In this document: piece after piece, positions 1 through 64,000 of the stretch
How positions within the stretch are numbered: position 1 is the first letter of the stretch
How the letters are laid out: each line of letters starts with the position of its first letter
NCBI GenBank assembly: GCA_016783355.1
Contig: JADHWR010000001.1
Location: 6,072 to 70,071, forward strand
Source: Candidatus Omnitrophota bacterium
GTDB lineage: Bacteria > Omnitrophota > Gorgyraeia > Gygaellales > JAHJCI01
DNA: 64,000 nucleotides
Direction: 5' to 3'
Notes under the pieces: generated by a model
The model's input: only the letters and a program-made list of their open reading frames with translations
Told to the model about the DNA's origin: nothing
The model's database searches: none
Position numbers and translations under genes: made by a program

Positions 1-61
1 CGCTAATCTCTACAACAGTCACCGGCAAGAACTTCCCACTCTCAGAATAAATATGCGTCAT
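1..61 (-). CDS. rplC: 50S ribosomal protein L3, N-terminal fragment; the gene runs off the window
   Basis: The minus-strand translation from the ATG at 59-61 reads MTHIYSESGKFLPVTVVEIS, matching the L3 N-terminal motif (D)G..PVTV(I/V)E. Its position downstream of rpsJ matches S10-operon order. Confidence 0.55.
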   Translation of the reverse strand, partial: MTHIYSESGKFLPVTVVEIS

Positions 62-92
62 CCCTAATTTTTTCCCCGATAAGTCTGGCATT

Positions 93-392
93 TTATTTAA
101 TCTCTACATCCACCCCTGCCGACAGATTCAATTTTCTTAATGCATCGATTGTTCTGGCTGTCGGTTCTAAAATCTCTAAAAGCCTTTTATGCACGCATAA
201 CTGAAATTGCTCGCGCGATTTTTTATCAATAACCGGCGAGCGTAAAACCGTATAAATCTCTCTCTTTGTCGGAAGAGGAATCGGCCCAACCAAGTTTGCG
301 CCAGAGCTCTGGACAGTAGCGATAATATCCTTTACCGCCTGATCCAAAAGACGATAATCATAGGCCTTTAGCTTAATGCGTATCTTTTGCAT
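93..392 (-). CDS. rpsJ: 30S ribosomal protein S10
   Basis: A 99 aa ORF reading [18 protein letters not shown]..., typical of S10, placed immediately downstream of tuf. Confidence 0.95.
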
Positions 393-435
393 TTACCCTC
401 GTTTCACTCGGGAGAAACCAGACTCTGGTTACTAT

Positions 436-1638
436 TTATAGAGCAACTTCAGAAACTACACCTGCACCGACAGTACGTCCGCCTTCACGAATAGCAAAGC
501 GCGATTCTTTCTCCATAGCAATCGGTATAATCAGCTCTATCTCTAAGCTGACATTATCTCCGGGCATAACCATCTCTACGCCATCAGGTAACTTTGCTAT
601 TCCGGTAACATCGGTGGTGCGGAAATAAAACTGTGGACGATAACCGCTGAAGAACGGCGTATGTCTTCCTCCCTCTTCCTTGGTTAAAATATATACCTCT
701 GCTTTAAATTTAGTATGTGGAGTAATTGAACCAGGATGTGCAATGACCATTCCGCGCTCCAGGGCTTTTTTCTCCACGCCTCTCAGAAGCAGTCCAACAT
801 TATCCCCTGCTTGTGCCTCATCAAGAATCTTTCTAAACATCTCCACGCCTGTAACAACAGACTTAAATGGCTCGGCTCGTAATCCAACAATCTCTATCTC
901 GCTGCCAGTCTTTACCCTGCCACGCTCAACCCTGCCTGTGCCAACAGTTCCCCGGCCCTCAATGGAAAAAACATCCTCCACTGCCATCAGAAATGGTTTG
1001 TCCAATTGACGAACAGGCATAGGAATAAAATCATCTACAGTCTTCATTAACTCTAAAATTGGCGCACATTTGGGACAGTCATCTTTGGCACAACCACAGC
1101 TCATCGCGTTTAAAGCACTCCCCTTTACAATTGGAATTTTATCCCCGGGAAAATTATATTTAGTCAGCAGCTCCCTAACTTCCATCTCTACCAATTCAAT
1201 CAATTCCTTATCCTCAACCGTATCTACCTTATTTAGAAACACAACTATTGCCGGAACATTTACCTGGCGCGCCAGAAGAATATGTTCACGTGTCTGAGGC
1301 ATCGGTCCATCAGCAGCAGAAACCACAAGGATTGCTCCATCCATCTGTGCAGCGCCGGTAATCATATTCTTAATGTAGTCGGCATGTCCCGGACAGTCAA
1401 TGTGAGCGTAATGCCGATTTTCTGTCTGATATTCAACGTGGGCGATATTAATTGTTACTCCTCTTTCTTTTTCCTCAGGTGCATTATCAATCGAATCAAA
1501 TGTCCTTACGGATGCCAATCCCTTTTTATTGAGCACCATCGTCATTGCTGAAGTCAATGTCGTCTTTCCATGATCAACATGACCAATGGTCCCAATATTT
1601 AAATGTGGCTTTGTCCGGATAAACTTTTCTTTTGCCAT
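436..1638 (-). CDS. tuf: Elongation factor Tu
   Basis: A 400 aa ORF with [10 protein letters not shown] and DCPGHADY motifs and EF-Tu domain 2/3 sequence. Confidence 0.97.
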
Positions 1639-1650
1639 TATTTACCTCCT

Positions 1651-3729
1651 TTATCCAGAAACCTCTGTTTTTCTTCCAATAATCTTCTCTGCTATATATG
1701 AAGGCACCTGCGCATAATGCGAGGGCTCCATTGTATAAGAACCGCGACCTGTCGTCAAGGATCTTAGTGTGGTTGCGTAGTCAAAGATCTCTGCCAGAGG
1801 AGTAAAAACGTTAATTATTCTCAAATTCTTCCGTTGATGAAGAGCATTGATTCTCGCTCGCCGACTATTCAAATCTCCAATTACCACACCCATAGATTCC
1901 TCAGGAACAACAATCTCCATATCCATAATCGGTTCTAAGAGTATAGGCCCTGCCTTCTTTATTCCGTCACAAAAGGCAAGACTTGCTGCCATTTGAAAAG
2001 CTAAGTCAGAAGAATCCACCTCATGAGAAGAGCCATCCATTAATGTCACGACCACATCTATCACCGGGAAACCTGCAAGTGCTCCGCTTTTCGCTGCAGA
2101 CATTATTCCTTCTTTGACTGAAGAAATAAACTCCCGCGGTATTGCTCCACCCTTCATTTTATTAACAAAACTCAATCCCGCTCCCGGGGTCTCTTGCGGC
2201 TCCATTTCTATCACCACATGGCCATACTGGCCCCGACCGCCGGTTTGCTGAATAAACTTACCAGTAGAGACCACCTTTTTCGTAATTGTCTCCCGATAAG
2301 AAACAAAGGGCCGGCCCATCCTGGTTTCAACATTAAACTCGCGCAATAACCGCTCAGCCATAATCTCTAAGTGAAGTTGACCCATTCCTGAAATTAGTGT
2401 CTGGCCAGTATCTTCATTGTGAGTTAATATGAAGGTTGGGTCTTCGTCTTGTAATTTTCGTAAAACCAAACCTAATTTATCCTGTTCATCCTTTTTTACG
2501 GGCTCTATACTCATCGATATAACCGGTTGAGGAAAACGAATCTTCTCCAAAAGAATCGGTGCCTCTTTTTCACAAAGGCTATTTCCTGTTCGTGTCTCCT
2601 TTAAGCCGACTAATACACCAATGTCTCCCGCCTGCAACTCCTCTACAACCTCCTGGCGATTGGCATGCATACGAACAATCTTGCTTACCCTTTCCTTTGT
2701 TCTTTGCGTAGCATTATAAATATAGGAACCAGTAGATACTCTTCCAGAATAGACGCGCACAAAGTGTAATTTTCCGACATAAGAATCAATCATTACCTTA
2801 AAACACAAAGCGCAAAAAGGTGCATCAGTCGAGGCCACCCTCTCTTCATAATCATCAGTCCGAGGCTGTATTCCTTTTACTGGCGGGACCTCTAATGGAG
2901 AAGGAAGATACTCGCAGATTGCATTTAACAAAGGTGCTATCCCTTTATTTTGTAGAGAGGAACCGCAGAGGACCGGCACAAATTTATTTTTAACTATTGT
3001 ACGCCGCAACGCTTTCTTAATCTCATCCTTTTTTATAGGTTTATTATGAATAAATTTATCCATAATTATATCGTCTGCTTCTGCCAAATGCTCAATAAGA
3101 ATTGTGTGGTACCGATTGGCCTCTTCTCTTATATCTTGAGGAATAGGCTGCTGTTTTTCTTCTTTACTCGATTCATCTCCATAGACAATCAATTTCTCTT
3201 CCAATAAATCAATGATGCCTTTAAATTCATTCTCCTTGCCATAAGGCAACTGAATGGGGGCTATATTCGCTCCTAACCTGCTCTGCATCTGTTTAATCAC
3301 AGCAAAAAAATCTGCCCCGGTTCTGTCCATCTTATTGACAAAGGCAATACGTGCAACTTCATATTTATCTGCCTGGCGCCAGACAGTCTCTGATTGCGGC
3401 TCAACTCCGCCCACGGCACAAAAAACAACCACACATCCATCAAGAATCTTTAAAGACCTTTCCACTTCAGCAGTAAAATCAACATGTCCGGGTGTATCAA
3501 TAATGTTTATCCGATGATTAACCCATTGACAAGTCGTTGCCGCAGCAGTAATCGTAATACCCCGTTCCTGTTCTTGCTCCATCCAATCCATTACTGCTGT
3601 ACCCTCATTAACCTCTCCTAACTTATAAGTCCTTCCTGTAATATACAGAATACGCTCTGTAGTTGTTGTCTTGCCTGCGTCGATGTGGGCAATCAGACCA
3701 ATATTGCGAATATTCTTTAGTTTATGCAT
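1651..3729 (-). CDS. fusA: Elongation factor G
   Basis: A 692 aa ORF with [12 protein letters not shown] and DTPGHVDF GTPase motifs, sitting between rpsG and tuf. Confidence 0.97.
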
Positions 3730-3733
3730 TTAT

Positions 3734-4204
3734 TTACCATTTAAAATGGGCAAATGCCCGATTTGCCTCAGCCATCTTATGCAAATCGTCTCGCTTTTTA
3801 ATCACTGCCCCTTCTCCCCGGAAACTTGCTACTATTTCATCAGCCAGCTTCTCTTGCATTGACTTTCCCTTTCTTCCCCGCGCAATATTTCTCATCCAAC
3901 GCAAGGCTAAAACAATACCCCTCTCCCTCCTTACCTCTGTGGGTACCTGGTAAGTAGCGCCTCCAATGCGACGAGACTTAACTTCTAATCGTGGACGAGT
4001 ATTATCTAAGACCTTAGAAAAAATCTTTAAAGCATCTGATTCGCCAAGGCGCTCTTTTGCCAACTCAAAGGCACCATAGACAATACGTTGGGCAGTGGAT
4101 TTTTTGCCATCAAGCATAACCATATTGATAAATTTACTTACTACCTTATTCTTGAACCTTGGGTCTAATTGAATTTTCTTCTCTGGTACTCTTCGCCTTC
4201 TCAT
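3734..4204 (-). CDS. rpsG: 30S ribosomal protein S7
   Basis: A 156 aa ORF with S7 family sequence (..[10 protein letters not shown]..) following rpsL. Confidence 0.95.
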
Positions 4205-4572
4205 TTCGGCCTCTTTGCCCCATACTTGGAGCGTGACCTCATCCTCTTCTCCACCCCTGCTGTATCTGATGTCCCACGAATAATATGATAGCGCACGCCG
4301 GGTAAATCCTTAACCCGGCCGCCTCTAATCAAAACAATAGAATGTTCTTGTAAATTATGACCCTCGCCAGGTATATATGCCGTAATCTCCATGCCTGAAG
4401 TTAACCGCACACGTGCAATTTTGCGCAAAGCAGAATTTGGCTTTTTGGGAGTCATTGTACGTACCTGCACACATACACCCCGCCTTTGCGGACATCGGCC
4501 CAATGCGGGGGATTTGGTTTTTTTCGTCTTTCTCTTCCTTCCCAATCTGATTAGCTGTACAATTGTAGGCAT
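4201..4572 (-). CDS. rpsL: 30S ribosomal protein S12
   Basis: A 123 aa ORF reading MPTIVQLIR...[10 protein letters not shown], the canonical S12 sequence. Confidence 0.96.
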
Positions 4573-4579
4573 AATTTTA

Positions 4580-7500
4580 CTAAGTTACCTTTTCCATCTG
4601 CGCCTCTCGATGTGCAATAAAGCCGGTTCCTGCAGGAATTAAATGTCCAACAATCACATTTTCCTTCAATCCATATAAAACATCCCGTGCACCACGAGAA
4701 GCAGCATCGGTCAAAACCCGTGTTGTCTCCTGGAAGCTTGCTGCAGAAATAAAGCTATCTGTGCTCAATGATGCCCTGGTAATACCTTGCAACTGTGGTG
4801 TGGCTGAAGCAGGAGTGCCGCCCTTTTTCATCACACGCTCATTCTCGGTTTTAAATCTCAATTTATCCACTAATTCTCCAGGTAAAAATTCTGTATCTCC
4901 AGAGTCTTCTATACGCACTTTCTTCAGAATCTGTCGAATAATCAATTCAACGTGCTTATCACTAATCTGCACCCCTTGTAAACGATAGACTTCCTGAATC
5001 TCATTCAAAAGATACTCTGCAAGTCTTTTGTCTCCACAAATACGCAAGATTTCCTGAAGCACAACTGGTCCATCTGTAAGCTGGTCGCCGGCGCTGACGC
5101 GGTCCCCTTTATAAACGTTGGGGTGCTTACCATGGGGCATAATATACTCACGCTCCATGCCTGTCGGTGAACGGACAATAATTATTCGTTCGCCTTTCTT
5201 GCCTTCTCCAAATTCTACAAATCCATCAATCTCACTAATTATTGCCGGATTCTTTGGTCGGCGTATCTCAAATAATTCGGCAACGCGCGGCAGACCTCCT
5301 GTAATATCATGGGTTTTGGCAATGATGCGTGGGGTCTTCGCTAAACAGGCTCCTGCATTAATCTGCTCGGTATCCTTAACTAAAACATGGGCGCCTACGG
5401 GGAGCGGATAAAGACTGAGCACATCTTCTTTCTCATCTAAAATAACAATCTGAGGATGATATTCTTGTTTATGCTCCATCACTACTCGCTCAGTAACCTT
5501 GGTTACAGGATTAAACTCATCCTCAATACTAACTCCTGGAATTAAATCCTCAAATCTAACCCGGCCAGCTACTTCTGTCAAAATCGGAGAGTTATAAGGA
5601 TCCCAATGGACAAAAGCCATTCCCTTCTCAGTCAAAGTCTTATCAGCAAAAGCAACCAGCCCTCCATAGGGTACGGTATAACGTTCAAGTTCCCGGCCTT
5701 CCTGATCATTAATACTAATTACGCCATTACGATTAAGCACAAGAAATTCTTTGCCCACCCTTACTATTTTTAAGTTATGGTAGGTTAATATGCCTTTGTT
5801 TCTTGATTTTATCGAAGAGCGCTCAATCACACGAGAAGCTGTTCCGCCAATATGAAATGTGCGCATAGTAAGTTGTGTGCCGGGTTCGCCGATACTCTGA
5901 GCAGCAATTATTCCTACTGCCTCGCCTAATTCAACCTGCTTTCCCCGGGCAAGGTCCCGGCCATAACAGGTGGCGCAAATCCCCCTTTCTGCCTCGCAGA
6001 TAAGAACACTGCGTATCCTTATCTTCTCAATACCTAAACGCTCAATAATATCTGCCTTCTCTTCAGTAATCTCTTTGCCTGCCTCAACAATAACCTCATC
6101 AGTAATAATATCAACAATGTTATCGAGGGCAGTCCTTCCCACGATACGCTCGCGAAGAGGTATAACCACCTCATCTCCTTCAATAAGTGCGCTAACTGTA
6201 ATTCCATTAAGTGTACCGCAATCCTTCCTGGTTACAATTATATCCTGAGCAACATCTACCAATCGGCGAGTAAGATATCCTGCATCAGCTGTCTTTAGGG
6301 CTGTATCAGCGAGTCCTTTTCTTGCGCCATGTGTGGAGATAAAATATTCAAGAACGGTTAAACCCTCACGAAAATTTGCTGTAATAGGAGTTTCGATAAT
6401 CTCGCCTGATGGTTTTGCCATCAATCCACGCATTCCGCAAAGCTGCCTCACCTGCAGGCGCGAACCTCTTGCACCAGAATCAGCCATCATAAAGATTGGG
6501 TTAAAGGGTGTCATTTGCGAAAAGAGATAGTCAGTAACCCTATCTGTAGCATGTGTCCAGATATCAACAACACGATTAGATTTTTCTCTCTCTGTAATTA
6601 TGCCGTCTTTATAAAGCGTATCTACTTTGTCAACCTCGTTCTGTGCCTTCTTTATAACCTCTGCTTTTTGTGAGGGAATATGCAAATCCCCAATGGCAAT
6701 CGTGATACCCCCTAAGGTGGCAAATTCAAAGCCTTGTTCTTTTATTTCATCTAACAACTGAATTGTTCGTGCGTGACCAAAGCGTTTGTAGCATTCATCG
6801 ATTATATCGGCAACCAAGAATCTATTTAATTCCCTATTTACAAATCCAAAACCCTCCGGCAGCACTTGATTGAAGATGATTCTTCCCACTGTTGTTGTAA
6901 TTAGCCCTGTTGAGTCTTTAGCCTTTCTCTCATCCAGATCATATACCTTATTGACTTTCGTCTTTATCAATTCATGTAGGTCAATTATCTTATCGTTGTA
7001 CGCAGAGAGTGCCGCCGCAGGCGTGCTAAAGATTAAATCCTTTATCTTGCCGGCAGAGCCTTGCTTGGTAAAATAATTGCAACCCAGAATGATATCCTGT
7101 GTAGGCGATGTAATCGGCCGGCCATTGGCAGGAGAAAACATATTATTAATCGAAAGCATTAAAAGCTTTGCCTCCATCTGTGATTCCAACGACAGGGGGA
7201 CATGCACAGCCATCTGGTCACCATCAAAATCAGCATTAAAAGCGGCACATACCAAGGGATGGATCTTGATTGCCTTGCCCTCAATAAGTCTTGGTTGAAA
7301 TGCCTGCATACTTAAACGATGCAAGGTTGGTGCGCGATTCAAAAGCACGGGATGGTCACTTACAACTTCCTCGAGAATATCCCAAACCTCAACCTTTCCC
7401 CGCTCAACCATTCGGCGTGCCCCCTTAATTGTATGAACAAAGCCTTTCTGGCATAACCTCTTAATAATAAATGGCTCAAATAACTCAACCGCCATCTGCT

Positions 7501-10500
7501 TGGGAAGACCGCACTCTTGCATTTTCAGTTTTGGCTCAACAACAATTACCGAACGACCAGAGTAATCTACACGTTTACCTAAAAGATTCTGCCTGAAACG
7601 ACCCTGCTTTCCTTTAAGCATATCCGCAAGGGATTTTAGGGGTCGATTATTCGCCGTCAAGACTGCGCGGCCATGTCTTCCGTTATCAAAAAGCGCATCC
7701 ACTGCCTCTTGAAGCATTCTTTTTTCATTGCGAATAATAATATCCGGAGAATTTAACTCAATCAGTTTTTTTAGACGGTTGTTGCGATTAATCACCTGAC
7801 GATATAAATCATTCAAATCAGAAGTAGCAAATCTACCGCCATCTAAAGGAACCAGAGGCCTTAGGTCTGGCGGTATAACAGGAAGAACCTCCAAAACCAT
7901 CCATTCAGGCTTGTTGCCTGACTTTTTATAATCCTCGACAAACTTAAGATTTTTTAATAACTTTCGACGAGAAAGATTATCTTTAGACTGAGCGAGGGTT
8001 TTTTTCATTCTGGCAATCAGCTCATCTAAATCTGCTTCCTTCAATAAATCCTGAATTGCCCCTGCTCCAATTTTAGAGACAAAACCTTTATGTTTTTGTC
8101 GTGCTTGTGTATTTTCCTCTTCTGGAAGAAGTTGGCCCCTTTTATACGGCGAATCGCCTGGCTCGCTCACAACGTATGCCTCATAATAAATTATCTTTTC
8201 CAACTCACGCAGCCCCAAACCCAATATGGCCGAAAGCCTGCCGGAGACAACCTTAAAAAACCAGACATGTGTTACGGGTGCGGCTAATTCTATCTGTCCC
8301 ATGCGCTGACGGCGCACCATCGAATGCGCCACGGTTACGCCGCAACGGTCACAGGTAATTCCCTTAAACTTTATACCCTTATATTTGCCGCAGTGACACT
8401 CCCAGTCCTTCGCTGGCCCAAAAATCCTTTCGCAAAAGAGTCCATCTTTTTCCGGCTTAAGCGTACGATAATTAATTGTTTCTGCCTTTCTCACCTCGCC
8501 GCTTGACCAGCTGCGAATAACCTGTGGCGAGGCGATCTTTATACCTAAACTTTCAAATTGATTTGGGTTCTCCTCCCTTAGCTCCTGCTTTTCTATACGA
8601 ATATCAAGACATAAAGCTTGTAATTCTTTCATCAATACATGAAATGACTCGGGAATTCCGGGAAAAATCCTTTGTTCTCCTTTGACAATTGCCTCGTAAA
8701 TTTTTGTCCGGCCGCTAACATCGTCGCTTTTCACGGTAAGCATCTCTTGTAAAATAAAGGCAGCGCCATAGGCCTCTAAAGCCCAAACCTCCATCTCTCC
8801 TAAGCGCTGACCCCCAAACTGTGCCTTTCCTCCTAAAGGCTGCTGAGTAACTAAAGAATAGGGGCCTATAGAGCGGGCATGAATCTTCTCCTCAACAAGA
8901 TGAATCAACTTCATCATATAAATATATCCCACAGAGATATTTTGGGCAAAGGGCTCGCCTGTATAGCCGTCAAAGAGTGTAATTTTACTATCCTCAGGTA
9001 GCCGTGCTTCTTTAAGCATTTGCCTTATTTCTTCCTCGCTTGCTCCATCAAATACAGGAGAGGCAACTTTTATACCCAGACTATGCGCTGCCCAACCAAG
9101 ATGAGTCTCTAAAATCTGGCCGACATTCATGCGCGAAGGAACGCCTAAAGGATTTAAAACAATCTCGACTGGTTCCCCCGATGGCAAAAAGGGCATATCT
9201 TCTTCTGGTAAAATTCTTGCAACTATCCCCTTATTGCCATGACGGCCGGATAACTTATCTCCCTCTTGAAGCCTGTGCTTTGTAGCAATATAGACGATAA
9301 CCTGCTTAAGAACACCGCTCGGTAATTCATCGCCCCGACGCACTGCTTCAATCTCCTGCTTCATCTGAATATCCAATGCCTTGATCTGTTCTACATAAGG
9401 CTGGTTTATCTGGTTTGTTTCAGGATACGTACTTAAATCTAAGTCTGTTAATTCCTCTCTATCTACTTTTAAAACGTCGCACAGCCGCCTCATTCTTTCT
9501 TTATTAAGGAATTCCCTCTCTTCCTTATAATATTGTTTTATCTCCTTAATTCTTTTCTGCTGGCGCAACTTCTCTTCTTTAGACTTCCTCCCTCGCTCTC
9601 GACGACTAAATTCATCAATATGCACGACGATACCTTCGATACCGGGCGGAACAACTAACGAGGTATCGCGCACATCTTCAGCTTTTTTACCAAATATTGC
9701 GCGCAAGAGTCTCTCTTCCGCAGAAAGCTCTGATTCAGTGGTCGGTGTAACCTTGCCAACAAGAATATCCCCTGGCTCAGCCCAGGCGCCAATGCGCACA
9801 ATACCATTTTCGCCAAGACTAAGCAATGCCTCTTCGCTAACATTAGGAATATCCCGCGTAATCTCCTCGTTGCCTAAGCGCGTCTCTGTGGCTTCGATTT
9901 CCAACTTCTCGATATGAATAGAAGTAAAGGCATCTTCCTTGACTATCTTTTCAGAAATCAAGATTGCATCTTCAAAATTGTATCCTCGCCAGGGCATAAA
10001 GGCCACCAATAGGTTTCTGCCCAAAGCAAGTTCTCCATCTTGGGTTGCTATCCCATCGGCAATGATCTGACCTTCTTCTACAAAATCCCCTAACAAAACC
10101 AGCGGTCTTTGATTTATGCAAGTATCGGCATTGGTGCGCAGGAATTTCTTCAATCGATAAGTCTTTTTTCCAATGATGATTGTGGAGGCATCAACAAAGG
10201 TTACCTTGCCGGCCTCTTCGGCAATCACAACTGCACCAGAATCCTCTGCTATCTTCCTTTCCATCATTGTTCCTACAAGAGGTGCCTGCGGATTAAGCAG
10301 TGGCACTGCTTGACGCTGCATATTGGCTCCCATCAATGCGCGATTGGCATCATCGTGCTCTAAAAAAGGAATTAAGGAAGCGGATATCGAAATCAATTGC
10401 TTACAAGACACATCCATAAACTCCACCTTTTTGGCCGCAAGCTTGGGAAAATCAGCTTTAAAACGACAAGATACATCCTTCTCTAAAAGATGACCCCCCT

Positions 10501-11980
10501 TATCCAAGGCAGCATTAGCCTGCGCAATCACCTTTTGCTCATCCAGATCAGCAGTTAGGTATTCAATCTGCTTGGTTGCTTTTGCGTCTTTTACTTTGCG
10601 ATAAGGTGTCTCTAATAAACCGAGGGGGTTAATCCGGGCATATGTAGTCAAGGAAGTAATCAAGCCGATGTTTGGACCCTCGGGGGTTTCTATGGGACAG
10701 AGACGGCCATAATGTGAAGAATGTATATCTCTTACCTCAAAACTGGCGCGCTCGCGCGAGAGGCCACCCGGACCCAAAGCACTCAGCCGGCGTTTATGGG
10801 TTAACTCCGCTAATGGATTTACCTGATCCATAAACTGCGAGAGTTGACCGCGTGTAAAAAAATCATGGATTTGATTGGAAAAAATTTTGAAATTTATGAG
10901 ATGGTAAATGGTTAAGTCTTCTGTCTCGCCCATCAATGTCAATCTTTCTCGAATATTACGTTCAATTCGCGCAAGCCCAATGCGCACCTGATTCTGAGCT
11001 AATTCTGCTACAGTACGTACCCGCCGATTACCCAAATGGTCGATATCATCAATCTTTCCTTTTCCCTCTTTTAAACCGATAAGATAGTTAATAACCTTAA
11101 TTACTGTTTCGTAATCAAGAACTCTTTTATCCAGAGGGGTATCCATTCCTAATTTGCGGTTGAGGATAAATCTGCCGCAGCGACTGAGGTCATACCGGCG
11201 CACATCAAAAAATAAGCGGTAAAATAACTCGGCTGCTGCCTCGGGCGTAACCGGCTCACCCGGCCGCATCTTACGGAAAAAGTCTAATAGAGCTTCTTCT
11301 TTACTCTTTGTGTAATCCCTTTGCAGTGTATTGTTAATTACTGTATTATCTTTTCCAAAAAAACTTTGAATTTCTTCATCAGAGCTTAAACCTAATATAC
11401 GCAGGATCTGTGTGACGGGAAATGTCCGTCGACGATCAATAACTGCCAATATGGCTTCTGAAATATCATATTTAAATTCCAACCATGTTCCCCGATAAGG
11501 AATAATCCTTCCATAAAAAATGCGCTTTCCTGTTATATGCGTTTCCTCTTCAAAAGAAACACCGGGAGAACGATGAAGTTGAAAGATGACAACACGCTCA
11601 TCGCCATTAATAATAAAAGAGGCAGTAGGGGTCATCAAAGGAACCTCACCAAAAAACACATCCTGTTCTAATGTCCTGCTGGCAGAGATAAATCTAAATC
11701 TTACCCATAGTGGTGCAGCATAAGTCATTCCTCTTGTTTTACATTCCTCAATATCATATTTTGGATTACCCAATACATAATTGATAAACTCAAGCCGTAT
11801 GTGCCGGCTCGGTGTTTCAATAGGAAAGAAATTAAGAAACTCTTCCTGTAATCCTGAGCATCGCCTCTCTGAAAAAGGAACATCTTTTTGCAAAAAATCC
11901 TTATAGGCCTTGAGCTGATGCCTCAGAAGATTGGGTACTGAATATACTTCCTTTAGTTTTGCAAAACTCTTTCTCTTCAA
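4580..11980 (-). CDS. rpoBC: DNA-directed RNA polymerase beta-beta' fusion (RpoB-RpoC in one continuous 2466-codon ORF)
   Basis: The N-terminal ~1150 aa are RpoB and end ...[20 protein letters not shown]. The RpoC N-terminus follows with no intervening stop (...[41 protein letters not shown]...), and the ORF ends with the RpoC C-terminus. Confidence 0.9.
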
Positions 11981-11993
11981 CTTATGTCCTCAC

Positions 11994-12383
11994 TTATTTC
12001 AATTCTACGGTTGCTCCTGTTGCTTCTAATTTCTTCTTTAATTCCTCTGCTTCTTCTTTGGATACGTCCTCTTTTATTGGTTTAGGCGCAGAATCCACTA
12101 AATCCTTAGCCTCCTTCAGGCCAAGACTGGTTACCGCACGAACCTCTTTTATGACAGATATCTTATTGCTGCCTACACTGCTCAATACTACTGTAAATGT
12201 TGTCTTCTCTTCCTCTGCCGCAGCGCCTGCAGTAGTTGCTGCACCAGTATCTGCTGCGCCTGCAACAAGAGGGATATTTCCTGATACACCGAATTTCTCC
12301 TCCAGTGCCTTTACCAACTCGGAAAGCTCTAAAACACTCATTCCTCCAATTGATTCCATCAACTCTTCTACTTTTGTGGCCAT
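11994..12383 (-). CDS. rplL: 50S ribosomal protein L7/L12
   Basis: A 129 aa ORF reading [33 protein letters not shown] with an Ala-rich hinge and L12 C-terminal domain. Confidence 0.95.
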
Positions 12384-12397
12384 TTTTTACCCCCTTT

Positions 12398-12494
12398 AAT
12401 GAGTCCGCCAAAGTTCGTTGGCGGACGAATTAATCCCGCTGAGTGTGCCAAAATTATAAAATAGAATTTTGGCACATATTACGAAGCGGGATAA
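12398..12494 (-). ncRNA. Structured leader repeat, copy 1 of 3 (about 100 nt), directly upstream of the rplL ribosome-binding site
   Basis: Its AATGAGTCCGCCAAAGTTCGTTGGCGGACGAATT hairpin is identical to that in copies 2 and 3. A long nested hairpin follows (ATCCCGC...GCGGGAT enclosing GTGCCAAAATT...AATTTTGGCAC). The inner stem differs from copies 2 and 3 by compensatory changes. Confidence 0.6.
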
Positions 12495-12496
12495 GT

Positions 12497-13042
12497 TTAA
12501 CCCTTTACAGGTCTATGCTTCATTTTGATCTCTTTCAACACATAGACTAATTTACTCAATAATTGTCTTAAGCCGAACGCAAGCCCAAATATGGGCAGAT
12601 TTAGCCCCCCGGCTATACGGGCATAAAGAGAAGCTAAAGATGGGACCAAAGAAAGAGAATTTAAATCCTCTGCTGTGATAATTCTCTTTTTACTAATCAA
12701 CCATCCTCCCTTTATTTCCAAATTGCTGTTAACTTTCCTAAATTGCGAGATTATGTGCGAAACAGCAATAATGTCGAATTCTGTAAAAATCAAACCAATC
12801 GGCCCCTTGATTAAAGAAAGGAATTTATGCTCACAATCTCTCTCTTTTAAAATTCTGCGCAAAACAGAATTCTTACTTACCAGAAAAGAGGCATCCGTTT
12901 TTCTTAATGACTTTCTTAAATCGTTTAAACCTGTGGCCTTCACGCCTGAATAATCAACAACAAAGAAGTTATCTGCTTTATCGAGTCTTTCGTTAATTGC
13001 CTTGGTTATCTCTTCTTTTATCAGTAGGCCTATCTTTTTCAT
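12497..13042 (-). CDS. rplJ: 50S ribosomal protein L10
   Basis: A 181 aa ORF with L10 family N-terminus, placed between rplA and rplL. Confidence 0.92.
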   Translation of the reverse strand: MKKIGLLIKEEITKAINERLDKADNFFVVDYSGVKATGLNDLRKSLRKTDASFLVSKNSVLRRILKERDCEHKFLSLIKGPIGLIFTEFDIIAVSHIISQFRKVNSNLEIKGGWLISKKRIITAEDLNSLSLVPSLASLYARIAGGLNLPIFGLAFGLRQLLSKLVYVLKEIKMKHRPVKG

Positions 13043-13045
13043 CTT

Positions 13046-13726
13046 TTAAATAATAATACTTAAGCCCGGATTCATTGTTGAGCTCAAAATTGCCCTCTTA
13101 ATAAATTTCACCCTTAGCCCCTCTGGTTGAGCAAGCTTCACTGCTTCAATTACAGAAGATATATTAGCCAGAAGTTTCTCTGGAGCAAAAGAAATTCTGC
13201 CAACAGACAAATGAATCCCGCTAAGTTTGTCAACTTTAAACTCAACCTTGCCCTTTTTTAATTCTTCGATGGCGCCAGCCACATTATTGGTAACAGTGCC
13301 TGTTTTTGGACTGGGCATAAGTCCGCGCGGACCGAGTATTTTTCCTAAGCGAGAAACAGTCTTCATCATTTCGGGCGTAGCAATAACACGCTCAAAATCC
13401 AGGAAGCCGGCAGCCACCTTCTGTATTAAATCTTCTGCCCCTACAAAATCTGCACCTTTATCCTTTGCTGCTGCTGCTTCTTCGCCTTTAGCAAAAACAG
13501 CAATTCTCACTTTTTTCCCTGTTCCATGCGGCAACAATACTGTGCCGCGAACCATCTGCTCTGACCTCTTTGGGTCAACGCCTAAATGCAAATGTAAATC
13601 CAGAGAGGTATCAAAATTTGCCTTTGTTACTTCTTTTAAAAGCGCAACAGCTTCCTTTAAAGAATACAATTTCTCTTTATCGATGAGCTTCTCTATTTCT
13701 TTGTATCTTCTACTGCGTCTTCTCAT
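13046..13726 (-). CDS. rplA: 50S ribosomal protein L1
   Basis: A 226 aa ORF with L1 family sequence following rplK. Confidence 0.93.
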
Positions 13727-14150
13727 CTGAACCTACCTTAATCCCCATGCTTCGCGCTGTTCCTTCGACAATCTTCATTGCTTTATCCAGATTCTCCGTG
13801 TTTAAATCGCCCAATTTCTTTTTGGCAATTTCCTCAACTTGTTTTTTTGAAACCACGCCGATTGAATCTCGGCCTGCTGTCGCTGAGGCCTTGGCTAAAT
13901 TAGCCGCACGCTTTAAAAGGATAGAAGTAGGGGGGCTTTTTATAATAAAAGTAAAAGATCTGTCTTTATAAACACTGATCACAACGGGTAAAATCAGGTT
14001 TTCTTTGTCCTTTGTTTGTTCATTGAACTGCTTACAGAATTGCATGATATTAACACCGTGTTGGCCGAGGGTCGGACCCACAGGAGGCGCAGGATTTGCC
14101 GCACCTGCGGGAACATGCAATTTTATCTGCGCTTTAATTTGTTTTGCCAT
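13710..14150 (-). CDS. rplK: 50S ribosomal protein L11
   Basis: A 146 aa ORF reading [36 protein letters not shown], the L11 N-terminus. Confidence 0.95.
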
Positions 14151-14677
14151 TATATCTTTTCAACCTGCCAATACTCCAGCTCTATGGGCGTTGCTCTTCC
14201 AAATATAGAAACAGTAACTTTGATCTTTCCCCGCTCAGGATTAGCCTCATCAACTGCTCCATTAAAATTCACGAACGGTCCTTCTGTTATGCGTACCTGC
14301 TCTCCTTGCTCAAAAGTAATCTTGGGGCTTGGCTTGACTTGAGTACTGGCCATTCTTTTTAGAATATTATCTACTTCTTCTTGTGAAACCGGTGTAGGCT
14401 TTTTGCCCGTGCCAATAAAACCAGTCACACCCGCTGACTTTCTAATCAAGGAATAAAGAGTATTGTTCAACTCTATCTTTAGCAGGAGGTAACCAGGAAA
14501 AAGCTTTCTCTGAGTTACCCTCTTTTTGCCTCCACGAATCTCAGATACCAGCTCTGTCGGTATAATAATTTCCGACATAAGATCCTCTACGCCCGCCTCT
14601 TTTGTTCTATATTCTAAGGTGCGCTTAACCTTTTCTTCGCTTCCTGCCTGACTATGAATGATATACCATTCTTTCAT
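14150..14677 (-). CDS. nusG: Transcription termination/antitermination factor NusG
   Basis: A 175 aa ORF with NGN and KOW domain sequence, placed between secE and rplK. Confidence 0.93.
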
Positions 14678-14683
14678 TTGAAA

Positions 14684-14875
14684 TTAACGAAACAGCCAGC
14701 TTAAAATCCGTGACAAAAACAAATCAATGCTCCCAATAAAAGTAGCAACAATAAGAATAATGATAATCAAAGCGATTGTTGTGGCAATCAGCTCCTGACG
14801 AGTTGACCAGGAAACCTGTATCAATTCTGCCTTTACCTCTTTGAAAAAAATACCCGTTTTTTTAAATAAATTCAT
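14684..14875 (-). CDS. secE: Preprotein translocase subunit SecE
   Basis: A 63 aa ORF with a single C-terminal transmembrane segment in the conserved position upstream of nusG. Confidence 0.85.
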   Translation of the reverse strand: MNLFKKTGIFFKEVKAELIQVSWSTRQELIATTIALIIIILIVATFIGSIDLFLSRILSWLFR

Positions 14876-14885
14876 CTCAGCAAAA

Positions 14886-14956
14886 CAGGAGCGGCAGGAA
14901 TCGAACCCGCAGTCACGGTTTTGGAGACCGTTGGTTTACCGTTAACCGACGCTCCT
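14886..14956 (-). tRNA. tRNA-Trp (anticodon CCA)
   Basis: The minus-strand sequence folds as a cloverleaf with acceptor AGGAGCG/CGCTCCT, anticodon loop CTCCAAA and T-loop GGTTCGATTCC. It sits in the classical position upstream of secE. Confidence 0.85.
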
Positions 14957-14970
14957 TCAATGGGGCTCAC

Positions 14971-15120
14971 TTATTTTCTCTCCCGATGGACTGTATGCTT
15001 TCTACAAAACCGACAAAACTTTCTTAACTCCAAACGCTCAGTATGCTTCTTCTTATTTTTGGTTGTGGTAAAATTTTTATTACCACACTCTTTACATGCC
15101 AAGGTTATAATCTCACGCAT
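14971..15120 (-). CDS. rpmG: 50S ribosomal protein L33 (49 aa, below the ORF-track length cutoff)
   Basis: Manual translation gives [49 protein letters not shown], which has the L33 YTTTKNK...KLELKKF pattern. Confidence 0.85.
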
Positions 15121-15134
15121 AATTCTCAAACCTC

Positions 15135-15206
15135 AGCTGCTGATGGGGATTGAACCCATGGCCTCATCATTACCAATGATGTGCTCTACCACTGAGCTAC
15201 AGCAGC
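15135..15206 (-). tRNA. tRNA-Thr (anticodon GGT)
   Basis: Cloverleaf GCTGCTGTAGCTCAGTGGTAGAGCACATCATTGGTAATGATG...GGTTCAATCCCCATCAGCAGCT with anticodon loop TTGGTAA. Confidence 0.85.
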
Positions 15207-15224
15207 ATATGGACATAAAAAATT

Positions 15225-15252
15225 AGTTTAACATCAAAAGTTATTTTGTCAA
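15225..15252 (-). promoter_or_regulatory. Sigma-70-like promoter for the tRNA-Thr/rpmG/tRNA-Trp/secE-nusG-rplKAJL transcription unit
   Basis: On the minus strand: TTGACA, a 16 nt spacer, then TAAACT, about 18 nt upstream of the tRNA-Thr 5' end. Confidence 0.45.
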
Positions 15253-15302
15253 ATCTTTTTTGAAGATTTTTAAGGGACCTTTTAAAAATATTTTTAGGGG
15301 GA

Positions 15303-15656
15303 TTAAGCGGAAGTAATACGATTGTTCTCGCAAACAAAGACAGTCTGTGGTTTTATTGTTTTTGCCTCATTTTCATCTACTAAGGCATAAGCAAGAATAA
15401 CTATTTCATCCCCTACATAACCAGAACGTGCAGCAGGGCCATTAAGGCAGACCTTTCCTGAATTCTCGGCTGCAGGGATAGCATATGTTTCAATACGTGA
15501 ACCATTATTAAGATTCAAAACTTCAACCTTTTCACCCTCCATAATATTAGCTGCCCGAAGAAGCGCCTTATCAACAGTAATGCTGCCTGAATAAAAAAGC
15601 GCAACCTCAGTTACCTTTACTCTATGTATTTTTGACTTTAATACTGTAATTAACAT
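15303..15656 (-). CDS. panD: Aspartate 1-decarboxylase
   Basis: A 117 aa ORF reading MLITVLKSKIHRVKVTE...YSGSITVD, the PanD pyruvoyl-enzyme family with a Gly-Ser cleavage site. Confidence 0.9.
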   Translation of the reverse strand: MLITVLKSKIHRVKVTEVALFYSGSITVDKALLRAANIMEGEKVEVLNLNNGSRIETYAIPAAENSGKVCLNGPAARSGYVGDEIVILAYALVDENEAKTIKPQTVFVCENNRITSA

Positions 15657-15672
15657 TATGTTTAGCCCAACC

Positions 15673-16326
15673 TTATTCTAAGGCCTTTAAAAGCTCCTCA
15701 CCGAACTCTTTAGCTGCAAATGGACCAGCGGCAGTAATAATATTGCCATCTCTTACTACAGCTCCCCCTGTATAGTTAGCTCCTGCTTGTTGTAACTTCC
15801 CTGCTTCACTTGACCAAACAGTGGCAGATTTACCTTTAAGTAAGCCTGCCTTCGCCAGGATTACAGGAGCAATACAAATTGCGCCAACGATTTTATTTGC
15901 GGCAGAGGCATCCAATGCAATCTTATGGGCTTTGGCATTATCCCAATAAACGCTTGCACCACTGCCACCTATAAAAACCACAGCATCAAAATCAAAAGGA
16001 CTTAGCTCTTCAATCGTTAAATCAGGCTTTATTTTTGCTCCTAACATGCCCTGGGCATAATCTTGCGTAAAAGCAGCAACCTTAACTTCACAGCCTGCAT
16101 CCTCTAAAACCTGTTTGGGAATAAGTAGCTCTTCATCTCTGAAATTTTTCTGCGCAATAATCATCACTACTTTTTTCATCTCTTGGCCTCCTGCCTGCCC
16201 CGTTAGAAACTTTGTTTTTAACGGGGCCTGCGCCCAAACAACCTTTAAGAAAAAGGCACAAAAAAATCCAACCATTAAGCAAAAAACTGTTGTCCATTTC
16301 TGAAGTAGAACAAGATTCTTATTCAA
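15673..16326 (-). CDS. DJ-1/PfpI family protein. The start is ambiguous: either the long ORF has a signal-peptide-like N-terminus, or translation starts at the internal MKKVVMII
   Basis: The class I glutamine amidotransferase-like DJ-1 core has the nucleophile-elbow context ICIAP. A family-1 mini-element lies in the N-terminal extension at 16198-16226. Confidence 0.8.
   Translation of the reverse strand: MNKNLVLLQKWTTVFCLMVGFFCAFFLKVVWAQAPLKTKFLTGQAGGQEMKKVVMIIAQKNFRDEELLIPKQVLEDAGCEVKVAAFTQDYAQGMLGAKIKPDLTIEELSPFDFDAVVFIGGSGASVYWDNAKAHKIALDASAANKIVGAICIAPVILAKAGLLKGKSATVWSSEAGKLQQAGANYTGGAVVRDGNIITAAGPFAAKEFGEELLKALE
16198..16226. mobile_element. Family-1 miniature palindromic element (29 bp) flanked by CCTG direct repeats, in the 5' part of the DJ-1/PfpI ORF
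   Basis: The sequence is CCCCGTTAGAAAC-TTTG-TTTTTAACGGGG. CCTG occurs at 16194-16197 and again at 16227-16230. Confidence 0.6.
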
Positions 16327-17389
16327 CGCGCTTTTTCGTAATTAAATTGTAGGTCTTGCAGGCAATCATTAATTCCTCATTTGTTGCCACAACTAAAATT
16401 TTTGGTATTTCTTTAAAATAAGAAAAGAGGTCTTGGCAGATTTTTTCTCGAAGATTAGCCTCATTTTCACCTATGCCTGCGGTAAATATTACTGCATCGC
16501 AACCACCCATAATCCCTGCGTAGGCACTAATATACTTTCTGATACGATAAACAAAAACATCAATTGCCAAACGTGCGCGTTTGTTGCCATTTTGGGCTTC
16601 CTTTTCTATGATGCGCATATCATTGCTCAGGCCGGAAATTCCCTTTAATCCACTTTTTTTATTGAGAACATTTTCTACCTTTTTGCTATCCCAATGTCTT
16701 TCATGTTGCAAATAAGTAATTATTGCCGGGTCAATATCCCCGCAGCGTGTACCCATAATTAAACCCTCTAATGGCGTAAAACCCATACTTGTATCAATGA
16801 CCTTACCAAACTTTATTGCGGTGATACTACAACCATTGCCTAAATGACAGGTAATCAGCTTTAATTTTGCCAAAGACCGGCCTAATCTCCTCGCTGCCTC
16901 CTGGGCAACATACTCATGACTCGATCCGTGAAAACCATATCTTCTTATTGCATACTGCTGATAAAAGCGATAAGGCAAACCGTAGATATAGGCGTATTCT
17001 GGCAATGTTTGATGATAAGCAGTATCAAAAACAGCGACCTGAGGAACAGCACCCATTAGTTTCTTACAAGCACGGACACCAGCTAAATTTGCTGGATTAT
17101 GCAAAGGTGCAAGCAAACAACAACGCCGGATATCAAGAATAACCTCCTTGTTAATCAAAACCGGCTTTTTAAACTGCTCGCCACCGTGAACAACACGATG
17201 ACCAATACCGTCAACCTTGTGTTTAATCGAAGATAAAACCACCTTAAGCCCGGCGTAATGATTCTTTGTCTTTGCGTCCTTTTCTCCAATATGGTCGATT
17301 AGACCTCTTTCTAATACCTCTTGCTTAGGCATGGAAAAGAGCTCATATTTAATAGAAGAGCTGCCACAATTAATAACCAAAATATTCAT
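16319..17389 (-). CDS. ackA: Acetate kinase. The likely start is MNILVINCGSSS, which overlaps the pta stop
   Basis: The NCGSSS(I/L)K N-terminal motif and the HGSSHEYV motif identify the acetate/propionate kinase family. The gene is adjacent to pta. Confidence 0.85.
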   Translation of the reverse strand: MNILVINCGSSSIKYELFSMPKQEVLERGLIDHIGEKDAKTKNHYAGLKVVLSSIKHKVDGIGHRVVHGGEQFKKPVLINKEVILDIRRCCLLAPLHNPANLAGVRACKKLMGAVPQVAVFDTAYHQTLPEYAYIYGLPYRFYQQYAIRRYGFHGSSHEYVAQEAARRLGRSLAKLKLITCHLGNGCSITAIKFGKVIDTSMGFTPLEGLIMGTRCGDIDPAIITYLQHERHWDSKKVENVLNKKSGLKGISGLSNDMRIIEKEAQNGNKRARLAIDVFVYRIRKYISAYAGIMGGCDAVIFTAGIGENEANLREKICQDLFSYFKEIPKILVVATNEELMIACKTYNLITKKRVE

Positions 17390-18321
17390 TTTTGTGCCCG
17401 TATTGCTGTTACTGCCACACAATCAACAATATCTTCAACACTACAACTACGCGAAAGATCAGAACACGGCCTTTTCAGACCCAAAAGCAAGGGTCCTAAT
17501 GCACGAGCTCGAGCTAAACGCTGCACCAATTTATAACTAATGTTTCCTGCTTCTAAATCAGGAAAGATAAGTACGTTTGCCCTTCCGGCTAAAACCTTAT
17601 CTGCCTGTTTTATACGCGCAAACTCAGGGATGATTGCTGCATCAACCTGCAGCTCTCCATCAATTAAAAGTTGTGGTCTTATCGAACAAGCAATATTTAG
17701 TGCCTCTTTTATCCGATCAATCTCCCAGCCACTTGCTGAATTTTTAGTAGAATAACTTAAGAAAGCCACTCGTGGCTCTATAGCCAGAACCTTCTCGGTG
17801 AATTGCGCTGCTTCTATTGCAATATAGGCAAGCTGCTCAGGGCTTGGTTGAGGAATAATGCCGCAGTCCGCAAAAACAAAAACTCCCTCTTCGCCGTAAG
17901 AGCAATTTGGCACAATCATAACAAAGCAACTTGAGGCAATACCCATTTGCTCATCAATTCCTAAACAGTGAATTGCTGCCCGGGCAACCTCTGAAGTTGA
18001 ATGAGAAGCACCCGCAACAAAGCCATCTGCTTGCGCCTCTCTAACCATCATTGCTGCATAATAGAGTAGCGAAGATAGTGCTTTGCGGCTGTCTTCAAGG
18101 CTATCCCCCTTAGCTTTACGCAAAGAAAAAAAATCCTCTGTATATCTTTTTTGCTTTTCTTTATCAATATTCTCTGGTGTTAAAAGACAAATCTTGGCAA
18201 TCCCTTCTTTTTCAATAATCTGCGCTGCCTGCTTTACCCGCTGATCATCATATTCAGGCAGAACAATCCTCTTTCTTGTTGCTTTCGCACGTTCTCTTAT
18301 CTTGCTAATTATATCAGACAT
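17386..18321 (-). CDS. pta: Phosphate acetyltransferase, short 311 aa form
   Basis: Phosphate acetyl/butyryl transferase fold (..VLPEYDDQRV.. .GASHSTS..), placed upstream of ackA. Confidence 0.85.
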   Translation of the reverse strand: MSDIISKIRERAKATRKRIVLPEYDDQRVKQAAQIIEKEGIAKICLLTPENIDKEKQKRYTEDFFSLRKAKGDSLEDSRKALSSLLYYAAMMVREAQADGFVAGASHSTSEVARAAIHCLGIDEQMGIASSCFVMIVPNCSYGEEGVFVFADCGIIPQPSPEQLAYIAIEAAQFTEKVLAIEPRVAFLSYSTKNSASGWEIDRIKEALNIACSIRPQLLIDGELQVDAAIIPEFARIKQADKVLAGRANVLIFPDLEAGNISYKLVQRLARARALGPLLLGLKRPCSDLSRSCSVEDIVDCVAVTAIRAQK

Positions 18322-18384
18322 AATTACTTAAGATACTATAGATTTTATCTATATGCAAGCAAGAAAATCACTTCGTGATATCTT

Positions 18385-19005
18385 TTATCCTTTTATCTTC
18401 CTCATAAACTGCTTGAGCTTAATCGGGTCTTTCTTGCCCGGATATATCTCAAGCGAGCTTGAGGCATCTATCCACTGAGGATGAACAATCTCTATTGCCC
18501 TTTTTATATTGTCGGGGTTAAGTCCGCCAGAAAGAAACAGGCACTTGCCTGTCACCCTAAAAAAACCTTTGAGGGCCTGCCAATTAAATGTCTTGCCTGT
18601 TCCGCCAAATTGACAAGGAGTGAAACTATCAAATAAGTATGCCCACACATCTTTATATTTAAATATGCTTTTGGGTTTTATTTTATCTTTTATGCGAAAT
18701 GCCTTGATTACTTTATAATCCTTAAAACAAGAGCAGAATTCGGCAGATTCTTTTCCATGGAATTGCAAGACATCTAATTTTAGGTCTTTAGCAATCCTCC
18801 TAATTGTTGACTTTCGTGTATTCACAAATACTCCAATTCTTAATATCCTGCGGGGTAGCTTTTGTAAAATCTGTTTTGCTTTGACAGGATTTATATAGCG
18901 TGGGCTCTTTCTGTAAAAGATAAAACCCAGAGCATCTGCGCCAAACTTAGTGGCGCTTAAGGCATCTTCTAAGTTGGTTATTCCGCAAATCTTAACCTTT
19001 GTCAT
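18385..19005 (-). CDS. trpF: Phosphoribosylanthranilate isomerase. The likely start is MTKVKICGIT; the longer ORF runs to 19083
   Basis: VKICGIT...ADALGFIF PRAI motifs. Confidence 0.85.
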   Translation of the reverse strand: MTKVKICGITNLEDALSATKFGADALGFIFYRKSPRYINPVKAKQILQKLPRRILRIGVFVNTRKSTIRRIAKDLKLDVLQFHGKESAEFCSCFKDYKVIKAFRIKDKIKPKSIFKYKDVWAYLFDSFTPCQFGGTGKTFNWQALKGFFRVTGKCLFLSGGLNPDNIKRAIEIVHPQWIDASSSLEIYPGKKDPIKLKQFMRKIKG

Positions 19006-19018
19006 GGATGGAAGGTGG

Positions 19019-19804
19019 TCAGACTCTAAAGATTTCCTGAATCTTTGACTTGATATCTTCGGCAGCCATAAATGTCTCACCAATTAAAACAGCTTTTACC
19101 CCTAAGACTTTTAGGAATAATATATCCTGATGGCTCTTAATTCCGCTCTCAATAACGACAATCTTTCCGCTGGGAACAAGAGGAAATAACCTTTCCACAG
19201 TCCGCGGGTCCATCTCCAGGGTATGTAAATTGCGGTTATTTATCCCAATCAAGTCTGCGCCTGCCTTCAGTGCCTTTTTTAAATCCTTTTCTGAACTTAC
19301 CTCAACAAGGCAGTCTAAATTGAGGTCCTTTGCTAATCCGAGAAACTCTCCCAATAAAGCCTGCGGTAATAAATCGGCAATTAAGAGTATTGCATCAGCG
19401 CCAAATGCCCTTGATTCATAAATCTGATAAGGGTCAAAGATGAAGTCTTTTCTTAAGAGAGGTAAATCTACGGTATCGCGTATCTGACTGAGATAATTTA
19501 TATCACCTTGAAAATAATCCTCCTCTGTTAAAACAGATATACAAGAGACGCCAGCCTCTTCATAGATCAAGGCAATCTCTTTTGCATCAAAATCTTTACG
19601 GATAAGCCCTGCACTGGGAGAGGCCTTTTTGATTTCAGCAATAAGGGATAATTTGTGGGGTTTATTTATCGCCTTAATAAATGGTCGCCGCGGCCCAGAA
19701 TTCCTGGCTCTTGCTAATAACTCATTTTCCTTAATCGCAAGTTTAGCCTGAGTAAGTCTTTCCCTTTTCTTGGCAACAATTTCATAGAGAATATCTTTTT
19801 TCAT
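19019..19804 (-). CDS. trpC: Indole-3-glycerol phosphate synthase
   Basis: A 261 aa ORF with IAEIKKASPS(A)G and typical IGPS barrel sequence. Confidence 0.9.
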   Translation of the reverse strand: MKKDILYEIVAKKRERLTQAKLAIKENELLARARNSGPRRPFIKAINKPHKLSLIAEIKKASPSAGLIRKDFDAKEIALIYEEAGVSCISVLTEEDYFQGDINYLSQIRDTVDLPLLRKDFIFDPYQIYESRAFGADAILLIADLLPQALLGEFLGLAKDLNLDCLVEVSSEKDLKKALKAGADLIGINNRNLHTLEMDPRTVERLFPLVPSGKIVVIESGIKSHQDILFLKVLGVKAVLIGETFMAAEDIKSKIQEIFRV

Positions 19805-19807
19805 CTT

Positions 19808-20896
19808 CTATCGCGAATATTGACGTAACAACTCCAATTTTTCCAACGCCTTGCCAGAATCAATTGTCTCTTTAGCTAAATTTAGTGCCTCTTTCAGGTC
19901 TCCTGCCTTTCCTCCTAAATAAAGACCAGCAGCAGCATTAAAAACAACAATATCCCTTTTTGCCCCTTTCTCTTTACCTGTTAGTATATCGGTTAGAATC
20001 TTACTGTTTCCCTTGATTGTCTTACCAGATAACTCCTCAGGATGGACTAATCTAAGGCCGAAATCCCGGGGATCTATGAAGTAGTTCTTAATCCTGCCCT
20101 CAAGGGTTAACTCAGAGACCTTGGTTTTGCCTAAAGTTGAAATCTCATCCATTCCACGTTTCGCTTCTCTATCATACCCATAGACAACCATTGCTCTACT
20201 TGCACCTAAAAGCTTAAGGGCTTGGGCAAGCATTGGTGTCAACTGCGGTTGATTTACCCCTAATAACTGAATTACCTGCGGCTGTCTCAGTTTCTTGCCT
20301 TGCTTTCTTAAGGAAGAAAAAACAGGATTAACCAGCGGCCCAAGAATATTAAACACAGTAGGAATACCTAATTCCCGACGAACCTTTTGCACATTCTTAA
20401 AGGCCTGATGATATAAAGGTGCAAAGATAAAGGAAATACCTATCTCCTTTAAAGCCACAACTGCCTTTATCGGCTCCATATAGATATTAATCCCTAAGTT
20501 TTCTAATATATCCGCACTTCCGCATCTGGAGGTGATGGCACGATTTCCGTGTTTGGCAACCGTTATCCCATTAGCAGCTAAAATAAACATGACTGTTGTC
20601 GAAATGTTGAAAGTATTAATTGTTCCTCCTCCTGTGCCACAGGTGTCCCCTAATATTGATACCTCTTTTATCTGTCGCGTGGGGATCTGACGGGCCATGC
20701 TTCTTAATCTAAAAGCAAAACTGGCAAGCTCCCTTGCATTTACTTGCTTTATTTGCAGGGCAGTCAAAAAGGCAGCCTGCTCGGCCTCTTTGACCTTGCC
20801 GGACATAAGTGTTGTCATTGCCAAAGACGCATCCCTGGGCGATAAATCCCTTCCCTCCATAAGTTGCTCAATATAAATTGTTAATGATTGCTTCAT
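19808..20896 (-). CDS. trpD: Anthranilate phosphoribosyltransferase
   Basis: A 362 aa ORF with the GTGGD-like motif (GDTCGTGGG) and TrpD family sequence. Confidence 0.9.
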   Translation of the reverse strand: MKQSLTIYIEQLMEGRDLSPRDASLAMTTLMSGKVKEAEQAAFLTALQIKQVNARELASFAFRLRSMARQIPTRQIKEVSILGDTCGTGGGTINTFNISTTVMFILAANGITVAKHGNRAITSRCGSADILENLGINIYMEPIKAVVALKEIGISFIFAPLYHQAFKNVQKVRRELGIPTVFNILGPLVNPVFSSLRKQGKKLRQPQVIQLLGVNQPQLTPMLAQALKLLGASRAMVVYGYDREAKRGMDEISTLGKTKVSELTLEGRIKNYFIDPRDFGLRLVHPEELSGKTIKGNSKILTDILTGKEKGAKRDIVVFNAAAGLYLGGKAGDLKEALNLAKETIDSGKALEKLELLRQYSR

Positions 20897-21456
20897 AGCT
20901 TTAAAAAGTTTCCTAGGATATCCTTACCAACCTTTGTCAATATTGACTCAGGATGAAATTGCACACCCCATAGAGGAAATTTGCGGTGTTTTAGAGCCAT
21001 AATCTCTTTATCTTTTGTCCGGGCAATCACCTTCAAGACACGAGGTAAGTTCTTATTACTTACGCTCAAAGAATGATACCGCGTCGCCTCAAAAGGAGAG
21101 GGAATATTCTTAAAGATATCCTTGCCATTATGGAAAATTTGTGAGGTTTTTCCGTGCATCAGTCTCCTTGCCTGCACAATCTTTGCTCCAAAAACATATC
21201 CTAAGCATTGATGGCCAAGACAGACTCCTAAAACAGGAATTTTACCGGCAAATTCTTTAATTAGATGAGTCGATATCCCCGCATTTTCTGGTCTTCCTGG
21301 ACCAGGAGAGATAACAATCTGCTGAGGTTTCAGTTGTCTAATCTGTGTTATGCTAATTTTGTCATTTCTAAATACCCTTAATCTTGCGCCCAGCTCGCCC
21401 AGGTATTGAACAAGATTATAGGTAAAGGAGTCGTAGTTGTCAATTACTAATATCAA
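20893..21456 (-). CDS. trpG: Anthranilate synthase component II / glutamine amidotransferase
   Basis: A 187 aa ORF with IDNYDSFTYNL and a GVCLGHQ catalytic Cys context. Confidence 0.9.
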   Translation of the reverse strand: MILVIDNYDSFTYNLVQYLGELGARLRVFRNDKISITQIRQLKPQQIVISPGPGRPENAGISTHLIKEFAGKIPVLGVCLGHQCLGYVFGAKIVQARRLMHGKTSQIFHNGKDIFKNIPSPFEATRYHSLSVSNKNLPRVLKVIARTKDKEIMALKHRKFPLWGVQFHPESILTKVGKDILGNFLKL

Positions 21457-22715
21457 ACTTTGTGCCTCCGGATTTTTGCTCCAACGCTTCTTAATTTTCC
21501 CTCCAGATTATCATAGCCCCGCTCAAGATGATAAATACGCAAAATTTGCGTCTTTGCGCGTGCTGCCAATCCAGCTAAGATAAGGCTTGCCGAAGCCCTC
21601 AGGTCTGAAGCCATAACCTTTGCGCCTGAGAGCCTCTTTACCCCTTCGACAATCGCATAGGGTCCTTCGCGTTTAATTCGTGTCCCCATTCGATTAAGTT
21701 CAGCGATATGCATAAATCGATCAGGATAAACCTTCTCTGTAATTATGCTTACTCCCGGTGTCACAGCCATCAGAGCCATCATCTGTGCCTGCATATCAGT
21801 GGGAAATCCAGGATAAGGGAGGGTGGTAATATTTACTGGTTTTAACTGAGCGCGGGCTTTAATTACAAGGCAATGCTCAGACTTCTTAATCCACGCTCCT
21901 GCCTGTTCCAATTTATCAATTACTGCACCAAAATGACGCCAATTAACGTTCTTAAGTTTCAGTTCGCCCTTCGTAATCAAACTGGCAATCATAAATGTCC
22001 CTGCCTCGATACGGTCAGGGATAATCTTATGTGTTGCGCCATAGAGTAACTTTTTTCCTCTGATCTCTATAATTGGCGTGCCTGCTCCCTTAATTTCTGC
22101 CCCCATCTTAATCAGAAACTCTGCCAAATCAACAACCTCTGGTTCACAGGCAGCGCCTTCAATAGTAGTCGTGCCAGAAGCTAATGTCCCTGCCATCATC
22201 ACATTTGCTGTTGCCAGAACAGAAGAGCCAAATTCGCCCTCTAAAAATATGTGATTACCGCAAAGTCCCTTTGTCTTTCCCAAAACATAGCCGCTATTAA
22301 TATCAATATCTGCACCCAGAGAAGATAATCCCTTAAGATGTAAGTCAACTGGCCGCACACCAATAACACAACCACCAGGCAAAGAGACCTTTGCCTTTTT
22401 TAACTTTGCTAAAAGAGGCCCGAGCACGCAAAAGGAGGCGCGCATTGTCGAAACCAACCGATAATCGGCAATCCACCGGGTCTTCTTTGTGTGTCTTACG
22501 CAGATTCTGCCATCTTGAAAATCTACGGATTTGCCCAGACTGCGCAATATCTTGATCATTGTCTGGGTATCGCGAAGCCTGGGTGCACCCTCTATATTAC
22601 AGGGCTCCTCAGTCAGAAGTGTTGCTGCTAAAATTGGCAGGAGGGCATTCTTTGCGCCAGAAATTGTAACTTCGCCTTTTAATCTGTGGTCGCCTTCAAT
22701 AATCAACTTATCCAT
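21453..22715 (-). CDS. murA: UDP-N-acetylglucosamine 1-carboxyvinyltransferase
   Basis: A 420 aa ORF with ISGAKNALLPILAA and EPSP-synthase fold sequence. Confidence 0.92.
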   Translation of the reverse strand: MDKLIIEGDHRLKGEVTISGAKNALLPILAATLLTEEPCNIEGAPRLRDTQTMIKILRSLGKSVDFQDGRICVRHTKKTRWIADYRLVSTMRASFCVLGPLLAKLKKAKVSLPGGCVIGVRPVDLHLKGLSSLGADIDINSGYVLGKTKGLCGNHIFLEGEFGSSVLATANVMMAGTLASGTTTIEGAACEPEVVDLAEFLIKMGAEIKGAGTPIIEIRGKKLLYGATHKIIPDRIEAGTFMIASLITKGELKLKNVNWRHFGAVIDKLEQAGAWIKKSEHCLVIKARAQLKPVNITTLPYPGFPTDMQAQMMALMAVTPGVSIITEKVYPDRFMHIAELNRMGTRIKREGPYAIVEGVKRLSGAKVMASDLRASASLILAGLAARAKTQILRIYHLERGYDNLEGKLRSVGAKIRRHKV

Positions 22716-23529
22716 TTTGTGCCACGATTACCCTGTCTATCCCCTGATAATCCTTAACCACATCTATTATCTTAAACTTCTTTGACTTCTTTATCAATTC
22801 TTTTATCGGCTCGCATTGGCCAAATCCCATTTCCATTATTAAAAAACCATGCTTTTTTAAATAACAACCTGCCTGCGCAATTATGCGAGGATAGAATTCT
22901 AATCCATCTCTGCCACCGTCTAAGGCAACCCTTGGCTCGCAGCACACCTCTGACGATAATGCTTCTATCTCAGCAGTAGGAACATAGGGAGGATTGCTTA
23001 CAATCAAAGTGAAAGGTGAAAAGTGAAAGGTGAAAAGTGAAAATAAATCCCCTTGAATAAATTTAACATTATCGAGGTTATTTAGTCTTGCATTATCCTC
23101 TGCTATTTCTAATGCTTCACCTGAGATATCTATACCGATTACTGCACAATGAGGTAAGAATTTTGCCAAAGATATGGCAATATTTCCGCTGCCTGTTCCC
23201 AAATCTAATACCCTTAACCTTTTACCTTTTACCTTTTCCCGCCTCTTCCCGCCTCTGGCGGGAAACCCTTTACCTATATTTAACGCTGTTTCTACCAAAA
23301 TCTCTGTTTCGGGCCGCGGTATAAAAACATCAGGGGTCAATCGTAATTTTGAATCCATAAATTCTATTTGACCTAAGATATAGTGAATCGGTCTTCCCTT
23401 GCATCTTTGCCTCAAAACACTGGCAATAAACCGACCTTGCTCCCGGCTAATCTTTTTTTGACGATTAAGATAAACCTCGGTTCGGTTATAATTCAAAAGG
23501 TCTGTAAATAATAGCTCTGCTTCATTCAT
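22708..23529 (-). CDS. prmC: Release factor glutamine methyltransferase PrmC/HemK. It contains in-frame low-complexity tracts
   Basis: NPPY motif (SNPPYVP) and [11 protein letters not shown]-binding motif, placed downstream of prfA. Confidence 0.88.
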
Positions 23530-24575
23530 CCTTCGATTCCTTTCAGTAAGGCATCGGAAATCCTATCCAAATCTCCATCCAGGATTGCTTCTAATTTATG
23601 GAGGGTTAAACCAATGCGATGGTCTGTCACGCGCTGACCAGGAAAATTATATGTGCGAATCTTCTCACTGCGTTCACCACTGCCCACCTGAGTTTTTCTT
23701 TCGGAAGAACGCAAACGTGCAGTCTTCTCTTTCTCTTTCTGGAGGAGCCTCGCTCTTAATACCCTTAAGGCCTTATTTTTGTTTTTTAACTGCGAGCGTT
23801 CATCCTGGCAAGTAACAACAATGCCTGAAAACAGGTGAGTAATCCTTACTGCTGAGTCGGTAGTATTTACGCTCTGACCGCCATGACCCCTGGAGCGGAA
23901 AACATCAATCTTTAAATCATCAGGTTTAATCTCTAATTCTATCTCCTTGGGCTCTTCCAAAACAACAACTGTTGCCGTAGAGGTGTGAATACGGCCGCCT
24001 GTTTCTGTCTGAGGGATGCGCTGAACACGATGAACACCACTTTCCCATTTAAGCCGATCATAGACTCCCCTCCCACGCACAGAAAATATAATCTCTTTAA
24101 ACCCTCCTAATTCTGTAGGATGAGATGAAAGTATCTCCACCGCCCAGCTTTTCTTGAGTGCATATTTCGTATACATTCGGTATAGATCTGCGCTAAACAG
24201 CCCTGCTTCATCGCCTCCTGTTCCTGCACGTATCTCTATAATAATATTTTTCTCTATCTTCTCTTTCTCTTTCTCCTGCAGCGAATCATTGAGTTTAGAT
24301 AAGCAATGCTGGTTTTTTTTCTCTAAATCTTCGATCTCGGAATTTATCAAAGAAAGAAACTCAGGTTCATGTTTCTCCCGAAGAAGATTAATAAGCTTTG
24401 AAATCTCTTTTTTTCTTTTTTTATATTCCCGAAAAAGATACACTATGGGAGAAAGAAGACTTAACTCTTTTGCATAAAGATTGTAGCTTTGGCGATCCGC
24501 AATCACCTCATGGCTACTCATTAATTGCTCTAATTCTTCGTAGCGCTTTTCTATCTCCTCAAATTTTTTATTCAT
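23526..24575 (-). CDS. prfA: Peptide chain release factor 1
   Basis: A 349 aa ORF with the GGQ motif ([17 protein letters not shown]) and PxT-region context. Confidence 0.93.
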
Positions 24576-24777
24576 TTACTTTCTTTTTATATTTCTTCAT
24601 AAATTTCTCGACCCTCCCTGCAGAATCAAGAAATTTCTGCTTACCTGTAAAAAACGGATGACAGGCAGAACAAACCTCCACATGAATACTTGGTTTTGTC
24701 GAACGGGTATGTATGGTATTACCGCAAGAACAAACAATTGTACAATCTTGATATTTTGGATGAATCTTGTCTTTCAT
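24568..24777 (-). CDS. rpmE: 50S ribosomal protein L31
   Basis: A 69 aa ORF reading [11 protein letters not shown]...CSCGN...[10 protein letters not shown], the zinc-ribbon type of L31. Confidence 0.92.
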
Positions 24778-24965
24778 AATTCCCCCTTTCGTATAATCTG
24801 TCTATTAGCCTTGCTAAATTCCAATATACAAACCACAAATTACAAACAATATACAATTCCGAATACCAAAATTACAAACAGAACCTGAAGTCTTGGTCAT
24901 TGTGATTTTGGATTTGTGATTTGTTTGTGATTTGGAATTTGTAATTTCATCTTTCACCTTTCACC
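24778..24965 (-). promoter_or_regulatory. Low-complexity inverted tract between the rho stop and the rpmE start. Plus-strand CA-rich decamer repeats are followed by their TG-rich inverse
   Basis: ACAAATTACAAACA-type repeats at 24828-24880 face TTTGTGATTT-type repeats at 24899-24947. As minus-strand RNA the region directly after rho is C/A-rich and G-poor. Confidence 0.4.
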
Positions 24966-26267
24966 TTATTGGTTCATTGTATTTAAAAACTCCTTATTGT
25001 TCTTTGTCTTGGATAACTTCTCAATCAGTAACCCCATTGCCTCTACATTGTTTAACTCATTAAGGACCTTTCTTAAAATCCAAATCTTTTGTAACTGTTC
25101 GCCAGGAACAAGAAGCTCTTCATGGCGCGTATTGGACCTTTTAATATCGATTGCTGGATATATCCTTCTTTGAAATAAGCTTCTGTCTAATTGTAGCTCC
25201 ATATTGCCTGTTCCTTTAAACTCTTCGAATATTACCTCATCCATACGGCTGCCTGTATCTACTAAAGCAGTAGCAATTATTGTCAGACTCCCTCCTTCTT
25301 CCACTGTGCGTGCAGCTCCAAAAAAATGCTTGGGTTTCTGAAGAGCATTGGAATCTATACCGCCGGAAAGAACCCTGCCGCTGTGTGGAACAACTGCATT
25401 ATAAGCACGCGCAAGACGCGTGATACTGTCCAATAATATTACTACATCCTTTTTATGTTCGACCAATCTTTTGGCCTTTTCCAAAACCATCTCCGCTACC
25501 TGAACATGCCTCTCTGGCGGTTCATCAAAGGTAGATGAGATTACTTCACCTTTAATATTGCGCTCCATATCTGTAACCTCCTCGGGTCTTTCGTCGATTA
25601 AAAGAACGATTAAAATTGTCTCCGGATAATTACAAACGATTGCATTGCCAATCTTCTGCAATATAACTGTCTTGCCGCTGTAGGGAGGAGCAACAATCAA
25701 AGCCCGCTGTCCCCTACCAATAGGCGTAAGTAAATCCATAATACGAGTAGAAGCATCCTGGGGAGAATTTTCTAAAACAAAACGTTCATAGGGATATACC
25801 GGAGTAAGATTATCAAACAACACCCTATCTCTTGCTTCTTCAGGATGTCCGAAGTTAACAACTTCAATTTTAAGAAGGGCAAAGTATTTCTCTCCTTCTT
25901 TTGGTGGCCGGATTTGCCCGCTTACTGTATCGCCGGTTTTTAAATCGAATTTTCTGATTTGTGAAGGAGAGATATAAACATCATCCGGGCAAGGTAGATA
26001 ATTATAATTTGGAGAACGTAAAAAACCAAAGCCTTCTGGTAAAATCTCTAAAACCCCCTCCCCAAACATTAAGCCTTCCTTTTCTGCCTGTGCCTGGAGA
26101 ATTTTAAAAATAAGGTCTTGTTTTTTCAAGCCGCTTAATCCATTAACCTTAAGCTCCTTAGCAAGCTTGAGAAGCTGAGTAATCTTTAACTCCTGTAAAT
26201 GCTTGATATCTAATTTTTCTATCCTTTTATTTATGGCTTGTGTCTTTTCCATTTCTCCCCTCCTCAT
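24966..26267 (-). CDS. rho: Transcription termination factor Rho
   Basis: A 433 aa ORF with an N-terminal RNA-binding OB domain and the RecA-like ATPase motif [10 protein letters not shown]. Confidence 0.95.
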
Positions 26268-26913
26268 TTAAAACATCCCAAATCATCTTAACCTGTTTTT
26301 TTGTCTCAGATTTCGTCCCACTATTATCAATAACAAAATCAGCTAAATTTAGCTTCTTTTTTAATGGCATCTGCAAATTTATGCGCTTTTTAATTTCCGA
26401 AAGGCAAAATCCCTTTTTTTTAAGGCGCAATTTTTGAATGTCTGACCTTGCCCTTACGGCAATTATCTTATCCACGATTCTCGCCAGTCCTGCTTCGATT
26501 AATAAGGGTGCATCAATTATAATAAACTTAAAATTTCGGGCCTGCTGAATCTGTATTTTAATTTCCTTAATTATTCCTGGATGCAGAATTTCGTTGAGCT
26601 TCTTTAGGGAATGCTTATTTCTGAAAGCACTCTTAGCTAACCTTTTTCGATTAATCTGTTGATTCCTGGAAAGTATCCTTTCCCCAAATGCCGCAAGAAC
26701 CCGCCTGTAAGCCCCGTTCGAAGTAAGGCGCCCAAGGCGACTGCCCCGCCAAATTCCGTGGCGGGGACTTCTAACGGGGTAAGCCTTTTTCTTGGGCTCG
26801 ATTAACTGATGCGCAATCCTATCTGCATCAATAATCTGAGCGCCTAATTGTTTAAAATAGTGCGCGCACGTCGTCTTCCCTGTGCCAAAACTGCCGGTAA
26901 TACCAACAATCAT
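26227..26913 (-). CDS. coaE: Dephospho-CoA kinase. The likely start is [15 protein letters not shown]. It carries an in-frame family-1 element
   Basis: P-loop [12 protein letters not shown] and CoaE family sequence. About 24 aa ([23 protein letters not shown]) are encoded by the inserted palindromic element. Confidence 0.85.
26712..26779. mobile_element. Family-1 palindromic element (68 bp) inserted in frame in coaE
   Basis: Termini CCCCGTTCGAAGT...ACTTCTAACGGGG with an inner CCCCGCC...GGCGGGG hairpin. TAAG direct repeats flank both ends, and element plus 4 bp equals 72 bp, which is 24 codons. Confidence 0.7.
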
Positions 26914-28295
26914 TTTAAAAGGTGGTGGTAAAGCCCAATATAATTCCGGGCGGCAGTGGTCCAAGAAAAATTACAACCCATACCTCGCTTCATTAAAGAA
27001 AGCCGCCTGTTTTTATCTTTAAAAACTAAAAGCATCTCTTTGATCTTTGCCACGAGGGCCGATGGCGAATACTGATCAAAAATAAAACCATTCTTTTTAT
27101 CAATTGTATCAGTAAGGCCGCCTGTCTTAAAAACCAATGGAATTGTACCATATTTCAGGCTAATCATCTGCCCCAAGCCGCAGGGTTCGTATTTGGAAGG
27201 CATCAGGAATATGTCGCAGCCAGCATATATCTTATGAGCTAATACGTTGTCGAACTTAAGAAAGGTGCGTAACTTTTTAGGAAACTTTCTGGCTAATCTT
27301 TCTAAAATTCGGTGATAATTCAGCTCTCCTGTTCCCAGAATAACCAATTGAAGCGGAAGTGAACATATCTCCTCCATTGCCTCACTTAAGATATCAAAGC
27401 CCTTCTGCTGAGTGAGTCGAGAGACAATACCCAAAAGAGGAATATCGGACCTTGAAGGCAGCTTTGATAATTTGCATAGGGCCTCCTTATTTTTAACTTT
27501 GCCTTCAATATTGTCTTTGTCATAATTCTTGAGAATAAATTTATCGGTCTTTGGATTCCAAAGCTGATAATCTAAACCATTCAATATACCAAATAGATTA
27601 TCTCGCCGCCTGATCAAGACCCCTTCCAAGCCACAACCAAACTCCTTCGTTTGTATTTCTTTGGCATAAGTAGGACTTACTGTATTTATAGCGTCAGAAA
27701 AAACAATCCCGGCCTTTAATAGATTGACCTTACCGTAAAACTCCAATGCCTCCATATTAAAAAGCGACCAATCTAAGCCTAATTTAGGAAATTCCTCTTT
27801 ATTAAATAGTCCCTGATAGGCAAGATTATGAATTGTCAATAGTGTCTTTATTCCTTTATAAAATTCATCACCTTGAGCGGTTGTTTTTAAATATACGGGA
27901 ACAAGCGAACTCTGCCAGTCATGACAATGAAGTATCTGAGGCCTGAATTCTATTTCTTTTAAAAGTTTTAATGCCTCTCGGCAAAAATAAGAGAATCGGT
28001 TGAGATTATCGGGAAAGTCACCTTCTTTTTCTCCGTAGAGTCCTGGGCGATTAAAAAACTCTTCTTTCTTAATAAAATAAACCTTAATCTTTTTTCCTAT
28101 GGTTGTTGTAGAAATTTTCGAATTTAAGTCCTCAATTTTAAATCCTGCTGCCTTTGTCTTTTTGTAAAAGGGCATAATCACGATAATCTCATGTTTTAAT
28201 CTCTCCAAAGGCAAAGGCAGAGCCCCGACTACATCAGCAAGACCGCCGGTCTTGGCAAAAGGCACAACCTCTGATGCAAACATTGCGATTCTCAC
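26910..28295 (-). CDS. glgA: Glycogen synthase (ADP-glucose type)
   Basis: A 461 aa ORF reading MRIAMFASEVVPFAKTGGLADVVGALP, the GT5 GlgA N-terminal motif. Confidence 0.92.
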   Translation of the reverse strand: MRIAMFASEVVPFAKTGGLADVVGALPLPLERLKHEIIVIMPFYKKTKAAGFKIEDLNSKISTTTIGKKIKVYFIKKEEFFNRPGLYGEKEGDFPDNLNRFSYFCREALKLLKEIEFRPQILHCHDWQSSLVPVYLKTTAQGDEFYKGIKTLLTIHNLAYQGLFNKEEFPKLGLDWSLFNMEALEFYGKVNLLKAGIVFSDAINTVSPTYAKEIQTKEFGCGLEGVLIRRRDNLFGILNGLDYQLWNPKTDKFILKNYDKDNIEGKVKNKEALCKLSKLPSRSDIPLLGIVSRLTQQKGFDILSEAMEEICSLPLQLVILGTGELNYHRILERLARKFPKKLRTFLKFDNVLAHKIYAGCDIFLMPSKYEPCGLGQMISLKYGTIPLVFKTGGLTDTIDKKNGFIFDQYSPSALVAKIKEMLLVFKDKNRRLSLMKRGMGCNFSWTTAARNYIGLYHHLLK

Positions 28296-30964
28296 TTAAT
28301 CTCCTCCATCTCTAACCAATTCTTACCCTTCTTTATTACTACCTTTATGGGAACAGAAAGGGCTAAGGCATTCTCCATCTCATAAGATATCATCTCAATT
28401 GCCCTCTGCAATTGCCCGTTCGGTATCTCAAAAATAAGTTCATCGTGAATTTGCAGGAGGAGCTTCGCCGAAAGCGTTCTTTCCTCAATCTTCTGATATA
28501 TCTTAATCATCGCCATCTTAATTAAATCTGCTGCCGAGCCTTGGATGGATGAATTTACTGCCTGCCTTTCGGCAAATGCACGAACTGCGGCATTCTGATG
28601 ATTAATGTCAGGGAGATAGCGATGGCGACCTAAAATAGTTGTTACAAAATTGTCTTTTTTTGCCTTTTCAATCTGCCTGGCGATATAATCTTTTACTCTG
28701 GGATACCTTAAAAAATAGGCATCAATAAAGCGAGTTGCCTCCTCCCTTGAAATTCCTAATTCCCTTGCTAAACCAAAGGAAGATAGACCATAAATAATTC
28801 CAAAATTTATGCGCTTTGCTACTTCTCGCATCTGATCATTGACAATAGAATCCTCTGTGCCATAAACTAAAGAGGCAGTGGCACGATGTATGTCTTTGCC
28901 TTGCGAAAAAGCATCAATCAGCACCTTCTCGCCTGATAAATGTGCCAGAACCCTTAATTCTACCTGAGAATAATCAAAAGAGACCAAAAAATTATCCTCG
29001 CAACTCGTGATGAAAGCCTTTCGTATCTTGCGCCCTAACTCTGTCTTAATCGGTAGATTTTGCAAATTAGGATTAGAGGAGCTCAGTCTTCCCGTCTGTG
29101 TTCCTGTTTGATTGAAGAATGTATGAATGCGCAGGGTTTTTTTATCTGCCAGTTCCATTAAGGCATCGATATAAGTAGATTTTATTTTACAAAGCATACG
29201 ATATTCCAATAAAATTTTTGGTAAGGGATGCTGGCTTGCTAAGACAGCAAGAACCTCCTCATCGGTAGAGGCGCCTGTCTTTTTCTTTTTTATCACCGGC
29301 AGTTTTAATTTCTCAAAAAGAACCTGACGTAGCTGTAAGGGTGAGTTGATATTAAACGGCCCACCAGCAAGATGATAAATTTTACTGACCAGGCCTTTGC
29401 GCTTTTCTTCAATTTCAATGCCCAAGGCTTTAAGAAACTCTAAATCAAGCTTTATACCCTCTAATTCCATCTGCGCTAAAACAGGAATCAAGCGAATCTC
29501 TAAGTCGCAAAAGATGCGAAAGCTATCTTTAAGCTTTAGTTCTTTCTCTAAAACCGACTTAAGTGTTCCAATAACAACACAAACCTCAAGTGGACTTATC
29601 TTTCCTGCCCCGTTCGAAGTCCCCGCCGTAGGCGGGGCAGTCGCCCCGGGCGTCTTACTTCGAACGGGGCCTGCATCCAAAATTCTCTTCAGATAATCCC
29701 AGCACAGGCTCTCAAGACTATAATCAGACCGGGACGGATTCAAAAGATAAGCAGCAATCATCGTATCAAAACCTAACCCTTCTAGGGCGATATTATGCCG
29801 GGCTAATCGCAAAAAGATATCTTTTAGATTGTGGCCGATTTTCTTAATCTTTGGGTCTCTAAGGACAGGTTCAATGCTCTTTAAGGAGCCTTTCTCTAAT
29901 TCTAAAAAAGAATCACTCTCTGGAAGATAAACTGTCAACCCCTCCTCATTCATATAGAGAATCAACTCACCTGCCTGCCTAAACTGATCAATCCCGGCAA
30001 CCTGCCTGTTGGCACTTCGACGGAGTTTATCCCGAGCGAAGTCGAGGGACTCAGTGCTAGCACTCCGACTTCGCTCAGTGCCAACCCTGAGCTTGTCGAA
30101 GGGTTGCTCAGGTAAATCTTTAAGAAATTTTTTAAATTCTAACTCACGAAAGATTTCATAAAGATTTCTATAGTCAGGCTTCTTTATCTTTAAACTTTGC
30201 GCATCAAATTCTATATCTAAATCTGTCCTTAATTGTGCAAGATAATGACATAGTTTTATTTGCTCAATCTTTTCTTTCAAGCGAGAACGAAGCTTTTGTT
30301 CTTTTATCTGATCCAAATTCAATAAGAGATTTTCCAGAGACTTAAATTTATCCAGGAGCTTGGTGGCGGTCTTTTCTCCTATGCCAGGAACACCCGGGAT
30401 ATTATCAGCTGTATCTCCGGCAAGAGCAATAAAGTCAGCAATTCTGCCGGGTAAAAATCCGTATTGGCGCTTAACCCCTGCCACATCATAAATTATCTTT
30501 TTGTCTTTATGAGGATGCAGAACAATAACTCCCTCATCCACTAATTGCAAGATATCCTTATCAGCGCTGACAATCATTATTGTAAAATCCTTCTCTTTTG
30601 CCTTCCTGGTTAATGTCGCAATAACATCGTCTGCTTCAAAGCCCTCCTTCTCAAATATATTAATTCCAAAGGCCTTGATTATCTTTTTAATGTAAGGCAG
30701 TTGAGTCACTAAATCCGCAGGCATAGGAGGACGTTGTATCTTGTAACGCGCAAATTCTTTTTGGCGAAATGTGTGCCTTGAGACATCAAAACATACACCC
30801 ATATACTGCGGATTTATCTCTTTTAAAACCTTATTCAGAAAATTCACAAAGCCATAAATAGCATTGGTACAAAGACCGTAAGAGGTCGCAAGCCCCCTTA
30901 TGGCATAATAGGCGCGGTAACAGATGCCGTTGGCATCAATAAGTACTACTTGGGCTTTATCCAT
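28292..30964 (-). CDS. polA: DNA polymerase I (5'-3' exonuclease plus polymerase domains) carrying two different in-frame repeat insertions
   Basis: An 890 aa ORF with 5'-nuclease N-terminal sequence, Klenow-like motifs (..DYSQVELRVLAHLS.. ..QIHDELIFE..) and two inserted peptide segments that match the repeat families. Confidence 0.92.
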   Translation of the reverse strand: MDKAQVVLIDANGICYRAYYAIRGLATSYGLCTNAIYGFVNFLNKVLKEINPQYMGVCFDVSRHTFRQKEFARYKIQRPPMPADLVTQLPYIKKIIKAFGINIFEKEGFEADDVIATLTRKAKEKDFTIMIVSADKDILQLVDEGVIVLHPHKDKKIIYDVAGVKRQYGFLPGRIADFIALAGDTADNIPGVPGIGEKTATKLLDKFKSLENLLLNLDQIKEQKLRSRLKEKIEQIKLCHYLAQLRTDLDIEFDAQSLKIKKPDYRNLYEIFRELEFKKFLKDLPEQPFDKLRVGTERSRSASTESLDFARDKLRRSANRQVAGIDQFRQAGELILYMNEEGLTVYLPESDSFLELEKGSLKSIEPVLRDPKIKKIGHNLKDIFLRLARHNIALEGLGFDTMIAAYLLNPSRSDYSLESLCWDYLKRILDAGPVRSKTPGATAPPTAGTSNGAGKISPLEVCVVIGTLKSVLEKELKLKDSFRIFCDLEIRLIPVLAQMELEGIKLDLEFLKALGIEIEEKRKGLVSKIYHLAGGPFNINSPLQLRQVLFEKLKLPVIKKKKTGASTDEEVLAVLASQHPLPKILLEYRMLCKIKSTYIDALMELADKKTLRIHTFFNQTGTQTGRLSSSNPNLQNLPIKTELGRKIRKAFITSCEDNFLVSFDYSQVELRVLAHLSGEKVLIDAFSQGKDIHRATASLVYGTEDSIVNDQMREVAKRINFGIIYGLSSFGLARELGISREEATRFIDAYFLRYPRVKDYIARQIEKAKKDNFVTTILGRHRYLPDINHQNAAVRAFAERQAVNSSIQGSAADLIKMAMIKIYQKIEERTLSAKLLLQIHDELIFEIPNGQLQRAIEMISYEMENALALSVPIKVVIKKGKNWLEMEEIK
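29608..29669. mobile_element. Family-1 palindromic element (62 bp) inserted in frame in polA
   Basis: Perfect TIRs CCCCGTTCGAAGT / ACTTCGAACGGGG with an inner CCCCGCCGTAGGCGGGG hairpin. CCTG direct repeats sit at 29604-29607 and 29670-29673. The element encodes GPVRSKTPGATAPPTAGTSNGAG. Confidence 0.75.
30008..30113. repeat. Family-2 palindromic repeat (about 100 bp) inserted in frame in polA. It encodes DKLRVGTERSRSASTESLDFARDKLRRSANRQ
   Basis: Imperfect palindrome GAGCGAAGTCGAGGGACTCAGTGCTAGCACTCCGACTTCGCTC plus the CCTGAGCTTGTCGAAGGG core shared with the array at 31007-31198. Confidence 0.65.
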
Positions 30965-31006
30965 TTAGAAAATCAAGCATAAAATAAAAATAGGAATGGG
31001 TTGACA

Positions 31007-31198
31007 CCTCGACTTCGTCCCTCGACTTCGTCCCTCGACTTCGTCCCTCGACTTCGTCCCTCGACTTCGCTCGGGACGACCCTGAGCTTGTCGAAGGGTC
31101 GCTCGGGACGACCCTGAGCTTGTCGAAGGGTCGCTCGGGACGACCCTGAGCTTGTTGTCGAAGGGTCGCTCAGTGTCAATCCTGAGCTTGTCGAACGG
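31007..31198. repeat. Tandem array of family-2 units upstream of polA: five copies of a 13 bp unit then three copies of a 32 bp unit. This is not a CRISPR array
   Basis: CCTCGACTTCGTC appears five times. CGGGACGACCCTGAGCTTGTCGAAGGGTCGCT appears three times, followed by a partial CCTGAGCTTGTCGAACGG. There are no unique spacers. The array generates the spurious 68 aa ORF at 30973-31179. Confidence 0.8.
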
Positions 31199-31207
31199 AT
31201 TGAATTA

Positions 31208-32152
31208 TTAGTTTTTAGGGGTTAATTCCGTGGCTATCTTTTCTAAAGTCTGCTTTGCAGTTACAATATCATCCTGCTCATAGAATCTGATCGCATCTTG
31301 AAACTTGGCCTGCATAATAGCGATGTGTTCTTGTTTTTGTTTTTCTTTAATCTCTTTATTTATTTTATCTATTAAGGTCAAAAATGAGTCTCTGTCTGAC
31401 GGGTCCAAAGAAATGGCTAACACCAGTGCATTTTTTGCTTCCTCTATTTTGTGCTCTTCATATAAATCATCAGCCAGTTCCTTAAGTTTTTGAATCTCTT
31501 TTAACTCTGTTAATCTGACTGCCTTTTTATGAATGGCGAGCTCACGCACTAAACTAAGCGTCTCTTCCTCTATCAACTCCTGCTGAAGAGAAGGCTGAGT
31601 CTCTGCGATGGCCTGGCGTCTGCGTTTCGCCCACTCCACCCAAGACTCACCGGGAATTCCCAATTCTATACGTTTTTTCCAATAATCAAAAGCCTTCTTT
31701 AGTTCTCTTTTTTGCTCATAAAGCATAGCTAAATTTGAATATAAATTATGATACTGGGGATTTAATTTTAGTCCAACTAAATAAATCTTCTCTGCCCTAT
31801 CAAGTAAACCCTTGGCCTCAAACATAATTCCTAAATCATTGTAAGCAATAACATAAGCAGGGTCTAACTCAATTGCCTTCTGATAACAGACTGTGGCACT
31901 ATCTAAATCACCGCGCTGCTGAAACTGCAAACCTTGACTTCGAAGAAGACGTGCCTCTTTTTGAAAAGTAGTTTGTTTCTGCGCAAAAAGTGAGGTTGGG
32001 AAACAGAATAAGTTAATTGTTATAAATAAATTAATTGCTACAAAAGAGATAATTCCCTTTGTAAACCCCGTTCGAAATTCCTCCAATCTTTGCTTAAGGC
32101 TTAATGATACATAAGTAGCCGAGGCTTTTGAATCTATCTTAAATCTATGCAT
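31208..32152 (-). CDS. TPR-repeat protein with an N-terminal transmembrane/signal segment. The annotated start codon lies inside family-1 element A
   Basis: A 314 aa ORF with a hydrophobic segment (IISFVAINLFITINLFCF) and several TPR-like helices (AYNDLGIMFEAKG...). Confidence 0.7.
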   Translation of the reverse strand: MHRFKIDSKASATYVSLSLKQRLEEFRTGFTKGIISFVAINLFITINLFCFPTSLFAQKQTTFQKEARLLRSQGLQFQQRGDLDSATVCYQKAIELDPAYVIAYNDLGIMFEAKGLLDRAEKIYLVGLKLNPQYHNLYSNLAMLYEQKRELKKAFDYWKKRIELGIPGESWVEWAKRRRQAIAETQPSLQQELIEEETLSLVRELAIHKKAVRLTELKEIQKLKELADDLYEEHKIEEAKNALVLAISLDPSDRDSFLTLIDKINKEIKEKQKQEHIAIMQAKFQDAIRFYEQDDIVTAKQTLEKIATELTPKN

Positions 32153-32171
32153 ATCTAAATTTCGAACGGGG
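32046..32171. mobile_element. Family-1 element A (126 bp) with perfect 13 bp TIRs. TAAA flanks it on both sides
   Basis: CCCCGTTCGAAAT at 32046-32058 and ATTTCGAACGGGG at 32159-32171. TAAA is at 32042-32045 and at 32172-32175. Confidence 0.65.
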
Positions 32172-32433
32172 TAAACCCCGTTCGAAATAGGAAACGCTTT
32201 AATCTATCGTTCAAATAGCGTTTACCCTTTCCAGACTTCAGGTGTTTTTCTCTACTCATTGCATCATATTTATTTAGACAGGCTTCATAATAAATAAGCT
32301 TAAAGGGGCCTCTATTCTTAGTAGAAGACACCTTTCCTGAATTATGCTCACTAAAGCGTTTCCGTAAATCATTCGTTAAGCCTGTATACCATTTTTTATC
32401 TTTCTGGCTTTGAATTACATAAACATAATGCAT
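32155..32433 (-). CDS. Small GIY-YIG (URI-domain, UPF0213/YhbQ-like) nuclease, 92 aa
   Basis: MHYVYVIQSQKDKKWYTGLTNDLRKRFSEHNSG... shows the GIY...YIG spacing, the conserved Arg, and Glu in YYEAC. The last 9 codons (RTGFTPFEI) are read from TIR sequence. Confidence 0.8.
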   Translation of the reverse strand: MHYVYVIQSQKDKKWYTGLTNDLRKRFSEHNSGKVSSTKNRGPFKLIYYEACLNKYDAMSREKHLKSGKGKRYLNDRLKRFLFRTGFTPFEI

Positions 32434-32454
32434 TGCTTGTTATTTCGAACGGGG
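32176..32454. mobile_element. Family-1 element B (279 bp). Perfect 14 bp TIRs enclose a complete GIY-YIG nuclease ORF, and TAAA direct repeats flank both ends
   Basis: CCCCGTTCGAAATA at 32176-32189 and its inverse TATTTCGAACGGGG at 32441-32454. TAAA is at 32172-32175 and 32455-32458. The GIY-YIG ORF (32155-32433) starts 21 bp inside the right TIR boundary. Confidence 0.6.
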
Positions 32455-32511
32455 TAAATTGAGGCATCTTGATTTTAAGATACATTAAAAAAGCAAAAAG
32501 TCAAGAAAATA

Positions 32512-33384
32512 TTAAACGAGCTCTGCCCGGCGTATTAACTCTGGCACCAAATTGCTCAAGCCCAAAGGCATAATGTGGACTCCCGCGCACATTGGCTTCA
32601 ATTCTTTAATCAATCCAACAGCAATCTTCATTGACATCTGCCGCCGATCCGAGGCCTTCTCCATTTCCTTTATTAGATTATCAGGAACCTTTATACCGGA
32701 AATATTCTTATTCATATAACGTGCCATTTGAGCAGATTTTAATGGAATTATACCGGTTAATATAGTTGTTTTTAAATGTTTTATCTTTGATAAAAAGACA
32801 ACGAATTTTTCTATATCGAAAATTGCCTGGGTCTGGAAAAACTGGGCACCGTGCTCAATCTTTTTCTCCATCTTCATAATTTCAGGTTCAAAAGGCTCGG
32901 CGCCCGGATTTACTACGGCGCCAGCACAGAACTGGGGACTCCTTCCTTCCAGGGGGGCGCCACTCATATCAAAGCCCTCCTCTAATTTCTTTATTACACT
33001 TAAAAGCTCTATTGAATTTAAGTCAAATACTGCTTTTGCTTGCGGATGATCTCCTTTATCCGGAGAATCTCCTGTTAAAATCAAGATATTCTTAATACCA
33101 AAGGCTGCGGCGGCTAAAATATCTGATTGGAGGGCAAGCCGATTCCGGTCACGACAGGTAACTTGAAAAATAGGCTCAAAACCATTTTGTTTTAAGATGA
33201 TTGAACCGGCAAGAGAACTCAAGCGCATTACGGCACTCTGTAGGTCTGTAACATTTATGGCATCGATGCTTGCACCTAAAATCTTTGCCTCCTCTAAAAT
33301 TAGAGCCGAATCTGCGCCTTTTGGTGGCCCAATTTCTGAAGTGATTAAAAATTTTCCTGAGTGAATTTTTTCTTGAAAAGTCAT
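32512..33384 (-). CDS. metF: 5,10-methylenetetrahydrofolate reductase
   Basis: A 290 aa ORF with MetF TIM-barrel sequence (..SFEFFPPK-like SEIGPPKG.. LTGD..), adjacent to folD. Confidence 0.85.
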   Translation of the reverse strand: MTFQEKIHSGKFLITSEIGPPKGADSALILEEAKILGASIDAINVTDLQSAVMRLSSLAGSIILKQNGFEPIFQVTCRDRNRLALQSDILAAAAFGIKNILILTGDSPDKGDHPQAKAVFDLNSIELLSVIKKLEEGFDMSGAPLEGRSPQFCAGAVVNPGAEPFEPEIMKMEKKIEHGAQFFQTQAIFDIEKFVVFLSKIKHLKTTILTGIIPLKSAQMARYMNKNISGIKVPDNLIKEMEKASDRRQMSMKIAVGLIKELKPMCAGVHIMPLGLSNLVPELIRRAELV

Positions 33385-34226
33385 TTTTTCCTTTGTATCT
33401 TTGCTGCCTCAACAAGATTGCGCAAAAGCATCATTACAGTAAGGGGGCCTACGCCTCCAGGAACTGGTGTAATCCAGGAGGCCCTCTTTGCTGCTTCTTC
33501 AAACTCAACATCTCCCACAATTTTACCATTAGCCCTGTTTATCCCGACGTCAATCACAACGGCACCTTCTTTAATCCATTTACCCTTAATTAATCCTGCT
33601 CTACCCACAGCAGAAATAAGAACCTGCGCTCTCTCTACATGCTTGGCTAAATTACCCTTTTCGCTGGTTGCAATATGGCAGACCGCAACTGTAGCAAACT
33701 TCTCAAGAAGCATCAATGCCAGGGGCTTACCGACAATCCTGCTGTGTCCAACAATAACCACCTCTTTACCATATAAGTCAATACCAGTTACCTCCAGTAA
33801 CTGCATTACTGCTGCTGTAGTAGTAGGTAAAATCAAGGCATCCCCAACAATAAGACTCCCCAAATTACTCAGAGACACCCCTTCTATATCCTTTTGGGGC
33901 GAAAGTATACTGCTTATCTTTTTATGATCAATATGGACAGGTAAAGGGAACATTACAACTATCCCGTTTACGTGTTTATCCTGATTTAATCTCTGAATCA
34001 GACCGCTGAGGTCTTTTTCTGTTATAACTTGAGACAATTTATGCAATTGACACTCAATTCCTAAAGCAGAGGATTCTTTTTTCTGTGCTTTAATGTAGGA
34101 ATCACAACCGGGATTATCTCCTACCTGAATAGTTGCCAAAACCGGCCTGATCTTAAAATCAGAGATTTCTTTTGCTAAAGAATTCTTAATCCTGCGCGCA
34201 ATTGGTCCTGCCTCTAATAATCTCAT
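33381..34226 (-). CDS. folD: Bifunctional methylene-THF dehydrogenase / methenyl-THF cyclohydrolase
   Basis: A 281 aa ORF with the FolD motifs VGDNPGCDSYI and TPVPGGVGPLTV. Confidence 0.92.
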   Translation of the reverse strand: MRLLEAGPIARRIKNSLAKEISDFKIRPVLATIQVGDNPGCDSYIKAQKKESSALGIECQLHKLSQVITEKDLSGLIQRLNQDKHVNGIVVMFPLPVHIDHKKISSILSPQKDIEGVSLSNLGSLIVGDALILPTTTAAVMQLLEVTGIDLYGKEVVIVGHSRIVGKPLALMLLEKFATVAVCHIATSEKGNLAKHVERAQVLISAVGRAGLIKGKWIKEGAVVIDVGINRANGKIVGDVEFEEAAKRASWITPVPGGVGPLTVMMLLRNLVEAAKIQRKK

Positions 34227-34334
34227 TGTTTCATTTCAGAAGTCCTGACTTGCGAACTATTCAAGCGGGTCCTGGCAGCCCACCGCCTCGCCACCCGCTT
34301 GGTATGCAACCTTACGAAACCTTCTCTGTGTCCA
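34227..34334 (-). promoter_or_regulatory. GC-rich structured intergenic element between fchA and folD. It is a perfect 9 bp stem with a GC-rich loop
   Basis: CAAGCGGGT-CCTGGCAGCCCACCGCCTCGCC-ACCCGCTTG. The composition differs sharply from the AT-rich surroundings, and the element lies in the 5' leader of folD. Confidence 0.35.
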
Positions 34335-34868
34335 TTATTTGGTAGACAATACATCGTTACATTTTTCCTCAATAAAAGCTCTTCTGTTTCTAACATAGCG
34401 ATAACTTAGCTGAAGTTCTTTAATAATCTTTGCGCTTCTTTTTTTCTCTAAATTCCTTAGATTTATCTTAACATTAAAATAAGCACTCCCAAATCCTGCC
34501 TCAAGCAAAACCGCGGCTACAGCGACATCACTAATTAAGTTTTTATTTGCCTTCGGGAAAAGCAGGGCACATAGTTTTATTCCTTGCTTAGAAAGCCGGG
34601 CTACCTTCAAGGGTACATTTAATACTAAGTTTTTCTTTCCGCTTTTAAAAGCAAAAATGTCCAGATCCACCAGTTTTAAAAATTCCTTTCTTAGGCTTTC
34701 GGATTTGCGAAGTCCCCCCCTCATCTCTCCTTTACTAAAATTAATGACCATGCTGATTAAAGCCATACCCATCGCCGAGGTTAATGCCGCAGCTGCTCCA
34801 CCGCCTGGAGTGGACTTCCTTGCCGATAAATCATCCAGATAACTTTTGAGTGATTTATTATAATACAT
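34335..34868 (-). CDS. fchA: Formiminotransferase-cyclodeaminase C-domain protein (methenyl-THF cyclohydrolase FchA-like)
   Basis: A 177 aa ORF with KSTPGGGAAAALTSAMGMAL, the FTCD_C signature. Confidence 0.8.
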   Translation of the reverse strand: MYYNKSLKSYLDDLSARKSTPGGGAAAALTSAMGMALISMVINFSKGEMRGGLRKSESLRKEFLKLVDLDIFAFKSGKKNLVLNVPLKVARLSKQGIKLCALLFPKANKNLISDVAVAAVLLEAGFGSAYFNVKINLRNLEKKRSAKIIKELQLSYRYVRNRRAFIEEKCNDVLSTK

Positions 34869-36402
34869 TTTTTAGCCGGGGCTTCTTTGGCAAGCCGGGC
34901 ATAGTCTGAATATTGCCACAGTAAACCAGGATAAATCCTGCGCCCGCAGCAATCCTTAAATCACGCACAGATAAAGTAAATTTTGAAGGCGCGCCTTTCA
35001 ATTTCGGATTATGAGATAAAGAAAGATGTGTTTTTACCATGCAAACAGGTAAATTGTTAAGGCGCTTTAACCTCTTTAATTTCTCTCTAGCCATCGAACT
35101 AAATTTTACTCTCCCTGCTCCATAGATGAGTTTTGCAATCGTCTCAATCTTTTTTTCTAAAGGCATCGCCAATGGATATAAAAATCTAAAATTATTCCTC
35201 TTTTGTTGCGCTGCCTCAATTACTGCCTCTGCTAAAGAAAGGCCTCCACGGGAGCCTAACTGATGAACCTGGCAAATTTCAGCCTTTAGGGCACCAAACT
35301 CGATCGCCTTTTGTTTAATTAAAGCCAACTGGCTTTGTGAGTCTCCCTGGAAGCGATTGATTGCCACAATCACAGGAATTCCAAAAATACGGACATTCTC
35401 AATCTGTTTTTTCAGGTTCTCTAAACCATGCACTCTTAATGCCCGCATAGAACAAACCAACACAGCTACATCGGGCTTGAGATGTCCTTGTCGGCATTTA
35501 ATGTTAAAAAACTTCTCTGCGCCGCAATCTGCACCAAAACCTGCTTCGGTGATAACAAAATCAGAAAGCGAAAGTGCAATCTTATCGGCAATAATGGAAT
35601 TTGCCCCGTGGGCAATATTGCCGAAGGGGCTTGTATGGACAAAACAGGGCGTCCCTTGCGCTGTCTGCACTAAATTTGGCTTTATTGCATCTTTCAGTAA
35701 ATCGGCTATTAATGAGTCGAGCTTTAAATCTTTTAAGGTGATACCGTTGCCGCTAAGATCATTACCAATCTCTATTCTTTTTACGCGCCGCTTTAACTCA
35801 TTAAAATCATTACACAAAGAAAGCACAGCCATAATCTCAGAAGCAGCTGTAATATCAAAGCCTGTAATATAGGAAAGCGATTTGTTATTCACTGCTTTTA
35901 TTTTTCTTAAAAAACGGTCGCTTATCTCTAATGTCCTGTGCCAATAAATTCTCTTTGCATCTATATTTAAAGGATTGCCGCGATAGACTAAATTGTCAAT
36001 GAATGCAGCAATGAAATTATTGGCCGTCTCAATAGCGAAACTGTCACCTGTAAAATATAGATTGATGTCTCTGTAGGGAAAAACCTGTGAATAGCCGCTA
36101 CCTGTGCCTGGGCCCTTGCGTCCGAAAAGAAGCGCAACGGAAGGCTGACGAATACAAACAAAGCTTTTTTTCTTCAGGCTATTTAAGGCCATTGATAAAC
36201 CAATAGCAATGGTAGTTTTTCCCTCACCAAGAACCGTAGGGGTCATTGCTGTAACCAAAATATACTTACCCTGCTTCCTTTTTTTTATTTCATCAAGAAT
36301 ACCTAAGTCTACCTTAGCAATATATGGCCCGAAATGAGTAAGGTAAATTTTGCCAATATTTGCCTTGGCTGCTATTTTTTCGATTGGCTGTAATTTTAAC
36401 AT
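34858..36402 (-). CDS. fhs: Formate--tetrahydrofolate ligase
   Basis: A 514 aa ORF with the FTHFS motif PTVLGEGKTTIAIGL and C-terminal family sequence. Confidence 0.9.
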   Translation of the reverse strand: MLKLQPIEKIAAKANIGKIYLTHFGPYIAKVDLGILDEIKKRKQGKYILVTAMTPTVLGEGKTTIAIGLSMALNSLKKKSFVCIRQPSVALLFGRKGPGTGSGYSQVFPYRDINLYFTGDSFAIETANNFIAAFIDNLVYRGNPLNIDAKRIYWHRTLEISDRFLRKIKAVNNKSLSYITGFDITAASEIMAVLSLCNDFNELKRRVKRIEIGNDLSGNGITLKDLKLDSLIADLLKDAIKPNLVQTAQGTPCFVHTSPFGNIAHGANSIIADKIALSLSDFVITEAGFGADCGAEKFFNIKCRQGHLKPDVAVLVCSMRALRVHGLENLKKQIENVRIFGIPVIVAINRFQGDSQSQLALIKQKAIEFGALKAEICQVHQLGSRGGLSLAEAVIEAAQQKRNNFRFLYPLAMPLEKKIETIAKLIYGAGRVKFSSMAREKLKRLKRLNNLPVCMVKTHLSLSHNPKLKGAPSKFTLSVRDLRIAAGAGFILVYCGNIQTMPGLPKKPRLKNVL

Positions 36403-36403
36403 C

Positions 36404-36787
36404 TTAATAAATGTAACCTGTGTCGAGACTAAAGGCGTTCTTAAACAAATCTATTTGCGGATTTTCTTCGAGTAAAATCGAGATAACATCGAAACGCGCC
36501 GGCTTAGTTAACAGTGCATTTCTCTTGAGAAAACCTAAAGCAGTCTTTGCTATCTTTCTCTGTTTGTTCCTGCCCACGGCCTCATAGGGCAGGCCAAAGT
36601 GAACGCTGCGCCTAAGTTTAACTTCAATAAAACAAACTATGCCTTTATCCCTGGCAATAATATCAATCTGGCCAAGTTTTGTATGGTAATCCGTAGTAAT
36701 AATCTTATAACCCCTCTTTTTCAAAAAAGCCACTGCCATTCCTTCTCCTGTCTTTCCTAATTCTAAATTGTTCCGCCTAGTTATCAT
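36404..36787 (-). CDS. yraN: YraN-family (UPF0102) predicted endonuclease
   Basis: A 127 aa ORF with GE..A..FL...GY.I...N......GEIDIIA... family spacing (GKTGEGMAVAFLKKRGYKII...GQIDIIA). Confidence 0.75.
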   Translation of the reverse strand: MITRRNNLELGKTGEGMAVAFLKKRGYKIITTDYHTKLGQIDIIARDKGIVCFIEVKLRRSVHFGLPYEAVGRNKQRKIAKTALGFLKRNALLTKPARFDVISILLEENPQIDLFKNAFSLDTGYIY

Positions 36788-37412
36788 TCCAGGAAAACGT
36801 TAGGCGATGTATTACCGATGAGCCAAAATTACAAAGAGCCTGACGGTGCCCCACTGTACCATAGCCCTTATGGCGGCTGAAGCCATATTCTGGCCAGCGT
36901 AAATCATATAGACTCATCAGGTGGTCACGAACGACTTTGGCTAAAATAGAAGCGCAAGCAATACTCTTTGATTTTGCATCACCCTTAATAATATTAACTA
37001 CAGGATAATCCACGGATAACCTTAGATTACCATCAAGGAGAATGCCGATGCGTCTTCTTCTCTTATCTAATTTCTCGATTAAATTCTTTAGTGCCTCCTC
37101 CATTGCCCTTTTTGTCGCCACAAGAATGTTCACTCTGTCAATCGTCCTCGCTTTAATCATCCCCAGGCCAAAGATAGACTTTTGCATAATTTCCGGAAAG
37201 GCATCAGTTCTCCTTTTTGAACTTAACCTTTTGGAGTCATCAATTTTGTTTTTAAAAGTCCAACTGGTCAAACACACAGCAGCAGCAACCACTGCCCCTG
37301 CCAAACAACCCCTGCCTACCTCATCTATTCCGATAATTGTATCAAATCCTTGCCTCTTTAGTTTTTTCTCATAATAAAGCATCCTATCTATAAACCTCTC
37401 TTCTGTGGGCAA
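36777..37412 (-). CDS. rnhB: Ribonuclease HII
   Basis: A 211 aa ORF with IGIDEVGRGCLAGAVVAAAV, the RNase HII catalytic N-terminus. Confidence 0.9.
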   Translation of the reverse strand: MPTEERFIDRMLYYEKKLKRQGFDTIIGIDEVGRGCLAGAVVAAAVCLTSWTFKNKIDDSKRLSSKRRTDAFPEIMQKSIFGLGMIKARTIDRVNILVATKRAMEEALKNLIEKLDKRRRRIGILLDGNLRLSVDYPVVNIIKGDAKSKSIACASILAKVVRDHLMSLYDLRWPEYGFSRHKGYGTVGHRQALCNFGSSVIHRLTFSWNDN

Positions 37413-37644
37413 TGTCTAAAATATAGACAGTTATTTCTTGCTTTTCAATAGAATAAATAATTCTGTATACGCCAACCCTGAAAGAATATTTGCCTTTCAA
37501 TCTATCCTTCAGGGTTTTACCTAAAAAGGGATTGGTTTTAAGGAGCTCTAAGGCATTATCAATGCGTTGAAATAATTCTTTATTGCTAATAAATAACTTA
37601 CGATAGAATTTCTCCGCGTCTCTAAGTAAGATTATTTTATACAA
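37384..37644 (-). CDS. relE: RelE/ParE-family toxin
   Basis: An 86 aa basic protein with a ...RVGVYRIIY...IL.I.HRREVYR RelE/ParE-type C-terminus. It overlaps the upstream antitoxin gene by 8 nt. Confidence 0.8.
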   Translation of the reverse strand: MYKIILLRDAEKFYRKLFISNKELFQRIDNALELLKTNPFLGKTLKDRLKGKYSFRVGVYRIIYSIEKQEITVYILDIAHRREVYR

Positions 37645-37912
37645 GGCCGAGCTCTTTTTTTATGTCATCTAAAGAGTGTCCGCGGCTGGATTTTTTTTCT
37701 TTCTCAGCCTTCGAGAGACGACGCATAAGAACCTTATCAGATTGAATATCCATAGTCTCCAAAATGCTCTCATAATCATCGATGCTCATAATTACTGCCT
37801 CAGGATTACCTCTCTTGGTTATTATATATCTGGCAAACCTCTCACTGACGCTCTTTAGAACTTTAGCTAATTTAGGCCTTAACTCTCTTACTGATATTGT
37901 TGCTATACTCAT
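37637..37912 (-). CDS. phd: Phd/YefM-family antitoxin
   Basis: A 91 aa ORF whose N-terminus has the YefM/Phd fold pattern (ISVRELRPKLAKVL...ITKRGNPEAVIMSIDDYESILET) and an acidic/charged C-terminal tail. Confidence 0.8.
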   Translation of the reverse strand: MSIATISVRELRPKLAKVLKSVSERFARYIITKRGNPEAVIMSIDDYESILETMDIQSDKVLMRRLSKAEKEKKSSRGHSLDDIKKELGLV

Positions 37913-37933
37913 CTCTTTTTCCTCCCTGTTAAA

Positions 37934-37962
37934 AGTGTACCATAATGTGTAAACTTTGTCAA
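37934..37962 (-). promoter_or_regulatory. Sigma-70-like promoter for the phd-relE operon
   Basis: On the minus strand: TTGACA, a 17 nt spacer, then TACACT, followed by GGGAGG and ATG. A TACAC direct repeat overlaps the -10 and may be an operator. Confidence 0.5.
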
Positions 37963-37977
37963 GGATATCCTGTAGCC

Positions 37978-38313
37978 TCAGGCTCTCATTGCTCGTCTTC
38001 CTACTCTTTTTCTTAAATAATAAAGTTTTGCCCTTTTTTTCTTTGTTGCCCGGCGTAAAATATCAATGTGTTTAATCTGAGGTGAATATAATGGGAAAAC
38101 ATACTCCACCCCTTCGCCGTATGAAATCTTGCGCACCGTAAAAGCGCTCGCCATACCTTTTCCCTTTTTTGCAATAACAATACCCTCAAAGGGATGCAAG
38201 CGAGCTCTCTCACCCTCAGCAATCTTTGTCAAAACCTTAACAGTATCACCCACAGCAAAGTCTGGCATTTTATTTTTGGTATAATCTTGTTCGATCAGCT
38301 TAATCTTATCCAT
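37978..38313 (-). CDS. rplS: 50S ribosomal protein L19
   Basis: A 111 aa ORF with L19 family sequence (..GDTVKV..EGERARLHPFEG..), placed downstream of trmD. Confidence 0.92.
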   Translation of the reverse strand: MDKIKLIEQDYTKNKMPDFAVGDTVKVLTKIAEGERARLHPFEGIVIAKKGKGMASAFTVRKISYGEGVEYVFPLYSPQIKHIDILRRATKKKRAKLYYLRKRVGRRAMRA

Positions 38314-38377
38314 TTTCTTCGCTCCTTCCTCACTCGGAGTGTAAAGTATTTAAGTTTTAACTTACACACTTATAAAC

Positions 38378-39148
38378 TTACACACTAAAAAGATCTGGTC
38401 TTTTCTTCTTTGTTACTTTAATTGCTTGTTTTCTTCTCCATTCTTCTATTTTCTTATGATTGCCGGATAAAAGAACAGAGGGTACCTTCATTCCCCTGTA
38501 ATCCGCTGGACGCGTATATTGTTCGTATTCTAACAAGTTATCTTTAAATGACTCGATTTGCAAGGATTTTTTTTCTCCGAGAACCCCAGGAATAAGTCTA
38601 ATTACACAATCGATAACAACCATAGCCGGAAGCTCTCCACCAGTAAGAACGTAATCTCCAATAGAAATTTCAAAATCCACTAAATATCTTCTTACACGCT
38701 CATCAATTCCCTCATAATGCCCGCAGATTAAAATCAGATGTTTGTATTTTGCCAATCTCTGGGCAATCTTTTGGTTTAATCTCATACCCTGTGGGCTTAA
38801 TAAAATAATCTTTCCCCGGCTTCGGCGGGATCCCACTTTAGCAAGAGACCTTTGACCTTTGCTTGCCCCGTAGGCCCTGCCTTTTTCAGAAAAAGCGCGG
38901 GGTCCTTCGGGGAGCTTTGAGATTATGTCTCTAATTGCATTGAAAATGGGCTCCGGTCCTAAAATCATCCCTGGACCGCCGCCAAAAGGCCGATCATCGA
39001 CCTTGCGATGTTTATCAGGAGAATAATCTCTAAGATTATGTACATTTATCATAATCTTTCTTTTCTCTCTGGCGCGCTTAATAATTGACTCATTTAAAAC
39101 AGCATCAAACATCTCGGGAAATATTGTCAGGATATCAATACGCATCAT
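38378..39148 (-). CDS. trmD: tRNA (guanine37-N1)-methyltransferase with an insertion of about 25 aa
   Basis: MMRIDILTIFPEMF...DDRPFGGGPGMIL...LLSPQG. The segment PEGPRAFSEKGRAYGASKGQRSLAKVGSRRSRG is absent from typical TrmD and maps onto a palindromic DNA element. Confidence 0.9.
   Translation of the reverse strand: MMRIDILTIFPEMFDAVLNESIIKRAREKRKIMINVHNLRDYSPDKHRKVDDRPFGGGPGMILGPEPIFNAIRDIISKLPEGPRAFSEKGRAYGASKGQRSLAKVGSRRSRGKIILLSPQGMRLNQKIAQRLAKYKHLILICGHYEGIDERVRRYLVDFEISIGDYVLTGGELPAMVVIDCVIRLIPGVLGEKKSLQIESFKDNLLEYEQYTRPADYRGMKVPSVLLSGNHKKIEEWRRKQAIKVTKKKRPDLFSV
38866..38912. mobile_element. Family-1-related 47 bp hairpin element inserted in frame in trmD
   Basis: CCCCGTAGG...CCTTCGGGG termini (one mismatch) with an internal near-palindrome CTTTTTCAGAAAAAG. 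The left flank CTTGCCCCGT matches the tgt and infB copies. Element plus 4 bp equals 51 bp. Confidence 0.5.
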
Positions 39149-39169
39149 AGTAATCTAAAAATCAGAAAA

Positions 39170-39278
39170 GTGTAAGGTGTAAAGCGAAAGGCGTAAAACT
39201 AATGTCTAAAGTTCAAAGTTTTTTTAAGAAAGTTTTGAGTTTTTAGTTTCAGTTTTGCGCTTTACGCCTTGCGCTTTG
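39170..39278. repeat. Long-range inverted repeat in the trmD-tgt intergenic region
   Basis: TGTAAAGCGAAAGGCGTAAA (about 39175) pairs with TTTACGCCTTGCGCTTTGCA (about 39258) across an AT-rich loop of about 70 nt. The TTTACGCCTTGCGCTTT motif recurs at 53443-53465. Confidence 0.5.
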
Positions 39279-39282
39279 CACT

Positions 39283-40440
<1,158 letters not shown>

Positions 40441-40531
40441 TCAGCGGAGGGAAAATAGCCAAAATATAAATGAAAGAATAATGCTTAATAATATGCAGGA
40501 AGCGACAGGAAAATAAAAACTAAAATTTTTC

Positions 40532-41569
40532 TTAAAGAAACTCCTCTTGTTTTTCTCTGTGATAAGGCAAACCTAGTCGCTTATATGCCATCTCTGTTGC
40601 CATCCGACCCCGTGCTGTTCGCTTTAAATATCCTGCCTTTAAAAGATAGGGTTCGATCGTATCCATAATTGTCTGCCTATCCTCATTGAGACTTGCTGCT
40701 AATGCCTCTATGCCCACCGGCCCACCGGAATAAGTATCAATAATGATCCGTAAAAGGCGGCGGTCAATCTGATTAAGACCATTAGAATCAATACCCAATG
40801 CTTCTCTGGTCAACGTGACGAGATCTGCATCAATGACTTCTTTATTTTTTACTTGGGCGTAATCACGGACACGTCGCAGCATCCGATTGGCAATTCGTGG
40901 TGTTCCGCGACAACAGCGAGCAATCTCCATACTTGCTTCTTTCTCAATATTGATATCAAGCCTGTTTGCAGAATGGTGAATTATTAAAGATAAATCCTCT
41001 GGATTATAAAAATCAAGGTGGTAAAAAATTCCAAATCTACTGTGCAACGGTCCAGATAAAAGGCCTGCACGCGTCGTTGCACCGATTAAGGTAAAAGGCT
41101 TAAGATTGAATTTGATTGTCTTTGCATAGGGGCCTTTATCGATCAGAAAATCGATCTGAAAATTCTCCATTGCAGGATACAAAAATTCCTCCACTACTTT
41201 CGAGAGCCGGTGAATCTCATCAATAAACAAAATATCCCCTATTTCTAAATTGGTAAGAATCCCGATTAAATCTCCGGCACGTTCAATTGCCGGGCCTGCG
41301 GTAGCTGTAATCTTAGCCTGCATTGTCATCGTAATAACATGAGCGAGGCTGGTCTTGCCCAAACCAGGAGGACCGTTTAAAAGTATATGCTCTAATGGCT
41401 CTTTTCTCTGTTTTGCGGCTGCGATCACAACTTTAAGATTCTCAATAGTCTCCCCCTGCCCAACAAACTCAGCTAAACTACGTGGTCGAAGGCTAAGATT
41501 GAGGACATTATCTTCCTCTGTCTCCTTAAGATTAATGACTGACTTGTGTTGAGTCGGTTTGCCTTTCAT
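40532..41569 (-). CDS. ruvB: Holliday junction ATP-dependent DNA helicase RuvB. The likely start is MKGKPTQ
   Basis: AAA+ motifs LNGPPGLGKTSLA and DEIHRL, plus a C-terminal winged helix. Confidence 0.9.
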   Translation of the reverse strand: MKGKPTQHKSVINLKETEEDNVLNLSLRPRSLAEFVGQGETIENLKVVIAAAKQRKEPLEHILLNGPPGLGKTSLAHVITMTMQAKITATAGPAIERAGDLIGILTNLEIGDILFIDEIHRLSKVVEEFLYPAMENFQIDFLIDKGPYAKTIKFNLKPFTLIGATTRAGLLSGPLHSRFGIFYHLDFYNPEDLSLIIHHSANRLDINIEKEASMEIARCCRGTPRIANRMLRRVRDYAQVKNKEVIDADLVTLTREALGIDSNGLNQIDRRLLRIIIDTYSGGPVGIEALAASLNEDRQTIMDTIEPYLLKAGYLKRTARGRMATEMAYKRLGLPYHREKQEEFL

Positions 41570-42296
41570 CTTTCTCGTAAGGTAAAATATTGTTTGTATT
41601 GCGGGAAATCTTAATCTCCTCAAATAGCCGGTTTTGATAAATCACTATCTCTTTAAGGCGGATCAATTCAAGAACAGCTAAAAATATAGAAATTATCTCT
41701 AATTTATTCTTTGCTGATTGGAAAAGTTGATTTAAAACAATGAGATCTTGCTTAAGTAAAAAATGAAGAATCTCATGTATCTTTGCCTCCACGCTAAATT
41801 CATCTCTGACAACCTCATAAAATAAATCCTTAGGCACTTCACGCAAAGCTTCTGTGAATGCACAAATTAAATCAAATACCGATGCTTCAAAATATGGTTC
41901 TTTCCCTTCCTCTTTATGGGGTATTTGATGTGCCCGTCTTGTAAACTGAAGATCTCTTGCTTTTTCTCTCTCCCCTAAATGCTGGGCAACTTCTTTAAAC
42001 TTCTCATATTCCAATAACTTCTCTACTAATTCCTGGCGCGGGTCCATTTCATCCTTAATTTCCTCTTTCTTTGCCTGTGGAAGCAGCATCCGTGATTTAA
42101 TCTGTGTAAGCGTTGCTGCCATAACGAGAAACTCGCCCGCAATATTTAAATCCAAAAGGCGCATTAAATCTAAATATTCTAAATACTGCTGGGTTATTCT
42201 TGCGATGGGAATATCGTAGATGTTGATATGGTCTTTTTTTACTAAATAAAAAAGTAAATCCAAAGGACCTTCGAATATCTCAAGCTTAATTCTCAT
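41532..42296 (-). CDS. scpA: Segregation and condensation protein A
   Basis: A 254 aa ORF with EGPLDLLFYLVKKDHINIYDIPIA, the ScpA N-terminus. Confidence 0.85.
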   Translation of the reverse strand: MRIKLEIFEGPLDLLFYLVKKDHINIYDIPIARITQQYLEYLDLMRLLDLNIAGEFLVMAATLTQIKSRMLLPQAKKEEIKDEMDPRQELVEKLLEYEKFKEVAQHLGEREKARDLQFTRRAHQIPHKEEGKEPYFEASVFDLICAFTEALREVPKDLFYEVVRDEFSVEAKIHEILHFLLKQDLIVLNQLFQSAKNKLEIISIFLAVLELIRLKEIVIYQNRLFEEIKISRNTNNILPYEKDERQTDSTQVSH

Positions 42297-42297
42297 C

Positions 42298-43281
42298 TCA
42301 CCACAGCCCTACCTTCTCTTTAACAGCGGCTAAAGTTTTCTCCGTAATAGGACGGACTGCCACTGCTCCCTTTTGAAGGATAGAATCAATCTGGCCTGAG
42401 TCCTCCATTAATTTCTGATAACGGGATTGTAAAGGCCGCAAATGCTCAATGATTACCTCTATCAACTCTTTTTTCAAAGCAACATAGCCTTTACCTTCGA
42501 ATCGGCGTTCTATATCTGGCCTGGGGTATTTGGTGAAGAGTTCATAAATAACCAAAAGGTTATAAATTCCTGGCCGGCTCTGATCAAAATGAATATCACG
42601 GCCTGAATCTGTAACGGCAGCCATAATCTTTGCCCGAATCTGATCAGGTGAATCAAGTAAATAAATTGCATGACCGAAACGCTCTTTGCTCTTACTCATC
42701 TTCTTTGTGGGCTCATCCAATCCCATAATACGTGCCCCTACTTCGGGAATAAGCACTTCCGGAATTTTAAAGGTTGGGCCATATATTGAGTTAAACCGCT
42801 TGGCAATATCCCGGGCAAACTCTACATGCTGCTTCTGGTCTTCTCCGACAGGAACTAAGTCTGTTTCGTAAAGCAGAATATCGGCAGCCATAAGAACAGG
42901 GTAATCAAAAAGACCAGTACTAACTTCATTTTTACACTCCTTTGATTTCTCTTTAAACTGTGTCATGCGATTCAACCACCCCATCGGAGTAAAACAGTTC
43001 AGGATCCAAGCAAGCTGTGCGTGTGCACTAACCTGAGATTGGACGAACACGAAGGATTTTTGGGGATCGATGCCGGAAGCTATAAGAAGAGCAGCTAATT
43101 GCCGTATCTGTCTTTTTAAAATCCTGGGATCCTGGTAAATAGTAATTGCGTGCAGGTCAACAATGCAAAAGATATTCTCAAATTCATCCTGCCGCAGCAC
43201 CCAATTTTGAACTGCTGCCAGGTAATTGCCAATGTGAATGTTACCTGTTGGTTGTATTCCAGAAAGTACTCGTTTTCTCAT
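42298..43281 (-). CDS. trpS: Tryptophan--tRNA ligase
   Basis: A 327 aa class I enzyme with LSGIQPTGNIHIGNY (HIGH) and KMSKS (KMSKSKE). Confidence 0.92.
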   Translation of the reverse strand: MRKRVLSGIQPTGNIHIGNYLAAVQNWVLRQDEFENIFCIVDLHAITIYQDPRILKRQIRQLAALLIASGIDPQKSFVFVQSQVSAHAQLAWILNCFTPMGWLNRMTQFKEKSKECKNEVSTGLFDYPVLMAADILLYETDLVPVGEDQKQHVEFARDIAKRFNSIYGPTFKIPEVLIPEVGARIMGLDEPTKKMSKSKERFGHAIYLLDSPDQIRAKIMAAVTDSGRDIHFDQSRPGIYNLLVIYELFTKYPRPDIERRFEGKGYVALKKELIEVIIEHLRPLQSRYQKLMEDSGQIDSILQKGAVAVRPITEKTLAAVKEKVGLW

Positions 43282-43287
43282 TATTTT

Positions 43288-45378
43288 CTATAGTTTTCTT
43301 GCTATCTTCTCAATTTTATAGCCTTCCATTATATCGCCTATTTTATAATCAGAAAAATTACCTATGGATATGCCGCACTCATAACCTTCAGATACCTGAG
43401 AAACCTCATCTTTAAAACGCCGAAGATTGCTAATCTTTCCGCTAAAGATAGTAGTGTTGTCTCTGATTATATCTATATTGAGCGTGCGCAAGATCTTACC
43501 CTTAGTTATAGTACACCCCGCCACAACACCACTTCGCGAGAGATTAAAAACCTGCTTCACGCGTGCCTGTCCAAAAGATACCTTTTTTATCTTTGGGCTT
43601 AACAACCCTTCTAAAGCCGCCTTTATCTCCTCGACTAATTCATAAATTATATTGTATGTCCTTACCTCCACCTGCTCTTTTTTAATTAATTCCTTTGCTC
43701 GCTCTTCTATATTTATATGAAAACCCAAGATTAGCGCATCAGAGACAGACGCCAGCATTACATCTGAAGTGTTAATTAAGCCCACTCCTTTATGGGTTAT
43801 CTTAAATTTTACCTCTTTTGTCTCTAATTTTATTAGAGAATCCCGCACCGCCTCTAATGAGCCGAATGTGTCTGCTTTAATAATAATCTTCAGCTCTTTA
43901 AGAACACCGTTTTTTATTTCCTGATGTAAATCCTCCAGCGAAAACCGATGTGGTGAAATATTCCTTTTTTCCTTTGTCTCGCGCAGCGAGATAAGTGCTC
44001 TTGCCCCTTTCTCGTCCTTGACAACAAAAAATCTCTCTCCTGCCTCAGGCACGGATTCAAAACCTAAAATTCCCACAGGCTGACTGGCAGTAGCTTCCTC
44101 AACTCTCTGGCCACAGTCATTAAATATTGCCTTTACCTTTGCTAAGTTCTTCCCCGCAACAAGTAGATCATTAAGATGTAATTTTCCATTCTGCACCAAT
44201 AAAGTTGCCAGAGGACCCCTGTTTGGGTCCTGTCTTGCCTCAATAACAACACCCCTTGCTATCTGATTATAATCTGCTTTCAATTCTAACATTTCTGCCT
44301 CTAAAAGAATCATCTCTAATAATTCATCTATGCCCTGACCGGTTTTGGCAGAAACCTCTACCGTTACGGTCTTGCCTTGCCACTCCTCAGGAACTAAACC
44401 AATATCAGCAAGTTGCTTCTTTACCCTATCTACGTTAGCCTGAACTCGATCAACTTTATTTATGGCGACAATTATAGGAACCTCAGCATCTCGGGCATGG
44501 TTAATTGCCTCAATTGTCTGAGGCATAACACCATCATCAGCAGCAACCACTAAAACAACAATATCTGTAATCTGTGCGCCCCGTGCACGCATTGCCGTAA
44601 ATGCCTCATGACCGGGTGTATCCAAAAATGCAATCTTACCCTTATCTAAATTAACCTCATATGCACCGATGTGCTGGGTTATGCCTCCATGTTCAAAATC
44701 AACGACCTTTGTCTTTCTAATCATATCCAAAAGGGAGGTCTTACCATGGTCAACATGACCCATAAATGTTACTACGGGTGGACGAACATTTAAATCCTGA
44801 GGCTGGCTTGATACCTCATGTAAGGAAAGCAGGCGTTCTTCTAAAGAGGGAGCCTGCTTGACTTTAAAGCCAAAATTCTCACAAACCTGCTCTACTTCAT
44901 CTTTTCCTAAAGATTGGTTAATGTTGGCTAGGATTTTTAACTTTAAAAGTTCCTGCATTAGCTGCGAGAGTTTAATTTGAAGCTTAACCGCTAAATTCTT
45001 AACAGAAATAGGGAAATCTAATTCTAATACCTTAGCTTGTGGCGCCTCTTCAACCAAAATTGCTTGTAGCTGCTGGGGTTGAGGCTCTAAGGTCTTTGCT
45101 TGAATTTTAGACTTGCGGGAGACTCTTCTCTTTGGTTTAGGGGCTATTTCTTTCCTCTTGATTTGCTTTTTGCCTGGCTCTTTTCGTAGGACCGCAGGCT
45201 TTTTTGCTTTCCTTGCCCCGTTTGAAATCCCTCGCCTAACGGCGGGGGCAGCTACCTTTGGTGTCTTACTTCGAACGGGGTTTGGCTTTGTAGAGGAAGC
45301 CCTTAAGCGAGTCTTTGAAGCCTTTCTCACTTTAGTTTTTAATGCTTTTGGTTTCTTAGGTTTTTTTATCTTTTTCAT
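43288..45378 (-). CDS. infB: Translation initiation factor IF-2 with an in-frame family-1 element in the basic N-terminal region
   Basis: The GTPase domain ([13 protein letters not shown]...) and C-terminal domains are typical. The N-terminal segment NPVRSKTPKVAAPAVRRGISNGA is encoded by the palindrome. Confidence 0.92.
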   Translation of the reverse strand: MKKIKKPKKPKALKTKVRKASKTRLRASSTKPNPVRSKTPKVAAPAVRRGISNGARKAKKPAVLRKEPGKKQIKRKEIAPKPKRRVSRKSKIQAKTLEPQPQQLQAILVEEAPQAKVLELDFPISVKNLAVKLQIKLSQLMQELLKLKILANINQSLGKDEVEQVCENFGFKVKQAPSLEERLLSLHEVSSQPQDLNVRPPVVTFMGHVDHGKTSLLDMIRKTKVVDFEHGGITQHIGAYEVNLDKGKIAFLDTPGHEAFTAMRARGAQITDIVVLVVAADDGVMPQTIEAINHARDAEVPIIVAINKVDRVQANVDRVKKQLADIGLVPEEWQGKTVTVEVSAKTGQGIDELLEMILLEAEMLELKADYNQIARGVVIEARQDPNRGPLATLLVQNGKLHLNDLLVAGKNLAKVKAIFNDCGQRVEEATASQPVGILGFESVPEAGERFFVVKDEKGARALISLRETKEKRNISPHRFSLEDLHQEIKNGVLKELKIIIKADTFGSLEAVRDSLIKLETKEVKFKITHKGVGLINTSDVMLASVSDALILGFHINIEERAKELIKKEQVEVRTYNIIYELVEEIKAALEGLLSPKIKKVSFGQARVKQVFNLSRSGVVAGCTITKGKILRTLNIDIIRDNTTIFSGKISNLRRFKDEVSQVSEGYECGISIGNFSDYKIGDIMEGYKIEKIARKL
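45216..45280. mobile_element. Family-1 palindromic element (65 bp) in frame in infB
   Basis: CCCCGTTTGAAAT...ACTTCGAACGGGG termini with an inner CCCTCGCC...GGCGGGGG hairpin. Element plus 4 bp equals 69 bp. Confidence 0.7.
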
Positions 45379-46549
45379 TTAATGGAATTGTCTTTTTTGC
45401 CTCACTAATTAATTTCTTTGCTTTCTTCTGCCCCATTCCTTTGACCTTGCATAAATCATCTATAGCCGCCCCTGCCAGATCAATAACACTCTTAAAACCT
45501 GCAGCATTTAAATTTTCTAAGAGTTTTTCTCCAACGCCGGAAAGATTTATTAAATCATCCTTGGGAGGTGCCTCCTTTAATCTCTGCTTTTCCACGTCTT
45601 CTGGGCTGCGAATATCTAACTCCCAGCCAACAAGACGACTGGCTAAACGAACATTTTGACCGTTTCTGCCAATTGCTAAAGATAACTGATCTCTATTAAC
45701 AATAACCTCCGCTCTCTGATTTGCTTTATCTAAGCATACCTCTATAATCTGGGCAGGAGAAAGGGCAGCAATAATATAATCTTTCATATTTTCACTATAG
45801 CGAACAATATCAATCTTTTCCCCTCTTAATTCATTAACAACGTTTTTCACGCGGCTACCCCGCATTCCTACGCAGGCACCGACAGAATCGACCCTCTCAT
45901 CCTTTGAATAAACAGTTATCTTCGTGCGTTCGCCTGGCTGGCGAGCAATTGCTCTGATTTCAACAATGCCCTCATAAATCTCAGGAACCTCCAATTCAAA
46001 GATTTTCTTTACAAAATTAGAGTGACTACGGGAAAGAATAATTTGTGCACCCCTGACTTGCTTACTCACCTCTAAAACATAAGTCCGGATACGTTCGCCT
46101 TGACGAAATGTCTCGTTTGGACACTGATGGCGACGTGGCAAAATGCCCTCACCTTTACCTAAGAGATCGATAATGATGCTATTTCTTTCAAAGCGGTACA
46201 CTGTTCCACTAACAATCTCACCTACCCTGTCTTGGAATTCAATAAATATGTTCTCTTTTTCTGCCTCACGAATCTTCTGAATAATAACCTGTTTTGCTGT
46301 CTGAGCAGCAATGCGCCCAAAATCGAGGTCCGTGATTTTCTTACCTTCATATGTTGCCTGAATCTCTCCATTGTTTGGGTTAATGACAACTTGAATGTCA
46401 TGACTCGATTCAAGATTCAATGTTTTCCTAATCGCACTGACCATTGCCGTCTCCACCGCATTAATTAAAACCTCTTTCTTTATTCCTTTTTCTCGTTCAA
46501 TCTGTTCTAATATTGCCAATAATTCCTTAGACATCTCTCTATTCTCCAT
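45356..46549 (-). CDS. nusA: Transcription termination/antitermination factor NusA
   Basis: A 397 aa ORF with S1 and KH domain sequence (..GACVGMRGSRV..) upstream of infB. Confidence 0.92.
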   Translation of the reverse strand: MENREMSKELLAILEQIEREKGIKKEVLINAVETAMVSAIRKTLNLESSHDIQVVINPNNGEIQATYEGKKITDLDFGRIAAQTAKQVIIQKIREAEKENIFIEFQDRVGEIVSGTVYRFERNSIIIDLLGKGEGILPRRHQCPNETFRQGERIRTYVLEVSKQVRGAQIILSRSHSNFVKKIFELEVPEIYEGIVEIRAIARQPGERTKITVYSKDERVDSVGACVGMRGSRVKNVVNELRGEKIDIVRYSENMKDYIIAALSPAQIIEVCLDKANQRAEVIVNRDQLSLAIGRNGQNVRLASRLVGWELDIRSPEDVEKQRLKEAPPKDDLINLSGVGEKLLENLNAAGFKSVIDLAGAAIDDLCKVKGMGQKKAKKLISEAKKTIPLNEKDKKT

Positions 46550-46630
46550 GTTCTTTGTCTAAATATGGGTAAATATGGGGACGGTTCTCGCTATCTTATT
46601 GTAATACAACAAGATAAAAATAAATTTTCG

Positions 46631-46805
46631 CCACAAAGTCGCCACAAAAACGTTGACGACCCGCCAAAGTATTGTGGCGGGATTTGCACCAGAAAGTCGC
46701 CACAAAGCGTTGGCGACCCGCCAAAGTATTATGGCGGGATTTGCACCAGAAAGTCGCCACAAAGCGTTGGCGACCCGCCAAAGTATTATGGCGGGATTGG
46801 CGCAT
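46631..46805. repeat. Three tandem copies of a 57 bp double-hairpin repeat between rimP and nusA, plus a degenerate fourth hairpin
   Basis: Each unit is GTCGCCACAAAGCGTTGGCGAC + CCCGCCAAAGTATTATGGCGGG. Copies start near 46631, 46691 and 46748. The repeats generate overlapping spurious ORFs on both strands. Confidence 0.8.
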
Positions 46806-46853
46806 CCGCCGGTTCTTATTGGAGGCGAATCCGCCAATTATTTTGGCGGAAGC

Positions 46854-47312
46854 TCAAAATTCCAACTTCGCCTTACTAATATTATCCCAGGGTGTCTCTA
46901 GGACCCCCTTTTCGGTTTCCATAATCAATAAATTCTGCTCCACACAAGAAATCACACCTCTAGCCTCCCACTTTCCTTGCTCAGGCTGTTTGAAAAAGAC
47001 CTTTATCTTCTTTTTGATACATCGTCTAAAATCATCTAAATTTAGCAAAGGCCGATCCAAACCAGGAGAGGCAACTTCTAATGTATAAGCATCCTCAATA
47101 ATATTCTCTTCATCTAAAATCTGAGCTATTTCATTATTTAAAGATGCGCACTTATTTAAAGTTACCCCACCCTCTGCCTTATCTACTAAAATACGAAGGG
47201 TTGAGTCTTTTCTTCTGTATTGATAACTCAGATCCACAAGAAAGAGATTTTGCCCTGCCAAATAATTGCTAACTATCTCTCGTAATCTGGACTCTATCTC
47301 GTGTTTGTCCAT
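46854..47312 (-). CDS. rimP: Ribosome maturation factor RimP
   Basis: A 152 aa ORF with RimP family sequence upstream of nusA. Confidence 0.85.
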   Translation of the reverse strand: MDKHEIESRLREIVSNYLAGQNLFLVDLSYQYRRKDSTLRILVDKAEGGVTLNKCASLNNEIAQILDEENIIEDAYTLEVASPGLDRPLLNLDDFRRCIKKKIKVFFKQPEQGKWEARGVISCVEQNLLIMETEKGVLETPWDNISKAKLEF

Positions 47313-48565
47313 TAAATCGGCCCTATATCCTTCATTGTAGTTGTGATGACCTCATCTATCTTGTCTGATTTTAAAATGCGTCTTTCGCCTGTGCGACGAA
47401 TCTTTAGCTCTATTTTATTTTCTCTTAAGAGCCTGCTGCTAATGATAATCTGCAAAGGTATGCCAATTAAATCTGCATCTTTAAATTTAATCCCGGCATA
47501 TTCATCGCGCTCATCCATTAAGAGCTCGAAATCTTCTTTTAGGCTATTGTAAATACCCAAAGCCACTTCATAAACCCTGCCATTTCTCTCTAATGGCAAA
47601 ATAATAATTTTGTAGGGGCTGACCTCTGTTGGCCAGATAATTCCATCTTCATCATTATTTTGTTCAATTATTGCTGAGATTATTCGTGAAACCCCCATAC
47701 CGTAACATCCCATAATCAGCGGCTTTTCTTTTCCCTCTGCATTAAGAAAATGTGCTTCCTGAATACCGCTATACTTCGTACCTAACTGAAAAATATGTCC
47801 GATCTCAATTGCATTTATCTTCTCTAAAGACCTACTGCAGTTTGGACAACGAGAAGTCGCAACGCTTGAGCTTACGCTATATTTACAACTCTTACAATAT
47901 TTAACAATATCCTCACCCGCCGCGGCTACTGCCATAAATTCATGAGAGATGCCTCCACCCATCAGCCCAGGGTCAGCCTCAACCTCAACAAAGGTCAAAC
48001 CCAGCCTTTTAAATATACGCGCGTAAGTCTGACGCATCTTCTTGTAGCTCATCTTTAATCCCTCTTCATTACAATCAAAGCTATAAGCATCCTTCATAAT
48101 AAACTCGCAGGAGCGCAGAAGACCAAACCGCGGACGGATTTCATCACGAAATTTAACCTGAATCTGGTAAAGAATAAGGGGTAGTTGCCGGTAAGAAAAA
48201 ATATTCTTTTTTGCCAAATCAGTAATAATCTCTTCGTGTGTTGGCCCAAGACAAAGGTTGCGGCCACGGCGGTCAGCAAAGCGAAACATAACCTGGCCTA
48301 TTTCTTTGTTGCGCCCCGAATTTATCCATAACTCTTGCGGCTGTAAGGCAGAAAGTAACAACTCTTGCGCCCCGGAAGCATCCATTTCCTGGCGAATAAT
48401 CTTCTCGATATTATTTAAAACCTTCCAGCCTAAAGGCAGATAAGTATAGACTCCTGCAATGAGCATACGGATAAAGCCCCCGCGCACAAGCAAGCTATGA
48501 CTCGCTGTCTGTGCTCCTTCAGGTATTTCTTTTAAGGTTGGAATAAATGCCTTCGTCCAGAACAT
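47312..48565 (-). CDS. proS: Proline--tRNA ligase, short form lacking the bacterial INS editing domain
   Basis: A 417 aa class II enzyme with motif 2-like FRDEIRPRFGLLRSCEFIMKDAYSF and a C-terminal anticodon-binding domain. Confidence 0.85.
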   Translation of the reverse strand: MFWTKAFIPTLKEIPEGAQTASHSLLVRGGFIRMLIAGVYTYLPLGWKVLNNIEKIIRQEMDASGAQELLLSALQPQELWINSGRNKEIGQVMFRFADRRGRNLCLGPTHEEIITDLAKKNIFSYRQLPLILYQIQVKFRDEIRPRFGLLRSCEFIMKDAYSFDCNEEGLKMSYKKMRQTYARIFKRLGLTFVEVEADPGLMGGGISHEFMAVAAAGEDIVKYCKSCKYSVSSSVATSRCPNCSRSLEKINAIEIGHIFQLGTKYSGIQEAHFLNAEGKEKPLIMGCYGMGVSRIISAIIEQNNDEDGIIWPTEVSPYKIIILPLERNGRVYEVALGIYNSLKEDFELLMDERDEYAGIKFKDADLIGIPLQIIISSRLLRENKIELKIRRTGERRILKSDKIDEVITTTMKDIGPI

Positions 48566-48575
48566 CCGTTGAATA

Positions 48576-49676
48576 TTATCTAATTTTACTTAACTCTTCT
48601 AGCAATACATCCACGCATTTTTCAACTGGAACTTTTTTTACGGGTTTACCTTTCTTGAATAATAAGCCCTCACTTTTTCCAAAGGCTATTCCTATATTTG
48701 CTTCTTTTGCCTCTCCAGGCCCATTAACCTCACAGCCCATCAGAGCTAATTTCATTGGCCGGGTTGACGCTTGAAAGTTAAGAGTTGAGAGTTTTTCTTG
48801 TAACTCTTTAACAATTTTAATTAAATCTACCCGGCACCTGCCGCAAGTCGGACAACTGATAATCTCTGGGCTAAATTTCCTTAATCCCAATACATTAAGG
48901 ATATCCTTTGCTACCCTTATTTCTTGCGCTGCCGTGTCAGTCAGAGACACTCTTATTGTATCACCGATACCCTCACAAAGCAAACTCCCCAGGCTAATCG
49001 CTGACTTTATTGTCCCTATTCTGGAAGGACCTGCAGCAGTCAGGCCTAAATGAAAAGGATAATCGCAAAGCTTGGCCATCTTTTGATATGCCTTGATTGT
49101 CTCAAAGATATCGGATGATTTTAACGAGACAACAATATCACAAAAACCAAAATCTTCTAATATCCTGATATAACCCAAAGCGCTCTTTACTAAAAGCGCG
49201 CTCTGCCTAAGGCGCGATGCCTGAGATCCAAAAGATTTTATGGAACCTGAATTTACCCCAACTCTAATGGGAATATGCCTGCGCTTCGCCTGACAGATAA
49301 TCTCATAAATATCATTCTTTTTATAGATATTACCCGGATTAAGTCTGATTTTGTCAGCCCCTGCCTCTATTGCTCCAAGCGCCAAGTTTTTATCAAAATG
49401 TATATCTGCCACCAGGGGCATCCGGGTCTGGGTTCTGATAACTTTTAAGGCCAAAATATCCTTATTGTCCTTAATTGCTAAACGTAAGATTTCACATCCT
49501 GCCTTATCTAATGCCTCTATTTCCTTTAAGGCAGCAGATACAAATTCAGTCTTTGTCTTGAGCATTGACTGAATGGCAACAGGGGTATTTCCACCGATAA
49601 TCAGACGACCTACTTTAATTCTTTTGGTCTTGCGCCGCATCATTCTATCCTGACCACCATGCCGATATCTTTTCAA
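48576..49676 (-). CDS. ispG: 4-hydroxy-3-methylbut-2-enyl diphosphate synthase
   Basis: A 366 aa ORF whose C-terminal Fe-S domain has CPTCGRC...GCEVNGPGE. Confidence 0.9.
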   Translation of the reverse strand: MKRYRHGGQDRMMRRKTKRIKVGRLIIGGNTPVAIQSMLKTKTEFVSAALKEIEALDKAGCEILRLAIKDNKDILALKVIRTQTRMPLVADIHFDKNLALGAIEAGADKIRLNPGNIYKKNDIYEIICQAKRRHIPIRVGVNSGSIKSFGSQASRLRQSALLVKSALGYIRILEDFGFCDIVVSLKSSDIFETIKAYQKMAKLCDYPFHLGLTAAGPSRIGTIKSAISLGSLLCEGIGDTIRVSLTDTAAQEIRVAKDILNVLGLRKFSPEIISCPTCGRCRVDLIKIVKELQEKLSTLNFQASTRPMKLALMGCEVNGPGEAKEANIGIAFGKSEGLLFKKGKPVKKVPVEKCVDVLLEELSKIR

Positions 49677-50727
49677 ACACGCCGTATCTTAACAAATCAT
49701 TATAAAAAACAAAGGTTATCAACAGCAGAATAAAACTGAGCCCAATCTGAGTAATTATCTTCTCTGTGCGCACGCTAAGCCGTTTCTTTCGTATCTTTTC
49801 CAAAAACAGAAATAAAAGATGCCCCCCATCTAATACCGGCAGAGGCAGAAGATTAAAAATAGCCAAACTCATACTCAATAGGGCAACTACATTCAAAAGT
49901 GGCACAATGCCCAAATCAGCAGCTTCTTTGGTAATAAAAAATATCCCTAAGGGACCGGTTACTGATTCTTTAATCGATGTCCTGCCTATAATCATCCATC
50001 CGAGAGACCTAAGTATCAATCCAGTAAGAGATAATAACCTTGCGCCTCCCTGCCAAAATGACTGTATTGGCCCATACTTTGTGATAATAAAGTCCTCTTT
50101 GGGTTTTATGCCGATTAAGCCCACACTTTTTCTCTCTCCGAAAATGGTCTCTAACTCCTTCTGTTTGATTCTCACAGGCATATTCAACTGAGTGCTTCCT
50201 CGCATAACAGTTAAATGAACTGTCTCGGTCTCCTTTCTGCAATGAATTAATCTTTGCAGATCAGTCCAAAATTCTACCCTTTGATTATCCACAGCAACAA
50301 TCTTATCTTTCGGCATCAGTCCTGCATCTTTCGCCCCAAAACCATCAATAACCTCACCAATAGAAGAACCAAGCCTCGGAAAGCCTATAAAAAAGATTAA
50401 ACAGAAGCAAAAATAGGCCAAAACATAGTTCAATAATGGCCCATAGAAAATTATCCTTGCACGCGTCCGAATAGATTTTGAAAGATATTCATCCGGTTGA
50501 TTTTTAAATTCAGAGGGTGAATCACCAGCTAACTTTACATAACCGCCTAAGGGAATAGCGCATATTAAATATTCTGTTGTTCCTCTTCTCCAGCTAAATA
50601 TTTTTGGGCCAAACCCCAAAGAGAACTCATCAACACGCACTCCCATTCTCTTGGCAACAATAAAATGGCCAAATTCATGAACGATGATTAAAATGCTAAG
50701 AACGATGATAAAGATTATAATAGACAT
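49645..50727 (-). CDS. rseP: RIP zinc metalloprotease RseP (site-2 protease)
   Basis: HEFGHF motif in the first transmembrane segment, a PDZ region and C-terminal membrane segments. Confidence 0.88.
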   Translation of the reverse strand: MSIIIFIIVLSILIIVHEFGHFIVAKRMGVRVDEFSLGFGPKIFSWRRGTTEYLICAIPLGGYVKLAGDSPSEFKNQPDEYLSKSIRTRARIIFYGPLLNYVLAYFCFCLIFFIGFPRLGSSIGEVIDGFGAKDAGLMPKDKIVAVDNQRVEFWTDLQRLIHCRKETETVHLTVMRGSTQLNMPVRIKQKELETIFGERKSVGLIGIKPKEDFIITKYGPIQSFWQGGARLLSLTGLILRSLGWMIIGRTSIKESVTGPLGIFFITKEAADLGIVPLLNVVALLSMSLAIFNLLPLPVLDGGHLLFLFLEKIRKKRLSVRTEKIITQIGLSFILLLITFVFYNDLLRYGVFEKISAWWSG

Positions 50728-51866
50728 CTTTCTGCCTCCGCGCGCGCCCAGGCATTACAAGCAAGAACATCCTCTAAAGAGGGCTTCCCAATCTTTTTGT
50801 GTCTGCCTAACACCCTTTGAATAATCTTAGGTATTTTTAAGAAATCTATTCTTTGTCTTAAAAAGGCATCCACAGCTACCTCATTAGCGGCATTCAATAC
50901 ACAAGGCAAACTTCCCCTTTCCTTTGCTACATTAATTGCCAACCTCAGACAAGGAAATCTTCCCAAATCAGGCTTTTCAAAAGTAAGCTTTTTTAATTTA
51001 AAAAAATCCACCCCTCCTGCATAAGTCTTTCTTCGCTGGGGCCAGGTAAGGGCATACTGTATAGGAATACGCATATCAGCCCGGGAAAGCAAAGCAATCA
51101 CTACTCCATCAATAAATTCAACCATAGAATGAATAATAGCTTCGGGATGGATAATAACCTCTATTTGAGAAAAAGATAAGCCGAATAAACTCATTGTTTC
51201 CATAATCTCAAATCCCTTGTTCATTAATGTGGCTGAGTCCACTGTAATCTTTCTGCCCATATTCCAACGAGGGTGACAGAGAACCTGTTTGCGAGTTACC
51301 TGTTTTAACTCTTCAAAGGGCAGGTGATGAAACGGGCCGCCGGAACAGGTCAAATAAATTTGCTTAAGATTAAGTTTATCTTGACCCTCAAGACACTGCC
51401 AGATTGCTGACTGCTCACTATCTACCGGTAAAATTTTGGCTTTCGTTCTTTTTGCCTCCTCGATAATTAAATCCCCGGCCATAACAAGGGCTTCTTTATT
51501 GGCTAAAATAATTATCTTTTTTTTCTTAATTGCAGCTAAAAGAGGTAGTAGTCCAGCTGAGCCTGTGATTGCCAAAACCACAAGATCAACATCTTTATCT
51601 TCTACTATAGACAAGAGTCCTTCCTCTTCGACGCAGATTCTACAAGAAAAGGGGCCTTTCTCCTTCTTTAATTTCCGGAAAGCAGCTTCGTTAACAACGC
51701 AGGCTCTTTTCGGCCTGAATTGCCTAATCTGTCTTGCCAATGAATTTACATCTGAATATGTGCTTAAAGCAAAAACTTCAAAACCATCCCCCAGTGATTC
51801 GATCACCCCTAAGGTGTTTTTGCCTACAGAACCTGTTGAACCAAGAATAGCAACCCGTCTCATTTT
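50715..51866 (-). CDS. dxr: 1-deoxy-D-xylulose 5-phosphate reductoisomerase. The likely start is MRRVAILGSTGSVG
   Basis: ILGSTGSVG NADPH-binding motif and Dxr family sequence. The start adjoins the cdsA stop. Confidence 0.9.
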   Translation of the reverse strand, partial: KMRRVAILGSTGSVGKNTLGVIESLGDGFEVFALSTYSDVNSLARQIRQFRPKRACVVNEAAFRKLKKEKGPFSCRICVEEEGLLSIVEDKDVDLVVLAITGSAGLLPLLAAIKKKKIIILANKEALVMAGDLIIEEAKRTKAKILPVDSEQSAIWQCLEGQDKLNLKQIYLTCSGGPFHHLPFEELKQVTRKQVLCHPRWNMGRKITVDSATLMNKGFEIMETMSLFGLSFSQIEVIIHPEAIIHSMVEFIDGVVIALLSRADMRIPIQYALTWPQRRKTYAGGVDFFKLKKLTFEKPDLGRFPCLRLAINVAKERGSLPCVLNAANEVAVDAFLRQRIDFLKIPKIIQRVLGRHKKIGKPSLEDVLACNAWARAEAERCLL

Positions 51867-52668
51867 ATACCCCAAAATGCAACACCCAAAAATAAAACGC
51901 CGGTGCAGTAAAGAGAACGCTATCAATACAATCCAAAAATCCACCCAGGCCCGGAAAGATAGTTCCTGAATCCTTAACTTGGCAGTCTCGCTTCATTAAA
52001 GATTCGGATAAATCTCCGAGTTCCCCCATGATGCCCAAAAAAATTCCCAGTATAAAAAGATGTAAATAAGAAAAATTGAGGCCTCCCATAAGGGATTTGC
52101 AACTTAAACTTGTCAGGACAGCAAATAAAATTCCTCCTAATAGACCCTCAAGAGATTTTGTTGGACTTATCCGGGAGAAAGGTCGCCTTTTGCCAAATCG
52201 ATGACCTAACAAATATGCGCCAATATCGCCCGCTTTAGTAATTAATAAAACACTGGCTAATAATCCTGCTCCACCTGGTAAATACCTCAGTTTAATCAAA
52301 AAGGTCGTAAACCAGATAACATAAAAAATCCCAAACATCGTCACAGAAATACCGACAATTACACCTGAATTTTCTCCGCGCTTAAAGTGGATCAAGATTA
52401 GAACTACTAAAACAAAACTTATGAGCAGCAATTCCCAGCCTTTTGTCAATTCAAAATGTAAAGATGTAGAAACTAAAACAACTGCACCAACTGCCATGCC
52501 GAAATATTTAAAGATTTCAATCCCTTTTTTCTCAATCATCGTAAAAAATTCATATAAAGCACCGAGGGCAAAAATACCAATCACTAATGCAGAAAGCCAG
52601 TTGATACTTACAGCAAAGCCAATAATTGAAATTAAGATTAAAGAGCTAATTATGCGTCGAATAAGCAT
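51865..52668 (-). CDS. cdsA: Phosphatidate cytidylyltransferase
   Basis: A 267 aa polytopic membrane protein with CdsA C-terminal signature-like sequence. Confidence 0.8.
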   Translation of the reverse strand: MLIRRIISSLILISIIGFAVSINWLSALVIGIFALGALYEFFTMIEKKGIEIFKYFGMAVGAVVLVSTSLHFELTKGWELLLISFVLVVLILIHFKRGENSGVIVGISVTMFGIFYVIWFTTFLIKLRYLPGGAGLLASVLLITKAGDIGAYLLGHRFGKRRPFSRISPTKSLEGLLGGILFAVLTSLSCKSLMGGLNFSYLHLFILGIFLGIMGELGDLSESLMKRDCQVKDSGTIFPGLGGFLDCIDSVLFTAPAFYFWVLHFGV

Positions 52669-52669
52669 T

Positions 52670-53437
52670 TTATTCCTTAATCCTTCGTCTTCGTCCTTCG
52701 CTTCGCTCAGGACTAATCTCTCCGAAGCGGCGATGCCTTTCTTGGTAATCCTTGATTGCCTCGCTCAAATCCTCTTTTTTAAAATCAGGCCAGTAAATTT
52801 TAGTAAAATAAAGCTCGGCGTAAGATGCCTGCCAGAGTAAAAAATTGCTCAACCGTAGCTCTGCGCCTGTGCGGATTAAAAGGTCAAGCTCAGGCAAGTT
52901 ACGAGTATAAAGGAATTGAGAAAAGACCCTCTCATTTAAGGTCTTTATCCAATCAGGGGATTTAGTTGCTAATTCAATAATCTGACGACAGGCATCAACA
53001 ATCTCTTGCCGGGCTCCATAATTTAATGCCAGAACCAGAGTCATCCCCGTGTTTTTTGCAGTGAGCTCTTGCGCTTTCTTAATCTTAAATAAAAGCCGCT
53101 CTGAGAGAGACACGCTTCGGCCAATAACGCGAAAACGCAGGTTATCTTTATTTAATTCCTTAATGTCATTATCTAAAAAATGAGAAAAAGCCCTCATTAA
53201 CATATCTACTTCTTTTTTTGGTCTTTGCCAATTCTCGCAGGAAAAGGCAAACAATGTCAGAGTCTCAATCCCTAACTGATTTGCTGCCCTGGTAATCTCC
53301 TTTATTCGCTTCATGCCTTTTCTGTGACCTGCACTGCGCATAAGCCTTCTCATCTTCGCCCAACGGCCATTACCATCCATTATTATAGCAACGTGTTTAG
53401 GAATGTTGTTTTTATCTAACATTGAAACGCCTTGCAC
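52670..53437 (-). CDS. uppS: Undecaprenyl (isoprenyl) diphosphate synthase. Its C-terminal tail is encoded by family-2-like repeat DNA
   Basis: HVAIIMDGNGRWA and cis-prenyltransferase family sequence. The 3' end (52670-52735) carries CGTCTTCGTCCTTCGCTTCGCTCAGG repeat-like sequence. Confidence 0.9.
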   Translation of the reverse strand: MQGVSMLDKNNIPKHVAIIMDGNGRWAKMRRLMRSAGHRKGMKRIKEITRAANQLGIETLTLFAFSCENWQRPKKEVDMLMRAFSHFLDNDIKELNKDNLRFRVIGRSVSLSERLLFKIKKAQELTAKNTGMTLVLALNYGARQEIVDACRQIIELATKSPDWIKTLNERVFSQFLYTRNLPELDLLIRTGAELRLSNFLLWQASYAELYFTKIYWPDFKKEDLSEAIKDYQERHRRFGEISPERSEGRRRRIKE

Positions 53438-53452
53438 TTTACGCCTTGCGCT

Positions 53453-55030
53453 TTATTGATGGACTCGATAATCTATATTGGCAAATATATTATCCCTATA
53501 TTCGATCTCAGAAAGCCAATGTTCATCAATAGAGTTTCCCTTTATCTCCTCAAAAAGCCGATTAAATCTTAAAAGATGCTGCTTTGTGCGAAGCACAGCA
53601 TAATCAACATGCGTACCTGTTGCCATAATAAAAGCCCAATCAGAGCTCTGCGAAAGCAATAATTCTCGCAGCGCCTGATTTAAGGCTCTTTTTAATAATC
53701 CAGATGCTTGAGGGTGGAACTTTACCAATTCAGTCATACGCTCTGAGGCTTCGTCTAAATGCCGGTAAATCCAGTCGTTTGTGCCTTGTAACCAAACCTC
53801 AGAATAACCCTTCCAGCCCCAACTGGAAAAAGAAGGGCTAACTTTCTGATGGCGGGGATTCTCTCTAAGATATTCGGATGGGGTAACCATTTTAATAATG
53901 TCCTGATCAAAATAGAGTTTGCGAATAAGAAAATCAAGCCATTGTGGGCCTTCAAACCACCAATGTCCAAATAATTCTGCATCATAGGGAGAAACAATAA
54001 TCGGCTTCTTTTGCAAAAAATCATAAAGATACTCTATTTGCTTCTGGCGATTAAAGATGAAATTGCCTGCATGCTCTGCTGCTTTATCTGTGGCCCTGCT
54101 TGGAATATAAACCTGCTTATCATTTGTTGCTGCAGTTATGCGATAATATTTTATTCCTGTAGCTATACGCGCGCCATCAAGATGAATATAATCTTTTATA
54201 TACTCAAGATCTAAATCAAAACCAATGTCCCGGTAGAAATCACGGTAGAAATAATCGCCAGGATACCCCTCGATTGAAGACCAAACCTGCTTCGAAGATT
54301 CAAGGTCCCGGCCAAAACAGGCAACGCCGGATTTACAATAAACAGGAGCAAATGCCCCATATTTAGGCCGTGGCTGGCCATGTAAAAGGCCATGAGCATC
54401 GACAAAGAAGTAATTTATGCCTTCGTCTTTTAGGAGTTGGTCATCGCCGGGCTGATAGCCACATTCAGGAAGCCAGATACCTTTAGGATCCCTGCCAAAG
54501 CTCTCTTTATAATGCTGACAGGCAACCTTAAGCTGGGCACGCACAGAAGGTTTTGTTGCCTCCATCAAGGGAAAGTAACCATGGGTTGCAGCAGAGGTGA
54601 TAATTTCAAGGTTACCGATGTCCTGAAAATATTTAAAGGCATTGATCAGGTTCTTTTGATAACGCAAAAATGTCTCTTTTGCTCGTTTAAAAATCTCTAG
54701 GTACATATGAGCCAGTTGATTAAACTCCGGTTGCCAACGAGTGCGCTCTGTCTCCTTAGAAGCCAACTCAATCAGGTTATTTATATGTTTTAGATACCGC
54801 TCTTGAAGCAAGGAATCAGAAAACATACTTAGAAGTGTAGGGCTCAAAGACAAAGTCATGCGAAAATCTACGTTGTCTCTTAATAAACCTTCGAATACCC
54901 GGATTAAAGGAATATAGGTTTCAGTTATTGCCTCATAAAGCCACCTCTCCTCTAAAAATTTTTCATGCTCAGGGTGCCGCACATAAGGAAGGTGACTGTG
55001 TAAAATTAAACATAAATAACCTTTATTCAT
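53453..55030 (-). CDS. GH57-family alpha-glucan branching enzyme
   Basis: A 525 aa ORF whose N-terminus ILHSHLPYVRHPE is typical of GH57 branching enzymes. Confidence 0.8.
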   Translation of the reverse strand: MNKGYLCLILHSHLPYVRHPEHEKFLEERWLYEAITETYIPLIRVFEGLLRDNVDFRMTLSLSPTLLSMFSDSLLQERYLKHINNLIELASKETERTRWQPEFNQLAHMYLEIFKRAKETFLRYQKNLINAFKYFQDIGNLEIITSAATHGYFPLMEATKPSVRAQLKVACQHYKESFGRDPKGIWLPECGYQPGDDQLLKDEGINYFFVDAHGLLHGQPRPKYGAFAPVYCKSGVACFGRDLESSKQVWSSIEGYPGDYFYRDFYRDIGFDLDLEYIKDYIHLDGARIATGIKYYRITAATNDKQVYIPSRATDKAAEHAGNFIFNRQKQIEYLYDFLQKKPIIVSPYDAELFGHWWFEGPQWLDFLIRKLYFDQDIIKMVTPSEYLRENPRHQKVSPSFSSWGWKGYSEVWLQGTNDWIYRHLDEASERMTELVKFHPQASGLLKRALNQALRELLLSQSSDWAFIMATGTHVDYAVLRTKQHLLRFNRLFEEIKGNSIDEHWLSEIEYRDNIFANIDYRVHQ

Positions 55031-55044
55031 ATTTAGTTAATTTG

Positions 55045-55731
55045 TTAATCGGGTATGACTTGTTTGCTGTCAGGCAGGAAAATCGGCTTTCCCCTTTTTA
55101 CCGGACTAGCGCCGACACCTACTCCATAAAGCCGGGCAAACATATCCTCCGTAACCATCCACTCTTGATCATTAATGCAAGAGGGGCCGGCAATTGGAGT
55201 AGAGACTATATTTGAACGCACAATCGTAAGAAATCTATTATCAGGCAAAAGTAATCCTAAATCAACACACCAGCTGCGCGCTGGTGTCTTTGTCTCAATA
55301 TGCCAATTATTGGCAAAAGAGTTAACTACAATATCAAAGAAAGAATGAGCGTTACTGCCATCAAAGATAGTATCCGTGGTATCATAAACACGTAAGATTA
55401 TCTTTGTCTTCTCATCCAAAGATGGCGTTTCCCTCCTCAACTTTTCCCACGTGGATTCGGTAATTTCCCAATAGGCATAAATCCAGTAGGGGTCACGCAC
55501 CCGTAAAACAATCTTATCCTTGCCATAACCTGTGGGTAGCTGTTGGGGCTTATCAATCTTTTGCACTTCCCGCTTCGGCTCTCTATAAAACCTGGGTTGA
55601 GTAACCTTCTCTTGCACTGCAATCTTGCTTCTAACGGCCTGCTTTTTCCCTCTTGTCCATTTTGCTATTGAGCCCGCCTTTCTGATTACTTCTTTAAAAG
55701 CATCTTTAACGCGTTGTGCTAACCGTCTCAT
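55045..55731 (-). CDS. DUF4912-like protein often paired with GH57 genes. The likely start is MRRLAQ; the longer ORF extends into a palindromic repeat
   Basis: The conserved C-terminal region is VRDPYWIYAYWEI...ILRVYDTTD. A tandem palindrome CCCTGTACCATACGGTACAGGGCCCGCT (two copies) lies at 55735-55800. Confidence 0.6.
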   Translation of the reverse strand: MRRLAQRVKDAFKEVIRKAGSIAKWTRGKKQAVRSKIAVQEKVTQPRFYREPKREVQKIDKPQQLPTGYGKDKIVLRVRDPYWIYAYWEITESTWEKLRRETPSLDEKTKIILRVYDTTDTIFDGSNAHSFFDIVVNSFANNWHIETKTPARSWCVDLGLLLPDNRFLTIVRSNIVSTPIAGPSCINDQEWMVTEDMFARLYGVGVGASPVKRGKPIFLPDSKQVIPD

Positions 55732-55826
55732 ATCTCTGCCCTCCCGCCCTGTACCATACGGTACAGGGCCCGCTCCGTACCATACGGTACAGGGCCCGCT
55801 TGTTGTCAAATGTGGAGACCTGACCC

Positions 55827-56225
55827 CTATTTTTCTTGGGCAACTTCAGCGGTTTCTTTAAGCAATGACTCTTTTAAATCTTCCTCTAATTTTTCTTTTA
55901 ATCTTTTTGTCTTTTCTAAATCTTCTTTTAATGTCTTGTTTTCTGAAATTAACTGATTTAATTTATCAACTGTCAGTTGATGTTGTATTTTTTCCTGATT
56001 AAATTCTTCTCGAATTTTTGCTAAAGCCTGTTTTAATTCTGGAATTTCTTTTGTGAAGCTCAATTTCTCTTCCTCTAAAGTCATACGACTTGCTCTTTCT
56101 TGATTGACTAAGTGTCTCTGTCTTTTTGCCCCCAAACAAGAATGAATGGTAGAAAGAAAAAAGATTATAGCTAATATCCCGAGAATTAAAATTAATCTAT
56201 TTTTTAGATCTTCATTCATAACCAT
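55827..56225 (-). CDS. Membrane-anchored coiled-coil protein (hypothetical)
   Basis: A 132 aa ORF with an N-terminal hydrophobic helix followed by a heptad-rich charged segment. Confidence 0.5.
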   Translation of the reverse strand: MVMNEDLKNRLILILGILAIIFFLSTIHSCLGAKRQRHLVNQERASRMTLEEEKLSFTKEIPELKQALAKIREEFNQEKIQHQLTVDKLNQLISENKTLKEDLEKTKRLKEKLEEDLKESLLKETAEVAQEK

Positions 56226-56232
56226 ACCTCCC

Positions 56233-56922
56233 CTATTTTATATTCTCCACCGGCTCTTCAAGTTCGATAATTTCAATTTCCTCCTCCCCTTCTAAAACTG
56301 TTGCTGGTTCTTCTAAATCTTTTGTCTCTTTGACCTTAATCATCTTCGGCAGAATTACTACTTCCACACGACGATTTAGCTGCTTACCTTCTTTTGTGTC
56401 ATTAGAGGCTACAGGCTGATACTCACCGTAGCCAACTGCCGAAGCACGCTGGGGCGAAATTCCCTTTTTATCAACAAGATAATGCAATGTACTTAAAGCT
56501 CGCGCTGTGGATAATTCCCAATTCGACTTCCAACCAGAATATCTAATTGGTTCGTTATCAGTATGTCCTTCAATACCAATAAGATATTGCGACACATTTT
56601 CTTTTAAAACACGGGCGACCTTATCTAAAATTGGAAAGGATTCTGAGCGTAGCTTCGCTTTGCCCGAATCATACAAGATATCTGCCAAAAAGGTAATCAC
56701 CAAACCTCTTTCAGCCATCTCCAACCGTACTTCTTTACGAGCAATCTCCTCTTTGAGACGCTGCTGAAGCAACTGGTGGACGTTTCTTAAATATCCTATT
56801 TCTTGCGAAAGTTCATCGATCTTCTCAATATCTGAACGTCTACCCGCTTGAAATTTAAACATGCAGCCCGCTAAACTTACTGTCATAAAAAATACAGCCA
56901 ATACTAATGCTTTTTTCTTCAT
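56233..56922 (-). CDS. OmpA/MotB-domain lipoprotein
   Basis: Lipobox LAGC after a signal peptide, and a C-terminal OmpA-like peptidoglycan-binding domain (..GHTDNEPI...NWELSTARA...NRRVEVVI). Confidence 0.8.
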   Translation of the reverse strand: MKKKALVLAVFFMTVSLAGCMFKFQAGRRSDIEKIDELSQEIGYLRNVHQLLQQRLKEEIARKEVRLEMAERGLVITFLADILYDSGKAKLRSESFPILDKVARVLKENVSQYLIGIEGHTDNEPIRYSGWKSNWELSTARALSTLHYLVDKKGISPQRASAVGYGEYQPVASNDTKEGKQLNRRVEVVILPKMIKVKETKDLEEPATVLEGEEEIEIIELEEPVENIK

Positions 56923-56937
56923 CGCTCCTACCTCCTC

Positions 56938-57031
56938 AATGAGTCCGCCAAAGTTCGTTGGCGGACGAATTGATCCCGCCGAATGCTCTAAAATTATCAG
57001 GGAGAATTTTAGAGCAGTTTATGAGGCGGGG
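56938..57031 (-). ncRNA. Structured leader repeat, copy 2 of 3, directly upstream of the ribosome-binding site of the OmpA-like gene
   Basis: AATGAGTCCGCCAAAGTTCGTTGGCGGACGAATTGATCCCGCCGAATGCTCTAAAATTATCAGGGAGAATTTTAGAGCAG...GAGGCGGGG. Confidence 0.6.
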
Positions 57032-57116
57032 TATGTACATTATTTGGGTCATTCCATAAGTCTCGTCCTTACTTATTTTAAATTATATCTATACCTTCGT
57101 CAATATCTATAAATTT

Positions 57117-58388
57117 CTATATTCTGACTGTCTGGTTACGCTGCGAACCCAAAGAAATCATGAATATCTTTATCCGAAGTAAATCTTGAATGGCTTTAAT
57201 ATAAACCTTCGTATTTTTTGGTAATTTGCGATATTCTGTAATAGTAGAAATATCTTCTTGCCAACTGGGATATTCCTGCCAGATAAGCCTTCCTTTCTCT
57301 AATACGTCTAAATCATCATAAGGGTAATTTCTAAACATCTTGCCCTTATATTTATAAGCAATACAGATCTTAATCTTTTTTAACCCTCCCAAAACATCAA
57401 GCTTTGTAATGGCAAGTTCAGAAACCCTATTAACTGAAGCGGCTGTGGATACCATTACTGCATCAAACCAACCACAACGCCGTGGTCTGCCTGTGGTTGC
57501 GCCAAATTCATTTCCTTTTTTACGCATAAATTCACTAAATTTTTTGGATAATTCTGTAGGAAAAGGACCTTCACCTACTCGCGTCGTATAACTCTTTGCT
57601 ACGCCAATTATTTTATCTATAGAAGTTGGCGCAATGCCGCAACCACTGGCAGCCCCGCCAGCAGTAGTAGTTGAGGATGTTACATAAGGATAAGTTCCAA
57701 AGTCAATATCAAGAAATGTTCCTTGGGCGCCTTCAAAAAGCAAAGACTTTTTTTTCTTTATCGCCTCGTTTAAAAAACGACTGACATCAATAATATATGG
57801 CTTTATTGCTTTGCCGTAGTCTAAATATGTTTTATATATTGAATTAAAAGAAAAACCGCCAAAGCCATAGACCTTACGAAAAATTTCATTCTTCTCTTTA
57901 AGATTATCCTTGAGCTTGCGAGAAAAAACATCGGGGTTTATGAGGTCAATTACCCTTATGCCACAACGATTAATCTTATCAGCATAGCAGGGGCCAATGC
58001 CTCTGCCTGTTGTACCAATCCGGCGAATTCTTCTTTTTTCCCGAAGAACATCCATTATCTTATGATACGGAAATATTATGTGCGAAAGAGAAGATATCTT
58101 TAATCTGCTATTAATATTGTAGCCCTTATCCTTAAAGGCCTCAATCTCTTTAAATAAAATCTCTGGGTCAACAACTACCCCATTGCCAATAACACAAATT
58201 TTGCCTTTATGCAGAATTCCGGAAGGAAGAAGATGAAAGATATGCGCCTGCGTATCAACGACAACTGTATGACCGGCGTTACTGCCTCCTTGAAAACGAA
58301 TGATACAATCAGAATCCTCAGCTAAGAAATCAATTATTTTCCCCTTGCCTTCGTCTCCCCATTGTGTGCCGATAATAACGGTATTCAT
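57117..58388 (-). CDS. purA: Adenylosuccinate synthetase
   Basis: A 423 aa ORF reading GTQWGDEGKGKIIDFL, the P-loop of PurA. Confidence 0.93.
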   Translation of the reverse strand: MNTVIIGTQWGDEGKGKIIDFLAEDSDCIIRFQGGSNAGHTVVVDTQAHIFHLLPSGILHKGKICVIGNGVVVDPEILFKEIEAFKDKGYNINSRLKISSLSHIIFPYHKIMDVLREKRRIRRIGTTGRGIGPCYADKINRCGIRVIDLINPDVFSRKLKDNLKEKNEIFRKVYGFGGFSFNSIYKTYLDYGKAIKPYIIDVSRFLNEAIKKKKSLLFEGAQGTFLDIDFGTYPYVTSSTTTAGGAASGCGIAPTSIDKIIGVAKSYTTRVGEGPFPTELSKKFSEFMRKKGNEFGATTGRPRRCGWFDAVMVSTAASVNRVSELAITKLDVLGGLKKIKICIAYKYKGKMFRNYPYDDLDVLEKGRLIWQEYPSWQEDISTITEYRKLPKNTKVYIKAIQDLLRIKIFMISLGSQRNQTVRI

Positions 58389-58390
58389 TG

Positions 58391-59632
58391 TTAAGGATTC
58401 ATTGTAAATATCTTTTCTGCAATCTCTGGATATTTGGCAACAAATTTTAATTCCTCGTCAATAAGGGGTTTCTGATTATGAACATTGGCATAACGCACAA
58501 GTTCCAGGACACGTATTGCTTGCGCATCATCTTTAAATTTAACCTCTAATTTCTCATAAACATTCCTAAATCCCTTAATTCCTGAATACTCGCCTGCTGT
58601 AATCTTACGGCCTGTTTCAACAACCTCTGGTTCACCCCTACCCAATTCCTCAAAATCATAAAGTTCGTAATTGCGCCTATCCTTCAATGCCCCATCCGCA
58701 TGAATTCCTGACTCGTGGGCAAAGGCATTGCTGCCCACGCCTGGTTGATTAATTGGTATCGGCACACCAAAGGCATAAGAGGCATATTTGCATAATTTCC
58801 AGGTATATTTCAAACTAATGCGCTCATCCAATTTATATTTGTCCTTTAATCTACTCCCATACTTTATTGCTAATATAACCGGAATCAAATCAGCATTTCC
58901 CGCACGCTCGCCCATTCCATTAATACACGTGTTAATATAAGCATCGAACCCTGCATCATTAACTGCCATTGCACCTACCACTGAATTGGCCACAGCCAAA
59001 CCCAGATCATTATGACAGTGTAGTTCAATAGGCATCTGCGCTGCTTGCGTTAATTGCTTAACTCGCTCATAAATACTAAAGGGGGAATCATATCCTAATG
59101 TATCGCAATATCTAATCCTGTCTGCCCCTGCTCCTTTTGCCACAAGAGCAAACTCAATTAAATATTCCATACGCGTCCGCGAAGCATCCTCAGCATTCAC
59201 GCCTATTGATTTTATGCCTTTTTTCTTTGCTTCTTTTACTGCCTTGGCCATCTCAGTAATTACCTTTCTGTGGTCAAGTCTGCCCTTAAATTTATGAATA
59301 ATCATCTGGTCGGATGTAGAAATAGAAAGGTTAAGATGTTCTATCTTTGGCGTTAGCTGAAAGGTAGCCTTCACATCCTGCGCTGTTGCCCGAATCCAGC
59401 CGCTTAAGCGAATTGGCGACAAAACACCCATCCGGGCTAACTCTAAATTGGCATTAATGTAGTTTGTTTCATGATGGGTAAAAGGAAAACCAAACTCAGA
59501 TTGAAATATACCCATCTTATTAAGATAGACATTAATCATTGTTTTTTGTAGTTTGGAAAGGCATATTCGCGAAGTCTGTACTCCATCACGGTTGGTAACA
59601 TCAATTATGTAAATTTTGGGGTTGTTTTCCAT
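58391..59632 (-). CDS. HMGL-like aldolase-family synthase (2-isopropylmalate / citramalate / homocitrate synthase family)
   Basis: DRE-TIM barrel with DVTNRDGVQ and HCHNDLGLAVANS metal-binding motifs. At 413 aa it lacks a long LeuA regulatory tail. Confidence 0.7.
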   Translation of the reverse strand: MENNPKIYIIDVTNRDGVQTSRICLSKLQKTMINVYLNKMGIFQSEFGFPFTHHETNYINANLELARMGVLSPIRLSGWIRATAQDVKATFQLTPKIEHLNLSISTSDQMIIHKFKGRLDHRKVITEMAKAVKEAKKKGIKSIGVNAEDASRTRMEYLIEFALVAKGAGADRIRYCDTLGYDSPFSIYERVKQLTQAAQMPIELHCHNDLGLAVANSVVGAMAVNDAGFDAYINTCINGMGERAGNADLIPVILAIKYGSRLKDKYKLDERISLKYTWKLCKYASYAFGVPIPINQPGVGSNAFAHESGIHADGALKDRRNYELYDFEELGRGEPEVVETGRKITAGEYSGIKGFRNVYEKLEVKFKDDAQAIRVLELVRYANVHNQKPLIDEELKFVAKYPEIAEKIFTMNP

Positions 59633-59641
59633 TGCTTCACC

Positions 59642-61225
59642 TCAAAGCTTTATCAATTTTGCTGCCAAAACAAATTCTATCTTCCGTATCTCGTTCATTA
59701 AATCCGGACTTACGGGACTATCCACATTTAAAATGCTGATTGCCTCGCCGCCCCGAATCTTGCGGCCGAAAGTCATGGCAGCAATATTTATATCGTGCTT
59801 GCCTAAGAGTGTGCCAATCCTGCCAATAATCCCGGGTAAGTCCTGGTTCTTCATCACAACAAGATAGCCAAAAGGCGAAACCTCCACATAGAAATCATCA
59901 ATCTTGACAATTCGAGGTTCTCGCTTTGGTGATAAAGTAGCAGCAACAACTTTACTTCCTTTATCTGTATCTATCTTAATAGAAATAAGATTTGTAAATT
60001 CTTCTTCGATTGACGCTTTTGTCTCTTTAATTTTGATCCCTCGTTCTCGTGCGAGAGCAACGGCATTAATAAAGTTAATTGCCTCTTTTAAAATCGGGGT
60101 AAGTAATCCCTTAATTACAGCAGCAGATAAACAAGATACGTCGCGCTTGGTAATCTCACCGCTATATTGAATCTCAATCTTGCTAATCCGGCCCTCTACG
60201 AATTGAGCGCTGAAATTGCCTAACCTCTCTGCCATAATTATATAAGGTTTGAGGAATTTATATTCTTGAGGTTCAATCTTGGGAAAGTTAACAGCATTGC
60301 GAATGCCCAATCCCTTTAAATAATCACGGACACATTCGGCAATCTCAACAGCGACATTAATCTGAGCCTCTTCTGTAGATGCGCCCAAGTGAGGTGTTGT
60401 AATAATATTGTCTAATTTTAGAAGTTCAGATTCTTTCTCCGGAGGCTCCTTCTCAAAAACATCTAAGCTTGCGCCGCTAATCTTGCCCTCTTTAATTGCC
60501 GCGACTAATGCCTTCTCGTCAATAATTCCTCCCCGGGCACAATTGATGACGCAGGCCCCCTTCTTCATTAAAGCGAACTCGCGATCAGAAATGAGATGCC
60601 TTGTCGCATCTGTCAACGGGGTATGCACTGTAATAAAATCTGATATTTTAAGTAAGTCGTCTAACTCTACTAATTCTATCCCGATCGCCTGGGCTGCTTC
60701 ATGAGAAAGATAGGGGTCATAAGCTGTAATCTTTATCCCAAAGGATAGTGCTCGCTTTGCTATCTCTTTTCCAATTCTTCCCAATCCAATAATCCCTAAA
60801 ACCTTACCATAAAGTTCCACCCCCATAAATTTAGAACGCTTCCACTCGCCGCTCTTTACGGAGTTATTTGCCTGAGGGATGTTGCGTGCCAGACTTAAGA
60901 TTAAACTCATTGTATGCTCGCAGGTAGATATGGTATTACCCGCTGGTGCATTCATTACCACAATGCCCTTTTCTGTTGCCGCCGCTAAGTCTATGTTATC
61001 TAACCCCACACCGGCACGGCCAATGACCCGCAAATTCCTGGCTTCGTCAATAACTTCTTTTGTAACTTTGGTTGCACTGCGCACAAACAAAGCAACATAT
61101 TCGCAAATGATTGCCTTTAGCTCCTCTGGTTTTAGTCCTGTTTTCAGATCAACCTTAAATTCGGGCGTATCTTTTAAAATCTTCAGCCCTTCTTCTGATA
61201 ATGGGTCACTAACCAAAATTCTCAT
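59642..61225 (-). CDS. serA: D-3-phosphoglycerate dehydrogenase with a C-terminal ACT domain
   Basis: A 527 aa ORF with NAD-binding GLGRIGKEIAKRA, the catalytic His/Glu region, and ASB and ACT domains. Confidence 0.9.
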   Translation of the reverse strand: MRILVSDPLSEEGLKILKDTPEFKVDLKTGLKPEELKAIICEYVALFVRSATKVTKEVIDEARNLRVIGRAGVGLDNIDLAAATEKGIVVMNAPAGNTISTCEHTMSLILSLARNIPQANNSVKSGEWKRSKFMGVELYGKVLGIIGLGRIGKEIAKRALSFGIKITAYDPYLSHEAAQAIGIELVELDDLLKISDFITVHTPLTDATRHLISDREFALMKKGACVINCARGGIIDEKALVAAIKEGKISGASLDVFEKEPPEKESELLKLDNIITTPHLGASTEEAQINVAVEIAECVRDYLKGLGIRNAVNFPKIEPQEYKFLKPYIIMAERLGNFSAQFVEGRISKIEIQYSGEITKRDVSCLSAAVIKGLLTPILKEAINFINAVALARERGIKIKETKASIEEEFTNLISIKIDTDKGSKVVAATLSPKREPRIVKIDDFYVEVSPFGYLVVMKNQDLPGIIGRIGTLLGKHDINIAAMTFGRKIRGGEAISILNVDSPVSPDLMNEIRKIEFVLAAKLIKL

Positions 61226-62358
61226 TTCAAGAATACCTCCTGACTAGCCTTTAAGCCAACACCTAATTCAAATTTATAACCCATCTGATTCAATACTTTC
61301 TCAAGACAAGCAATACAGACAATTAGATCGAATTCATCAATATAGCCCATATGGGCAATGCGAATAATCTTACCTTTCAATTGCGCCTGACCTCCGGCAA
61401 TGACCACGCCATAGGCATCGCGCATCGTCTTTACCAGTTTCTGCCCGTCAATACCCACAGGAACACAGATTGCTGTAACTGCATCAGAGGGAGCAGTTGA
61501 TGCAAAGAGCTCCAATCCCAATGCCCTCGCTGCAGCTCGGCTCGCCTGCGCCATTCTCTTATGACGCTGAAAGATATTTTCCAAGCCCTCTTCCTTGAGC
61601 ATCTTTAGTGCTTCATTCAAGGCAACAATCAAAGATATCGCCGAAGTAAATGGTGTATCAGTCTTATCGAGGGCTTTTTTTGCCTGCTTTAAGTCAAAAT
61701 AATACTTGGGAGATTTTGCTTGCTCAATCAATTTCCAGGCTTTAGCACTTACAGAGAGAAAAGCAAGTCCTGGGGCAACCATCAAGCCCTTCTGTGAACC
61801 GGCAACTACTACATCTACACCCCACCTATCAGTCTGCAAATCAACTGCACCTAAACCACTGATTGCATCAACTACTAATACAGCGCCGCTTTCCCTGACA
61901 ATTTTGCCAATTGTTTCGATATCATTAACCACCCCTGTAGAAGTTTCGCAAAGCGTTGTAAATACTGCTTTGATTCTCGATTCTCGATCAATTCTCGATT
62001 TTATTTCCTTCGGCTCCACTGCCTTACCCCACTCAACCTTGATCACCTCACAGTTTACTCCGAAACTTCGACAGATTTCTGTCCAGCGCTGGCCAAATTT
62101 TCCACCCTCAATTGTGACCACCGTATCTCCTGACGAAAGTAAATTACAGACTGCCGCCTCCATTGCACCTGTCCCGGAAGAAGCAAAGATAAATACATCA
62201 TTTTTTGTCTGAAAAATATATCTTAAATCCTCCTCTACTTCTTTCAAAACTGCCTGAAATTGTGGCGTGCGATGGTGAATTATTGGACGCGCTGCAGCTG
62301 CCATTACCTGTGGCGGTAAAGGCGTTGGCCCTGGTGTCAATAAATAACTTTTCTTCAT
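61222..62358 (-). CDS. Class V aminotransferase, possibly a phosphoserine or serine-glyoxylate aminotransferase
   Basis: A 378 aa PLP fold-type I class V enzyme ([10 protein letters not shown]...) whose start overlaps the serA stop by 4 nt (ATGA), immediately downstream. Confidence 0.7.
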
Positions 62359-62972
62359 GGATTATCTCCTTGTTCCTTAGTGATAATCACCTGATCAACC
62401 AATCCATATTCTTTTGCCTCTTGCGCAGACATAAAATAATCGCGGTCTAAATCCTTTTGAATCTTCTCTATTGGCTGTTTGGTATGTATTGAAAATATCT
62501 TATTTATGCGGTCACGCAACTTCAAAATCTCCTTTGCATGTCGTGAAATATCCTCTGCCGCGCCCTGAATTCCTCCCCACGGTTGATGAATCATCACCCT
62601 CGAATTGGGTAAAACAAGGCGCTTGCCCTTTGTTCCCGCACATAAAAGCAAAGCCGCCATACTTGCTGCCTGGCCAACACAATAAGTAGCGACATCAGGT
62701 TTGACAAACTGCATTGTATCATATATAGCTAAGCCTGCTGTAACAGAACCACCTGGACAATTTATATAGATACTTATCTCTTTATTTACATTTTCCATTT
62801 GCAAGAAAAGCATCTGAGCAATAACAAGGTTAGCAATATTATCATCAATTGGTGAGCCAATAAAAATGATGCGGTCCTTAAGAAGCCGTGAGTAGATATC
62901 ATAAGCGCGTTCATAACCACGGGCTGTCTGTTCAATCACCATGGGAACCAAGGTTTGATTTTTTATCTGCAT
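62355..62972 (-). CDS. clpP: ATP-dependent Clp protease proteolytic subunit
   Basis: A 205 aa ORF with the catalytic Ser context GQAASMAA and the His/Asp region. Confidence 0.93.
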
Positions 62973-62983
62973 TGTGACCTCCT

Positions 62984-63085
62984 CAATGAGTCCGCCAAAG
63001 TTCGTTGGCGGACGAATTGATCCCGCCGAATGCTCTAAAATTATCCCCTGCGGGGAGAATTTTAGAGCAGCTTATGAGGCGGGAT
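62984..63085 (-). ncRNA. Structured leader repeat, copy 3 of 3, directly upstream of the clpP ribosome-binding site. A TATAAT box sits just upstream on the minus strand
   Basis: It matches copy 2 but carries an extra apical CCCCTGCGGGG hairpin. On the minus strand, TATAAT lies about 7 nt before the element's 5' end. Confidence 0.6.
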
Positions 63086-63116
63086 ATACATTATTATAGT
63101 AATCTCTTAAAACTAA

Positions 63117-63189
63117 AGCGGGAGACGGGCTTCGAACCCGCGACATTCACGTTGGCAACGTGATGCTCTACCAACTGAGCTACTCCCGC
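63117..63189 (-). tRNA. tRNA-Gly (anticodon GCC)
   Basis: Cloverleaf GCGGGAGTAGCTCAGTTGGTAGAGCATCACGTTGCCAACGTGAATGTCGCGGGTTCGAAGCCCGTCTCCCGCT. Confidence 0.85.
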
Positions 63190-63216
63190 ATTCCTTTTCG
63201 CAACCTCTCCTTCTAT

Positions 63217-63302
63217 TGCCGCGGGAGAGACTCGAACTCTCAAGTCTTTGTCAGACATTAGGTCCTAAGCCTAACGCGTATACCAAATTCCGCCACCGCG
63301 GC
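63217..63302 (-). tRNA. tRNA-Leu (anticodon TAG), a class II tRNA with a long variable arm
   Basis: An 86 nt sequence, GCCGCGGTGGCGGAATTTGGTATACGCGTTAGGCTTAGGACCTAA...GAGTTCGAGTCTCTCCCGCGGCA, with anticodon loop CTTAGGA. Confidence 0.8.
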
Positions 63303-63331
63303 CAAAACCCCATCAGCAAAAACAAGTTCAC

Positions 63332-63730
63332 TGAGCCACCCGCGACTCGAACGCGGCACACCCGCCTTAAACATTTTTGTTAACTGTATGTCGCCATACA
63401 GATCAGACTATCCCATCCCCCTCACGCTTATCCTTAAAAAAGAAAGCGATGGGGGTCTCGATTATAGTCGTTGAACCTTCCCAGTACTTATTTGCTAAGA
63501 TAATTTCTGATTCAAATAAATGCCGGGCTTGGCTGCAGATTGTCTGCATTTAAGAATTTTTACCCCCGCCACAATACTTTGGCGGGTCGCCAATGCTTTG
63601 TGGCGACAGACATAAAGGGTATCTTAAAATACTCAGACTTTCCCGCAATTTACGAGATTCTCACTATTGATTTCTCAATAATGGCCCCTTTTTCGCGAGG
63701 GCGGTGCTCTACCAGATGAGCTAGTGGCCC
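63332..63730 (-). tRNA. Split tRNA gene (73 nt mature, anticodon inferred UUU, so Lys) interrupted in the anticodon loop by a 326 nt group I intron
   Basis: Exon 1 (63698-63730) is GGGCCACTAGCTCATCTGGTAGAGCACCGCCCT. Exon 2 (63332-63371) is TTTAAGGCGGGTGTGCCGCGTTCGAGTCGCGGGTGGCTCA. The two halves form a complete cloverleaf with a GGGCCAC/GTGGCTC acceptor and a CCGCC/GGCGG anticodon stem. Confidence 0.7.
63372..63697 (-). ncRNA. Group I intron within the tRNA-Lys(UUU) anticodon loop
   Basis: The 5' exon ends in U and the intron ends in G. Intron segments resemble the Tetrahymena P4 (AAAUUGCGGGAAAG), P6 (GCAGCCAAG) and P7 (ACGACUAUAAUCG...GAUAGUCUGAUC) regions. Its P5 region contains a copy of the rimP-nusA double-hairpin repeat. 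Confidence 0.7.
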
Positions 63731-64000
63731 ATTTCTATCTTAAATTTGTAATTATTGCCAAAGAACAAAATCTATATCTATTTCTGATAAGATTTTAATA
63801 ATAAATCTAAGATTTTTCTCTTTGAAATTTTTCTTTTCCAAATTCCATTCTTTCTGCTCGCATTTATATAAATTCTAGGCGAAAAATTTATCTCTTTAGC
63901 AAATCTTAATAAGTTTTCCCTTTTGGAGATTTCTATCTCAGTGCCCCTTTTATTAATTCTGCTCTTTATACCAAAACCATTTAATAAATCTTTTATCTGT

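What the first reader, a model, noticed from the sequence alone, without database searches (positions are those of the whole stretch)
32042..32458. A GIY-YIG nuclease gene sits between the same terminal inverted repeats that flank in-frame mini-insertions across this locus
Two family-1 elements lie side by side. Element A (126 bp) and element B (279 bp) have perfect 13-14 bp TIRs CCCCGTTCGAAAT(A) / (T)ATTTCGAACGGGG. Each is flanked by TAAA; the order is TAAA-A-TAAA-B-TAAA. Element B encloses a complete small GIY-YIG nuclease ORF. Six 29-68 bp elements elsewhere in the window share the same termini. The layout is that of an autonomous element and its miniature derivatives, with a GIY-YIG nuclease in the position of the mobilizing enzyme. 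No such GIY-YIG-based bacterial element is known to me. The GIY-YIG fold is ubiquitous (UPF0213/YhbQ), so a chance association of an abundant repeat with a host gene is the main alternative.
Basis: partly seen in the sequence, partly recalled or inferred. Interest (0 to 1): 0.9.

Follow-up and report, generated by a model that had tools for sequence, protein, structure and literature searches.

The report
Tiny GIY-YIG nuclease transposon with MITEs
A 279-bp element bounded by inverted repeats carries only an 86-residue GIY-YIG nuclease gene, and it and its gene-less 29-106-bp relatives (some in frame inside genes such as DNA polymerase I) look like a very small transposon family spread across many uncultured bacterial phyla, although no described bacterial transposon uses this enzyme type.

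Summary
The sequence observation holds, with two corrections. Element A is 106 bp, not 126. There are five small copies elsewhere in the window, not six. Element B (32176-32454) is 279 bp and has perfect 13-bp TIRs. It encloses a GIY-YIG ORF whose last five conserved codons are themselves the TIR. This is not a chance association: 75 of 86 homologous genes from at least 10 phyla are bounded by the same TIR, and the two arms change together. Across 99 elements, 37 have identical 4-bp flanks, against 4.6 expected. Two pairs of copies are 99% identical exactly from TIR tip to TIR tip, with unrelated flanks. Removing A and B in silico restores an intact signal-peptide start for the neighbouring TPR gene. 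All five small copies lie in frame inside ORFs, and nine PolA orthologues lack the 22-residue insert. In other genomes the element often sits exactly on a host start codon (an ATGA overlap) or in frame in prepilin leaders. The closest published system is the Ssn/NTS pair (Chenal 2025): single-domain GIY-YIG ssDNA nucleases flanked by hairpin repeats. Here the repeat motif, the protein C-terminus and the TIR/TSD architecture all differ. I found no description of a GIY-YIG TIR/TSD element with MITEs. Whether the nuclease itself mobilises the elements is inferred, not shown.

The parts
32176..32454 (-). Element B: 279-bp TIR element carrying the GIY-YIG gene (the autonomous-looking unit)
   Evidence: Perfect 13-bp TIRs, flanked by TAAA on both sides. 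Homologous units of 269-297 bp occur in 80 genome loci.
32155..32433 (-). GIY-YIG nuclease ORF, 92 aa. The canonical 86-aa part is 32176-32433. Residues 82-86 (LFRTG) are encoded by the TIR. The 6-aa tail comes from read-through into TAAA and element A.
   Evidence: Pfam PF01541 E 3.3e-19. 605 homologues, mostly 86 aa, end in ..RFL[SF]LTG. AF2 model pLDDT 89.5 with a GIY-YIG fold; nearest structures are UPF0213 BH0048 and Slx1.
32442..32454 (.). TIR of B upstream of the gene (8 nt before the ATG)
32176..32188 (.). TIR of B that doubles as the last codons of the GIY-YIG ORF
32066..32171 (.). Element A: 106-bp gene-less element with the same perfect TIRs and an unrelated AT-rich interior. It contains an ATG (32152-32150, minus strand) in frame with the TPR gene.
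32062..32065 (.). TAAA target-site duplication copy 1 (left of A)
32172..32175 (.). TAAA copy shared between A and B
   Evidence: The same shared 4-bp junction is seen in L003, L054 and L044.
32455..32458 (.). TAAA copy 3 (right of B)
32459..32467 (-). Displaced original start of the TPR gene (ATG CCT CAA), now separated from the rest of the gene by the 393-bp A+B insertion
   Evidence: Deleting A, B and two TAAA copies in silico gives MPQFTKGIISFVAINLFITINLFCFPTSLFAQ... A promoter-like site TTGACT-16-TATCTT lies at 32504-32477.
29608..29669 (.). 62-bp MITE, in frame inside polA (adds ..PVRSKTPGATAPPTAGTSNGA..), TSD CCTG
   Evidence: The insert is absent from 9 PolA orthologues. ssDNA hairpin -30.3 kcal/mol, z -8.3.
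26712..26779 (.). 68-bp MITE of the same subfamily in the opposite orientation, in frame in a 245-aa ORF, TSD TAAG
45216..45280 (.). 65-bp MITE of the same subfamily, in frame in a 696-aa ORF, flanks CTTG/TTTG
16198..16226 (.). 29-bp minimal hairpin MITE, in frame in a 217-aa ORF, TSD CCTG
39867..39895 (.). 29-bp minimal hairpin MITE (two TIRs plus a 3-nt loop), in frame in a 381-aa ORF, flanks CTTG/TTTG

Best explanation
Elements A and B and the five small copies belong to one family of very small TIR mobile elements.

The full-length unit is about 275-280 bp. It consists of two 13-bp inverted repeats (N-CCCG-TTAGAG/TTCGAA-A-N) around a single gene for an 86-residue, single-domain GIY-YIG nuclease. 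The upstream TIR lies 5-20 nt before the ATG. The downstream TIR encodes the last five residues (L-S/F-L/R-T-G). Gene-less derivatives of 27-130 bp keep only the TIRs plus a short, often GC-rich hairpin interior. Insertion duplicates 4 bp of target.

Shown here: the architecture, the TSDs, the sharp boundaries of near-identical copies, and the insertion nature of the copies in this window.

Inferred: the nuclease recognises its own TIRs, most likely when the two arms pair as a hairpin or cruciform in single-stranded or unwound DNA. It would then cut in the variable flank a few nucleotides from the stem, as shown for the related Ssn nucleases. Host polymerase and ligase would complete the joining. 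Cutting in the 4-nt flank next to a resident hairpin would also explain why new copies land beside old ones and share one TSD (A|B here; B|B|A in L003).

Selection then keeps only harmless insertions:
- copies whose length plus 4 is a multiple of 3, inside tolerant loops of genes;
- full-length copies placed exactly on a host start codon, so the element's stop overlaps the host ATG (ATGA);
- full-length copies in frame in prepilin leaders.

In this window, A and B together were inserted at codons 4/5 of the TPR gene. The GIY gene now sits behind that gene's promoter.
For: 1. Association. 75 of 86 GIY-YIG copies located by tblastn alone, from at least 10 phyla, are bounded by an inverted repeat of at least 10 bp. 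Protein homology stops abruptly at ..LTG. N-terminal extensions reading MNPVRE.. are the translated upstream TIR.

2. The two arms vary together. Examples are CGTACGAA, CACGTATGAAATA, CGATAGTGTTA and CGTAAGTAG. Positions 0 and 12, which lie outside my selection window, are 89% complementary with 3-4 Watson-Crick pair types. Pairing falls to 54% at position 13.

3. TSDs. 37 of 99 elements have identical 4-bp flanks, against 4.6 expected. For MITE-size copies the count is 20 of 35. A further JGI copy has TSD TCAA.

4. Recent movement. L052 and L055, from the same MAG, are 99.3% identical over the element. L039 copies a and c are 98.9% identical. Flank identity is about 40%, and identity starts and stops at the TIR tips.

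5. Insertion in this window. Deleting A, B and two TAAA copies restores a start codon plus signal peptide behind a promoter-like site. The PolA insert is missing from 9 orthologues. All five small copies are in frame, with length+4 equal to 33, 72, 66, 33 and 69.

6. MITE TIRs match the TIR of the GIY element at the same locus better than those of other loci: 10.93 versus 9.75 of 13 positions, with 0 of 2000 permutations as high.

7. Enzyme. The fold is GIY-YIG. Y5, Y16 and E62 align with the residues Y6, Y17 and E64 whose mutation abolishes Ssn cleavage. Ssn binds hairpin ssDNA and cuts a few nucleotides 5' in the variable flank (PMC11893778).

8. The TIRs fold as strong ssDNA hairpins, z -7 to -9.

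9. Elements sharing one TSD occur in several loci: the window, L003, L054 and L044.
Against: - No biochemical or genetic evidence ties the nuclease to movement.
- GIY-YIG enzymes are hydrolytic nucleases with no known strand-transfer activity. An 86-aa protein has no separate DNA-binding domain.
- 47 of 64 full-length copies lack a perfect TSD. Their right flank is nearly always TGA/TAA, i.e. the stop codon, which suggests selection or another process.
- Two exact-protein look-ups found the gene at one fixed locus in more than 20 contigs from many samples each, so many copies are old and stable.
- No empty-site allele of the A/B locus was found in JGI metagenomes, and there are no copies in IMG/VR.
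- A conventional transposase acting in trans elsewhere in these genomes cannot be excluded from 64 kb plus 6-kb loci.
Confidence: 0.6

Rival explanations
1. This is a domesticated host system of the Ssn/NTS or REP/RAYT type. The GIY-YIG protein would be a chromosomal ssDNA nuclease that uses the dispersed hairpins as recognition sites, for example to modulate recombination, transformation or replication restart. Repeat spread would be an occasional side effect, and the gene itself would no longer be a selfish transposon.
For: Ssn nucleases have this role in Neisseria, and their genes are flanked by the cognate repeat. Exact proteins P0118 and P0039 sit at one fixed locus in more than 20 contigs across samples. 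The protein is under strong constraint, with 33 invariant columns.
Against: Copies 99% identical with TIR-exact boundaries occur at different sites within one genome. TSDs are present. Cross-phylum identity reaches 70-79%, which is hard to explain without horizontal transfer. Insertions split a host gene and lie inside essential genes, which is not what recognition sites placed for a host function would look like. There is no PADLOC hit.
Confidence: 0.2
2. The hairpin/TIR repeats are ordinary MITEs moved in trans by an unidentified conventional transposase. The GIY-YIG ORF would be cargo that once landed in the loop of such a MITE, for example as a free-standing homing-type endonuclease, and now hitch-hikes.
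For: Gene-less copies with unrelated interiors share the TIRs (element A). Hydrolytic GIY-YIG nucleases are not known transposases. A 4-bp TSD is typical of several DDE IS families (my own knowledge).
Against: No transposase gene bounded by these TIRs appears in the window or in 80 loci; all TIR pairs are 420 bp or less apart, although pairs further apart than 420 bp were not scanned. The gene-TIR unit is conserved as a unit in hundreds of species from at least 10 phyla, with the TIR embedded in conserved codons. A passenger would not be retained so uniformly in a 277-bp element. MITE TIR variants track the resident GIY element.
Confidence: 0.15
3. An abundant genomic repeat is associated with a housekeeping UPF0213/YhbQ-like gene by chance.
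For: The nearest solved relatives are UPF0213 proteins. YazA-type genes show 45% identity.
Against: 75 of 86 relatives in unrelated genomes have the same TIRs in the same positions. The C-terminus is encoded by the TIR. The terminus is about 275-fold over-represented in the window.
Confidence: 0.01

Closest known systems
Ssn single-stranded-DNA nucleases and their NTS/SRM hairpin repeats (Chenal et al., Nat Commun 2025, PMC11893778)
   Same: Both are single-domain GIY-YIG proteins of about 90 aa. The catalytic Tyr/Tyr/Glu residues are conserved (Y5/Y16/E62 here versus Y6/Y17/E64). The gene is bracketed by a hairpin-forming repeat that is also dispersed through the genome. The authors themselves note the IS-like look and the REP/RAYT analogy.
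   Different: The repeat is unrelated. The SRM pattern has 0 matches in the window and 1 in 514 kb of related loci, against 4 around an Azospirillum control gene. Here the gene lies inside one hairpin, between two 13-bp arms, rather than between complete hairpins. One arm is coding sequence. 4-bp TSDs and in-frame intragenic copies are seen, whereas NTS are 2% intragenic. The protein is only 32-37% identical over residues 3-66, with an unrelated C-terminal helix.
REP/REPIN-RAYT systems and IS200/IS605
   Same: A small nuclease gene is flanked by inverted copies of a hairpin repeat that is dispersed as short non-autonomous copies. Hairpin recognition in ssDNA is the proposed mode.
   Different: The enzyme is GIY-YIG, not a HUH/Y1 transposase. 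True terminal inverted repeats and 4-bp TSDs are present, whereas IS200/IS605 and REPINs make none. Copies are frequently intragenic.
Rickettsia palindromic elements (RPE; Ogata et al. 2000, my own knowledge)
   Same: Palindromic repeats are inserted in frame into protein-coding genes, including essential ones, and are tolerated as extra peptide segments.
   Different: The sequence family and hosts differ. RPEs have no associated autonomous element with defined TIR/TSD. Here a coding master copy is present.
Bacterial MITEs with TIR and TSD (e.g. Neisseria Correia elements; my own knowledge)
   Same: Short TIR-bounded non-autonomous elements with fixed-length TSDs that can be co-transcribed with or translated into host genes.
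   Different: Known MITEs are derived from, and assumed to be moved by, DDE-type IS transposases. Here the only protein-coding relative encodes a GIY-YIG nuclease, and the whole 'autonomous' unit is under 300 bp.
UPF0213 (YazA/YhbQ, PDB 1ZG2) and the Slx1 nuclease domain
   Same: These are the closest solved folds (Foldseek E 6e-5 and 2.5e-3). Slx1 is a structure-specific nuclease for branched DNA (my own knowledge).
   Different: UPF0213 genes such as B. subtilis yazA are single-copy housekeeping neighbours of rsmI, and no TIRs were apparent there (not examined in detail). The C-terminal KSGxGKRYLKNRLKRFLSLTG helix is specific to the present family.
GIY-YIG endonuclease of eukaryotic Penelope-like retroelements and GIY-YIG homing endonucleases (I-TevI, Seg)
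   Same: A GIY-YIG nuclease serves a mobile element.
   Different: Those enzymes are domains of larger proteins (fused to a reverse transcriptase or a DNA-binding domain). They act in retrotransposition or homing to one cognate site. They have no TIRs and no MITEs.

Membership tests
Ssn nuclease family (cd10448; Chenal 2025) | Single-domain GIY-YIG protein of about 90-100 aa | tested here: met
   The canonical protein is 86 aa. Pfam GIY-YIG covers residues 1-71. The AF2 model is a single domain, b-b-a-b-a-a.
Ssn nuclease family (cd10448; Chenal 2025) | Catalytic residues equivalent to Y6, Y17 and E64 of N. meningitidis SsnA | tested here: met
   Y5, Y16 and E62 align with Y6/Y17/E64 of the collinear, SRM-flanked S. 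meliloti protein. They are invariant in 32 homologues.
Ssn nuclease family (cd10448; Chenal 2025) | Top CDD hit cd10448, or blastp E<1e-10 with at least 75% cover to Nm SsnA (CAX49033.1) | tested here: inconclusive
   Neither CDD nor the Nm sequence is available. Two SRM-flanked proxies (L106 Azospirillum, L104 S. meliloti) give 32-37% identity over 65 aa and about 43 bits, and the C-terminal 20 aa do not align. tblastn against plasmids ranks YazA (E 1e-7) above the proxies (E 3e-4 and 6e-4).
Ssn nuclease family (cd10448; Chenal 2025) | Gene flanked by SRM repeats (HGTCWYN0-2YYVSBRHN0-5WNVSBRGN0-2RNCYNB) | tested here: not met
   There are 0 matches in the 64-kb window and 1 in 513,667 bp of related loci. 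The positive control L106 has 4.
Ssn nuclease family (cd10448; Chenal 2025) | Site-specific cleavage of ssDNA only, next to the hairpin | not testable with these tools
   This needs purified protein and oligonucleotide substrates.
TIR DNA transposon / insertion sequence with MITE derivatives | Terminal inverted repeats at both ends | tested here: met
   The 13-bp TIRs are perfect in A and B. They are conserved and co-varying in 75 of 86 relatives.
TIR DNA transposon / insertion sequence with MITE derivatives | Target-site duplication of fixed length | tested here: met
   The TSD is 4 bp. 37 of 99 are perfect against 4.6 expected, and 20 of 35 for MITE-size copies. Only 17 of 64 full-length copies are perfect.
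TIR DNA transposon / insertion sequence with MITE derivatives | Near-identical copies at different sites, with identity ending at the termini | tested here: met
   L052/L055 are 99.3% identical and L039 a/c 98.9%. Flanks are about 40% identical.
TIR DNA transposon / insertion sequence with MITE derivatives | Occupied versus empty sites | tested here: inconclusive
   No empty allele was found in JGI metagenomes. Indirect support comes from the in-silico excision that restores the TPR gene start, nine PolA orthologues without the insert, and a B-B-A variant contig that may be an assembly artefact.
TIR DNA transposon / insertion sequence with MITE derivatives | Encodes a transposase of a recognised class (DDE, HUH/Y1, serine, tyrosine) | tested here: not met
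   The only ORF is a GIY-YIG nuclease. There is no room for another gene in 279 bp.
REP/REPIN-RAYT | HUH Y1 transposase gene flanked by REPs; REPINs extragenic and without TSD | tested here: not met
   The protein is GIY-YIG. TSDs are present. All five small copies in the window are intragenic.
Rickettsia palindromic elements | Palindromic repeats inserted in frame in ORFs | tested here: met
   All five small copies are in frame inside ORFs. This is a resemblance of behaviour only; sequence relatedness to RPEs was not tested.
GIY-YIG homing endonucleases (I-TevI/Seg type) | GIY-YIG domain joined to a DNA-binding domain; homing to one cognate site, often intron- or phage-borne | tested here: not met
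   The protein is 86 aa with no second domain. The NCBIfam group-I-intron endonuclease model scores 20 bits against a cut-off of 56. Insertion sites are diverse. There are no IMG/VR relatives.

The most novel reading that the evidence does not exclude
The 86-residue GIY-YIG protein would itself be the transposase of a previously unrecognised class of prokaryotic DNA transposon. At about 277 bp this would be the smallest autonomous one. It would recognise its own 13-bp TIRs as an extruded hairpin, cut 4 nt into the flank, and rely on host repair for joining. Its right TIR would double as its C-terminal codons, and its ends are built so that insertion at ATGA or G-F-T codons leaves host genes translatable. 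It would have seeded in-frame MITEs throughout CPR, Omnitrophota, Planctomycetota and other genomes by horizontal transfer.
Probability: 0.45. Interest if true: 0.9.

Novelty: new variant of a known kind. Interest (0 to 1): 0.8.

Why it matters
If the nuclease drives movement, this adds a fifth enzyme type (GIY-YIG) to the repertoire of prokaryotic transposases. It would also define a minimal autonomous mobile element under 300 bp.

It would give a mechanism for the many short in-frame peptide insertions and N-terminal extensions seen in proteins of CPR/Patescibacteria, Omnitrophota and relatives. These confuse gene calling and homology searches. Examples are MNPVRE.. extensions, ..PVR...SNG.. 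inserts, and GIY-pilin fusion proteins.

It would extend the Ssn story from a host nuclease with recognition repeats to a bona fide mobile-element family, supplying the TSD and boundary evidence the Ssn paper lacked.

The matched TIR-nuclease pairs, many with co-varying specificities, are also a natural library of small sequence- and structure-specific nucleases.

Tried and rejected
- Elements A and B share only the TIRs. blastn and tblastn find no interior similarity, so A is not a simple deletion derivative of B.
- The empty-site search for the A/B locus (TCCCTTTGTAAATTGAGGCAT) in JGI metagenomes gave 0 hits.
- The IMG/VR scan with the protein alignment found no relatives, so there is no evidence for phage carriage.
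- Exact-protein look-ups of P0118 and P0039, meant to find one protein in several genomic contexts, showed only one conserved locus each.
- The metagenome scan for the 62-68-bp MITE subfamily gave one extra copy only.
- The Ssn SRM motif is absent.
- PADLOC gave no defence-system hit. NCBIfam gave only a sub-threshold intron-endonuclease hit. Rfam gave nothing at the elements.
- Supplementary data of the Ssn paper are not held, so the N. meningitidis SsnA sequence could not be compared directly.
- Literature searches for a bacterial GIY-YIG transposon or MITE returned nothing beyond the Ssn paper.
- A 3-bp TSD model was considered for the CTTG/TTTG flanks. I rejected it because only a 4-bp TSD keeps the host frames (29+4, 65+4).
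Full report
**1. What is in the sequence**

On the plus strand the order is TAAA (32062-65), element A (32066-32171), TAAA (32172-75), element B (32176-32454), TAAA (32455-58). Both elements end in the perfect 13-bp inverted repeat CCCCGTTCGAAAT / ATTTCGAACGGGG.

Element A is 106 bp, not 126. B is 279 bp.

The terminus occurs 11 times in the window at up to one mismatch, against 0.04 expected from shuffles. Pairing the half-sites gives five further small elements, not six: 16198-16226 (29 bp), 26712-26779 (68), 29608-29669 (62), 39867-39895 (29) and 45216-45280 (65).

Each is flanked by its own 4-bp direct repeat: CCTG, TAAG, CCTG, and CTTG/TTTG twice. TAAA is therefore the duplicated target of this particular site, not part of the element.

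The three 62-68-bp copies share their GC-rich interior and occur in both orientations. The 29-bp copies are just two TIRs and a 3-nt loop. As single strands all fold into strong hairpins, z -7 to -9.

**2. The gene**

The minus-strand ORF 32155-32433 (92 aa) is a GIY-YIG domain (Pfam E 3.3e-19). An AlphaFold model (pLDDT 89.5) is a single b-b-a-b-a-a domain. Its nearest solved relatives are the UPF0213 protein BH0048 and the nuclease domain of Slx1.

There are 605 close homologues, 70-79% identical, in Omnitrophota, Patescibacteria, Planctomycetota, Chloroflexota and others. An exhaustive search finds 9,014 clusters at E<=1e-3.

The canonical protein is 86 aa and ends in ..GKRYLKNRLKRFL[S/F]LTG. 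In the window the corresponding LFRTG is encoded by the TIR itself. Because the flank here is TTTA rather than a stop codon, translation runs on into element A.

Homology among relatives stops abruptly at LTG. Several relatives begin MNPVRE.., which is the translated upstream TIR.

**3. The association is general, not chance**

One scan of species-representative genomes gave at least 562 relatives. I examined 80 loci from at least 10 phyla.

Locating the gene by tblastn alone, 75 of 86 copies are bounded by an inverted repeat of at least 10 bp. One arm lies 5-20 nt before the ATG and the other forms the last codons. In the more distant relatives the second arm lies just after the stop.

The arms vary together: CGTACGAA, CACGTATGAAATA, CGATAGTGTTA, CGTAAGTAG and others. 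Positions 0 and 12 were not used to select the elements, yet they are 89% complementary with 3-4 Watson-Crick pair types. Pairing drops to 54% at position 13, so the TIR is 13 bp.

**4. Evidence that the elements are mobile**

(a) TSDs. Among 99 TIR-bounded elements, 37 have identical 4-bp flanks against 4.6 expected when partners are permuted. For gene-less copies the count is 20 of 35. The one extra copy found in JGI metagenomes has TSD TCAA and 56+4 = 60 bp.

(b) Near-identical copies. Two copies in one Saccharibacteria MAG on different contigs (L052, L055) are 99.3% identical from TIR tip to TIR tip, with flanks at random-level identity. Two copies in L039 are 98.9% identical with the same sharp boundaries.

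(c) Reconstructed empty site. Deleting A, B and two TAAA copies in silico joins ATG CCT CAA TTT A to CA AAG GGA... This yields MPQFTKGIISFVAINLFITINLFCFPTSLFAQ.., a signal-peptide-like start for the TPR ORF, behind a promoter-like TTGACT-16-TATCTT. The 393-bp double insertion therefore split codons 4/5 of that gene. The gene now continues in frame from an ATG inside A, two nucleotides after the GIY stop.

(d) Absence from orthologues. The polA copy adds 22 residues in a linker that is gapped in all nine aligned orthologues.

(e) Frame. All five small copies lie inside ORFs, and length+4 is 33, 72, 66, 33 and 69, which is the signature of selection against frameshifts.

(f) TIR matching. MITE TIRs resemble the TIR of the GIY element at the same locus more than those of other loci: 10.93 versus 9.75 of 13 positions, with 0 of 2000 permutations as high.

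(g) A possible polymorphism. A 659-bp contig from another sample carries B-B-A with single TTTA copies between the units. This may be a polymorphism or an assembly artefact.

**5. Further anatomy seen in relatives**

In 25 of 61 full-length copies the element ends ..CGGGA followed by TGA. The nuclease stop then overlaps an ATG, and 23 of 27 such junction start codons open an ORF of at least 60 aa, with N-termini resembling MurG, topoisomerase I and FolD (my reading, not searched). The upstream duplicate ATGAA supplies the MNPVRE extension. The element thus sits exactly on a host start codon as a new, translationally coupled first cistron. P0118 lies between two genes with 4-bp overlaps on both sides.

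In L039, and in database proteins P0251 and P0265, the 275+4-bp unit is in frame in pilin-like genes..SGFT-PLETT-[GIY]-LTG-FTLIE.. This regenerates what looks like the G|FTLIE prepilin cleavage motif.

Elements often sit side by side sharing one TSD: the window, L003, L054 and L044.

**6. Mechanism (inferred)**

The only characterised relatives with a comparable genomic habit are the Ssn nucleases (PMC11893778). These are about 94-aa single-domain GIY-YIG enzymes. They bind their cognate hairpin only as ssDNA and cut a few nucleotides 5' of it in the variable flank. Y6A, Y17A and E64A abolish cutting.

The present protein keeps the equivalent Y5, Y16 and E62.

I therefore propose the following. 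The nuclease recognises the paired TIRs as a hairpin or cruciform and cuts in the 4-nt flank. Host enzymes complete excision or copying and the joining. Cleavage beside resident copies makes those sites preferred targets.

The nuclease-TIR recognition, the cut positions and the joining step are all untested. GIY-YIG enzymes have no known strand-transfer chemistry, and that is the main weakness of the model.

**7. Comparison with known systems**

Membership in Ssn proper is doubtful.
- The published SRM pattern has no match in the window and one in 514 kb of related loci.
- It marks four sites around an Azospirillum control gene that I fetched.
- Identity to two SRM-flanked proxies is 32-37%, is limited to residues 3-66, and the C-terminal helix is unrelated.
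- YazA-type UPF0213 proteins score better than the proxies.
- The CDD assignment could not be tested.

The architecture also differs. Here the gene lies inside one hairpin, one arm is coding, TSDs are present and copies are intragenic.

REP/RAYT and IS200/IS605 share the hairpin logic but use HUH enzymes and make no TSD. Rickettsia palindromic elements share the in-frame behaviour only.

Five literature searches found no description of a bacterial TIR/TSD element encoding a GIY-YIG nuclease. The library is incomplete, so this is absence of evidence.

**8. Verdict**

- The chance explanation is excluded.
- The autonomous-plus-MITE reading is well supported structurally.
- The enzymatic role is a reasonable but unproven inference (0.6).

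Relative to the Ssn work this is a new variant: a different clade, a different repeat, and explicit transposon hallmarks. There is a substantial chance that it represents a new transposase class.

Evidence against ongoing activity:
- the two exact proteins looked up (P0118, P0039) each sit at one fixed locus across many samples;
- no empty allele was found;
- most full-length copies have imperfect TSDs.

Noticed in passing
window 63384-63707 (-), with tRNAs at 63117-63189 and 63217-63302: There is an Rfam group I intron hit (RF00028, 88 bits, full length) just upstream of tRNA-Gly(GCC) and tRNA-Leu(TAG). ARAGORN calls no interrupted tRNA around it, so its host gene is unidentified.
   Followed up: partly
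window 46624-46817 and 63565-63607: A 57-nt unit containing the hairpin CCCGCCAAAGTATTATGGCGGG is repeated three times in tandem. An inverted 43-nt copy (95%) lies inside the group I intron hit.
   Followed up: no
window 12390-12496, 56930-57036, 62977-63087: A third dispersed intergenic repeat of about 106 nt carries the hairpin GTCCGCCAAAGTTCGTTGGCGGAC. Two copies are 100% identical over 69 nt.
   Followed up: no
window 30030-30103 (inside polA) and 31007-31198 (between polA and the TPR gene): A different GC-rich repeat ('family 2') is translated in PolA as PFDKLRVGTERSR..SLDFARDKLRRS. It falls where orthologues are shorter, in a poorly conserved linker. It also forms 13-nt and 32-nt tandem arrays in the next intergenic region.
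   Followed up: partly
L039 2984-3258, 3742-4016, 5595-5869; proteins P0251, P0253, P0265: Full-length GIY elements (275+4 bp = 93 codons) are inserted in frame in pilin-like genes. The nuclease is then fused between the leader and the FTLIE helix, and LTG|FTLIE regenerates what looks like the prepilin cleavage motif. This recurs in unrelated metagenomic proteins.
   Followed up: partly
L013, L022, L035, L052, L055, L060, L067, L075 and others (right junction of the GIY element): The element end ..CGGGA plus TGA makes an ATGA overlap: the nuclease stop and the host start. 23 of 27 such junction starts open ORFs of at least 60 aa. The upstream TSD copy gives the MNPVRE.. extension. P0118 has 4-bp overlaps with both neighbouring genes.
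   Followed up: yes
L003 1-659 (ENA ERZ24794679 contig): The same locus in another sample reads flank-TTTA-B-TTTA-B-TTTA-A, i.e. a tandem second copy of element B. It also has a synonymous G/A difference from the window. An assembly artefact is not excluded.
   Followed up: partly
L106 476-984 (Azospirillum lipoferum 4B plasmid AZO_p3) and L104 (S. meliloti): GIY-YIG genes lie between sufB and sufC, and between gltA and lpxB. They are bracketed by inverted pairs of CGTCATCCCCGCGAAGGCGGGGATCCAG, which are textbook NTS/SRM repeats. This makes them useful positive controls for the Ssn architecture.
   Followed up: yes
L094 2001-3099 and window 32176-34226: In two unrelated genomes the GIY element lies next to folate one-carbon genes: directly upstream of folD in L094, and next to the MTHFR/folD genes here. 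This is probably coincidence.
   Followed up: no
window 4580-11980 (-): A single ORF of 2,466 aa starts with TTG. It was not examined.
   Followed up: no

Follow-up and report, generated by a model that had tools for sequence, protein, structure and literature searches.

A composite palindromic repeat directly before ribosome-binding sites in a Candidatus Omnitrophota genome

Studying a stretch of 64,000 nucleotides from a Candidatus Omnitrophota genome (the window), together with contigs of other genomes and metagenomes, reveals a structured element which recurs directly before ribosome-binding sites (RBS). We consider it likely that this element is a dispersed palindromic repeat of the REP, BIME, RPE or hairpin-MITE kind, of which it would form a species-restricted subfamily. 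The original prediction was a conserved regulatory 5' UTR motif, but at the orthologous sites in related Omnitrophota the element is absent. The element is composed of a smaller two-hairpin module, whose stems are CCGCC/GGCGG and which is found in both orientations and also in other organisms.

Copies and architecture of the element

Copies upstream of rplL, an OmpA-like gene and clpP had been predicted, and all three were found at these places (Table 1). Pfam assigns the products of the downstream genes to L7/L12, the OmpA family and ClpP, and the L7/L12 protein of the window is identical to NCBI MBL7080965.1; the ENA assemblies which pertain to this genome are ERZ24794679, ERZ24794672 and ERZ24794676. 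The window is a segment of 41% GC in which every sizeable gene lies on the minus strand, and the three copies, 105-111 nt in length, all lie on this gene strand as well. Because the genes are encoded on the minus strand, a long nested hairpin (H1) comes first in the mRNA and a 24-nt hairpin (H2) lies next to the RBS. Therefore the hairpin which had been described as an identical 5' hairpin is indeed identical in the three copies, but in the mRNA it is the 3' hairpin and adjoins the RBS. The corresponding 24-mer GTCCGCCAAAGTTCGTTGGCGGAC (plus strand) has three exact occurrences in the window, compared to 0.00 expected in shuffled sequences.

Table 1. Positions of the composite element, its parts and the neighbouring genes in the window.
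Feature	Position	Strand	Remarks
Copy 3 of the composite element	62977..63096	-	5' of clpP; covariance model 119.9 bits
Copy 2 of the composite element	56930..57046	-	5' of OmpA-family gene; covariance model 126.3 bits
Copy 1 of the composite element	12390..12496	-	rplJ-rplL spacer; covariance model 123.3 bits
H2 hairpin in copy 3	62990..63013	-	mRNA sense GTCCGCCAACGAACTTTGGCGGAC
H2 24-mer in copy 2	56943..56966		identical to that of copy 3
H2 24-mer in copy 1	12403..12426		identical to that of copy 3
clpP	62355..62972	-	downstream of copy 3; ATG 4 nt past GAGGAGGT
OmpA-family gene	56233..56922	-	downstream of copy 2
rplL	11994..12383	-	downstream of copy 1
Tandem basal units	46647..46850	-	three 57-nt repeats in the rimP-nusA spacer
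Basal two-hairpin unit	63565..63607	+	antisense inside group I intron 63384-63707 (-)

In the order of the mRNA the element consists of H1, a linker YAAUUC, H2 (GUCCGCCAACGAACUUUGGCGGAC) and UCAUURA, directly followed by the RBS core and, 4-8 nt further, by the ATG. H1 comprises an outer stem (AUCCCGCC/GGCGGGAU), an internal loop, an inner stem of 12 bp and an apical loop. H2 has a stem of 9 bp and a loop of 6 nt and is enclosed by a third short helix, which is formed by the linker and UCAUURA. Copy 3 consists of a 5' extension (TAATAATGTATAT), H1, the linker, the 24-nt H2 and TCATTGA, after which GGAGGT follows; the extra apical hairpin which had been noticed in this copy is present (CCCCGCAGGGG, within H1). 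Copy 2 has the same layout without the apical insertion and with one C-A mismatch in the outer stem. Copy 1 belongs to a diverged subfamily which lacks the 5' extension and carries six compensated pair changes. It starts 4 nt past the stop codon of rplJ, ends at the RBS of rplL and so fills the spacer.

The position immediately upstream of the RBS holds for the three window copies and also for a fourth copy. This copy was found by comparing the six-frame translation of the element with a protein database, which gave a single match, to a spurious ORF of 83 aa (P0121). It is located on a contig of 3.2 kb from the same ENA sample as a contig with this clpP locus (coverage 14.8x for the contig of copy 4 versus 12.8x), it scores 128 bits with the covariance model, and its last nucleotides are UCAUUGAGGAGGU, after which 5 nt follow up to the start codon (ATG) of a prepilin-like gene (MKKGFTLLELI...). 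The RBS GAGGAGGT is common to copies 2-4 and rare among the other genes of the window. Copies 2-4 also share the 5' extension, (T/A)AATAATGTA(T/CA)AT, and show only few differences, mostly at unpaired positions, in addition to the 6-nt apical insertion of copy 3. This near-identity, which includes most of the loops, points to recent copying. Copy 1 is about 80% identical and every change in its stems is compensated. In total the element has at least four copies, counted from about 95 kb of this organism, and the 64 kb of the window harbour 13 CGCC-type hairpins including the three composite copies.

A covariance model built from the copies, as had been proposed, recognises those of the window with 120-126 bits (E about 1e-30), and with the filters switched off it finds no further full copy there. 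Among 30 retrieved loci full copies do exist, but only in the same organism. In Rfam nothing matches the element at the gathering threshold in the window, and at E up to 10 there are only chance-level matches.

On the gene strand the minimum free energies predicted for the three window copies are -41.6, -43.6 and -54.5 kcal/mol, which corresponds to z-scores from -5.8 to -8.0 relative to shuffled sequences; the antisense strand folds at least as well. All three differences in the inner stem are compensated on the partner strand, as had been observed before. Three further compensated pairs can be found, one in the outer stem, one in the apical part and one in the helix closing or surrounding H2. 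Comparing copy 1 with copies 2-4, six pairs are changed on both sides and none on one side only, and 99.3% of the cells are paired versus 35-49% in controls with slid partners. All six compensated changes represent one single split, that of copy 1 from copies 2-4, which are paralogous copies, and the same pattern would be expected equally of a hairpin repeat in DNA; selection on a structure in RNA would account for the complete compensation just as well. The mismatch of copy 2 would be a U-G wobble on the other strand and the sense strand of one basal unit contains a T-G pair; as a guide to the strand of action the wobble pairs are uninformative.

Copies 2 and 3 are present on contigs of three independent assemblies, two of which end at or near copy 3. 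The assemblies break inside the element or 100 nt away from it, and on one contig (L014) the sequence begins at model position 51. No target-site duplication is common to the flanks of the four copies, and clear terminal inverted repeats were not found; the ends are only weakly similar (CCGCCTCA versus CCTCCTCA).

Orthologous loci and the basal hairpin module

At the rplJ-rplL junction four related lineages have no element; their spacers measure -8, 19 or 24 nt, and on the contig of the closest relative the 43 nt which are available contain none. The L7/L12 proteins of these lineages are 72-76% identical, and the covariance model gives no match at their rplJ-rplL loci. Because in the relatives rplJ and rplL either share an overlap of 8 nt or are separated by 19-24 nt, copy 1 represents an insertion. 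The purA-ompA junction was compared in three lineages, where spacers of 102-332 nt lack the element and contain a conserved TTGACC...TATAAT promoter. The gene order clpP, serA, purA, ompA, then rimP and nusA, is kept in the relatives. In the two relatives which cover the junction (L027 1542-3019, L029 1248-2761) tig lies directly before clpP and the element is missing, while clpP of the window is preceded by tRNA-Leu and tRNA-Gly (62973-63302). Therefore a rearrangement breakpoint coincides with copy 3. Judged from these comparisons the composite element is a lineage-specific insertion. We also considered that the RBS GAGGAGGT might be borne by the element, but in the relatives ompA and clpP have a native GGAGGT and rplL is preceded by AAAGGAGG; for this reason the 3' boundary of the element can be placed only to TCATTRA, after which the RBS core follows.

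Next to rplL, rpoB and rpoC form a single ORF of 2466 aa (4580-11980, minus strand), while in two relatives (L015, L023) both genes are separate and adjacent. Either the two genes are truly fused, or an error of sequencing or assembly at their junction has joined them. In Helicobacter a true rpoB-rpoC fusion exists.

In relatives (L026, L027) there is an overlap of 4 nt between rimP and nusA, whereas a spacer of 304 nt with hairpin repeats separates these genes in the window (46550-46853). It contains three tandem units of 57 nt in sense orientation, each consisting of ATCCCGCCA-loop-TGGCGGGT followed by GTCGCCAACGCTTTGTGGCGAC, as well as further CCGCC hairpins. The order of the two hairpins corresponds to the outer stem of H1 plus H2, and the basal H1' hairpins have stems of 7-8 bp. 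The older core module would be CCCGCCA-loop-TGGCGGG followed by GTC(C)GCCAA-loop-TTGGC(G)GAC.

The exact H2 24-mer is also found on eleven contigs of other organisms, six from genomes and five from metagenomes, with different flanks; contigs of the viral collection do not contain it. These eleven contigs belong to Omnitrophota or are labelled Planctomycetia, and their GC content is 0.44-0.64. None of them harbours the composite unit and in none does the 24-mer lie next to a start codon. In four of the eleven a small CCCGCCA-loop-TGGCGGG hairpin directly precedes H2, and often the 24-mer is located beside other CCGCC hairpins. The contexts are diverse. H2 is found next to tRNA genes and, in one tRNA with a group I intron, at the 3' end of this intron; the hairpin pair of H2 is present as an insert of 59 nt in one terminal loop of a Moco riboswitch, where CCUCC immediately precedes it (L010 1387-1582); and another copy is located 15 nt upstream of a c-di-GMP-I-GGC riboswitch (L002 2813-2967). 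Both riboswitch-associated copies lie on the strand opposite to the orientation in the window. In another member of the Omnitrophota a near-identical basal unit splits the D-loop of a tRNA-like sequence (L023 6810-6875).

Across these loci the CGCCA/TGGCG core of the stem is constant, the outer stem positions covary (CCCGCCA/TGGCGGG, GTCGCCA/TGGCGAC, TCCGCCA/TGGCGGA and CTCGCCA/TGGCGAG) and the loops vary. In the window copies a CGTC overlaps with H2 at its 5' end, and in 8 of the 11 other loci H2 is followed by GACG. On the plus strand a CCTCC or CCCCC is located 6-8 nt before H2, in each of the four copies and also in L010 and L007; this spacing is based on small numbers, and the adjacency to the RBS is confounded by selection. 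According to the original prediction, further copies without a preference for start codons and with stems broken without compensation would speak against a leader. The related copies indeed show no such preference, but their stems are unbroken.

The group I intron which contains the antisense unit of Table 1 (Rfam RF00028, 88 bits) interrupts a tRNA gene (63340-63745, minus strand). The anticodon stem of this tRNA is itself CCGCC/GGCGG, and a LAGLIDADG ORF begins just upstream of this tRNA and continues beyond the end of the window. Another locus (L012 7009-7854) was grouped with this intron-interrupted tRNA. At L023 7320-7520 an H2-like hairpin is found in a segment of about 150 nt; this segment lies between duplicated copies of the 3' end of tRNA-Trp and resembles what an integration would leave behind. 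Elsewhere in the window tandem repeats of 13 nt and 32 nt are located at 31007-31198; a tRNA-Pro reported by ARAGORN within them (31068-31153, plus strand) is without Rfam support and probably false.

Proposed origin, possible function and alternative explanations

The TATAAT box which had been noticed before copy 3 is present (63098-63093, minus strand, 7 nt before H1), but the promoter scan reports nothing at this place because a -35 box is missing. With copy 3 lacking this box and the predictions differing from copy to copy, the claim that the element forms the very 5' end of the transcript is weakly supported. Copy 1 is operon-internal; upstream of copy 2, at a distance of about 35-40 nt, there are promoter-like sites, and before copy 4 a TTGACA-17-TATATT is located at about 10 nt. 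A -10-like TAATAAT is found at the 5' edge of copies 2-4, and from the element alone no promoter is predicted. The RBS of copies 3 and 4 is predicted to be mostly unpaired (with probabilities of 0.8-0.98 for the unpaired state); per base, copy 1 has values of 0.05-0.79 and copy 2 of about 0.3-0.6. We also considered a switch which sequesters the RBS, as the 5' arm CCGCCUCA can pair with UGAGGAGG. As a general switch this was rejected because in the ensemble the RBS is mostly open in copies 3 and 4 and the prediction is inconsistent in copies 1 and 2.

In the scheme which we propose, the H1 loop of the older module would have gained a nested palindrome of 12 bp, and copy 3 one more nested inside it. 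Copies of the resulting unit of about 105 nt would then have reached at least four short spacers, always directly 5' of an RBS. Its stems would stay paired because the hairpin itself is the thing which is recognised or tolerated, either as single-stranded DNA during copying or as transcribed RNA. That the element is a repeat, has the described structure with compensated pairs, was inserted in this lineage, stems from an older module and is found in either orientation is shown by the sequences. We infer that the element is mobile; the mechanism as well as any effect on expression are proposed here in the same sense.

Once transcribed, the unit would place two very stable hairpins before a mostly unpaired RBS and probably acts, secondarily, as a barrier which stabilises or insulates the mRNA. 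Hairpins of 5' stabilisers are protective and REPs are barriers for exonucleases; by analogy the cistron downstream of the unit could be protected. The element may thus have been co-opted to stabilise the mRNA or to act in translation. Copy 1 is predicted to be, probably, an uncoupler of the rplJ and rplL cistrons, where translational coupling would be replaced by an independent initiation site. As Liang, Rudd and Deutscher reportedly described in 2015 for REPs near stop codons, a hairpin like that of copy 1, which starts 4 nt past a stop codon, may reduce the expression of the upstream gene. The stoichiometry of L10 to L7/L12 is 1:4 or more, and a putative reduction of upstream-gene expression by copy 1 would fit it. 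Furthermore, H1 would be long enough to serve as a substrate of RNase III, as it is known for Correia elements (PMC10969869).

All of the four composite copies point in the same direction and adjoin the RBS core, which is more regular than would be expected of random insertion. In part this regularity is due to the very short spacers and to the fact that all genes of the window lie on one strand; in compact spacers a viable insertion has to touch the upstream stop codon and the downstream RBS, as copy 1 does. Copy 2, however, is placed exactly at the RBS core although a leader of about 100 nt was available. The constant orientation, the placement of copy 2 and the CCTCC at the two unrelated loci L010 and L007 are compatible with a target preference or with selection as a useful leader. 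Taken further, the composite unit would be a mobile 5' leader targeting the RBS, and H2, a 24-nt hairpin identical to the base across Omnitrophota and Planctomycetes-like genomes, would be a cross-phylum recognition site of a conserved enzyme or RNA-binding protein of the PVC group; we regard this as quite unlikely. Such a portable leader could have arisen by transposition of single-stranded DNA which targets the complement of the RBS (CCTCC on the antisense strand), and a second possible route is repeated selection of a hairpin-hairpin-SD leader which boosts stability and translation of abundant proteins.

A dedicated cis-acting 5' leader, which stabilises the mRNA or tunes the translation of highly expressed genes, as the original prediction has it, is in our opinion unlikely. 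In such a leader the 5'-proximal pair of hairpins would block 5'-end-dependent decay and present the RBS; it may have originated as a repeat and now be kept for its function. Such a role would fit with the sense orientation of the four copies, with the distance of 0-1 nt between their end and the RBS core, with predicted energies of -42 to -55 kcal/mol and an RBS that is predicted to be mostly unpaired in copies 3 and 4, and with six compensated pairs and none uncompensated. The products of rplL, the ompA-family gene and clpP are typically abundant, the fourth gene being prepilin-like, and the TATAAT of copy 3 would put the start of transcription at the foot of the first hairpin. However, the element is not conserved at the orthologous sites of the relatives, and the loops and linkers of copies 2-4 are conserved like the stems, which argues for recent copying and not for selection. 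In addition, the predicted accessibility of the RBS is inconsistent among the copies, the promoter evidence is weak and differs by copy, the module also occurs antisense and inside other RNAs, and no Rfam family matches. Of the marks by which a cis-regulatory RNA may be recognised the element shows covariation, whereas orthologous presence and a match to a curated family are missing.

Very doubtful, too, is a role on the level of DNA, as a structural or protein-binding site (BIME-like, or an operator for a dimer) which acts on supercoiling or domain organisation. BIMEs bind gyrase or IHF, and CGCCA/TGGCG stems conserved across genomes with variable loops, a module in both orientations and its clusters and tandem arrays are consistent with such a site. 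The outer stem positions, however, covary symmetrically, which indicates intrastrand pairing rather than two independent half-sites, a candidate binding protein was not identified, and the nested growth at the apices fits hairpin biology. As GC-rich stable hairpins in spacers between co-directional genes, for one of which the scan flags a terminator-like site (63058-63044), the copies might be taken for intrinsic terminators or attenuators, but we consider this extremely improbable. Neither of the main hairpins is followed by a U-tract, the sequences after them being AUCAAUUCG and UCAUUGAGG. The single call in copy 3 lies inside H1, where it corresponds to the apical hairpin with the descending arm of the inner stem as its "tail", copy 2 received no call, and termination between rplJ and rplL would be deleterious. 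The chance of an artefact by assembly or chimerism, finally, is practically negligible. Contigs do end at or near the element, but such breaks are the expected product of a true repeat, three ENA assemblies contain identical copies with the same flanks, and a 78-kb contig of an NCBI MAG encodes exactly the same RplL and OmpA-family proteins.

The dispersed palindromic repeat which we prefer concerns uncultured bacteria, the Omnitrophota, which have these palindromic hairpin modules in common with Planctomycetes-like genomes. The modules widen junctions which otherwise overlap (rplJ-rplL, rimP-nusA), they are located in introns, in the loops of riboswitches and in tRNA-like sequences, and metagenome assemblies are fragmented by them. 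Annotators should take this as a warning not to describe recurring structured spacers of this kind as new riboswitch-like motifs. If the position next to the RBS is targeted or selected, the element would be a natural mobile leader which rewires translation and mRNA stability of core genes, and the balance of L10 to L7/L12 would, if this is true, be one of its effects.

Comparison with known repeats and leaders

In the literature on palindromic repeats of Omnitrophota and Planctomycetes we found nothing that describes this element. REP, BIME and REPIN elements are known from Enterobacteria and Pseudomonas; their palindromes are about 20-40 nt long and are dispersed in high number, mostly outside of genes. 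REPs are short GC-rich imperfect palindromes of intra- and inter-operon spacers, often paired or clustered and able to fold as RNA (PMC3733652). Families of REPs can occur in several species, and superfamilies with a CGTC or GTAG tag have been defined (Di Nocera et al. 2013, PMC3733652). Like REPs and BIMEs, the element consists of short imperfect palindromes which are able to form stem-loops. However, the CGTC tag of REPs is unpaired, while here GTC/GAC is base-paired within the stem of H2, and stems and loops differ from those of the four published CGTC families (PMC3733652). The composite unit further differs by its nested hairpins and by its position 5' of genes, as REPs are mostly located 3' of genes (PMC3733652). 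A cognate RAYT gene flanked by the hairpins of the element was not found; the only RAYT-like gene has TTGGAAGTCGGACTTCCAA flanks.

This RAYT-like gene for a Y1 transposase (L025 2216-2923) belongs to the same organism and lies 2 kb from copy 4. The protein matches Pfam Y1_Tnp (PF01797) with 37.9 bits and NCBIfam REP_Tyr_transpos with 39 bits, compared to a cut-off of 80, and a relative in the PDB could not be found by sequence. Hairpins of the TTGGAAGTCGGACTTCCAA type flank the gene on both sides (L025 2186-2965) and a third copy lies within the ORF, so that the arrangement looks like a REPtron, a RAYT gene between its own REPs. In the window the TTGGAAGTCGGACTTCCAA hairpin is absent.

Correia elements, which are MITEs of Neisseria, are about 100-150 nt long, lie mainly just upstream of genes and are co-transcribed with them (PMC10969869). 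Their long hairpins can be cut by RNase III, and they can supply promoter boxes (PMC10969869). They possess terminal inverted repeats of 26 nt and a TA target duplication (PMC10969869). The element described here differs in that it has neither terminal inverted repeats nor a target duplication.

RPE and the small dispersed repeats of cyanobacteria are palindromes which occur in spacers, in genes for structured RNAs and in tolerated loops. The element resembles them, as its units can be nested and are absent from the orthologous sites of relatives. The differences are the phylum and the sequences; an insertion into protein genes is suspected here only for a second hairpin family. RPE are also mentioned elsewhere (PMC3733652).

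This second palindromic family, CCCCGTT(A/C)GAA...TTC(G/T)AACGGGG (CCCCGTTAGAA...TTCTAACGGGG), has 10 matches versus 0.4 expected. In the window it is located at 16198-16226, 26744-26790, 29600-29680, 32066-32454, 39867-39895 and 45200-45290, and outside the window at L023 6748-6800. One copy lies 5 nt before the RBS of the gene starting at 16179. Several copies lie in long ORFs, among them the probable N-terminus of infB (43288-45378) and an ORF at 28292-30964, with a CCGCC hairpin nested in the loop. This suggests in-frame intragenic insertions, as in Rickettsia palindromic elements.

Palindrome-associated elements (PATE) derived from IS200/IS605 have subterminal hairpins, insert next to a fixed short target and are mobilised as single-stranded DNA by Y1 transposases. 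The element shares with them the hairpin ends, the lack of inverted terminal repeats and target duplication and the presence of a Y1 transposase in the genome. Moreover, its copies have one orientation, in a region with all genes on one strand. It differs in that the transposase is here flanked by other hairpins.

For the 5' UTR of ompA from E. coli, Emory, Bouvet and Belasco are said to have described in 1992 a stabiliser which consists of two hairpins followed by the RBS. The layout hairpin-hairpin-RBS is the same, and one of the host genes of the element belongs to the OmpA family. The leader of E. coli is restricted to a single locus, conserved among orthologs and unrelated in sequence, while the element described here is present in several copies. 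For any co-opted role of the element, the E. coli ompA leader is the model of how it may work.

What the first reader, a model, noticed from the sequence alone, without database searches (positions are those of the whole stretch)
63332..63730. tRNA gene (anticodon inferred UUU) split by a 326 nt group I intron
The two exon halves lie 326 nt apart and reconstitute a canonical 73 nt tRNA. The intervening sequence starts after U33, ends in G, and shows P4/P6/P7-like blocks: AAAUUGCGGGAAAG, GCAGCCAAG, ACGACUAUAAUCG...GAUAGUCUGAUC. Bacterial tRNA group I introns are known mainly in Leu(UAA), fMet, Ile and Arg tRNAs, so a Lys(UUU) host would be unusual. The anticodon assignment depends on my reading of the splice junction.
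Basis: partly seen in the sequence, partly recalled or inferred. Interest (0 to 1): 0.7.

Follow-up and report, generated by a model that had tools for sequence, protein, structure and literature searches.

The report
Intron-split tRNA-Lys with flanking endonuclease
A lysine tRNA gene of an uncultured Omnitrophota bacterium is interrupted in its anticodon loop by a self-splicing group I intron, and a free-standing homing-endonuclease gene sits directly beside it; this pairing recurs in relatives and probably explains how the ORF-less intron spreads.

Summary
On the minus strand, 63730-63698 and 63371-63332 join into a 73-nt tRNA-Lys(UUU). The 326 nt between them are a group I intron (Rfam RF00028, 88 bits), inserted after U33 and ending in G.

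The genome is Candidatus Omnitrophota. I recovered 65 distinct copies of the same intron at the same site. Its P1-P9 structure is strongly supported by covariation, including the guide sequence covarying with the tRNA anticodon stem. About 27 related species have the same gene uninterrupted at the same locus (frr-tRNALys-tRNALeu-tRNAGly).

Lys(UUU) introns at 34/35 were published in 2026. I found no report of 33/34 in Lys, or of this lineage.

The more interesting result lies just outside the given coordinates. A 281-aa free-standing LAGLIDADG endonuclease gene ends 47 nt upstream of the tRNA.
- In Omnitrophota it occurs only beside the split gene: 20 of 43 intron-bearing loci versus 0 of 27 intact loci.
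- Distant homologues flank a tRNA-Lys split by an unrelated intron at 34/35.
- Other homologues flank intact tRNA-Lys genes in Patescibacteria.

I infer a tRNA-Lys-targeting endonuclease that mobilises the intron in trans. The cleavage site is untested.

The parts
63698..63730 (-). tRNA-Lys(UUU) exon 1: positions 1-33 (acceptor 5' strand, D arm, anticodon-stem 5' strand, C32, U33). Its last 4-5 nt (GCCCU) form the 5' strand of P1.
   Evidence: Sequence. ARAGORN calls the spliced product tRNA-Lys. Exon stems show compensatory changes across 59 homologues.
63372..63697 (-). Group I intron, 326 nt, with no ORF. The 5' splice site follows U33 and the 3'-terminal G (omega-G) is at 63372.
   Evidence: Rfam RF00028, 88.1 bits. 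Structure counts on alignment A1 give 97.4% of cells paired and 39 of 70 pairs with double changes.
63684..63693 (-). Internal guide sequence AAAAAGGGGC. GGGGC pairs with exon GCCCU (P1, with U33.G). The A run can pair with UUU of exon 2 (P10).
   Evidence: Coordinates. P1 covariation. The guide position 5' of P1 is a purine in 57 of 59 homologues.
63662..63683 (-). P2 hairpin: 9 bp with a GAAA tetraloop.
   Evidence: Coordinates. All 7 tested pairs covary. The loop is GNRA in the homologues.
63534..63657 (-). P3 5' strand (UCUCG), J3/4, and the P4-P5-P5a-P5b domain through P4'.
   Evidence: Coordinates. P3 is 100% paired with 3 of 5 pairs covarying. P5a and P5b covary. P4 is nearly invariant.
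63566..63607 (-). 42-nt palindromic insert in the terminal loop of P5b (GUCGCCACAAAGCAUUGGCGAC CCGCCAAAGUAUUGUGGCGG). It is absent from all other copies of the intron and accounts for most of this copy's extra length.
   Evidence: Alignment A1 shows the insert only in the window's row. The same 40-mer, with 2 mismatches, occurs at 46698-46737 and 46755-46794.
63475..63533 (-). P6/P6a hairpin.
   Evidence: Coordinates. All 7 distal pairs covary.
63403..63474 (-). Catalytic core 3' half: J6/7, P7 5' strand (UCA..GACUAU), P3' (CGAGA), P8 hairpin and P7 3' strand (AUAGUCUGA). P3 and P7 form the group I pseudoknot.
   Evidence: Coordinates. P7 is invariant in 59 of 59. All 7 P8 pairs covary.
63372..63401 (-). 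P9 hairpin (7 bp with a GCGA tetraloop, 63401-63384), then the tail UUAACAAAAAUG ending in omega-G.
   Evidence: Coordinates. 5 of 7 P9 pairs covary. The G before UUUAA is invariant.
63332..63371 (-). tRNA-Lys(UUU) exon 2: U34 U35 U36 A37 A38, anticodon-stem 3' strand, variable loop, T arm, acceptor 3' strand and discriminator A73. No CCA is encoded.
63778..64000 (-). C-terminal 73 codons plus the stop codon of a free-standing LAGLIDADG homing-endonuclease gene. The full ORF is 281 aa (L001:1350-2195, equivalent to window coordinates 64623-63778). Its start abuts the frr stop codon, and it ends 47 nt before the tRNA.
   Evidence: L001 is 100% identical to the window over 59355-64000. Other evidence: the ORF, Pfam LAGLIDADG_3, frame-1 translation of the window part, invariant catalytic motifs and the I-DmoI-like fold.
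63217..63302 (-). tRNA-Leu(UAG), the next gene of the conserved tRNA cluster.
   Evidence: The same order is found in relatives.
63117..63189 (-). tRNA-Gly(GCC), the third gene of the cluster, followed by clpP (62972-62355).

Best explanation
What it is. The locus is the tRNA-Lys(UUU) gene of a Candidatus Omnitrophota bacterium. A compact, ORF-less group I intron interrupts it between U33 and U34.

How splicing is expected to work.
- After transcription the intron folds into P1-P9. P1 is exon GCCCU paired with guide GGGGC, with the U33.G wobble at the 5' splice site.
- GNRA tetraloops close P2 and P9. P3 and P7 form the usual pseudoknot.
- The intron excises itself by the standard two-step guanosine-initiated transesterification, using omega-G at 63372. 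This restores the UUU anticodon.

How the intron probably moves. The intron has no endonuclease gene of its own. A free-standing monomeric LAGLIDADG endonuclease gene lies 47 nt upstream of the tRNA, and its start abuts the frr stop codon. I propose that this enzyme recognises the uninterrupted tRNA-Lys(UUU) gene and cuts it. Repair from the intron-bearing allele would then co-convert the intron, and the endonuclease gene about 80 nt away, into the broken allele. This is collaborative or trans homing. The intron splits the target and so protects the carrier genome.

Shown: the gene structure, the intron fold, the presence/absence polymorphism, and the linkage between endonuclease gene and intron.
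Inferred: self-splicing activity (probability about 0.9) and the endonuclease target and homing role (about 0.55-0.6).
For: Intron
- Rfam score is 88.1 bits in the window and 79-92 bits in five related genomes.
- There are 65 distinct split tRNA-Lys precursors, all at 33/34.
- On 59 of them, 97.4% of structure cells are paired, against 84.6% in shuffles and 34-43% with slid partners. 39 of 70 pairs have double changes. U33.G holds in 59 of 59. P1 pair 30-55 switches CG/GC together with the anticodon stem.

Polymorphism
- At the same position (frr - X - tRNA-Leu(UAG) - tRNA-Gly(GCC)), about 27 Omnitrophota species carry an intact tRNA-Lys(UUU).
- Six of these are identical to the window's spliced exons across AGAGCACCGCCCTTTTAAGGCGGGTG.

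Endonuclease gene
- The protein has two motifs, HFMFDG and FFDDEG, whose acidic residues D98 and E185 are invariant in 40-66 homologues down to 32% identity.
- The model has pLDDT 92.8 and matches I-DmoI (TM about 0.70) and intein endonucleases.

Linkage in Omnitrophota
- All seven Omnitrophota-type homologues sampled by protein identity alone lie beside a tRNA-Lys split at 33/34.
- On the frr tree the states are 27 empty, 23 intron only, 20 intron plus endonuclease gene, and 0 endonuclease gene without intron (Fisher p = 6.6e-6).
- The gene lies 21-58 nt upstream in 22 loci and 12-48 nt downstream in 4-5 loci, always on the tRNA strand.
- L120 and L192 are 88% identical in DNA and differ by a clean indel of about 880 nt that is exactly the endonuclease gene.
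- L169 retains only a 62-codon remnant of the gene.

The family tracks the target gene, not one intron
- A 37%-identical homologue (L203) starts 24 nt after a tRNA-Lys(UUU) split at 34/35 by an unrelated intron.
Against: - No cleavage or splicing assay exists, and the endonuclease's recognition site is unknown.
- In Patescibacteria, homologues at 35-37% identity sit 2-48 nt downstream of an intact tRNA-Lys(UUU). The family can therefore coexist with an uninterrupted gene, so an intron is not universally needed for immunity. The target may instead be the tRNA flank.
- About 14-23 intron-bearing loci have no endonuclease gene.
- Intron and endonuclease divergence both track frr divergence (Spearman 0.63 and 0.64). 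Much of the history may therefore be vertical inheritance with losses rather than active transfer.
- The association test is not phylogenetically corrected, and the three samples were ascertained differently (by frr, by endonuclease protein, by intron 20-mer).
- The frr tree is a neighbour-joining tree on 186 residues.
Confidence: 0.6

Rival explanations
1. The intron is real, but the LAGLIDADG gene is an independent selfish element. It homes into the intergenic DNA next to tRNA-Lys by cutting at the tRNA flank or end, not at the intron insertion site. The intron is then either a bystander or is merely dragged along by co-conversion.
For: - Patescibacterial homologues abut intact tRNA-Lys genes.
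- The gene occupies different sides of the tRNA in different lineages.
- Many intron copies lack it.
Against: - In Omnitrophota it was never found beside an intact tRNA-Lys: 0 of 27, against 20 of 43 split loci.
- A distant homologue accompanies a different intron at a neighbouring position of the same anticodon loop. That is hard to explain unless disrupting the loop matters.
Confidence: 0.2
2. The LAGLIDADG protein is mainly a maturase. It is a trans-acting splicing cofactor, co-transcribed with the tRNA, that helps the intron fold.
For: - LAGLIDADG maturases exist. bI3 and I-AniI appear among the structural matches, and the Thermotoga 23S intron protein is described in PMC3984707.
- The gene is always on the tRNA strand and immediately adjacent.
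Against: - At least 14 loci with full flanks keep a conserved, covarying intron with no such gene, so the ribozyme does not depend on it.
- Both catalytic acidic residues are invariant, whereas dedicated maturases such as bI3 have lost them (my knowledge of the family).
- Homologues occur beside intron-less tRNA-Lys genes.
Confidence: 0.1
3. The LAGLIDADG protein is a domesticated DNA-binding factor, like WhiA, that acts on the tRNA-Lys locus. It is not a mobile element.
For: - It has an N-terminal helix-turn-helix region.
- WhiA appears among the fold matches.
- Its position is conserved and its divergence tracks the host.
Against: - The distribution is patchy even between near-identical genomes (L120 versus L192).
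- A decayed remnant exists (L169).
- The nuclease active-site residues are invariant.
- It is absent from most relatives.
Confidence: 0.05
4. The split gene is a dead tRNA pseudogene, and a second, intact tRNA-Lys(UUU) elsewhere in the genome does the work.
For: Only 64 kb plus 2 kb of this genome was available. I could not check for another copy.
Against: - Exon stems keep pairing through many compensatory changes.
- The guide sequence co-evolves with the exon.
- The gene sits at the position where relatives have their intact tRNA-Lys(UUU).
Confidence: 0.03

Closest known systems
Bacterial tRNA anticodon-loop group I introns: Leu(UAA) 34/35, fMet 33/34, Arg(CCU) and Ile2 36/37, Asn/Asp 35/36, and Lys(UUU) 34/35 in Actinomycetota and Bacteroidota (Williams 2020; Nakagawa et al. 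2026, PMC13011429)
   Same: - A self-splicing group I intron in the anticodon loop, with U-1/omega-G boundaries and P1 built from anticodon-stem nucleotides.
- Usually no ORF.
- Missed by standard tRNA finders.
- Lys(UUU) is an already recorded host.
   Different: - The site is 33/34 rather than 34/35 in tRNA-Lys.
- The core sequence (GGUUCAACGACUAUAAUC ... GAUAGUCUGA) differs from the IC3 core (GGUGUAGAGACUAGACGG) and from the IB2/IB4 cores of the published Lys introns.
- The host phylum is Omnitrophota. Its one listed tRNA intron is an IC3 intron in tRNA-fMet.
- The endonuclease gene lies outside the intron.
Collaborative or trans homing in phages: cyanophage S-PM2 psbA intron with the free-standing F-CphI, and T4 mobE mobilising the defunct I-TevIII intron (PMC6083498, PMC2790892, review PMC3984707)
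   Same: An ORF-less (or ORF-defective) group I intron with a free-standing endonuclease gene next to the interrupted gene. The predicted outcome is co-conversion of both into intronless alleles.
   Different: - The setting is a bacterial chromosome, not a phage.
- The host gene is a tRNA.
- The enzyme is a LAGLIDADG protein, not an Endo VII-like or HNH protein.
- The same enzyme family is found beside two unrelated introns and beside intact targets.
- Cleavage has not been demonstrated here.
[quoted passage not shown]
   Same: It is a precedent for a homing endonuclease whose DNA target is a tRNA anticodon-loop region carrying a 33/34 intron.
   Different: That enzyme is a PD-(D/E)xK protein encoded inside the intron. 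Here the enzyme is a LAGLIDADG protein encoded outside it.
Monomeric LAGLIDADG endonucleases: I-DmoI, and the PI-PfuI and TliVMA intein endonuclease domains
   Same: A two-domain fold with one LAGLIDADG helix per domain and conserved Asp/Glu.
   Different: - Sequence identity is only 13-18%.
- There is an extra N-terminal helix-turn-helix region of about 65 residues.
- The gene is free-standing rather than encoded in an intron or intein.
Phage group I introns in nrdD and structural genes
   Same: They share an exact 20-23-nt J6/7-P7 string and a similar P7-P9 segment.
   Different: They sit in protein-coding genes of viral contigs, and several carry a GIY-YIG ORF inside the intron. Similarity to the window's intron is confined to the core.

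Membership tests
Group I intron (Rfam RF00028) | Covariance-model score above the curated gathering score | tested here: met
   88.1 bits against a gathering score of 50, E = 3.9e-21, full model 1-253.
Group I intron (Rfam RF00028) | P1 helix formed by the 5' exon end and an internal guide, with a U.G wobble at the 5' splice site | tested here: met
   GCCCU pairs with GGGGC. U33.G holds in 59 of 59 homologues. The flanking pairs covary (30-55: CG 29 / GC 29; 34-51: UA 27 / CG 25).
Group I intron (Rfam RF00028) | 3'-terminal guanosine (omega-G) immediately before the 3' exon | tested here: met
   G at 63372. The G before UUUAA is invariant in alignment A1.
Group I intron (Rfam RF00028) | Conserved core of P3-P9 helices with the P3/P7 pseudoknot | tested here: met
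   Thirteen helices are 97.4% paired and 39 of 70 pairs have double changes. P3 is 100% paired with 3 covarying pairs. P7 is invariant.
Group I intron (Rfam RF00028) | Guanosine-dependent self-splicing | not testable with these tools
   This needs in vitro transcription and splicing, or RNA-seq.
tRNA-Lys(UUU) | Canonical cloverleaf with anticodon UUU after exon joining | tested here: met
   ARAGORN calls the 73-nt joined sequence tRNA-Lys(ttt). The acceptor, anticodon and T stems keep pairing through compensatory changes. Its position matches the intact tRNA-Lys(ttt) of relatives.
tRNA-Lys(UUU) | Aminoacylation with lysine | not testable with these tools
   U35 and A73 are present in the sequence. 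Their role as identity elements is from my knowledge of E. coli tRNA-Lys.
IC3 subgroup (the classical bacterial tRNA introns) | IC3-type core sequence and architecture | tested here: inconclusive
   The peripheral layout is IC3-like: GNRA loops on P2 and P9, and no P7.1/P7.2. The J6/7-P7 and P7' strings differ from the IC3 rows of Table S5 and match phage introns. No subgroup covariance models were available.
LAGLIDADG homing endonuclease | Two LAGLIDADG motifs with catalytic acidic residues in a monomeric two-domain fold | tested here: met
   HFMFD98G and FFDDE185G are invariant in 40-66 homologues. Pfam LAGLIDADG_3, E = 1.4e-9. The model has pLDDT 92.8 and matches I-DmoI and intein endonucleases.
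LAGLIDADG homing endonuclease | Site-specific double-strand cleavage of an allele lacking the element | not testable with these tools
   This needs a cleavage assay on intronless and intron-containing tRNA-Lys DNA.
Collaborative / trans homing unit (free-standing endonuclease plus ORF-less intron) | Endonuclease gene adjacent to, but outside, an intron that lacks an ORF | tested here: met
   The gene ends 47 nt before exon 1, and the intron has no ORF. The same arrangement occurs in 26 or more further loci.
Collaborative / trans homing unit (free-standing endonuclease plus ORF-less intron) | Endonuclease gene found only in genomes whose target is interrupted | tested here: inconclusive
   Met within Omnitrophota: 0 of 27 intact against 20 of 43 split loci, p = 6.6e-6. 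Not met for the 35-37%-identical Patescibacteria homologues, which flank intact tRNA-Lys genes.
Collaborative / trans homing unit (free-standing endonuclease plus ORF-less intron) | Enzyme cuts at or near the intron insertion site, and the split allele is immune | not testable with these tools
   No biochemical data exist.

The most novel reading that the evidence does not exclude
One family of free-standing LAGLIDADG endonucleases has the bacterial tRNA-Lys(UUU) gene as its homing site. Natural genomes would then preserve every stage of the proposed pathway by which mobile group I introns arise:
- an empty site;
- an endonuclease gene beside an intact target (Patescibacteria);
- an endonuclease gene beside a target protected by either of two unrelated ORF-less introns (33/34 in Omnitrophota, 34/35 in L203);
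- a decaying endonuclease gene (L169);
- the intron alone.

This would be the first chromosomal, tRNA-based, LAGLIDADG example of collaborative homing. It would also mean that many 'immobile' ORF-less tRNA introns are mobilised in trans.
Probability: 0.45. Interest if true: 0.75.

Novelty: new variant of a known kind. Interest (0 to 1): 0.6.

Why it matters
1. Annotation. Default ARAGORN and the Rfam tRNA model miss this gene. Genomes of this clade would therefore seem to lack tRNA-Lys(UUU), which distorts completeness and codon-usage inferences.

2. Intron mobility. The latest survey of bacterial tRNA introns looked for endonuclease genes only inside introns and concluded that mobility is limited (PMC13011429, section 9). 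Here the endonuclease gene is outside the intron. Trans mobilisation may therefore be under-counted.

3. Origin of mobile introns. The same enzyme family beside two unrelated introns and beside intact targets makes this origin directly testable in bacteria. The enzyme is compact (281 aa) and its predicted target is about 20 bp of a near-universal tRNA sequence.

4. Applications. A LAGLIDADG enzyme that recognises a conserved tRNA gene could be a useful scaffold for engineered nucleases.

Tried and rejected
- ARAGORN in intron mode found the gene ends but placed the intron wrongly and called tRNA-Val(gac). I rejected that call using the U-1/omega-G rule and the cloverleaf.
- The single-sequence minimum-free-energy fold and RNAalifold did not recover P1, P3 or P4. 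I drew these by hand from the Rfam alignment and tested them.
- I first read the P5 extension as a P5abc-like domain and the core as Tetrahymena IC1-like. The alignment showed that the extra length is a genome-specific palindromic repeat in the P5b loop. I dropped the IC1 idea and left the subgroup unassigned.
- After I thought endonuclease gene and intron co-occurred perfectly. The metagenome scan showed many intron-only loci, and the Patescibacteria homologues flank intact genes. I weakened the claim accordingly.
- A PDB sequence search with the single protein found nothing. The profile search found only an intein and helix-turn-helix hits.
- A viral-contig scan for the endonuclease family found no relatives, so there is no evidence for a phage vector.
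- Literature searches for Omnitrophota tRNA introns, for LAGLIDADG next to tRNA-Lys, and for the labels 'Lys.2Ug' or 'Lys.3Ug' found nothing relevant.
- Williams's table of 21 types is an image, and Nakagawa's Table S5 is cut off early in Patescibacteria. I therefore cannot exclude a published Lys 33/34 case.
Full report
**1. The observation**

Read on the minus strand, 63730-63698 is GGGCCACUAGCUCAUCUGGUAGAGCACCGCCCU. This is the first 33 nt of a tRNA up to U33. 63371-63332 is UUUAAGGCGGGUGUGCCGCGUUCGAGUCGCGGGUGGCUCA, the remaining 40 nt. Joined, they give a 73-nt molecule that ARAGORN calls tRNA-Lys(ttt) with a normal cloverleaf and discriminator A73.

The 326 nt between them start with CGCGAAAAAGGGGCC and end in ...AAAAAUG. 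Rfam's Intron_gpI model matches 63384-63707 on the minus strand over its full length with 88.1 bits (gathering score 50, E = 3.9e-21). The match begins 10 nt inside exon 1, which is the 5' strand of P1. It stops at the end of P9, 12 nt before the terminal G.

Default ARAGORN and the Rfam tRNA model see the neighbouring tRNA-Leu(UAG) and tRNA-Gly(GCC) but not this gene.

**2. The splice junction and the anticodon**

The intron begins with C, so exon 1 cannot be extended. Only the G at 63372 is followed by a sequence that completes a 7-nt anticodon loop and a 5-bp stem. The junction is therefore 33/34 and the anticodon is UUU.

P1 is exon GCCCU paired with guide GGGGC. The A run 5' of the guide can pair with UUU of exon 2 (P10). 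In the family, the guide position next to P1 is a purine in 57 of 59 copies.

**3. The organism and the locus**

An ENA metagenome contig (L001) is 100% identical to window 59355-64000 and extends 1,972 nt beyond the window end. Reading along the tRNA strand, the gene order is tsf, pyrH, frr, a 281-aa LAGLIDADG ORF, the split tRNA-Lys, tRNA-Leu(UAG), tRNA-Gly(GCC), clpP.

The closest frr genes in one-genome-per-species GTDB data belong to Candidatus Omnitrophota MAGs, at 53-75% identity. The closest LAGLIDADG proteins are annotated as Omnitrophica/Omnitrophota.

**4. The intron is a conserved, structured lineage**

Five further genomes found through the LAGLIDADG protein carry the same intron at the same site, with Rfam scores of 79-92 bits. 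A metagenome scan with the 20-mer AAGGTTCAACGACTATAATC returned 106 stretches. Of these, 64 hold a complete tRNA-Lys(UUU) split at 33/34. Together with genome loci this gives 65 distinct precursors. Their introns are 231-412 nt long, with a median of 266.

I tested a hand-drawn P1-P9 structure on an alignment of 59 precursors.
- 97.4% of 4,108 cells are paired. Shuffled partners give 84.6% and slid partners give 34-43%.
- 39 of 70 pairs have changes on both sides, and none of 500 shuffles reaches any measure.
- U33.G holds in 59 of 59.
- P1 pair 30-55 is CG in 29 and GC in 29, so the guide sequence tracks the host's anticodon stem.
- P3, which is pseudoknotted with P7, is 100% paired with three covarying pairs.
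- P2 and P9 end in GNRA tetraloops.

The exon stems also show many compensatory changes, so the tRNA is under selection. I conclude with about 0.9 probability that this is a functional self-splicing intron. Splicing itself is inferred.

The window's copy is longer than the median. One reason is a 42-nt palindrome in the P5b loop that no other copy has. The same element occurs twice at 46698-46794 in the window. It is a genome-specific repeat that landed in a tolerant loop.

**5. Presence/absence polymorphism**

Among loci fetched by frr alone, about 27 Omnitrophota species have an uninterrupted tRNA-Lys(UUU) a few to about 100 nt after frr, followed by the same tRNA-Leu and tRNA-Gly genes. They have no intron and no LAGLIDADG gene.

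Six of these intact alleles match the window's ligated exons exactly across the 26 nt around the insertion site. On a neighbour-joining frr tree the states are intermingled, and the window's nearest relatives are empty sites.

**6. The neighbouring endonuclease gene**

The ORF's last 73 codons lie in the window (63778-64000). Its start abuts the frr stop codon and it ends 47 nt before the tRNA.
- It matches Pfam LAGLIDADG_3.
- Across 40-66 homologues down to 32% identity, the two motifs HFMFDG and FFDDEG are invariant, including D98 and E185. So are Q201, N254, R257 and K268.
- An AlphaFold model (pLDDT 92.8, pTM 0.81) shows an N-terminal helical region followed by two alpha-beta domains.
- Foldseek matches the TliVMA and PI-PfuI intein endonucleases and I-DmoI, with a TM-score of about 0.70 on the target.

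It therefore looks like an intact monomeric LAGLIDADG nuclease.

**7. Linkage of endonuclease gene and intron**

- I sampled seven Omnitrophota-type homologues purely by protein identity: P0017, P0025, P0027, P0039, P0064, P0067 and P0084. Each lies next to a tRNA-Lys split at 33/34.
- Among the 65 precursors, a full-length copy lies 21-58 nt upstream in 22 and 12-48 nt downstream in 4, always on the tRNA strand. In 14 there is none, despite at least 950 nt of flank on both sides.
- On the frr tree there are 27 empty loci, 23 intron-only loci, 20 loci with intron plus endonuclease gene, and none with the endonuclease gene alone. Fisher p = 6.6e-6, not corrected for phylogeny or for how the samples were drawn.
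- L120 and L192 are 88% identical in DNA and differ by a clean indel of about 880 nt. The indel is the endonuclease gene, whose ATG overlaps the frr stop codon (TAATG).
- L169 retains only the last 62 codons.

These are the signatures of a gene that is gained and lost. Both the intron and the endonuclease gene also diverge in step with frr (Spearman 0.63 and 0.64). Much of the history is therefore vertical, or transfer occurs mainly among close relatives.

**8. The family follows the tRNA-Lys gene, not one intron**

A 37%-identical homologue on a 427-kb contig (L203) starts 24 nt after a tRNA-Lys(UUU) split at 34/35. That intron has a different core (gagacuacacgcg ... gauauagucc), like the IB2 Lys introns published for Actinomycetota.

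Homologues at 35-37% identity in Patescibacteria (Zambryskibacteria, Paceibacterota) start 2-48 nt after an intact tRNA-Lys(UUU). The common denominator across three lineages is the tRNA-Lys(UUU) gene.

**9. Mechanism proposed**

The simplest reading is that the enzyme family recognises tRNA-Lys(UUU) DNA. In Omnitrophota the intron splits the site and protects the carrier. A cut in an intronless allele would be repaired from the carrier, copying the intron and the endonuclease gene less than 100 nt away.

This matches collaborative or trans homing as described for cyanophage psbA with F-CphI and for T4 mobE with I-TevIII (PMC6083498, PMC2790892, PMC3984707). An endonuclease aimed at a tRNA anticodon region has a precedent in the tRNA-fMet intron enzyme (cited in PMC3984707). 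The absence of the state 'endonuclease gene without intron' in Omnitrophota fits an order of loss in which the endonuclease gene must go first.

Against this, the Patescibacteria loci show that the family can live beside an intact target. The cut site could instead lie in the flank. No assay exists. I put the homing interpretation at about 0.55-0.6.

A maturase role is less likely. Intron-only loci keep a fully covarying ribozyme, and the nuclease residues are invariant.

**10. Comparison with the literature**

The four classical bacterial tRNA intron types were extended to 21 by Williams (2020). Nakagawa et al. (2026) found introns at nearly every anticodon-loop position. Their Table S5 lists five Lys(UUU) introns, all at 34/35, of subgroups IB2, IC3 and IB4.

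The readable part of that table runs alphabetically into Patescibacteria. It contains one Omnitrophota row (fMet 33/34, IC3), no Lys 33/34 entry, and no sequence with this intron's core 17-mer. That paper searched for endonuclease genes only inside introns and inferred limited mobility.

I found no paper on Omnitrophota tRNA introns or on LAGLIDADG genes beside tRNA-Lys. The library is incomplete, and Williams's table is an image.

The intron's J6/7-P7 20-mer also occurs in group I introns of nrdD-like and structural genes on viral contigs, some with a GIY-YIG ORF. I could not assign a subgroup.

**11. Verdict**

The finding is real and correctly interpreted. On its own it is a new member of a known kind, namely another tRNA group I intron, at a site not yet recorded for tRNA-Lys as far as I could check. 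Together with the flanking endonuclease family it is a new variant of collaborative homing that deserves a bench test.

Noticed in passing
window 46698-46737 and 46755-46794 (+); 63566-63605 (-): A 40-nt palindromic element (CGCCACAAAGCRTTGGCGACCCGCCAAAGTATTRTGGCGG) occurs twice in tandem near 46.7 kb and once inside the P5b loop of the intron. A related 41 nt (88% identical) lies outside any intron at L010:4551-4591. It looks like a small REP/MITE-like repeat.
   Followed up: partly
window about 62977-63095, 56930-57044, 12398-12457: An intergenic sequence of about 120 nt just upstream of clpP is repeated at 91% identity upstream of another gene near 57.0 kb. A 60-nt part recurs at 12.4 kb. 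It may be a shared promoter or leader, or a mobile repeat.
   Followed up: no
window 31068-31153 (+): ARAGORN calls an 86-nt tRNA-Pro(cgg) here, but the Rfam tRNA model gives no hit at its gathering score. It is either a false positive or an unusual tRNA.
   Followed up: no
L203:2155-2481 (GCA_034680565.1): A tRNA-Lys(UUU) is split at 34/35 by a different, IB2-like group I intron (Rfam 57.7 bits). A homologous LAGLIDADG gene (37% identity) starts 24 nt downstream.
   Followed up: partly
L204:101-1062, L206:1231-2192, L207:1426-2331, L208:1426-2331: In Patescibacteria, homologous LAGLIDADG genes start 2-48 nt after an intact tRNA-Lys(UUU). A SpoU-type methylase gene lies nearby in three of the four loci.
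   Followed up: partly
L197:3959-5855; L199-L201:4166-5855: In one Omnitrophota subgroup the split tRNA-Lys is followed by archease and RtcB (RNA ligase) genes. In L197 the RtcB product is 990 aa long and has an intein-splicing domain hit. RtcB is not needed for group I splicing, so the adjacency may be coincidental.
   Followed up: no
L119, L105, L123, L097, L137/L146, L132, L153; viral contigs L210-L221: The intron's exact 20-mer also marks group I introns in nrdD-like (GRGNICPVTIILPTLAME) and phage structural-like ORFs on IMG/VR contigs. Several carry a GIY-YIG-like ORF (MGCIYMYTN...) inside the intron.
   Followed up: partly
window 63755-63764 (-) and the equivalent position in L004, L007, L009, L010, L039, L120, L192: A conserved motif TTGTTCTTTG (variants TTCGTTCATTG and CTGCTCTTTG) lies 20-45 nt upstream of the tRNA-Lys 5' end, whether or not the endonuclease gene is present. 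It may be part of the tRNA promoter. The consensus promoter scan was not informative.
   Followed up: no
L169:4891-5076: Only the last 62 codons of the LAGLIDADG gene remain between frr and the split tRNA-Lys. This is a decaying copy.
   Followed up: partly

Follow-up and report, generated by a model that had tools for sequence, protein, structure and literature searches.

How does the same double hairpin come to lie both in a group I intron of a tRNA-Lys(UUU) gene and, as a tandem array, between rimP and nusA in the genome of an Omnitrophota bacterium? The preliminary description of this DNA offered two answers: either a small hairpin repeat was inserted into a peripheral domain of the intron, or part of the intron periphery has itself spread as a repeat. 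We have considered this question over the window, i.e., the whole stretch of 64,000 nt that was analysed, and over a 7.6-kb extension of it provided by a metagenome contig (L003), which together cover about 72 kb of the genome. The features are collected in Table 1.

Table 1. Position of the intron, of the 43-nt unit and of related elements (window coordinates, except where a contig precedes the colon).
Feature	Position	Strand	Details
tRNA-Lys(UUU) 5' exon, 33 nt	63698..63730	-	last base U33; ARAGORN on joined exons
tRNA-Lys(UUU) 3' exon, 40 nt	63332..63371	-	first bases UUUAAGG; ARAGORN on joined exons
Group I intron, 326 nt	63372..63697	-	RF00028, 92.6 bits, E 1.4e-24, full model 1-253
Host hairpin	63549..63628	-	P5a 63628-63622 with 63555-63549; P5b 63621-63617 with 63565-63561; insert in terminal loop
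GUCU, four loop bases adjoining the insert	63608..63611	-	not matched in L045, the closest empty site (AUU there)
43-nt double-hairpin insert	63565..63607	-	41/43 vs array copies; missing from five orthologous introns
Tandem array, 57-nt period, 3.1 copies	46624..46798	+	rimP-nusA spacer; Tandem Repeats Finder
Array hairpin pairs	46638-46681 (more diverged), 46696-46738, 46753-46795	+	mismatch search, alignment
Single related hairpin TCCGCCAATTATTTTGGCGGA	46830..46850	+	adjoining rimP stop codon; hairpin search
rimP	46854-47312	-	Pfam
nusA	45356-46549	-	Pfam
68-nt palindromic element in coaE	26712..26779		13-nt inverted ends (CCCCGTTNGAAGT), 4-nt flanks TAAG
62-nt element in polA	29608..29669		flanks CCTG/CCTG; interior hairpin A, CA, hairpin B; 62 + 4 = 66 nt
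65-nt element in 5' part of infB	45216..45280		interior hairpins more diverged; 65 + 4 = 69 nt
29-nt short form in tgt	39867..39895		inverted ends, 3-nt loop, no hairpin pair
29-nt short form at or before 5' end of DJ-1/PfpI gene	16198..16226		flanks CCTG/CCTG
106-nt element at boundary of GIY-YIG and TPR ORFs	32066-32171		13-nt inverted ends, TAAA flanks
279-nt element carrying the GIY-YIG ORF	32176-32454		same 13-nt inverted ends as 32066-32171, TAAA flanks
GIY-YIG ORF, 92 aa	32155-32433	-	PF01541, E 3.3e-19; NCBI: GIY-YIG nuclease family protein, MBL7080989.1
Element of the inverted-end kind in tig, other Omnitrophota species	L017:4353-4405		flanks TAGA
More closely related pair, another Omnitrophota species, downstream of tRNA-Gly	L050:10413-10455		TCCGCCACAAAGCTTTGGCGGA + CCCGCCAAGAATTTTGGCGGG

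The identity of the host is clear. The intron largely exceeds the RF00028 gathering threshold of 50 bits, with the Rfam match spanning 63384-63728 (-) and about 82 unaligned bases falling in the P5 loop. A U.G pair marks the 5' splice site, the intron ends with a G, and P2 and P9 are capped by GAAA and GCGA loops, respectively. In P1, CCCU pairs with GGGG, and the 3' end of the intron reads ...AAAUG. The splice sites were read by hand (GGGCCAC...CCGCCCU / intron / UUUAAGGCGG...) and confirmed by the spliced tRNA: once the exons are joined, ARAGORN recognizes a 73-nt tRNA-Lys(ttt), intron removal thus restoring a canonical tRNA. The whole gene extends from 63730 to 63332 (-) and the intron splits its anticodon loop between U33 and U34; in this interrupted form, it was missed by both ARAGORN and the Rfam tRNA model. 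The local gene order is tsf-pyrH-frr-LAGLIDADG_3 gene-tRNA-Lys(intron)-tRNA-Leu-tRNA-Gly-clpP.

Within the P5 arm, the 43 nucleotides at 63565-63607 (-) are identical to the hairpin pair of the array at 41 of 43 bases (95%, two mismatches). The central observation of the preliminary description, that the P5 region of the intron carries the rimP-nusA hairpin unit in reverse complement, is therefore confirmed, although its coordinates (63566-63608) were off by one and its estimate of about 90% identity was too low. It had also equated the intron segment with the whole 57 bp unit, which holds for the 43-nt hairpin pair and not for the linker of the 57-nt period (ATTTGCACCAGAAA(G), 14-15 nt), as the latter is missing from the intron. 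When the window was searched with GTCGCCACAAAGCGTTGGCGACCCGCCAAAGTATTATGGCGGG, allowing up to three mismatches, matches were obtained at 46696-46738 (+, 0 mismatches), at 46753-46795 (+, 0) and in the intron (-, 2), compared to a mean of 0.00 expected by chance, none of 100 dinucleotide-preserving shuffles giving any match. Moreover, the same insert is present in L003, an independent ENA metagenome contig assembled from another sample of the same species (99.93% identical over 11.6 kb), which rules out an assembly artefact. Chance or faulty assembly as an explanation of the match, in favor of which one can cite the breaking of short-read contigs at the array and nothing more, has thus a negligible probability.

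Read in the RNA sense, the insert consists of hairpin B (GUCGCCACAAAGCAUUGGCGAC, 63607-63586) followed by hairpin A (CCCGCCAAAGUAUUGUGGCGGG, 63586-63565), i.e., two abutting 22-nt hairpins with stems of the CCGCC/GGCGG type and one C common to both. As read from the sequence, 14 of the 22 positions of hairpin B agree with hairpin A in reverse complement, and the 43-mer can hence fold either as two hairpins or as one long hairpin. Its minimum-energy fold is the long hairpin, be it as RNA (-24.3 kcal/mol, z -5.3) or as DNA (-15.3 kcal/mol, z -5.6), and the RNA fold is stable in both orientations (z about -5). In the genome covered, the 43-nt unit occurs at two loci and in four copies.

Regarding the direction of transfer, the orthologous introns are decisive. 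We found them in contigs of five other Omnitrophota through homologs of the LAGLIDADG protein (58-78% identity), the LAGLIDADG gene being followed by the orthologous intron-containing tRNA-Lys in all of them (L045, L041, L042, L037 and L050). We had also tried clpP as an anchor and abandoned it, since in relatives clpP is preceded by tig and there is no intron. The tRNA-Lys exons are conserved in all the orthologs that include them. P4, P5, the 7-bp P5a and the 5-bp P5b are kept in 5/5 of the orthologous introns and the hairpin unit is missing in 5/5. The P5b terminal loop, which is variable and 5-14 nt long in these relatives, is formed in the window by UUUAUGUCU and the 43-nt pair, and the net difference in length between the window intron and its closest counterpart, L045, is exactly 43 nt. 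Across the six sequences, 97.1% of the cells of the four helices are paired, as opposed to 30-49% when the partners are slid, and both sides of a pair have changed twice in P5a and twice in P5b. With such support from covariation, P5a and P5b must be regarded as ancestral and the unit as an insertion into the P5b loop.

The empty orthologous loops thus indicate that the unit was inserted into the intron and that the intron periphery was not its source. The first answer of the preliminary description, the insertion of a small hairpin repeat, gains the support of five empty sites, while the second is contradicted by these same sites and further disfavored by the related elements of coaE, polA and infB and by a related pair outside the intron in L050, both described below. 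An origin of the unit in the intron periphery with subsequent spread would have to be reconciled with a P5b loop that is short and variable in the orthologs and with the occurrence of the pair in non-intron elements and in L050, whose own intron is devoid of the unit. One observation is in its favor: the P6 hairpin of the L037 intron is but one base away from another of the hairpins dispersed in the window genome, a likeness from which it appears that some exchange between intron periphery and repeats happens. We nevertheless regard such an origin as highly improbable.

Entry of the unit into the P5b loop left few traces. In alignments with the orthologous introns, no flanking duplication was recognisable at the insertion and no inverted ends were found on the intron copy, so that the terminal inverted repeats and target-site duplication by which MITEs are defined are both lacking in the 43-nt intron unit. 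Nor is there any sign of damage to the host: the intron scores 92.6 bits against RF00028 versus 78.6-89.6 bits for its orthologs, neither the catalytic core nor the exons are disrupted by the insert, and the intron is predicted to be self-splicing. The P5 arm, insert included, folds in silico as one continuous arm extending P5b (-38.4 kcal/mol, z -5.9, versus -9.7 for the L045 arm), and the inserted unit would therefore simply lengthen P5b by an extra helix. In IC3-type introns such as that of Azoarcus, the distal tip of P5 is directed away from the core. By analogy, an insert at this distal tip should be tolerated, because the loop lies at the outermost end of a peripheral arm. The Williams preprint on tRNA introns lists 21 classes and acknowledges extraneous loop insertions in bacterial tRNA introns (10.1101/2020.01.27.920355).

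At the other locus, it is the spacer that has expanded: rimP and nusA are separated by 304 nt in the window versus 4 nt in L048, the nearest relative found (NusA 69% identical). As the genes of the window are all on the - strand, the array reads A then B relative to transcription while the intron reads B then A, and this opposite orientation in intron and spacer fits an element acting at the DNA level. The array is framed by TCGCCACAAAG (46628-46638) and ATTGGCGCA (46796-46804), which have the appearance of a B-type hairpin split in two, the linker ATTTGCACCAGAAAG resembling these halves fused; we hold this reading of the sequence with moderate confidence. Derivation of the 14-15 nt linker from fused inverted ends of the 13-nt type described below was considered and discarded, the similarity being too weak. 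Metagenome contigs of the source species end in the array or at its edge (L001 at 46812, L002 at 46822 and L046 at 46711) and, with short-read contigs stopping there, the copy number of 3.1 is that of the MAG contig alone.

Beyond these two loci, the window genome harbors a family of related palindromic elements. The window contains 13 hairpins of the CGCCA-N6-10-TGGCG form, compared to 0.21 expected, and related hairpins sit just upstream of start codons of highly expressed genes. Through one CGCCA-type hairpin, located inside coaE, we first reached a family of seven window elements, each with CCCCGTT[A/C]GAA[G/A]T at one end and the complement of this motif at the other; the motif is present 15 times versus 2.9 expected. 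Together with the tig element of another Omnitrophota species (L017), these make eight elements, of which six have perfect 4-nt direct flanks, three of the four bases agreeing in the other two. Inverted ends combined with a flanking duplication, as in MITEs, are found only in these related 29-279 nt elements.

Several of them lie in conserved protein genes, and in frame. In each of the five copies located inside ORFs (four in the window and the one in L017), element length plus 4 is a multiple of three; in coaE, for instance, 68 + 4 = 72 nt. Compared to dephospho-CoA kinases of the PDB, CoaE has about 24 extra residues exactly at the element and, likewise, TGT has about nine at its short form compared to PDB homologs. 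The polA element falls in a variable linker of PolI, for which alignment with PDB structures does not decide on extra residues. As to the 29-nt copy near the DJ-1/PfpI gene, the Pfam domain starts at ORF residue 51 and the element may thus lie in the 5' UTR. In-frame insertion in conserved protein genes, as known from the palindromic elements of Rickettsia, is hence a property of the related elements and not of the intron copy.

The link between this family and the 43-nt unit is provided by the interiors of the coaE, polA and infB elements, which read CCCCGCC-loop-GGCGGGG, CA, GTCGCC-loop-GGCG(A/C/T)C. In coaE, hairpin A (CCCCGCCACGGAATTTGGCGGGG) is followed by CA and hairpin B (GTCGCC..GGCGCC). 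A hairpin pair in the same A-B order as in the unit is thus enclosed in flanked elements with inverted ends, the likeness residing mainly in the stems, in the order of the hairpins and in their junction, and not in the loops. From this sequence resemblance, it is likely that these interiors are homologous to the 43-nt unit. A closer relative is the pair found in L050, which shows two stem differences from the window hairpin B, both compensatory (G-C to T-A and T-A to C-G).

Compensatory changes of this kind could also be expected if the double hairpin were a functional RNA module, e.g., a protein-binding site or a folding aid, recruited to the rimP-nusA leader as well as to the intron periphery and kept by selection. 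Its stable fold in either orientation and the position of related hairpins upstream of highly expressed genes agree with this proposal. It accounts poorly, though, for five orthologous introns that lack the module and are splice-competent by sequence, for the opposite orientation relative to transcription at the two loci, for a nearest relative with 4 nt between rimP and nusA and hence no real spacer, and for copies within coding sequence; we consider it very unlikely.

Searches for further copies and for a mobilising enzyme were also carried out. Exact-pattern scans of 185,579 species-representative (GTDB) genomes, JGI metagenomes and IMG/VR gave no true copy, a negative that says little on copy number since the source species is absent from these collections and the pattern, CGACCCGCCAAAGNNNNNNTGGCGGG, is so strict that it would miss the L050 variant. 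The matches that CGACCCGCCAAAGNNNNNNTGGCGGG did produce (four in genome contigs and seven in metagenome contigs) are in unrelated GC-rich contigs devoid of the first hairpin and are attributable to chance. In IMG/VR, neither the unit nor the small hairpin nor the inverted-end element had any match, and plasmids searched by BLAST with the array and the polA element gave none either. The translated array (57 nt, i.e., 19 codons) had four matches among 1.84 billion representative proteins, all of them unrelated repeat proteins. Among the ORFs of at least 90 aa in the window and its extension (roughly 72 kb), no transposase of the RAYT/IS200 or any other type was found. A TTAC-type target was suspected, as TTAC precedes the intron unit (+ strand) and CTTAC flanks the coaE element, and was rejected, the array and L050 being without it.

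The two loci known for the unit are 17 kb apart on one contig, which leads to an alternative: a one-off copying event from the array into the P5b loop, or the reverse, by template switching during replication or by gene conversion, with no mobile family involved. GC-rich palindromes are indeed prone to template switching, the intron site has neither flanking duplication nor inverted ends, and there is no transposase nearby. Against this stand the lack of flanking homology between the two sites beyond the 43 nt, the presence of the hairpin pair inside three dispersed elements with flanking duplications and the occurrence of a related pair at an unrelated locus of another species (L050). All in all, copying of this sort seems rather unlikely to us.

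The 43-nt unit is probably a lineage-specific miniature palindromic repeat that was integrated as DNA into the terminal loop capping the P5-P5a-P5b arm. According to this scenario, a copy of the repeat would have entered the P5b loop once the lineage had diverged from the nearest relatives sampled, and the rimP-nusA array would represent a separate insertion of the unit, amplified in tandem later on. We infer that the intron copy arrived by non-autonomous transposition, in a REPIN- or MITE-like manner, rather than by recombination. In four contexts out of four, the hairpin pair sits in the loop of another hairpin: P5b in the intron, the palindrome of 13-nt inverted ends, the split B-type hairpin of the array, and ATGGGTT..AATCCCAT in L050. 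This suggests loop-targeted insertion, the proof by empty sites concerning the intron case only, and the unit may prefer the loops of pre-existing hairpins. With two hairpins, no inverted ends of its own and no duplication, it is closer to REPINs or to single-strand elements of the IS200/IS605 type than to the flanked elements. One may go further and speculate that an undescribed Omnitrophota system, which enters hairpin loops, has the A+B pair as its mobile core and is mobilised by the putative GIY-YIG nuclease of the 279-nt copy. We regard this as quite doubtful; if true, it would be a new kind of prokaryotic transposon and would account for the entry of these elements into structured-RNA genes and, with the frame kept, into housekeeping ORFs.

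The insertion of a miniature repeat into the P5b loop has several implications. Filled and empty sites constitute a natural experiment, according to which there is room for a structured insert of 43 nt in the distal P5-arm loop of a bacterial tRNA group I intron. The insert is moreover linked to a family of miniature palindromes in Omnitrophota, a poorly studied and uncultivated phylum. This family, with members in frame within the essential genes coaE, polA, infB and tgt, reproduces outside obligate intracellular bacteria a situation resembling that of Rickettsia palindromic elements, and is more interesting than the intron insert that led to it. From a practical point of view, such repeats break short-read assemblies, keep tRNA finders from detecting the tRNA-Lys gene and lengthen conserved proteins by spurious residues, all of which matters for annotation. 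Finally, should the mobilising enzyme be identified, the system would become a compact model for the spread of small palindromes that preserves the function of the host RNA or protein.

Among known systems, the closest in architecture are the REP, REPIN and BIME sequences of Proteobacteria, which are mobilised by RAYT. Such systems comprise tens to hundreds of extragenic copies in a genome and a cognate RAYT gene, coding for a Y1/HUH transposase and in most cases flanked by REPs. REPINs are inverted REP doublets that form hairpins, undergo compensatory changes and sometimes build tandem arrays including flanking sequence (PMC3116915). The 43-nt unit, composed of two inverted short palindromic units folding into one hairpin, has this very organization, and it shares with the whole group imperfect palindromes of about 22 nt, compensatory stem changes, a lineage-specific distribution, a position between genes and ordered tandem arrays with flanking sequence (PMC3116915, PMC3337134). 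However, it has no spacer between its hairpins and measures 43 nt versus 71-110 nt for the doublets described, no RAYT is present among the ORFs scanned, and related copies lie in coding genes and in the intron, which is atypical of REPs. Membership of the REPIN/RAYT system cannot be claimed.

Rickettsia palindromic elements (RPEs) are found between genes and in frame in housekeeping protein genes, with lineage-specific proliferation (PMC1779305). The relatives of 62-68 nt in coaE, polA and infB and the 29-nt form in tgt are in frame in the same manner. RPEs are nonetheless longer (100-150 bp) and belong to an unrelated phylum, the likeness being one of position; the elements described here are clearly delimited by 13-nt inverted ends and 4-nt flanking duplications, neither of which is present in the 43-nt unit.

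As for the intron, the best parallel is the group I intron of Nostoc tRNA-Leu(UAA), in which repeat motifs lengthen or branch P6b and leave the core intact (PMC4476775). Both are bacterial tRNA group I introns with a peripheral stem-loop that varies through repeat insertion. In Nostoc, 7-nt motifs build the P6b stem itself, whereas here a discrete 43-nt double hairpin, in common with a distant intergenic locus, occupies the P5b loop of a tRNA-Lys intron. Double-hairpin elements were reportedly found by Paquin and colleagues in intergenic regions, introns and variable rRNA loops. In the accounts cited here, these fungal mitochondrial elements are described as very small, two-hairpin or GC-rich palindromic, and optional between close relatives, their mobility being inferred from this optional presence (Paquin et al., 2000, via PMC7218506; PMC4478555). 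They are organellar and eukaryotic, and have no sequence relationship to the 43-nt unit. Small palindromic repeats landing in tolerant RNA loops are a known kind of event, of which the present case is a clean example.

Regarding the tRNA-Lys(UUU) gene of the window, it is interrupted by a group I intron between U33 and U34, and the split gene was detected neither by ARAGORN nor by the Rfam tRNA model. About 40-60 nt ahead of it ends a free-standing LAGLIDADG_3 gene, completed by an independent metagenome contig of the same species (L003); the gene is external to the intron and not within any intron loop. This gene has been kept in at least six Omnitrophota species at 58-78% identity (L037, L041, L042, L045 and L050, contigs with the orthologous intron, and the window with L003), and many of its homologs are carried by contigs of about 1 kb. 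The encoded protein could be either a maturase or a homing endonuclease that has become domesticated.

Three start codons, those of rplL, an OmpA-family gene and clpP, are directly preceded by copies of a repeat of about 115 nt, in which a long hairpin, closed at its base by CCCGCC/GGCGGG, is followed by the hairpin TCCGCCAACGAACTTTGGCGGA and, at the end, by a Shine-Dalgarno sequence. The orthologous intron of another species (L037) carries a P6 hairpin (GTCCGCCAACTAACTTTGGCGGAA) that matches this small hairpin at all but one base, and the intron of L042 has a stem identical to that of L037 with a loop of 3 nt. The L037 hairpin may come from a second event in which dispersed hairpins and the periphery of the tRNA-Lys intron exchanged sequence. 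In L050 (10360-10480), a tRNA-Gly is followed by a relative of the hairpin pair of the window intron, located between direct repeats of about 24 nt that are a copy of the tRNA 3' end (TCTCCCGCTCTGGAAT.A.AAAG).

Features of the window and of related contigs (window positions unless a contig is named)
Feature	Position	Remark
Fused rpoB-rpoC	4580-11980 (-)	2466 aa
tRNA-Lys(UUU) with intron	63332-63730 (-)	
LAGLIDADG_3 gene	63778-64000 (-), rest in L003:7009-7854	281 aa; between frr and tRNA-Lys
P6 hairpin	L037:4048-4071	orthologous intron
Repeat of about 115 nt	12398-12490, 56930-57044, 62977-63095	91-98% identity
Palindromic element	16198-16226, 26712-26779, 29608-29669, 39867-39895, 45216-45280	
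Palindromic element	L017:4353-4405	other species; in tig
Neighbouring inverted-end elements	32066-32171, 32176-32454	TAAA flanks on each

Other small repeats and a gene fusion were also observed. A single ORF, the fused rpoB-rpoC gene, encodes RNA polymerase beta domains at residues 17-1131 and beta-prime domains at 1140-2407. The prmC ORF contains 7-14 nt tandem repeats and a CCCGCC..GGCGGG hairpin (23006-23043 and 23209-23265), and a palindromic 26-nt tandem repeat (CCCGCTCCGTACCATACGGTACAGGG x2.2) lies upstream of the DUF4912 gene (55743-55800). The spacer between polA and a TPR gene (31007-31195) is full of tandem repeats (13-mer x4.8, 32-mer x3.9); the tRNA-Pro(CGG) called there by ARAGORN (31068-31153) is probably false, since it lies inside these repeats and lacks Rfam support.

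A family of palindromic elements, 29-68 nt long, occurs in the window and in another species; the elements have inverted ends of 13 nt (CCCCGTTNGAART) and are flanked by duplications of 4 nt. Two neighbouring elements have the same inverted ends, and the second, of 279 nt, contains a 92-aa GIY-YIG nuclease ORF (MBL7080989.1), possibly the autonomous partner; this exact protein is present on two contigs only. One surface loop of TGT carries a 29-nt element in the window but a different insertion, a repeat resembling (GTTGTCA)n, in the nearest relative (L048:8261-8380), and may be an insertion hotspot. Palindromic elements are found in frame in coaE, polA, tgt and infB of the window, as well as in tig of the other species, and are translated every time as PVR(S/N)...(T/I)SNG, a further copy being located at, or ahead of, the start of the DJ-1/PfpI gene. 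By their in-frame location within housekeeping genes, these elements resemble the Rickettsia palindromic elements (RPEs).
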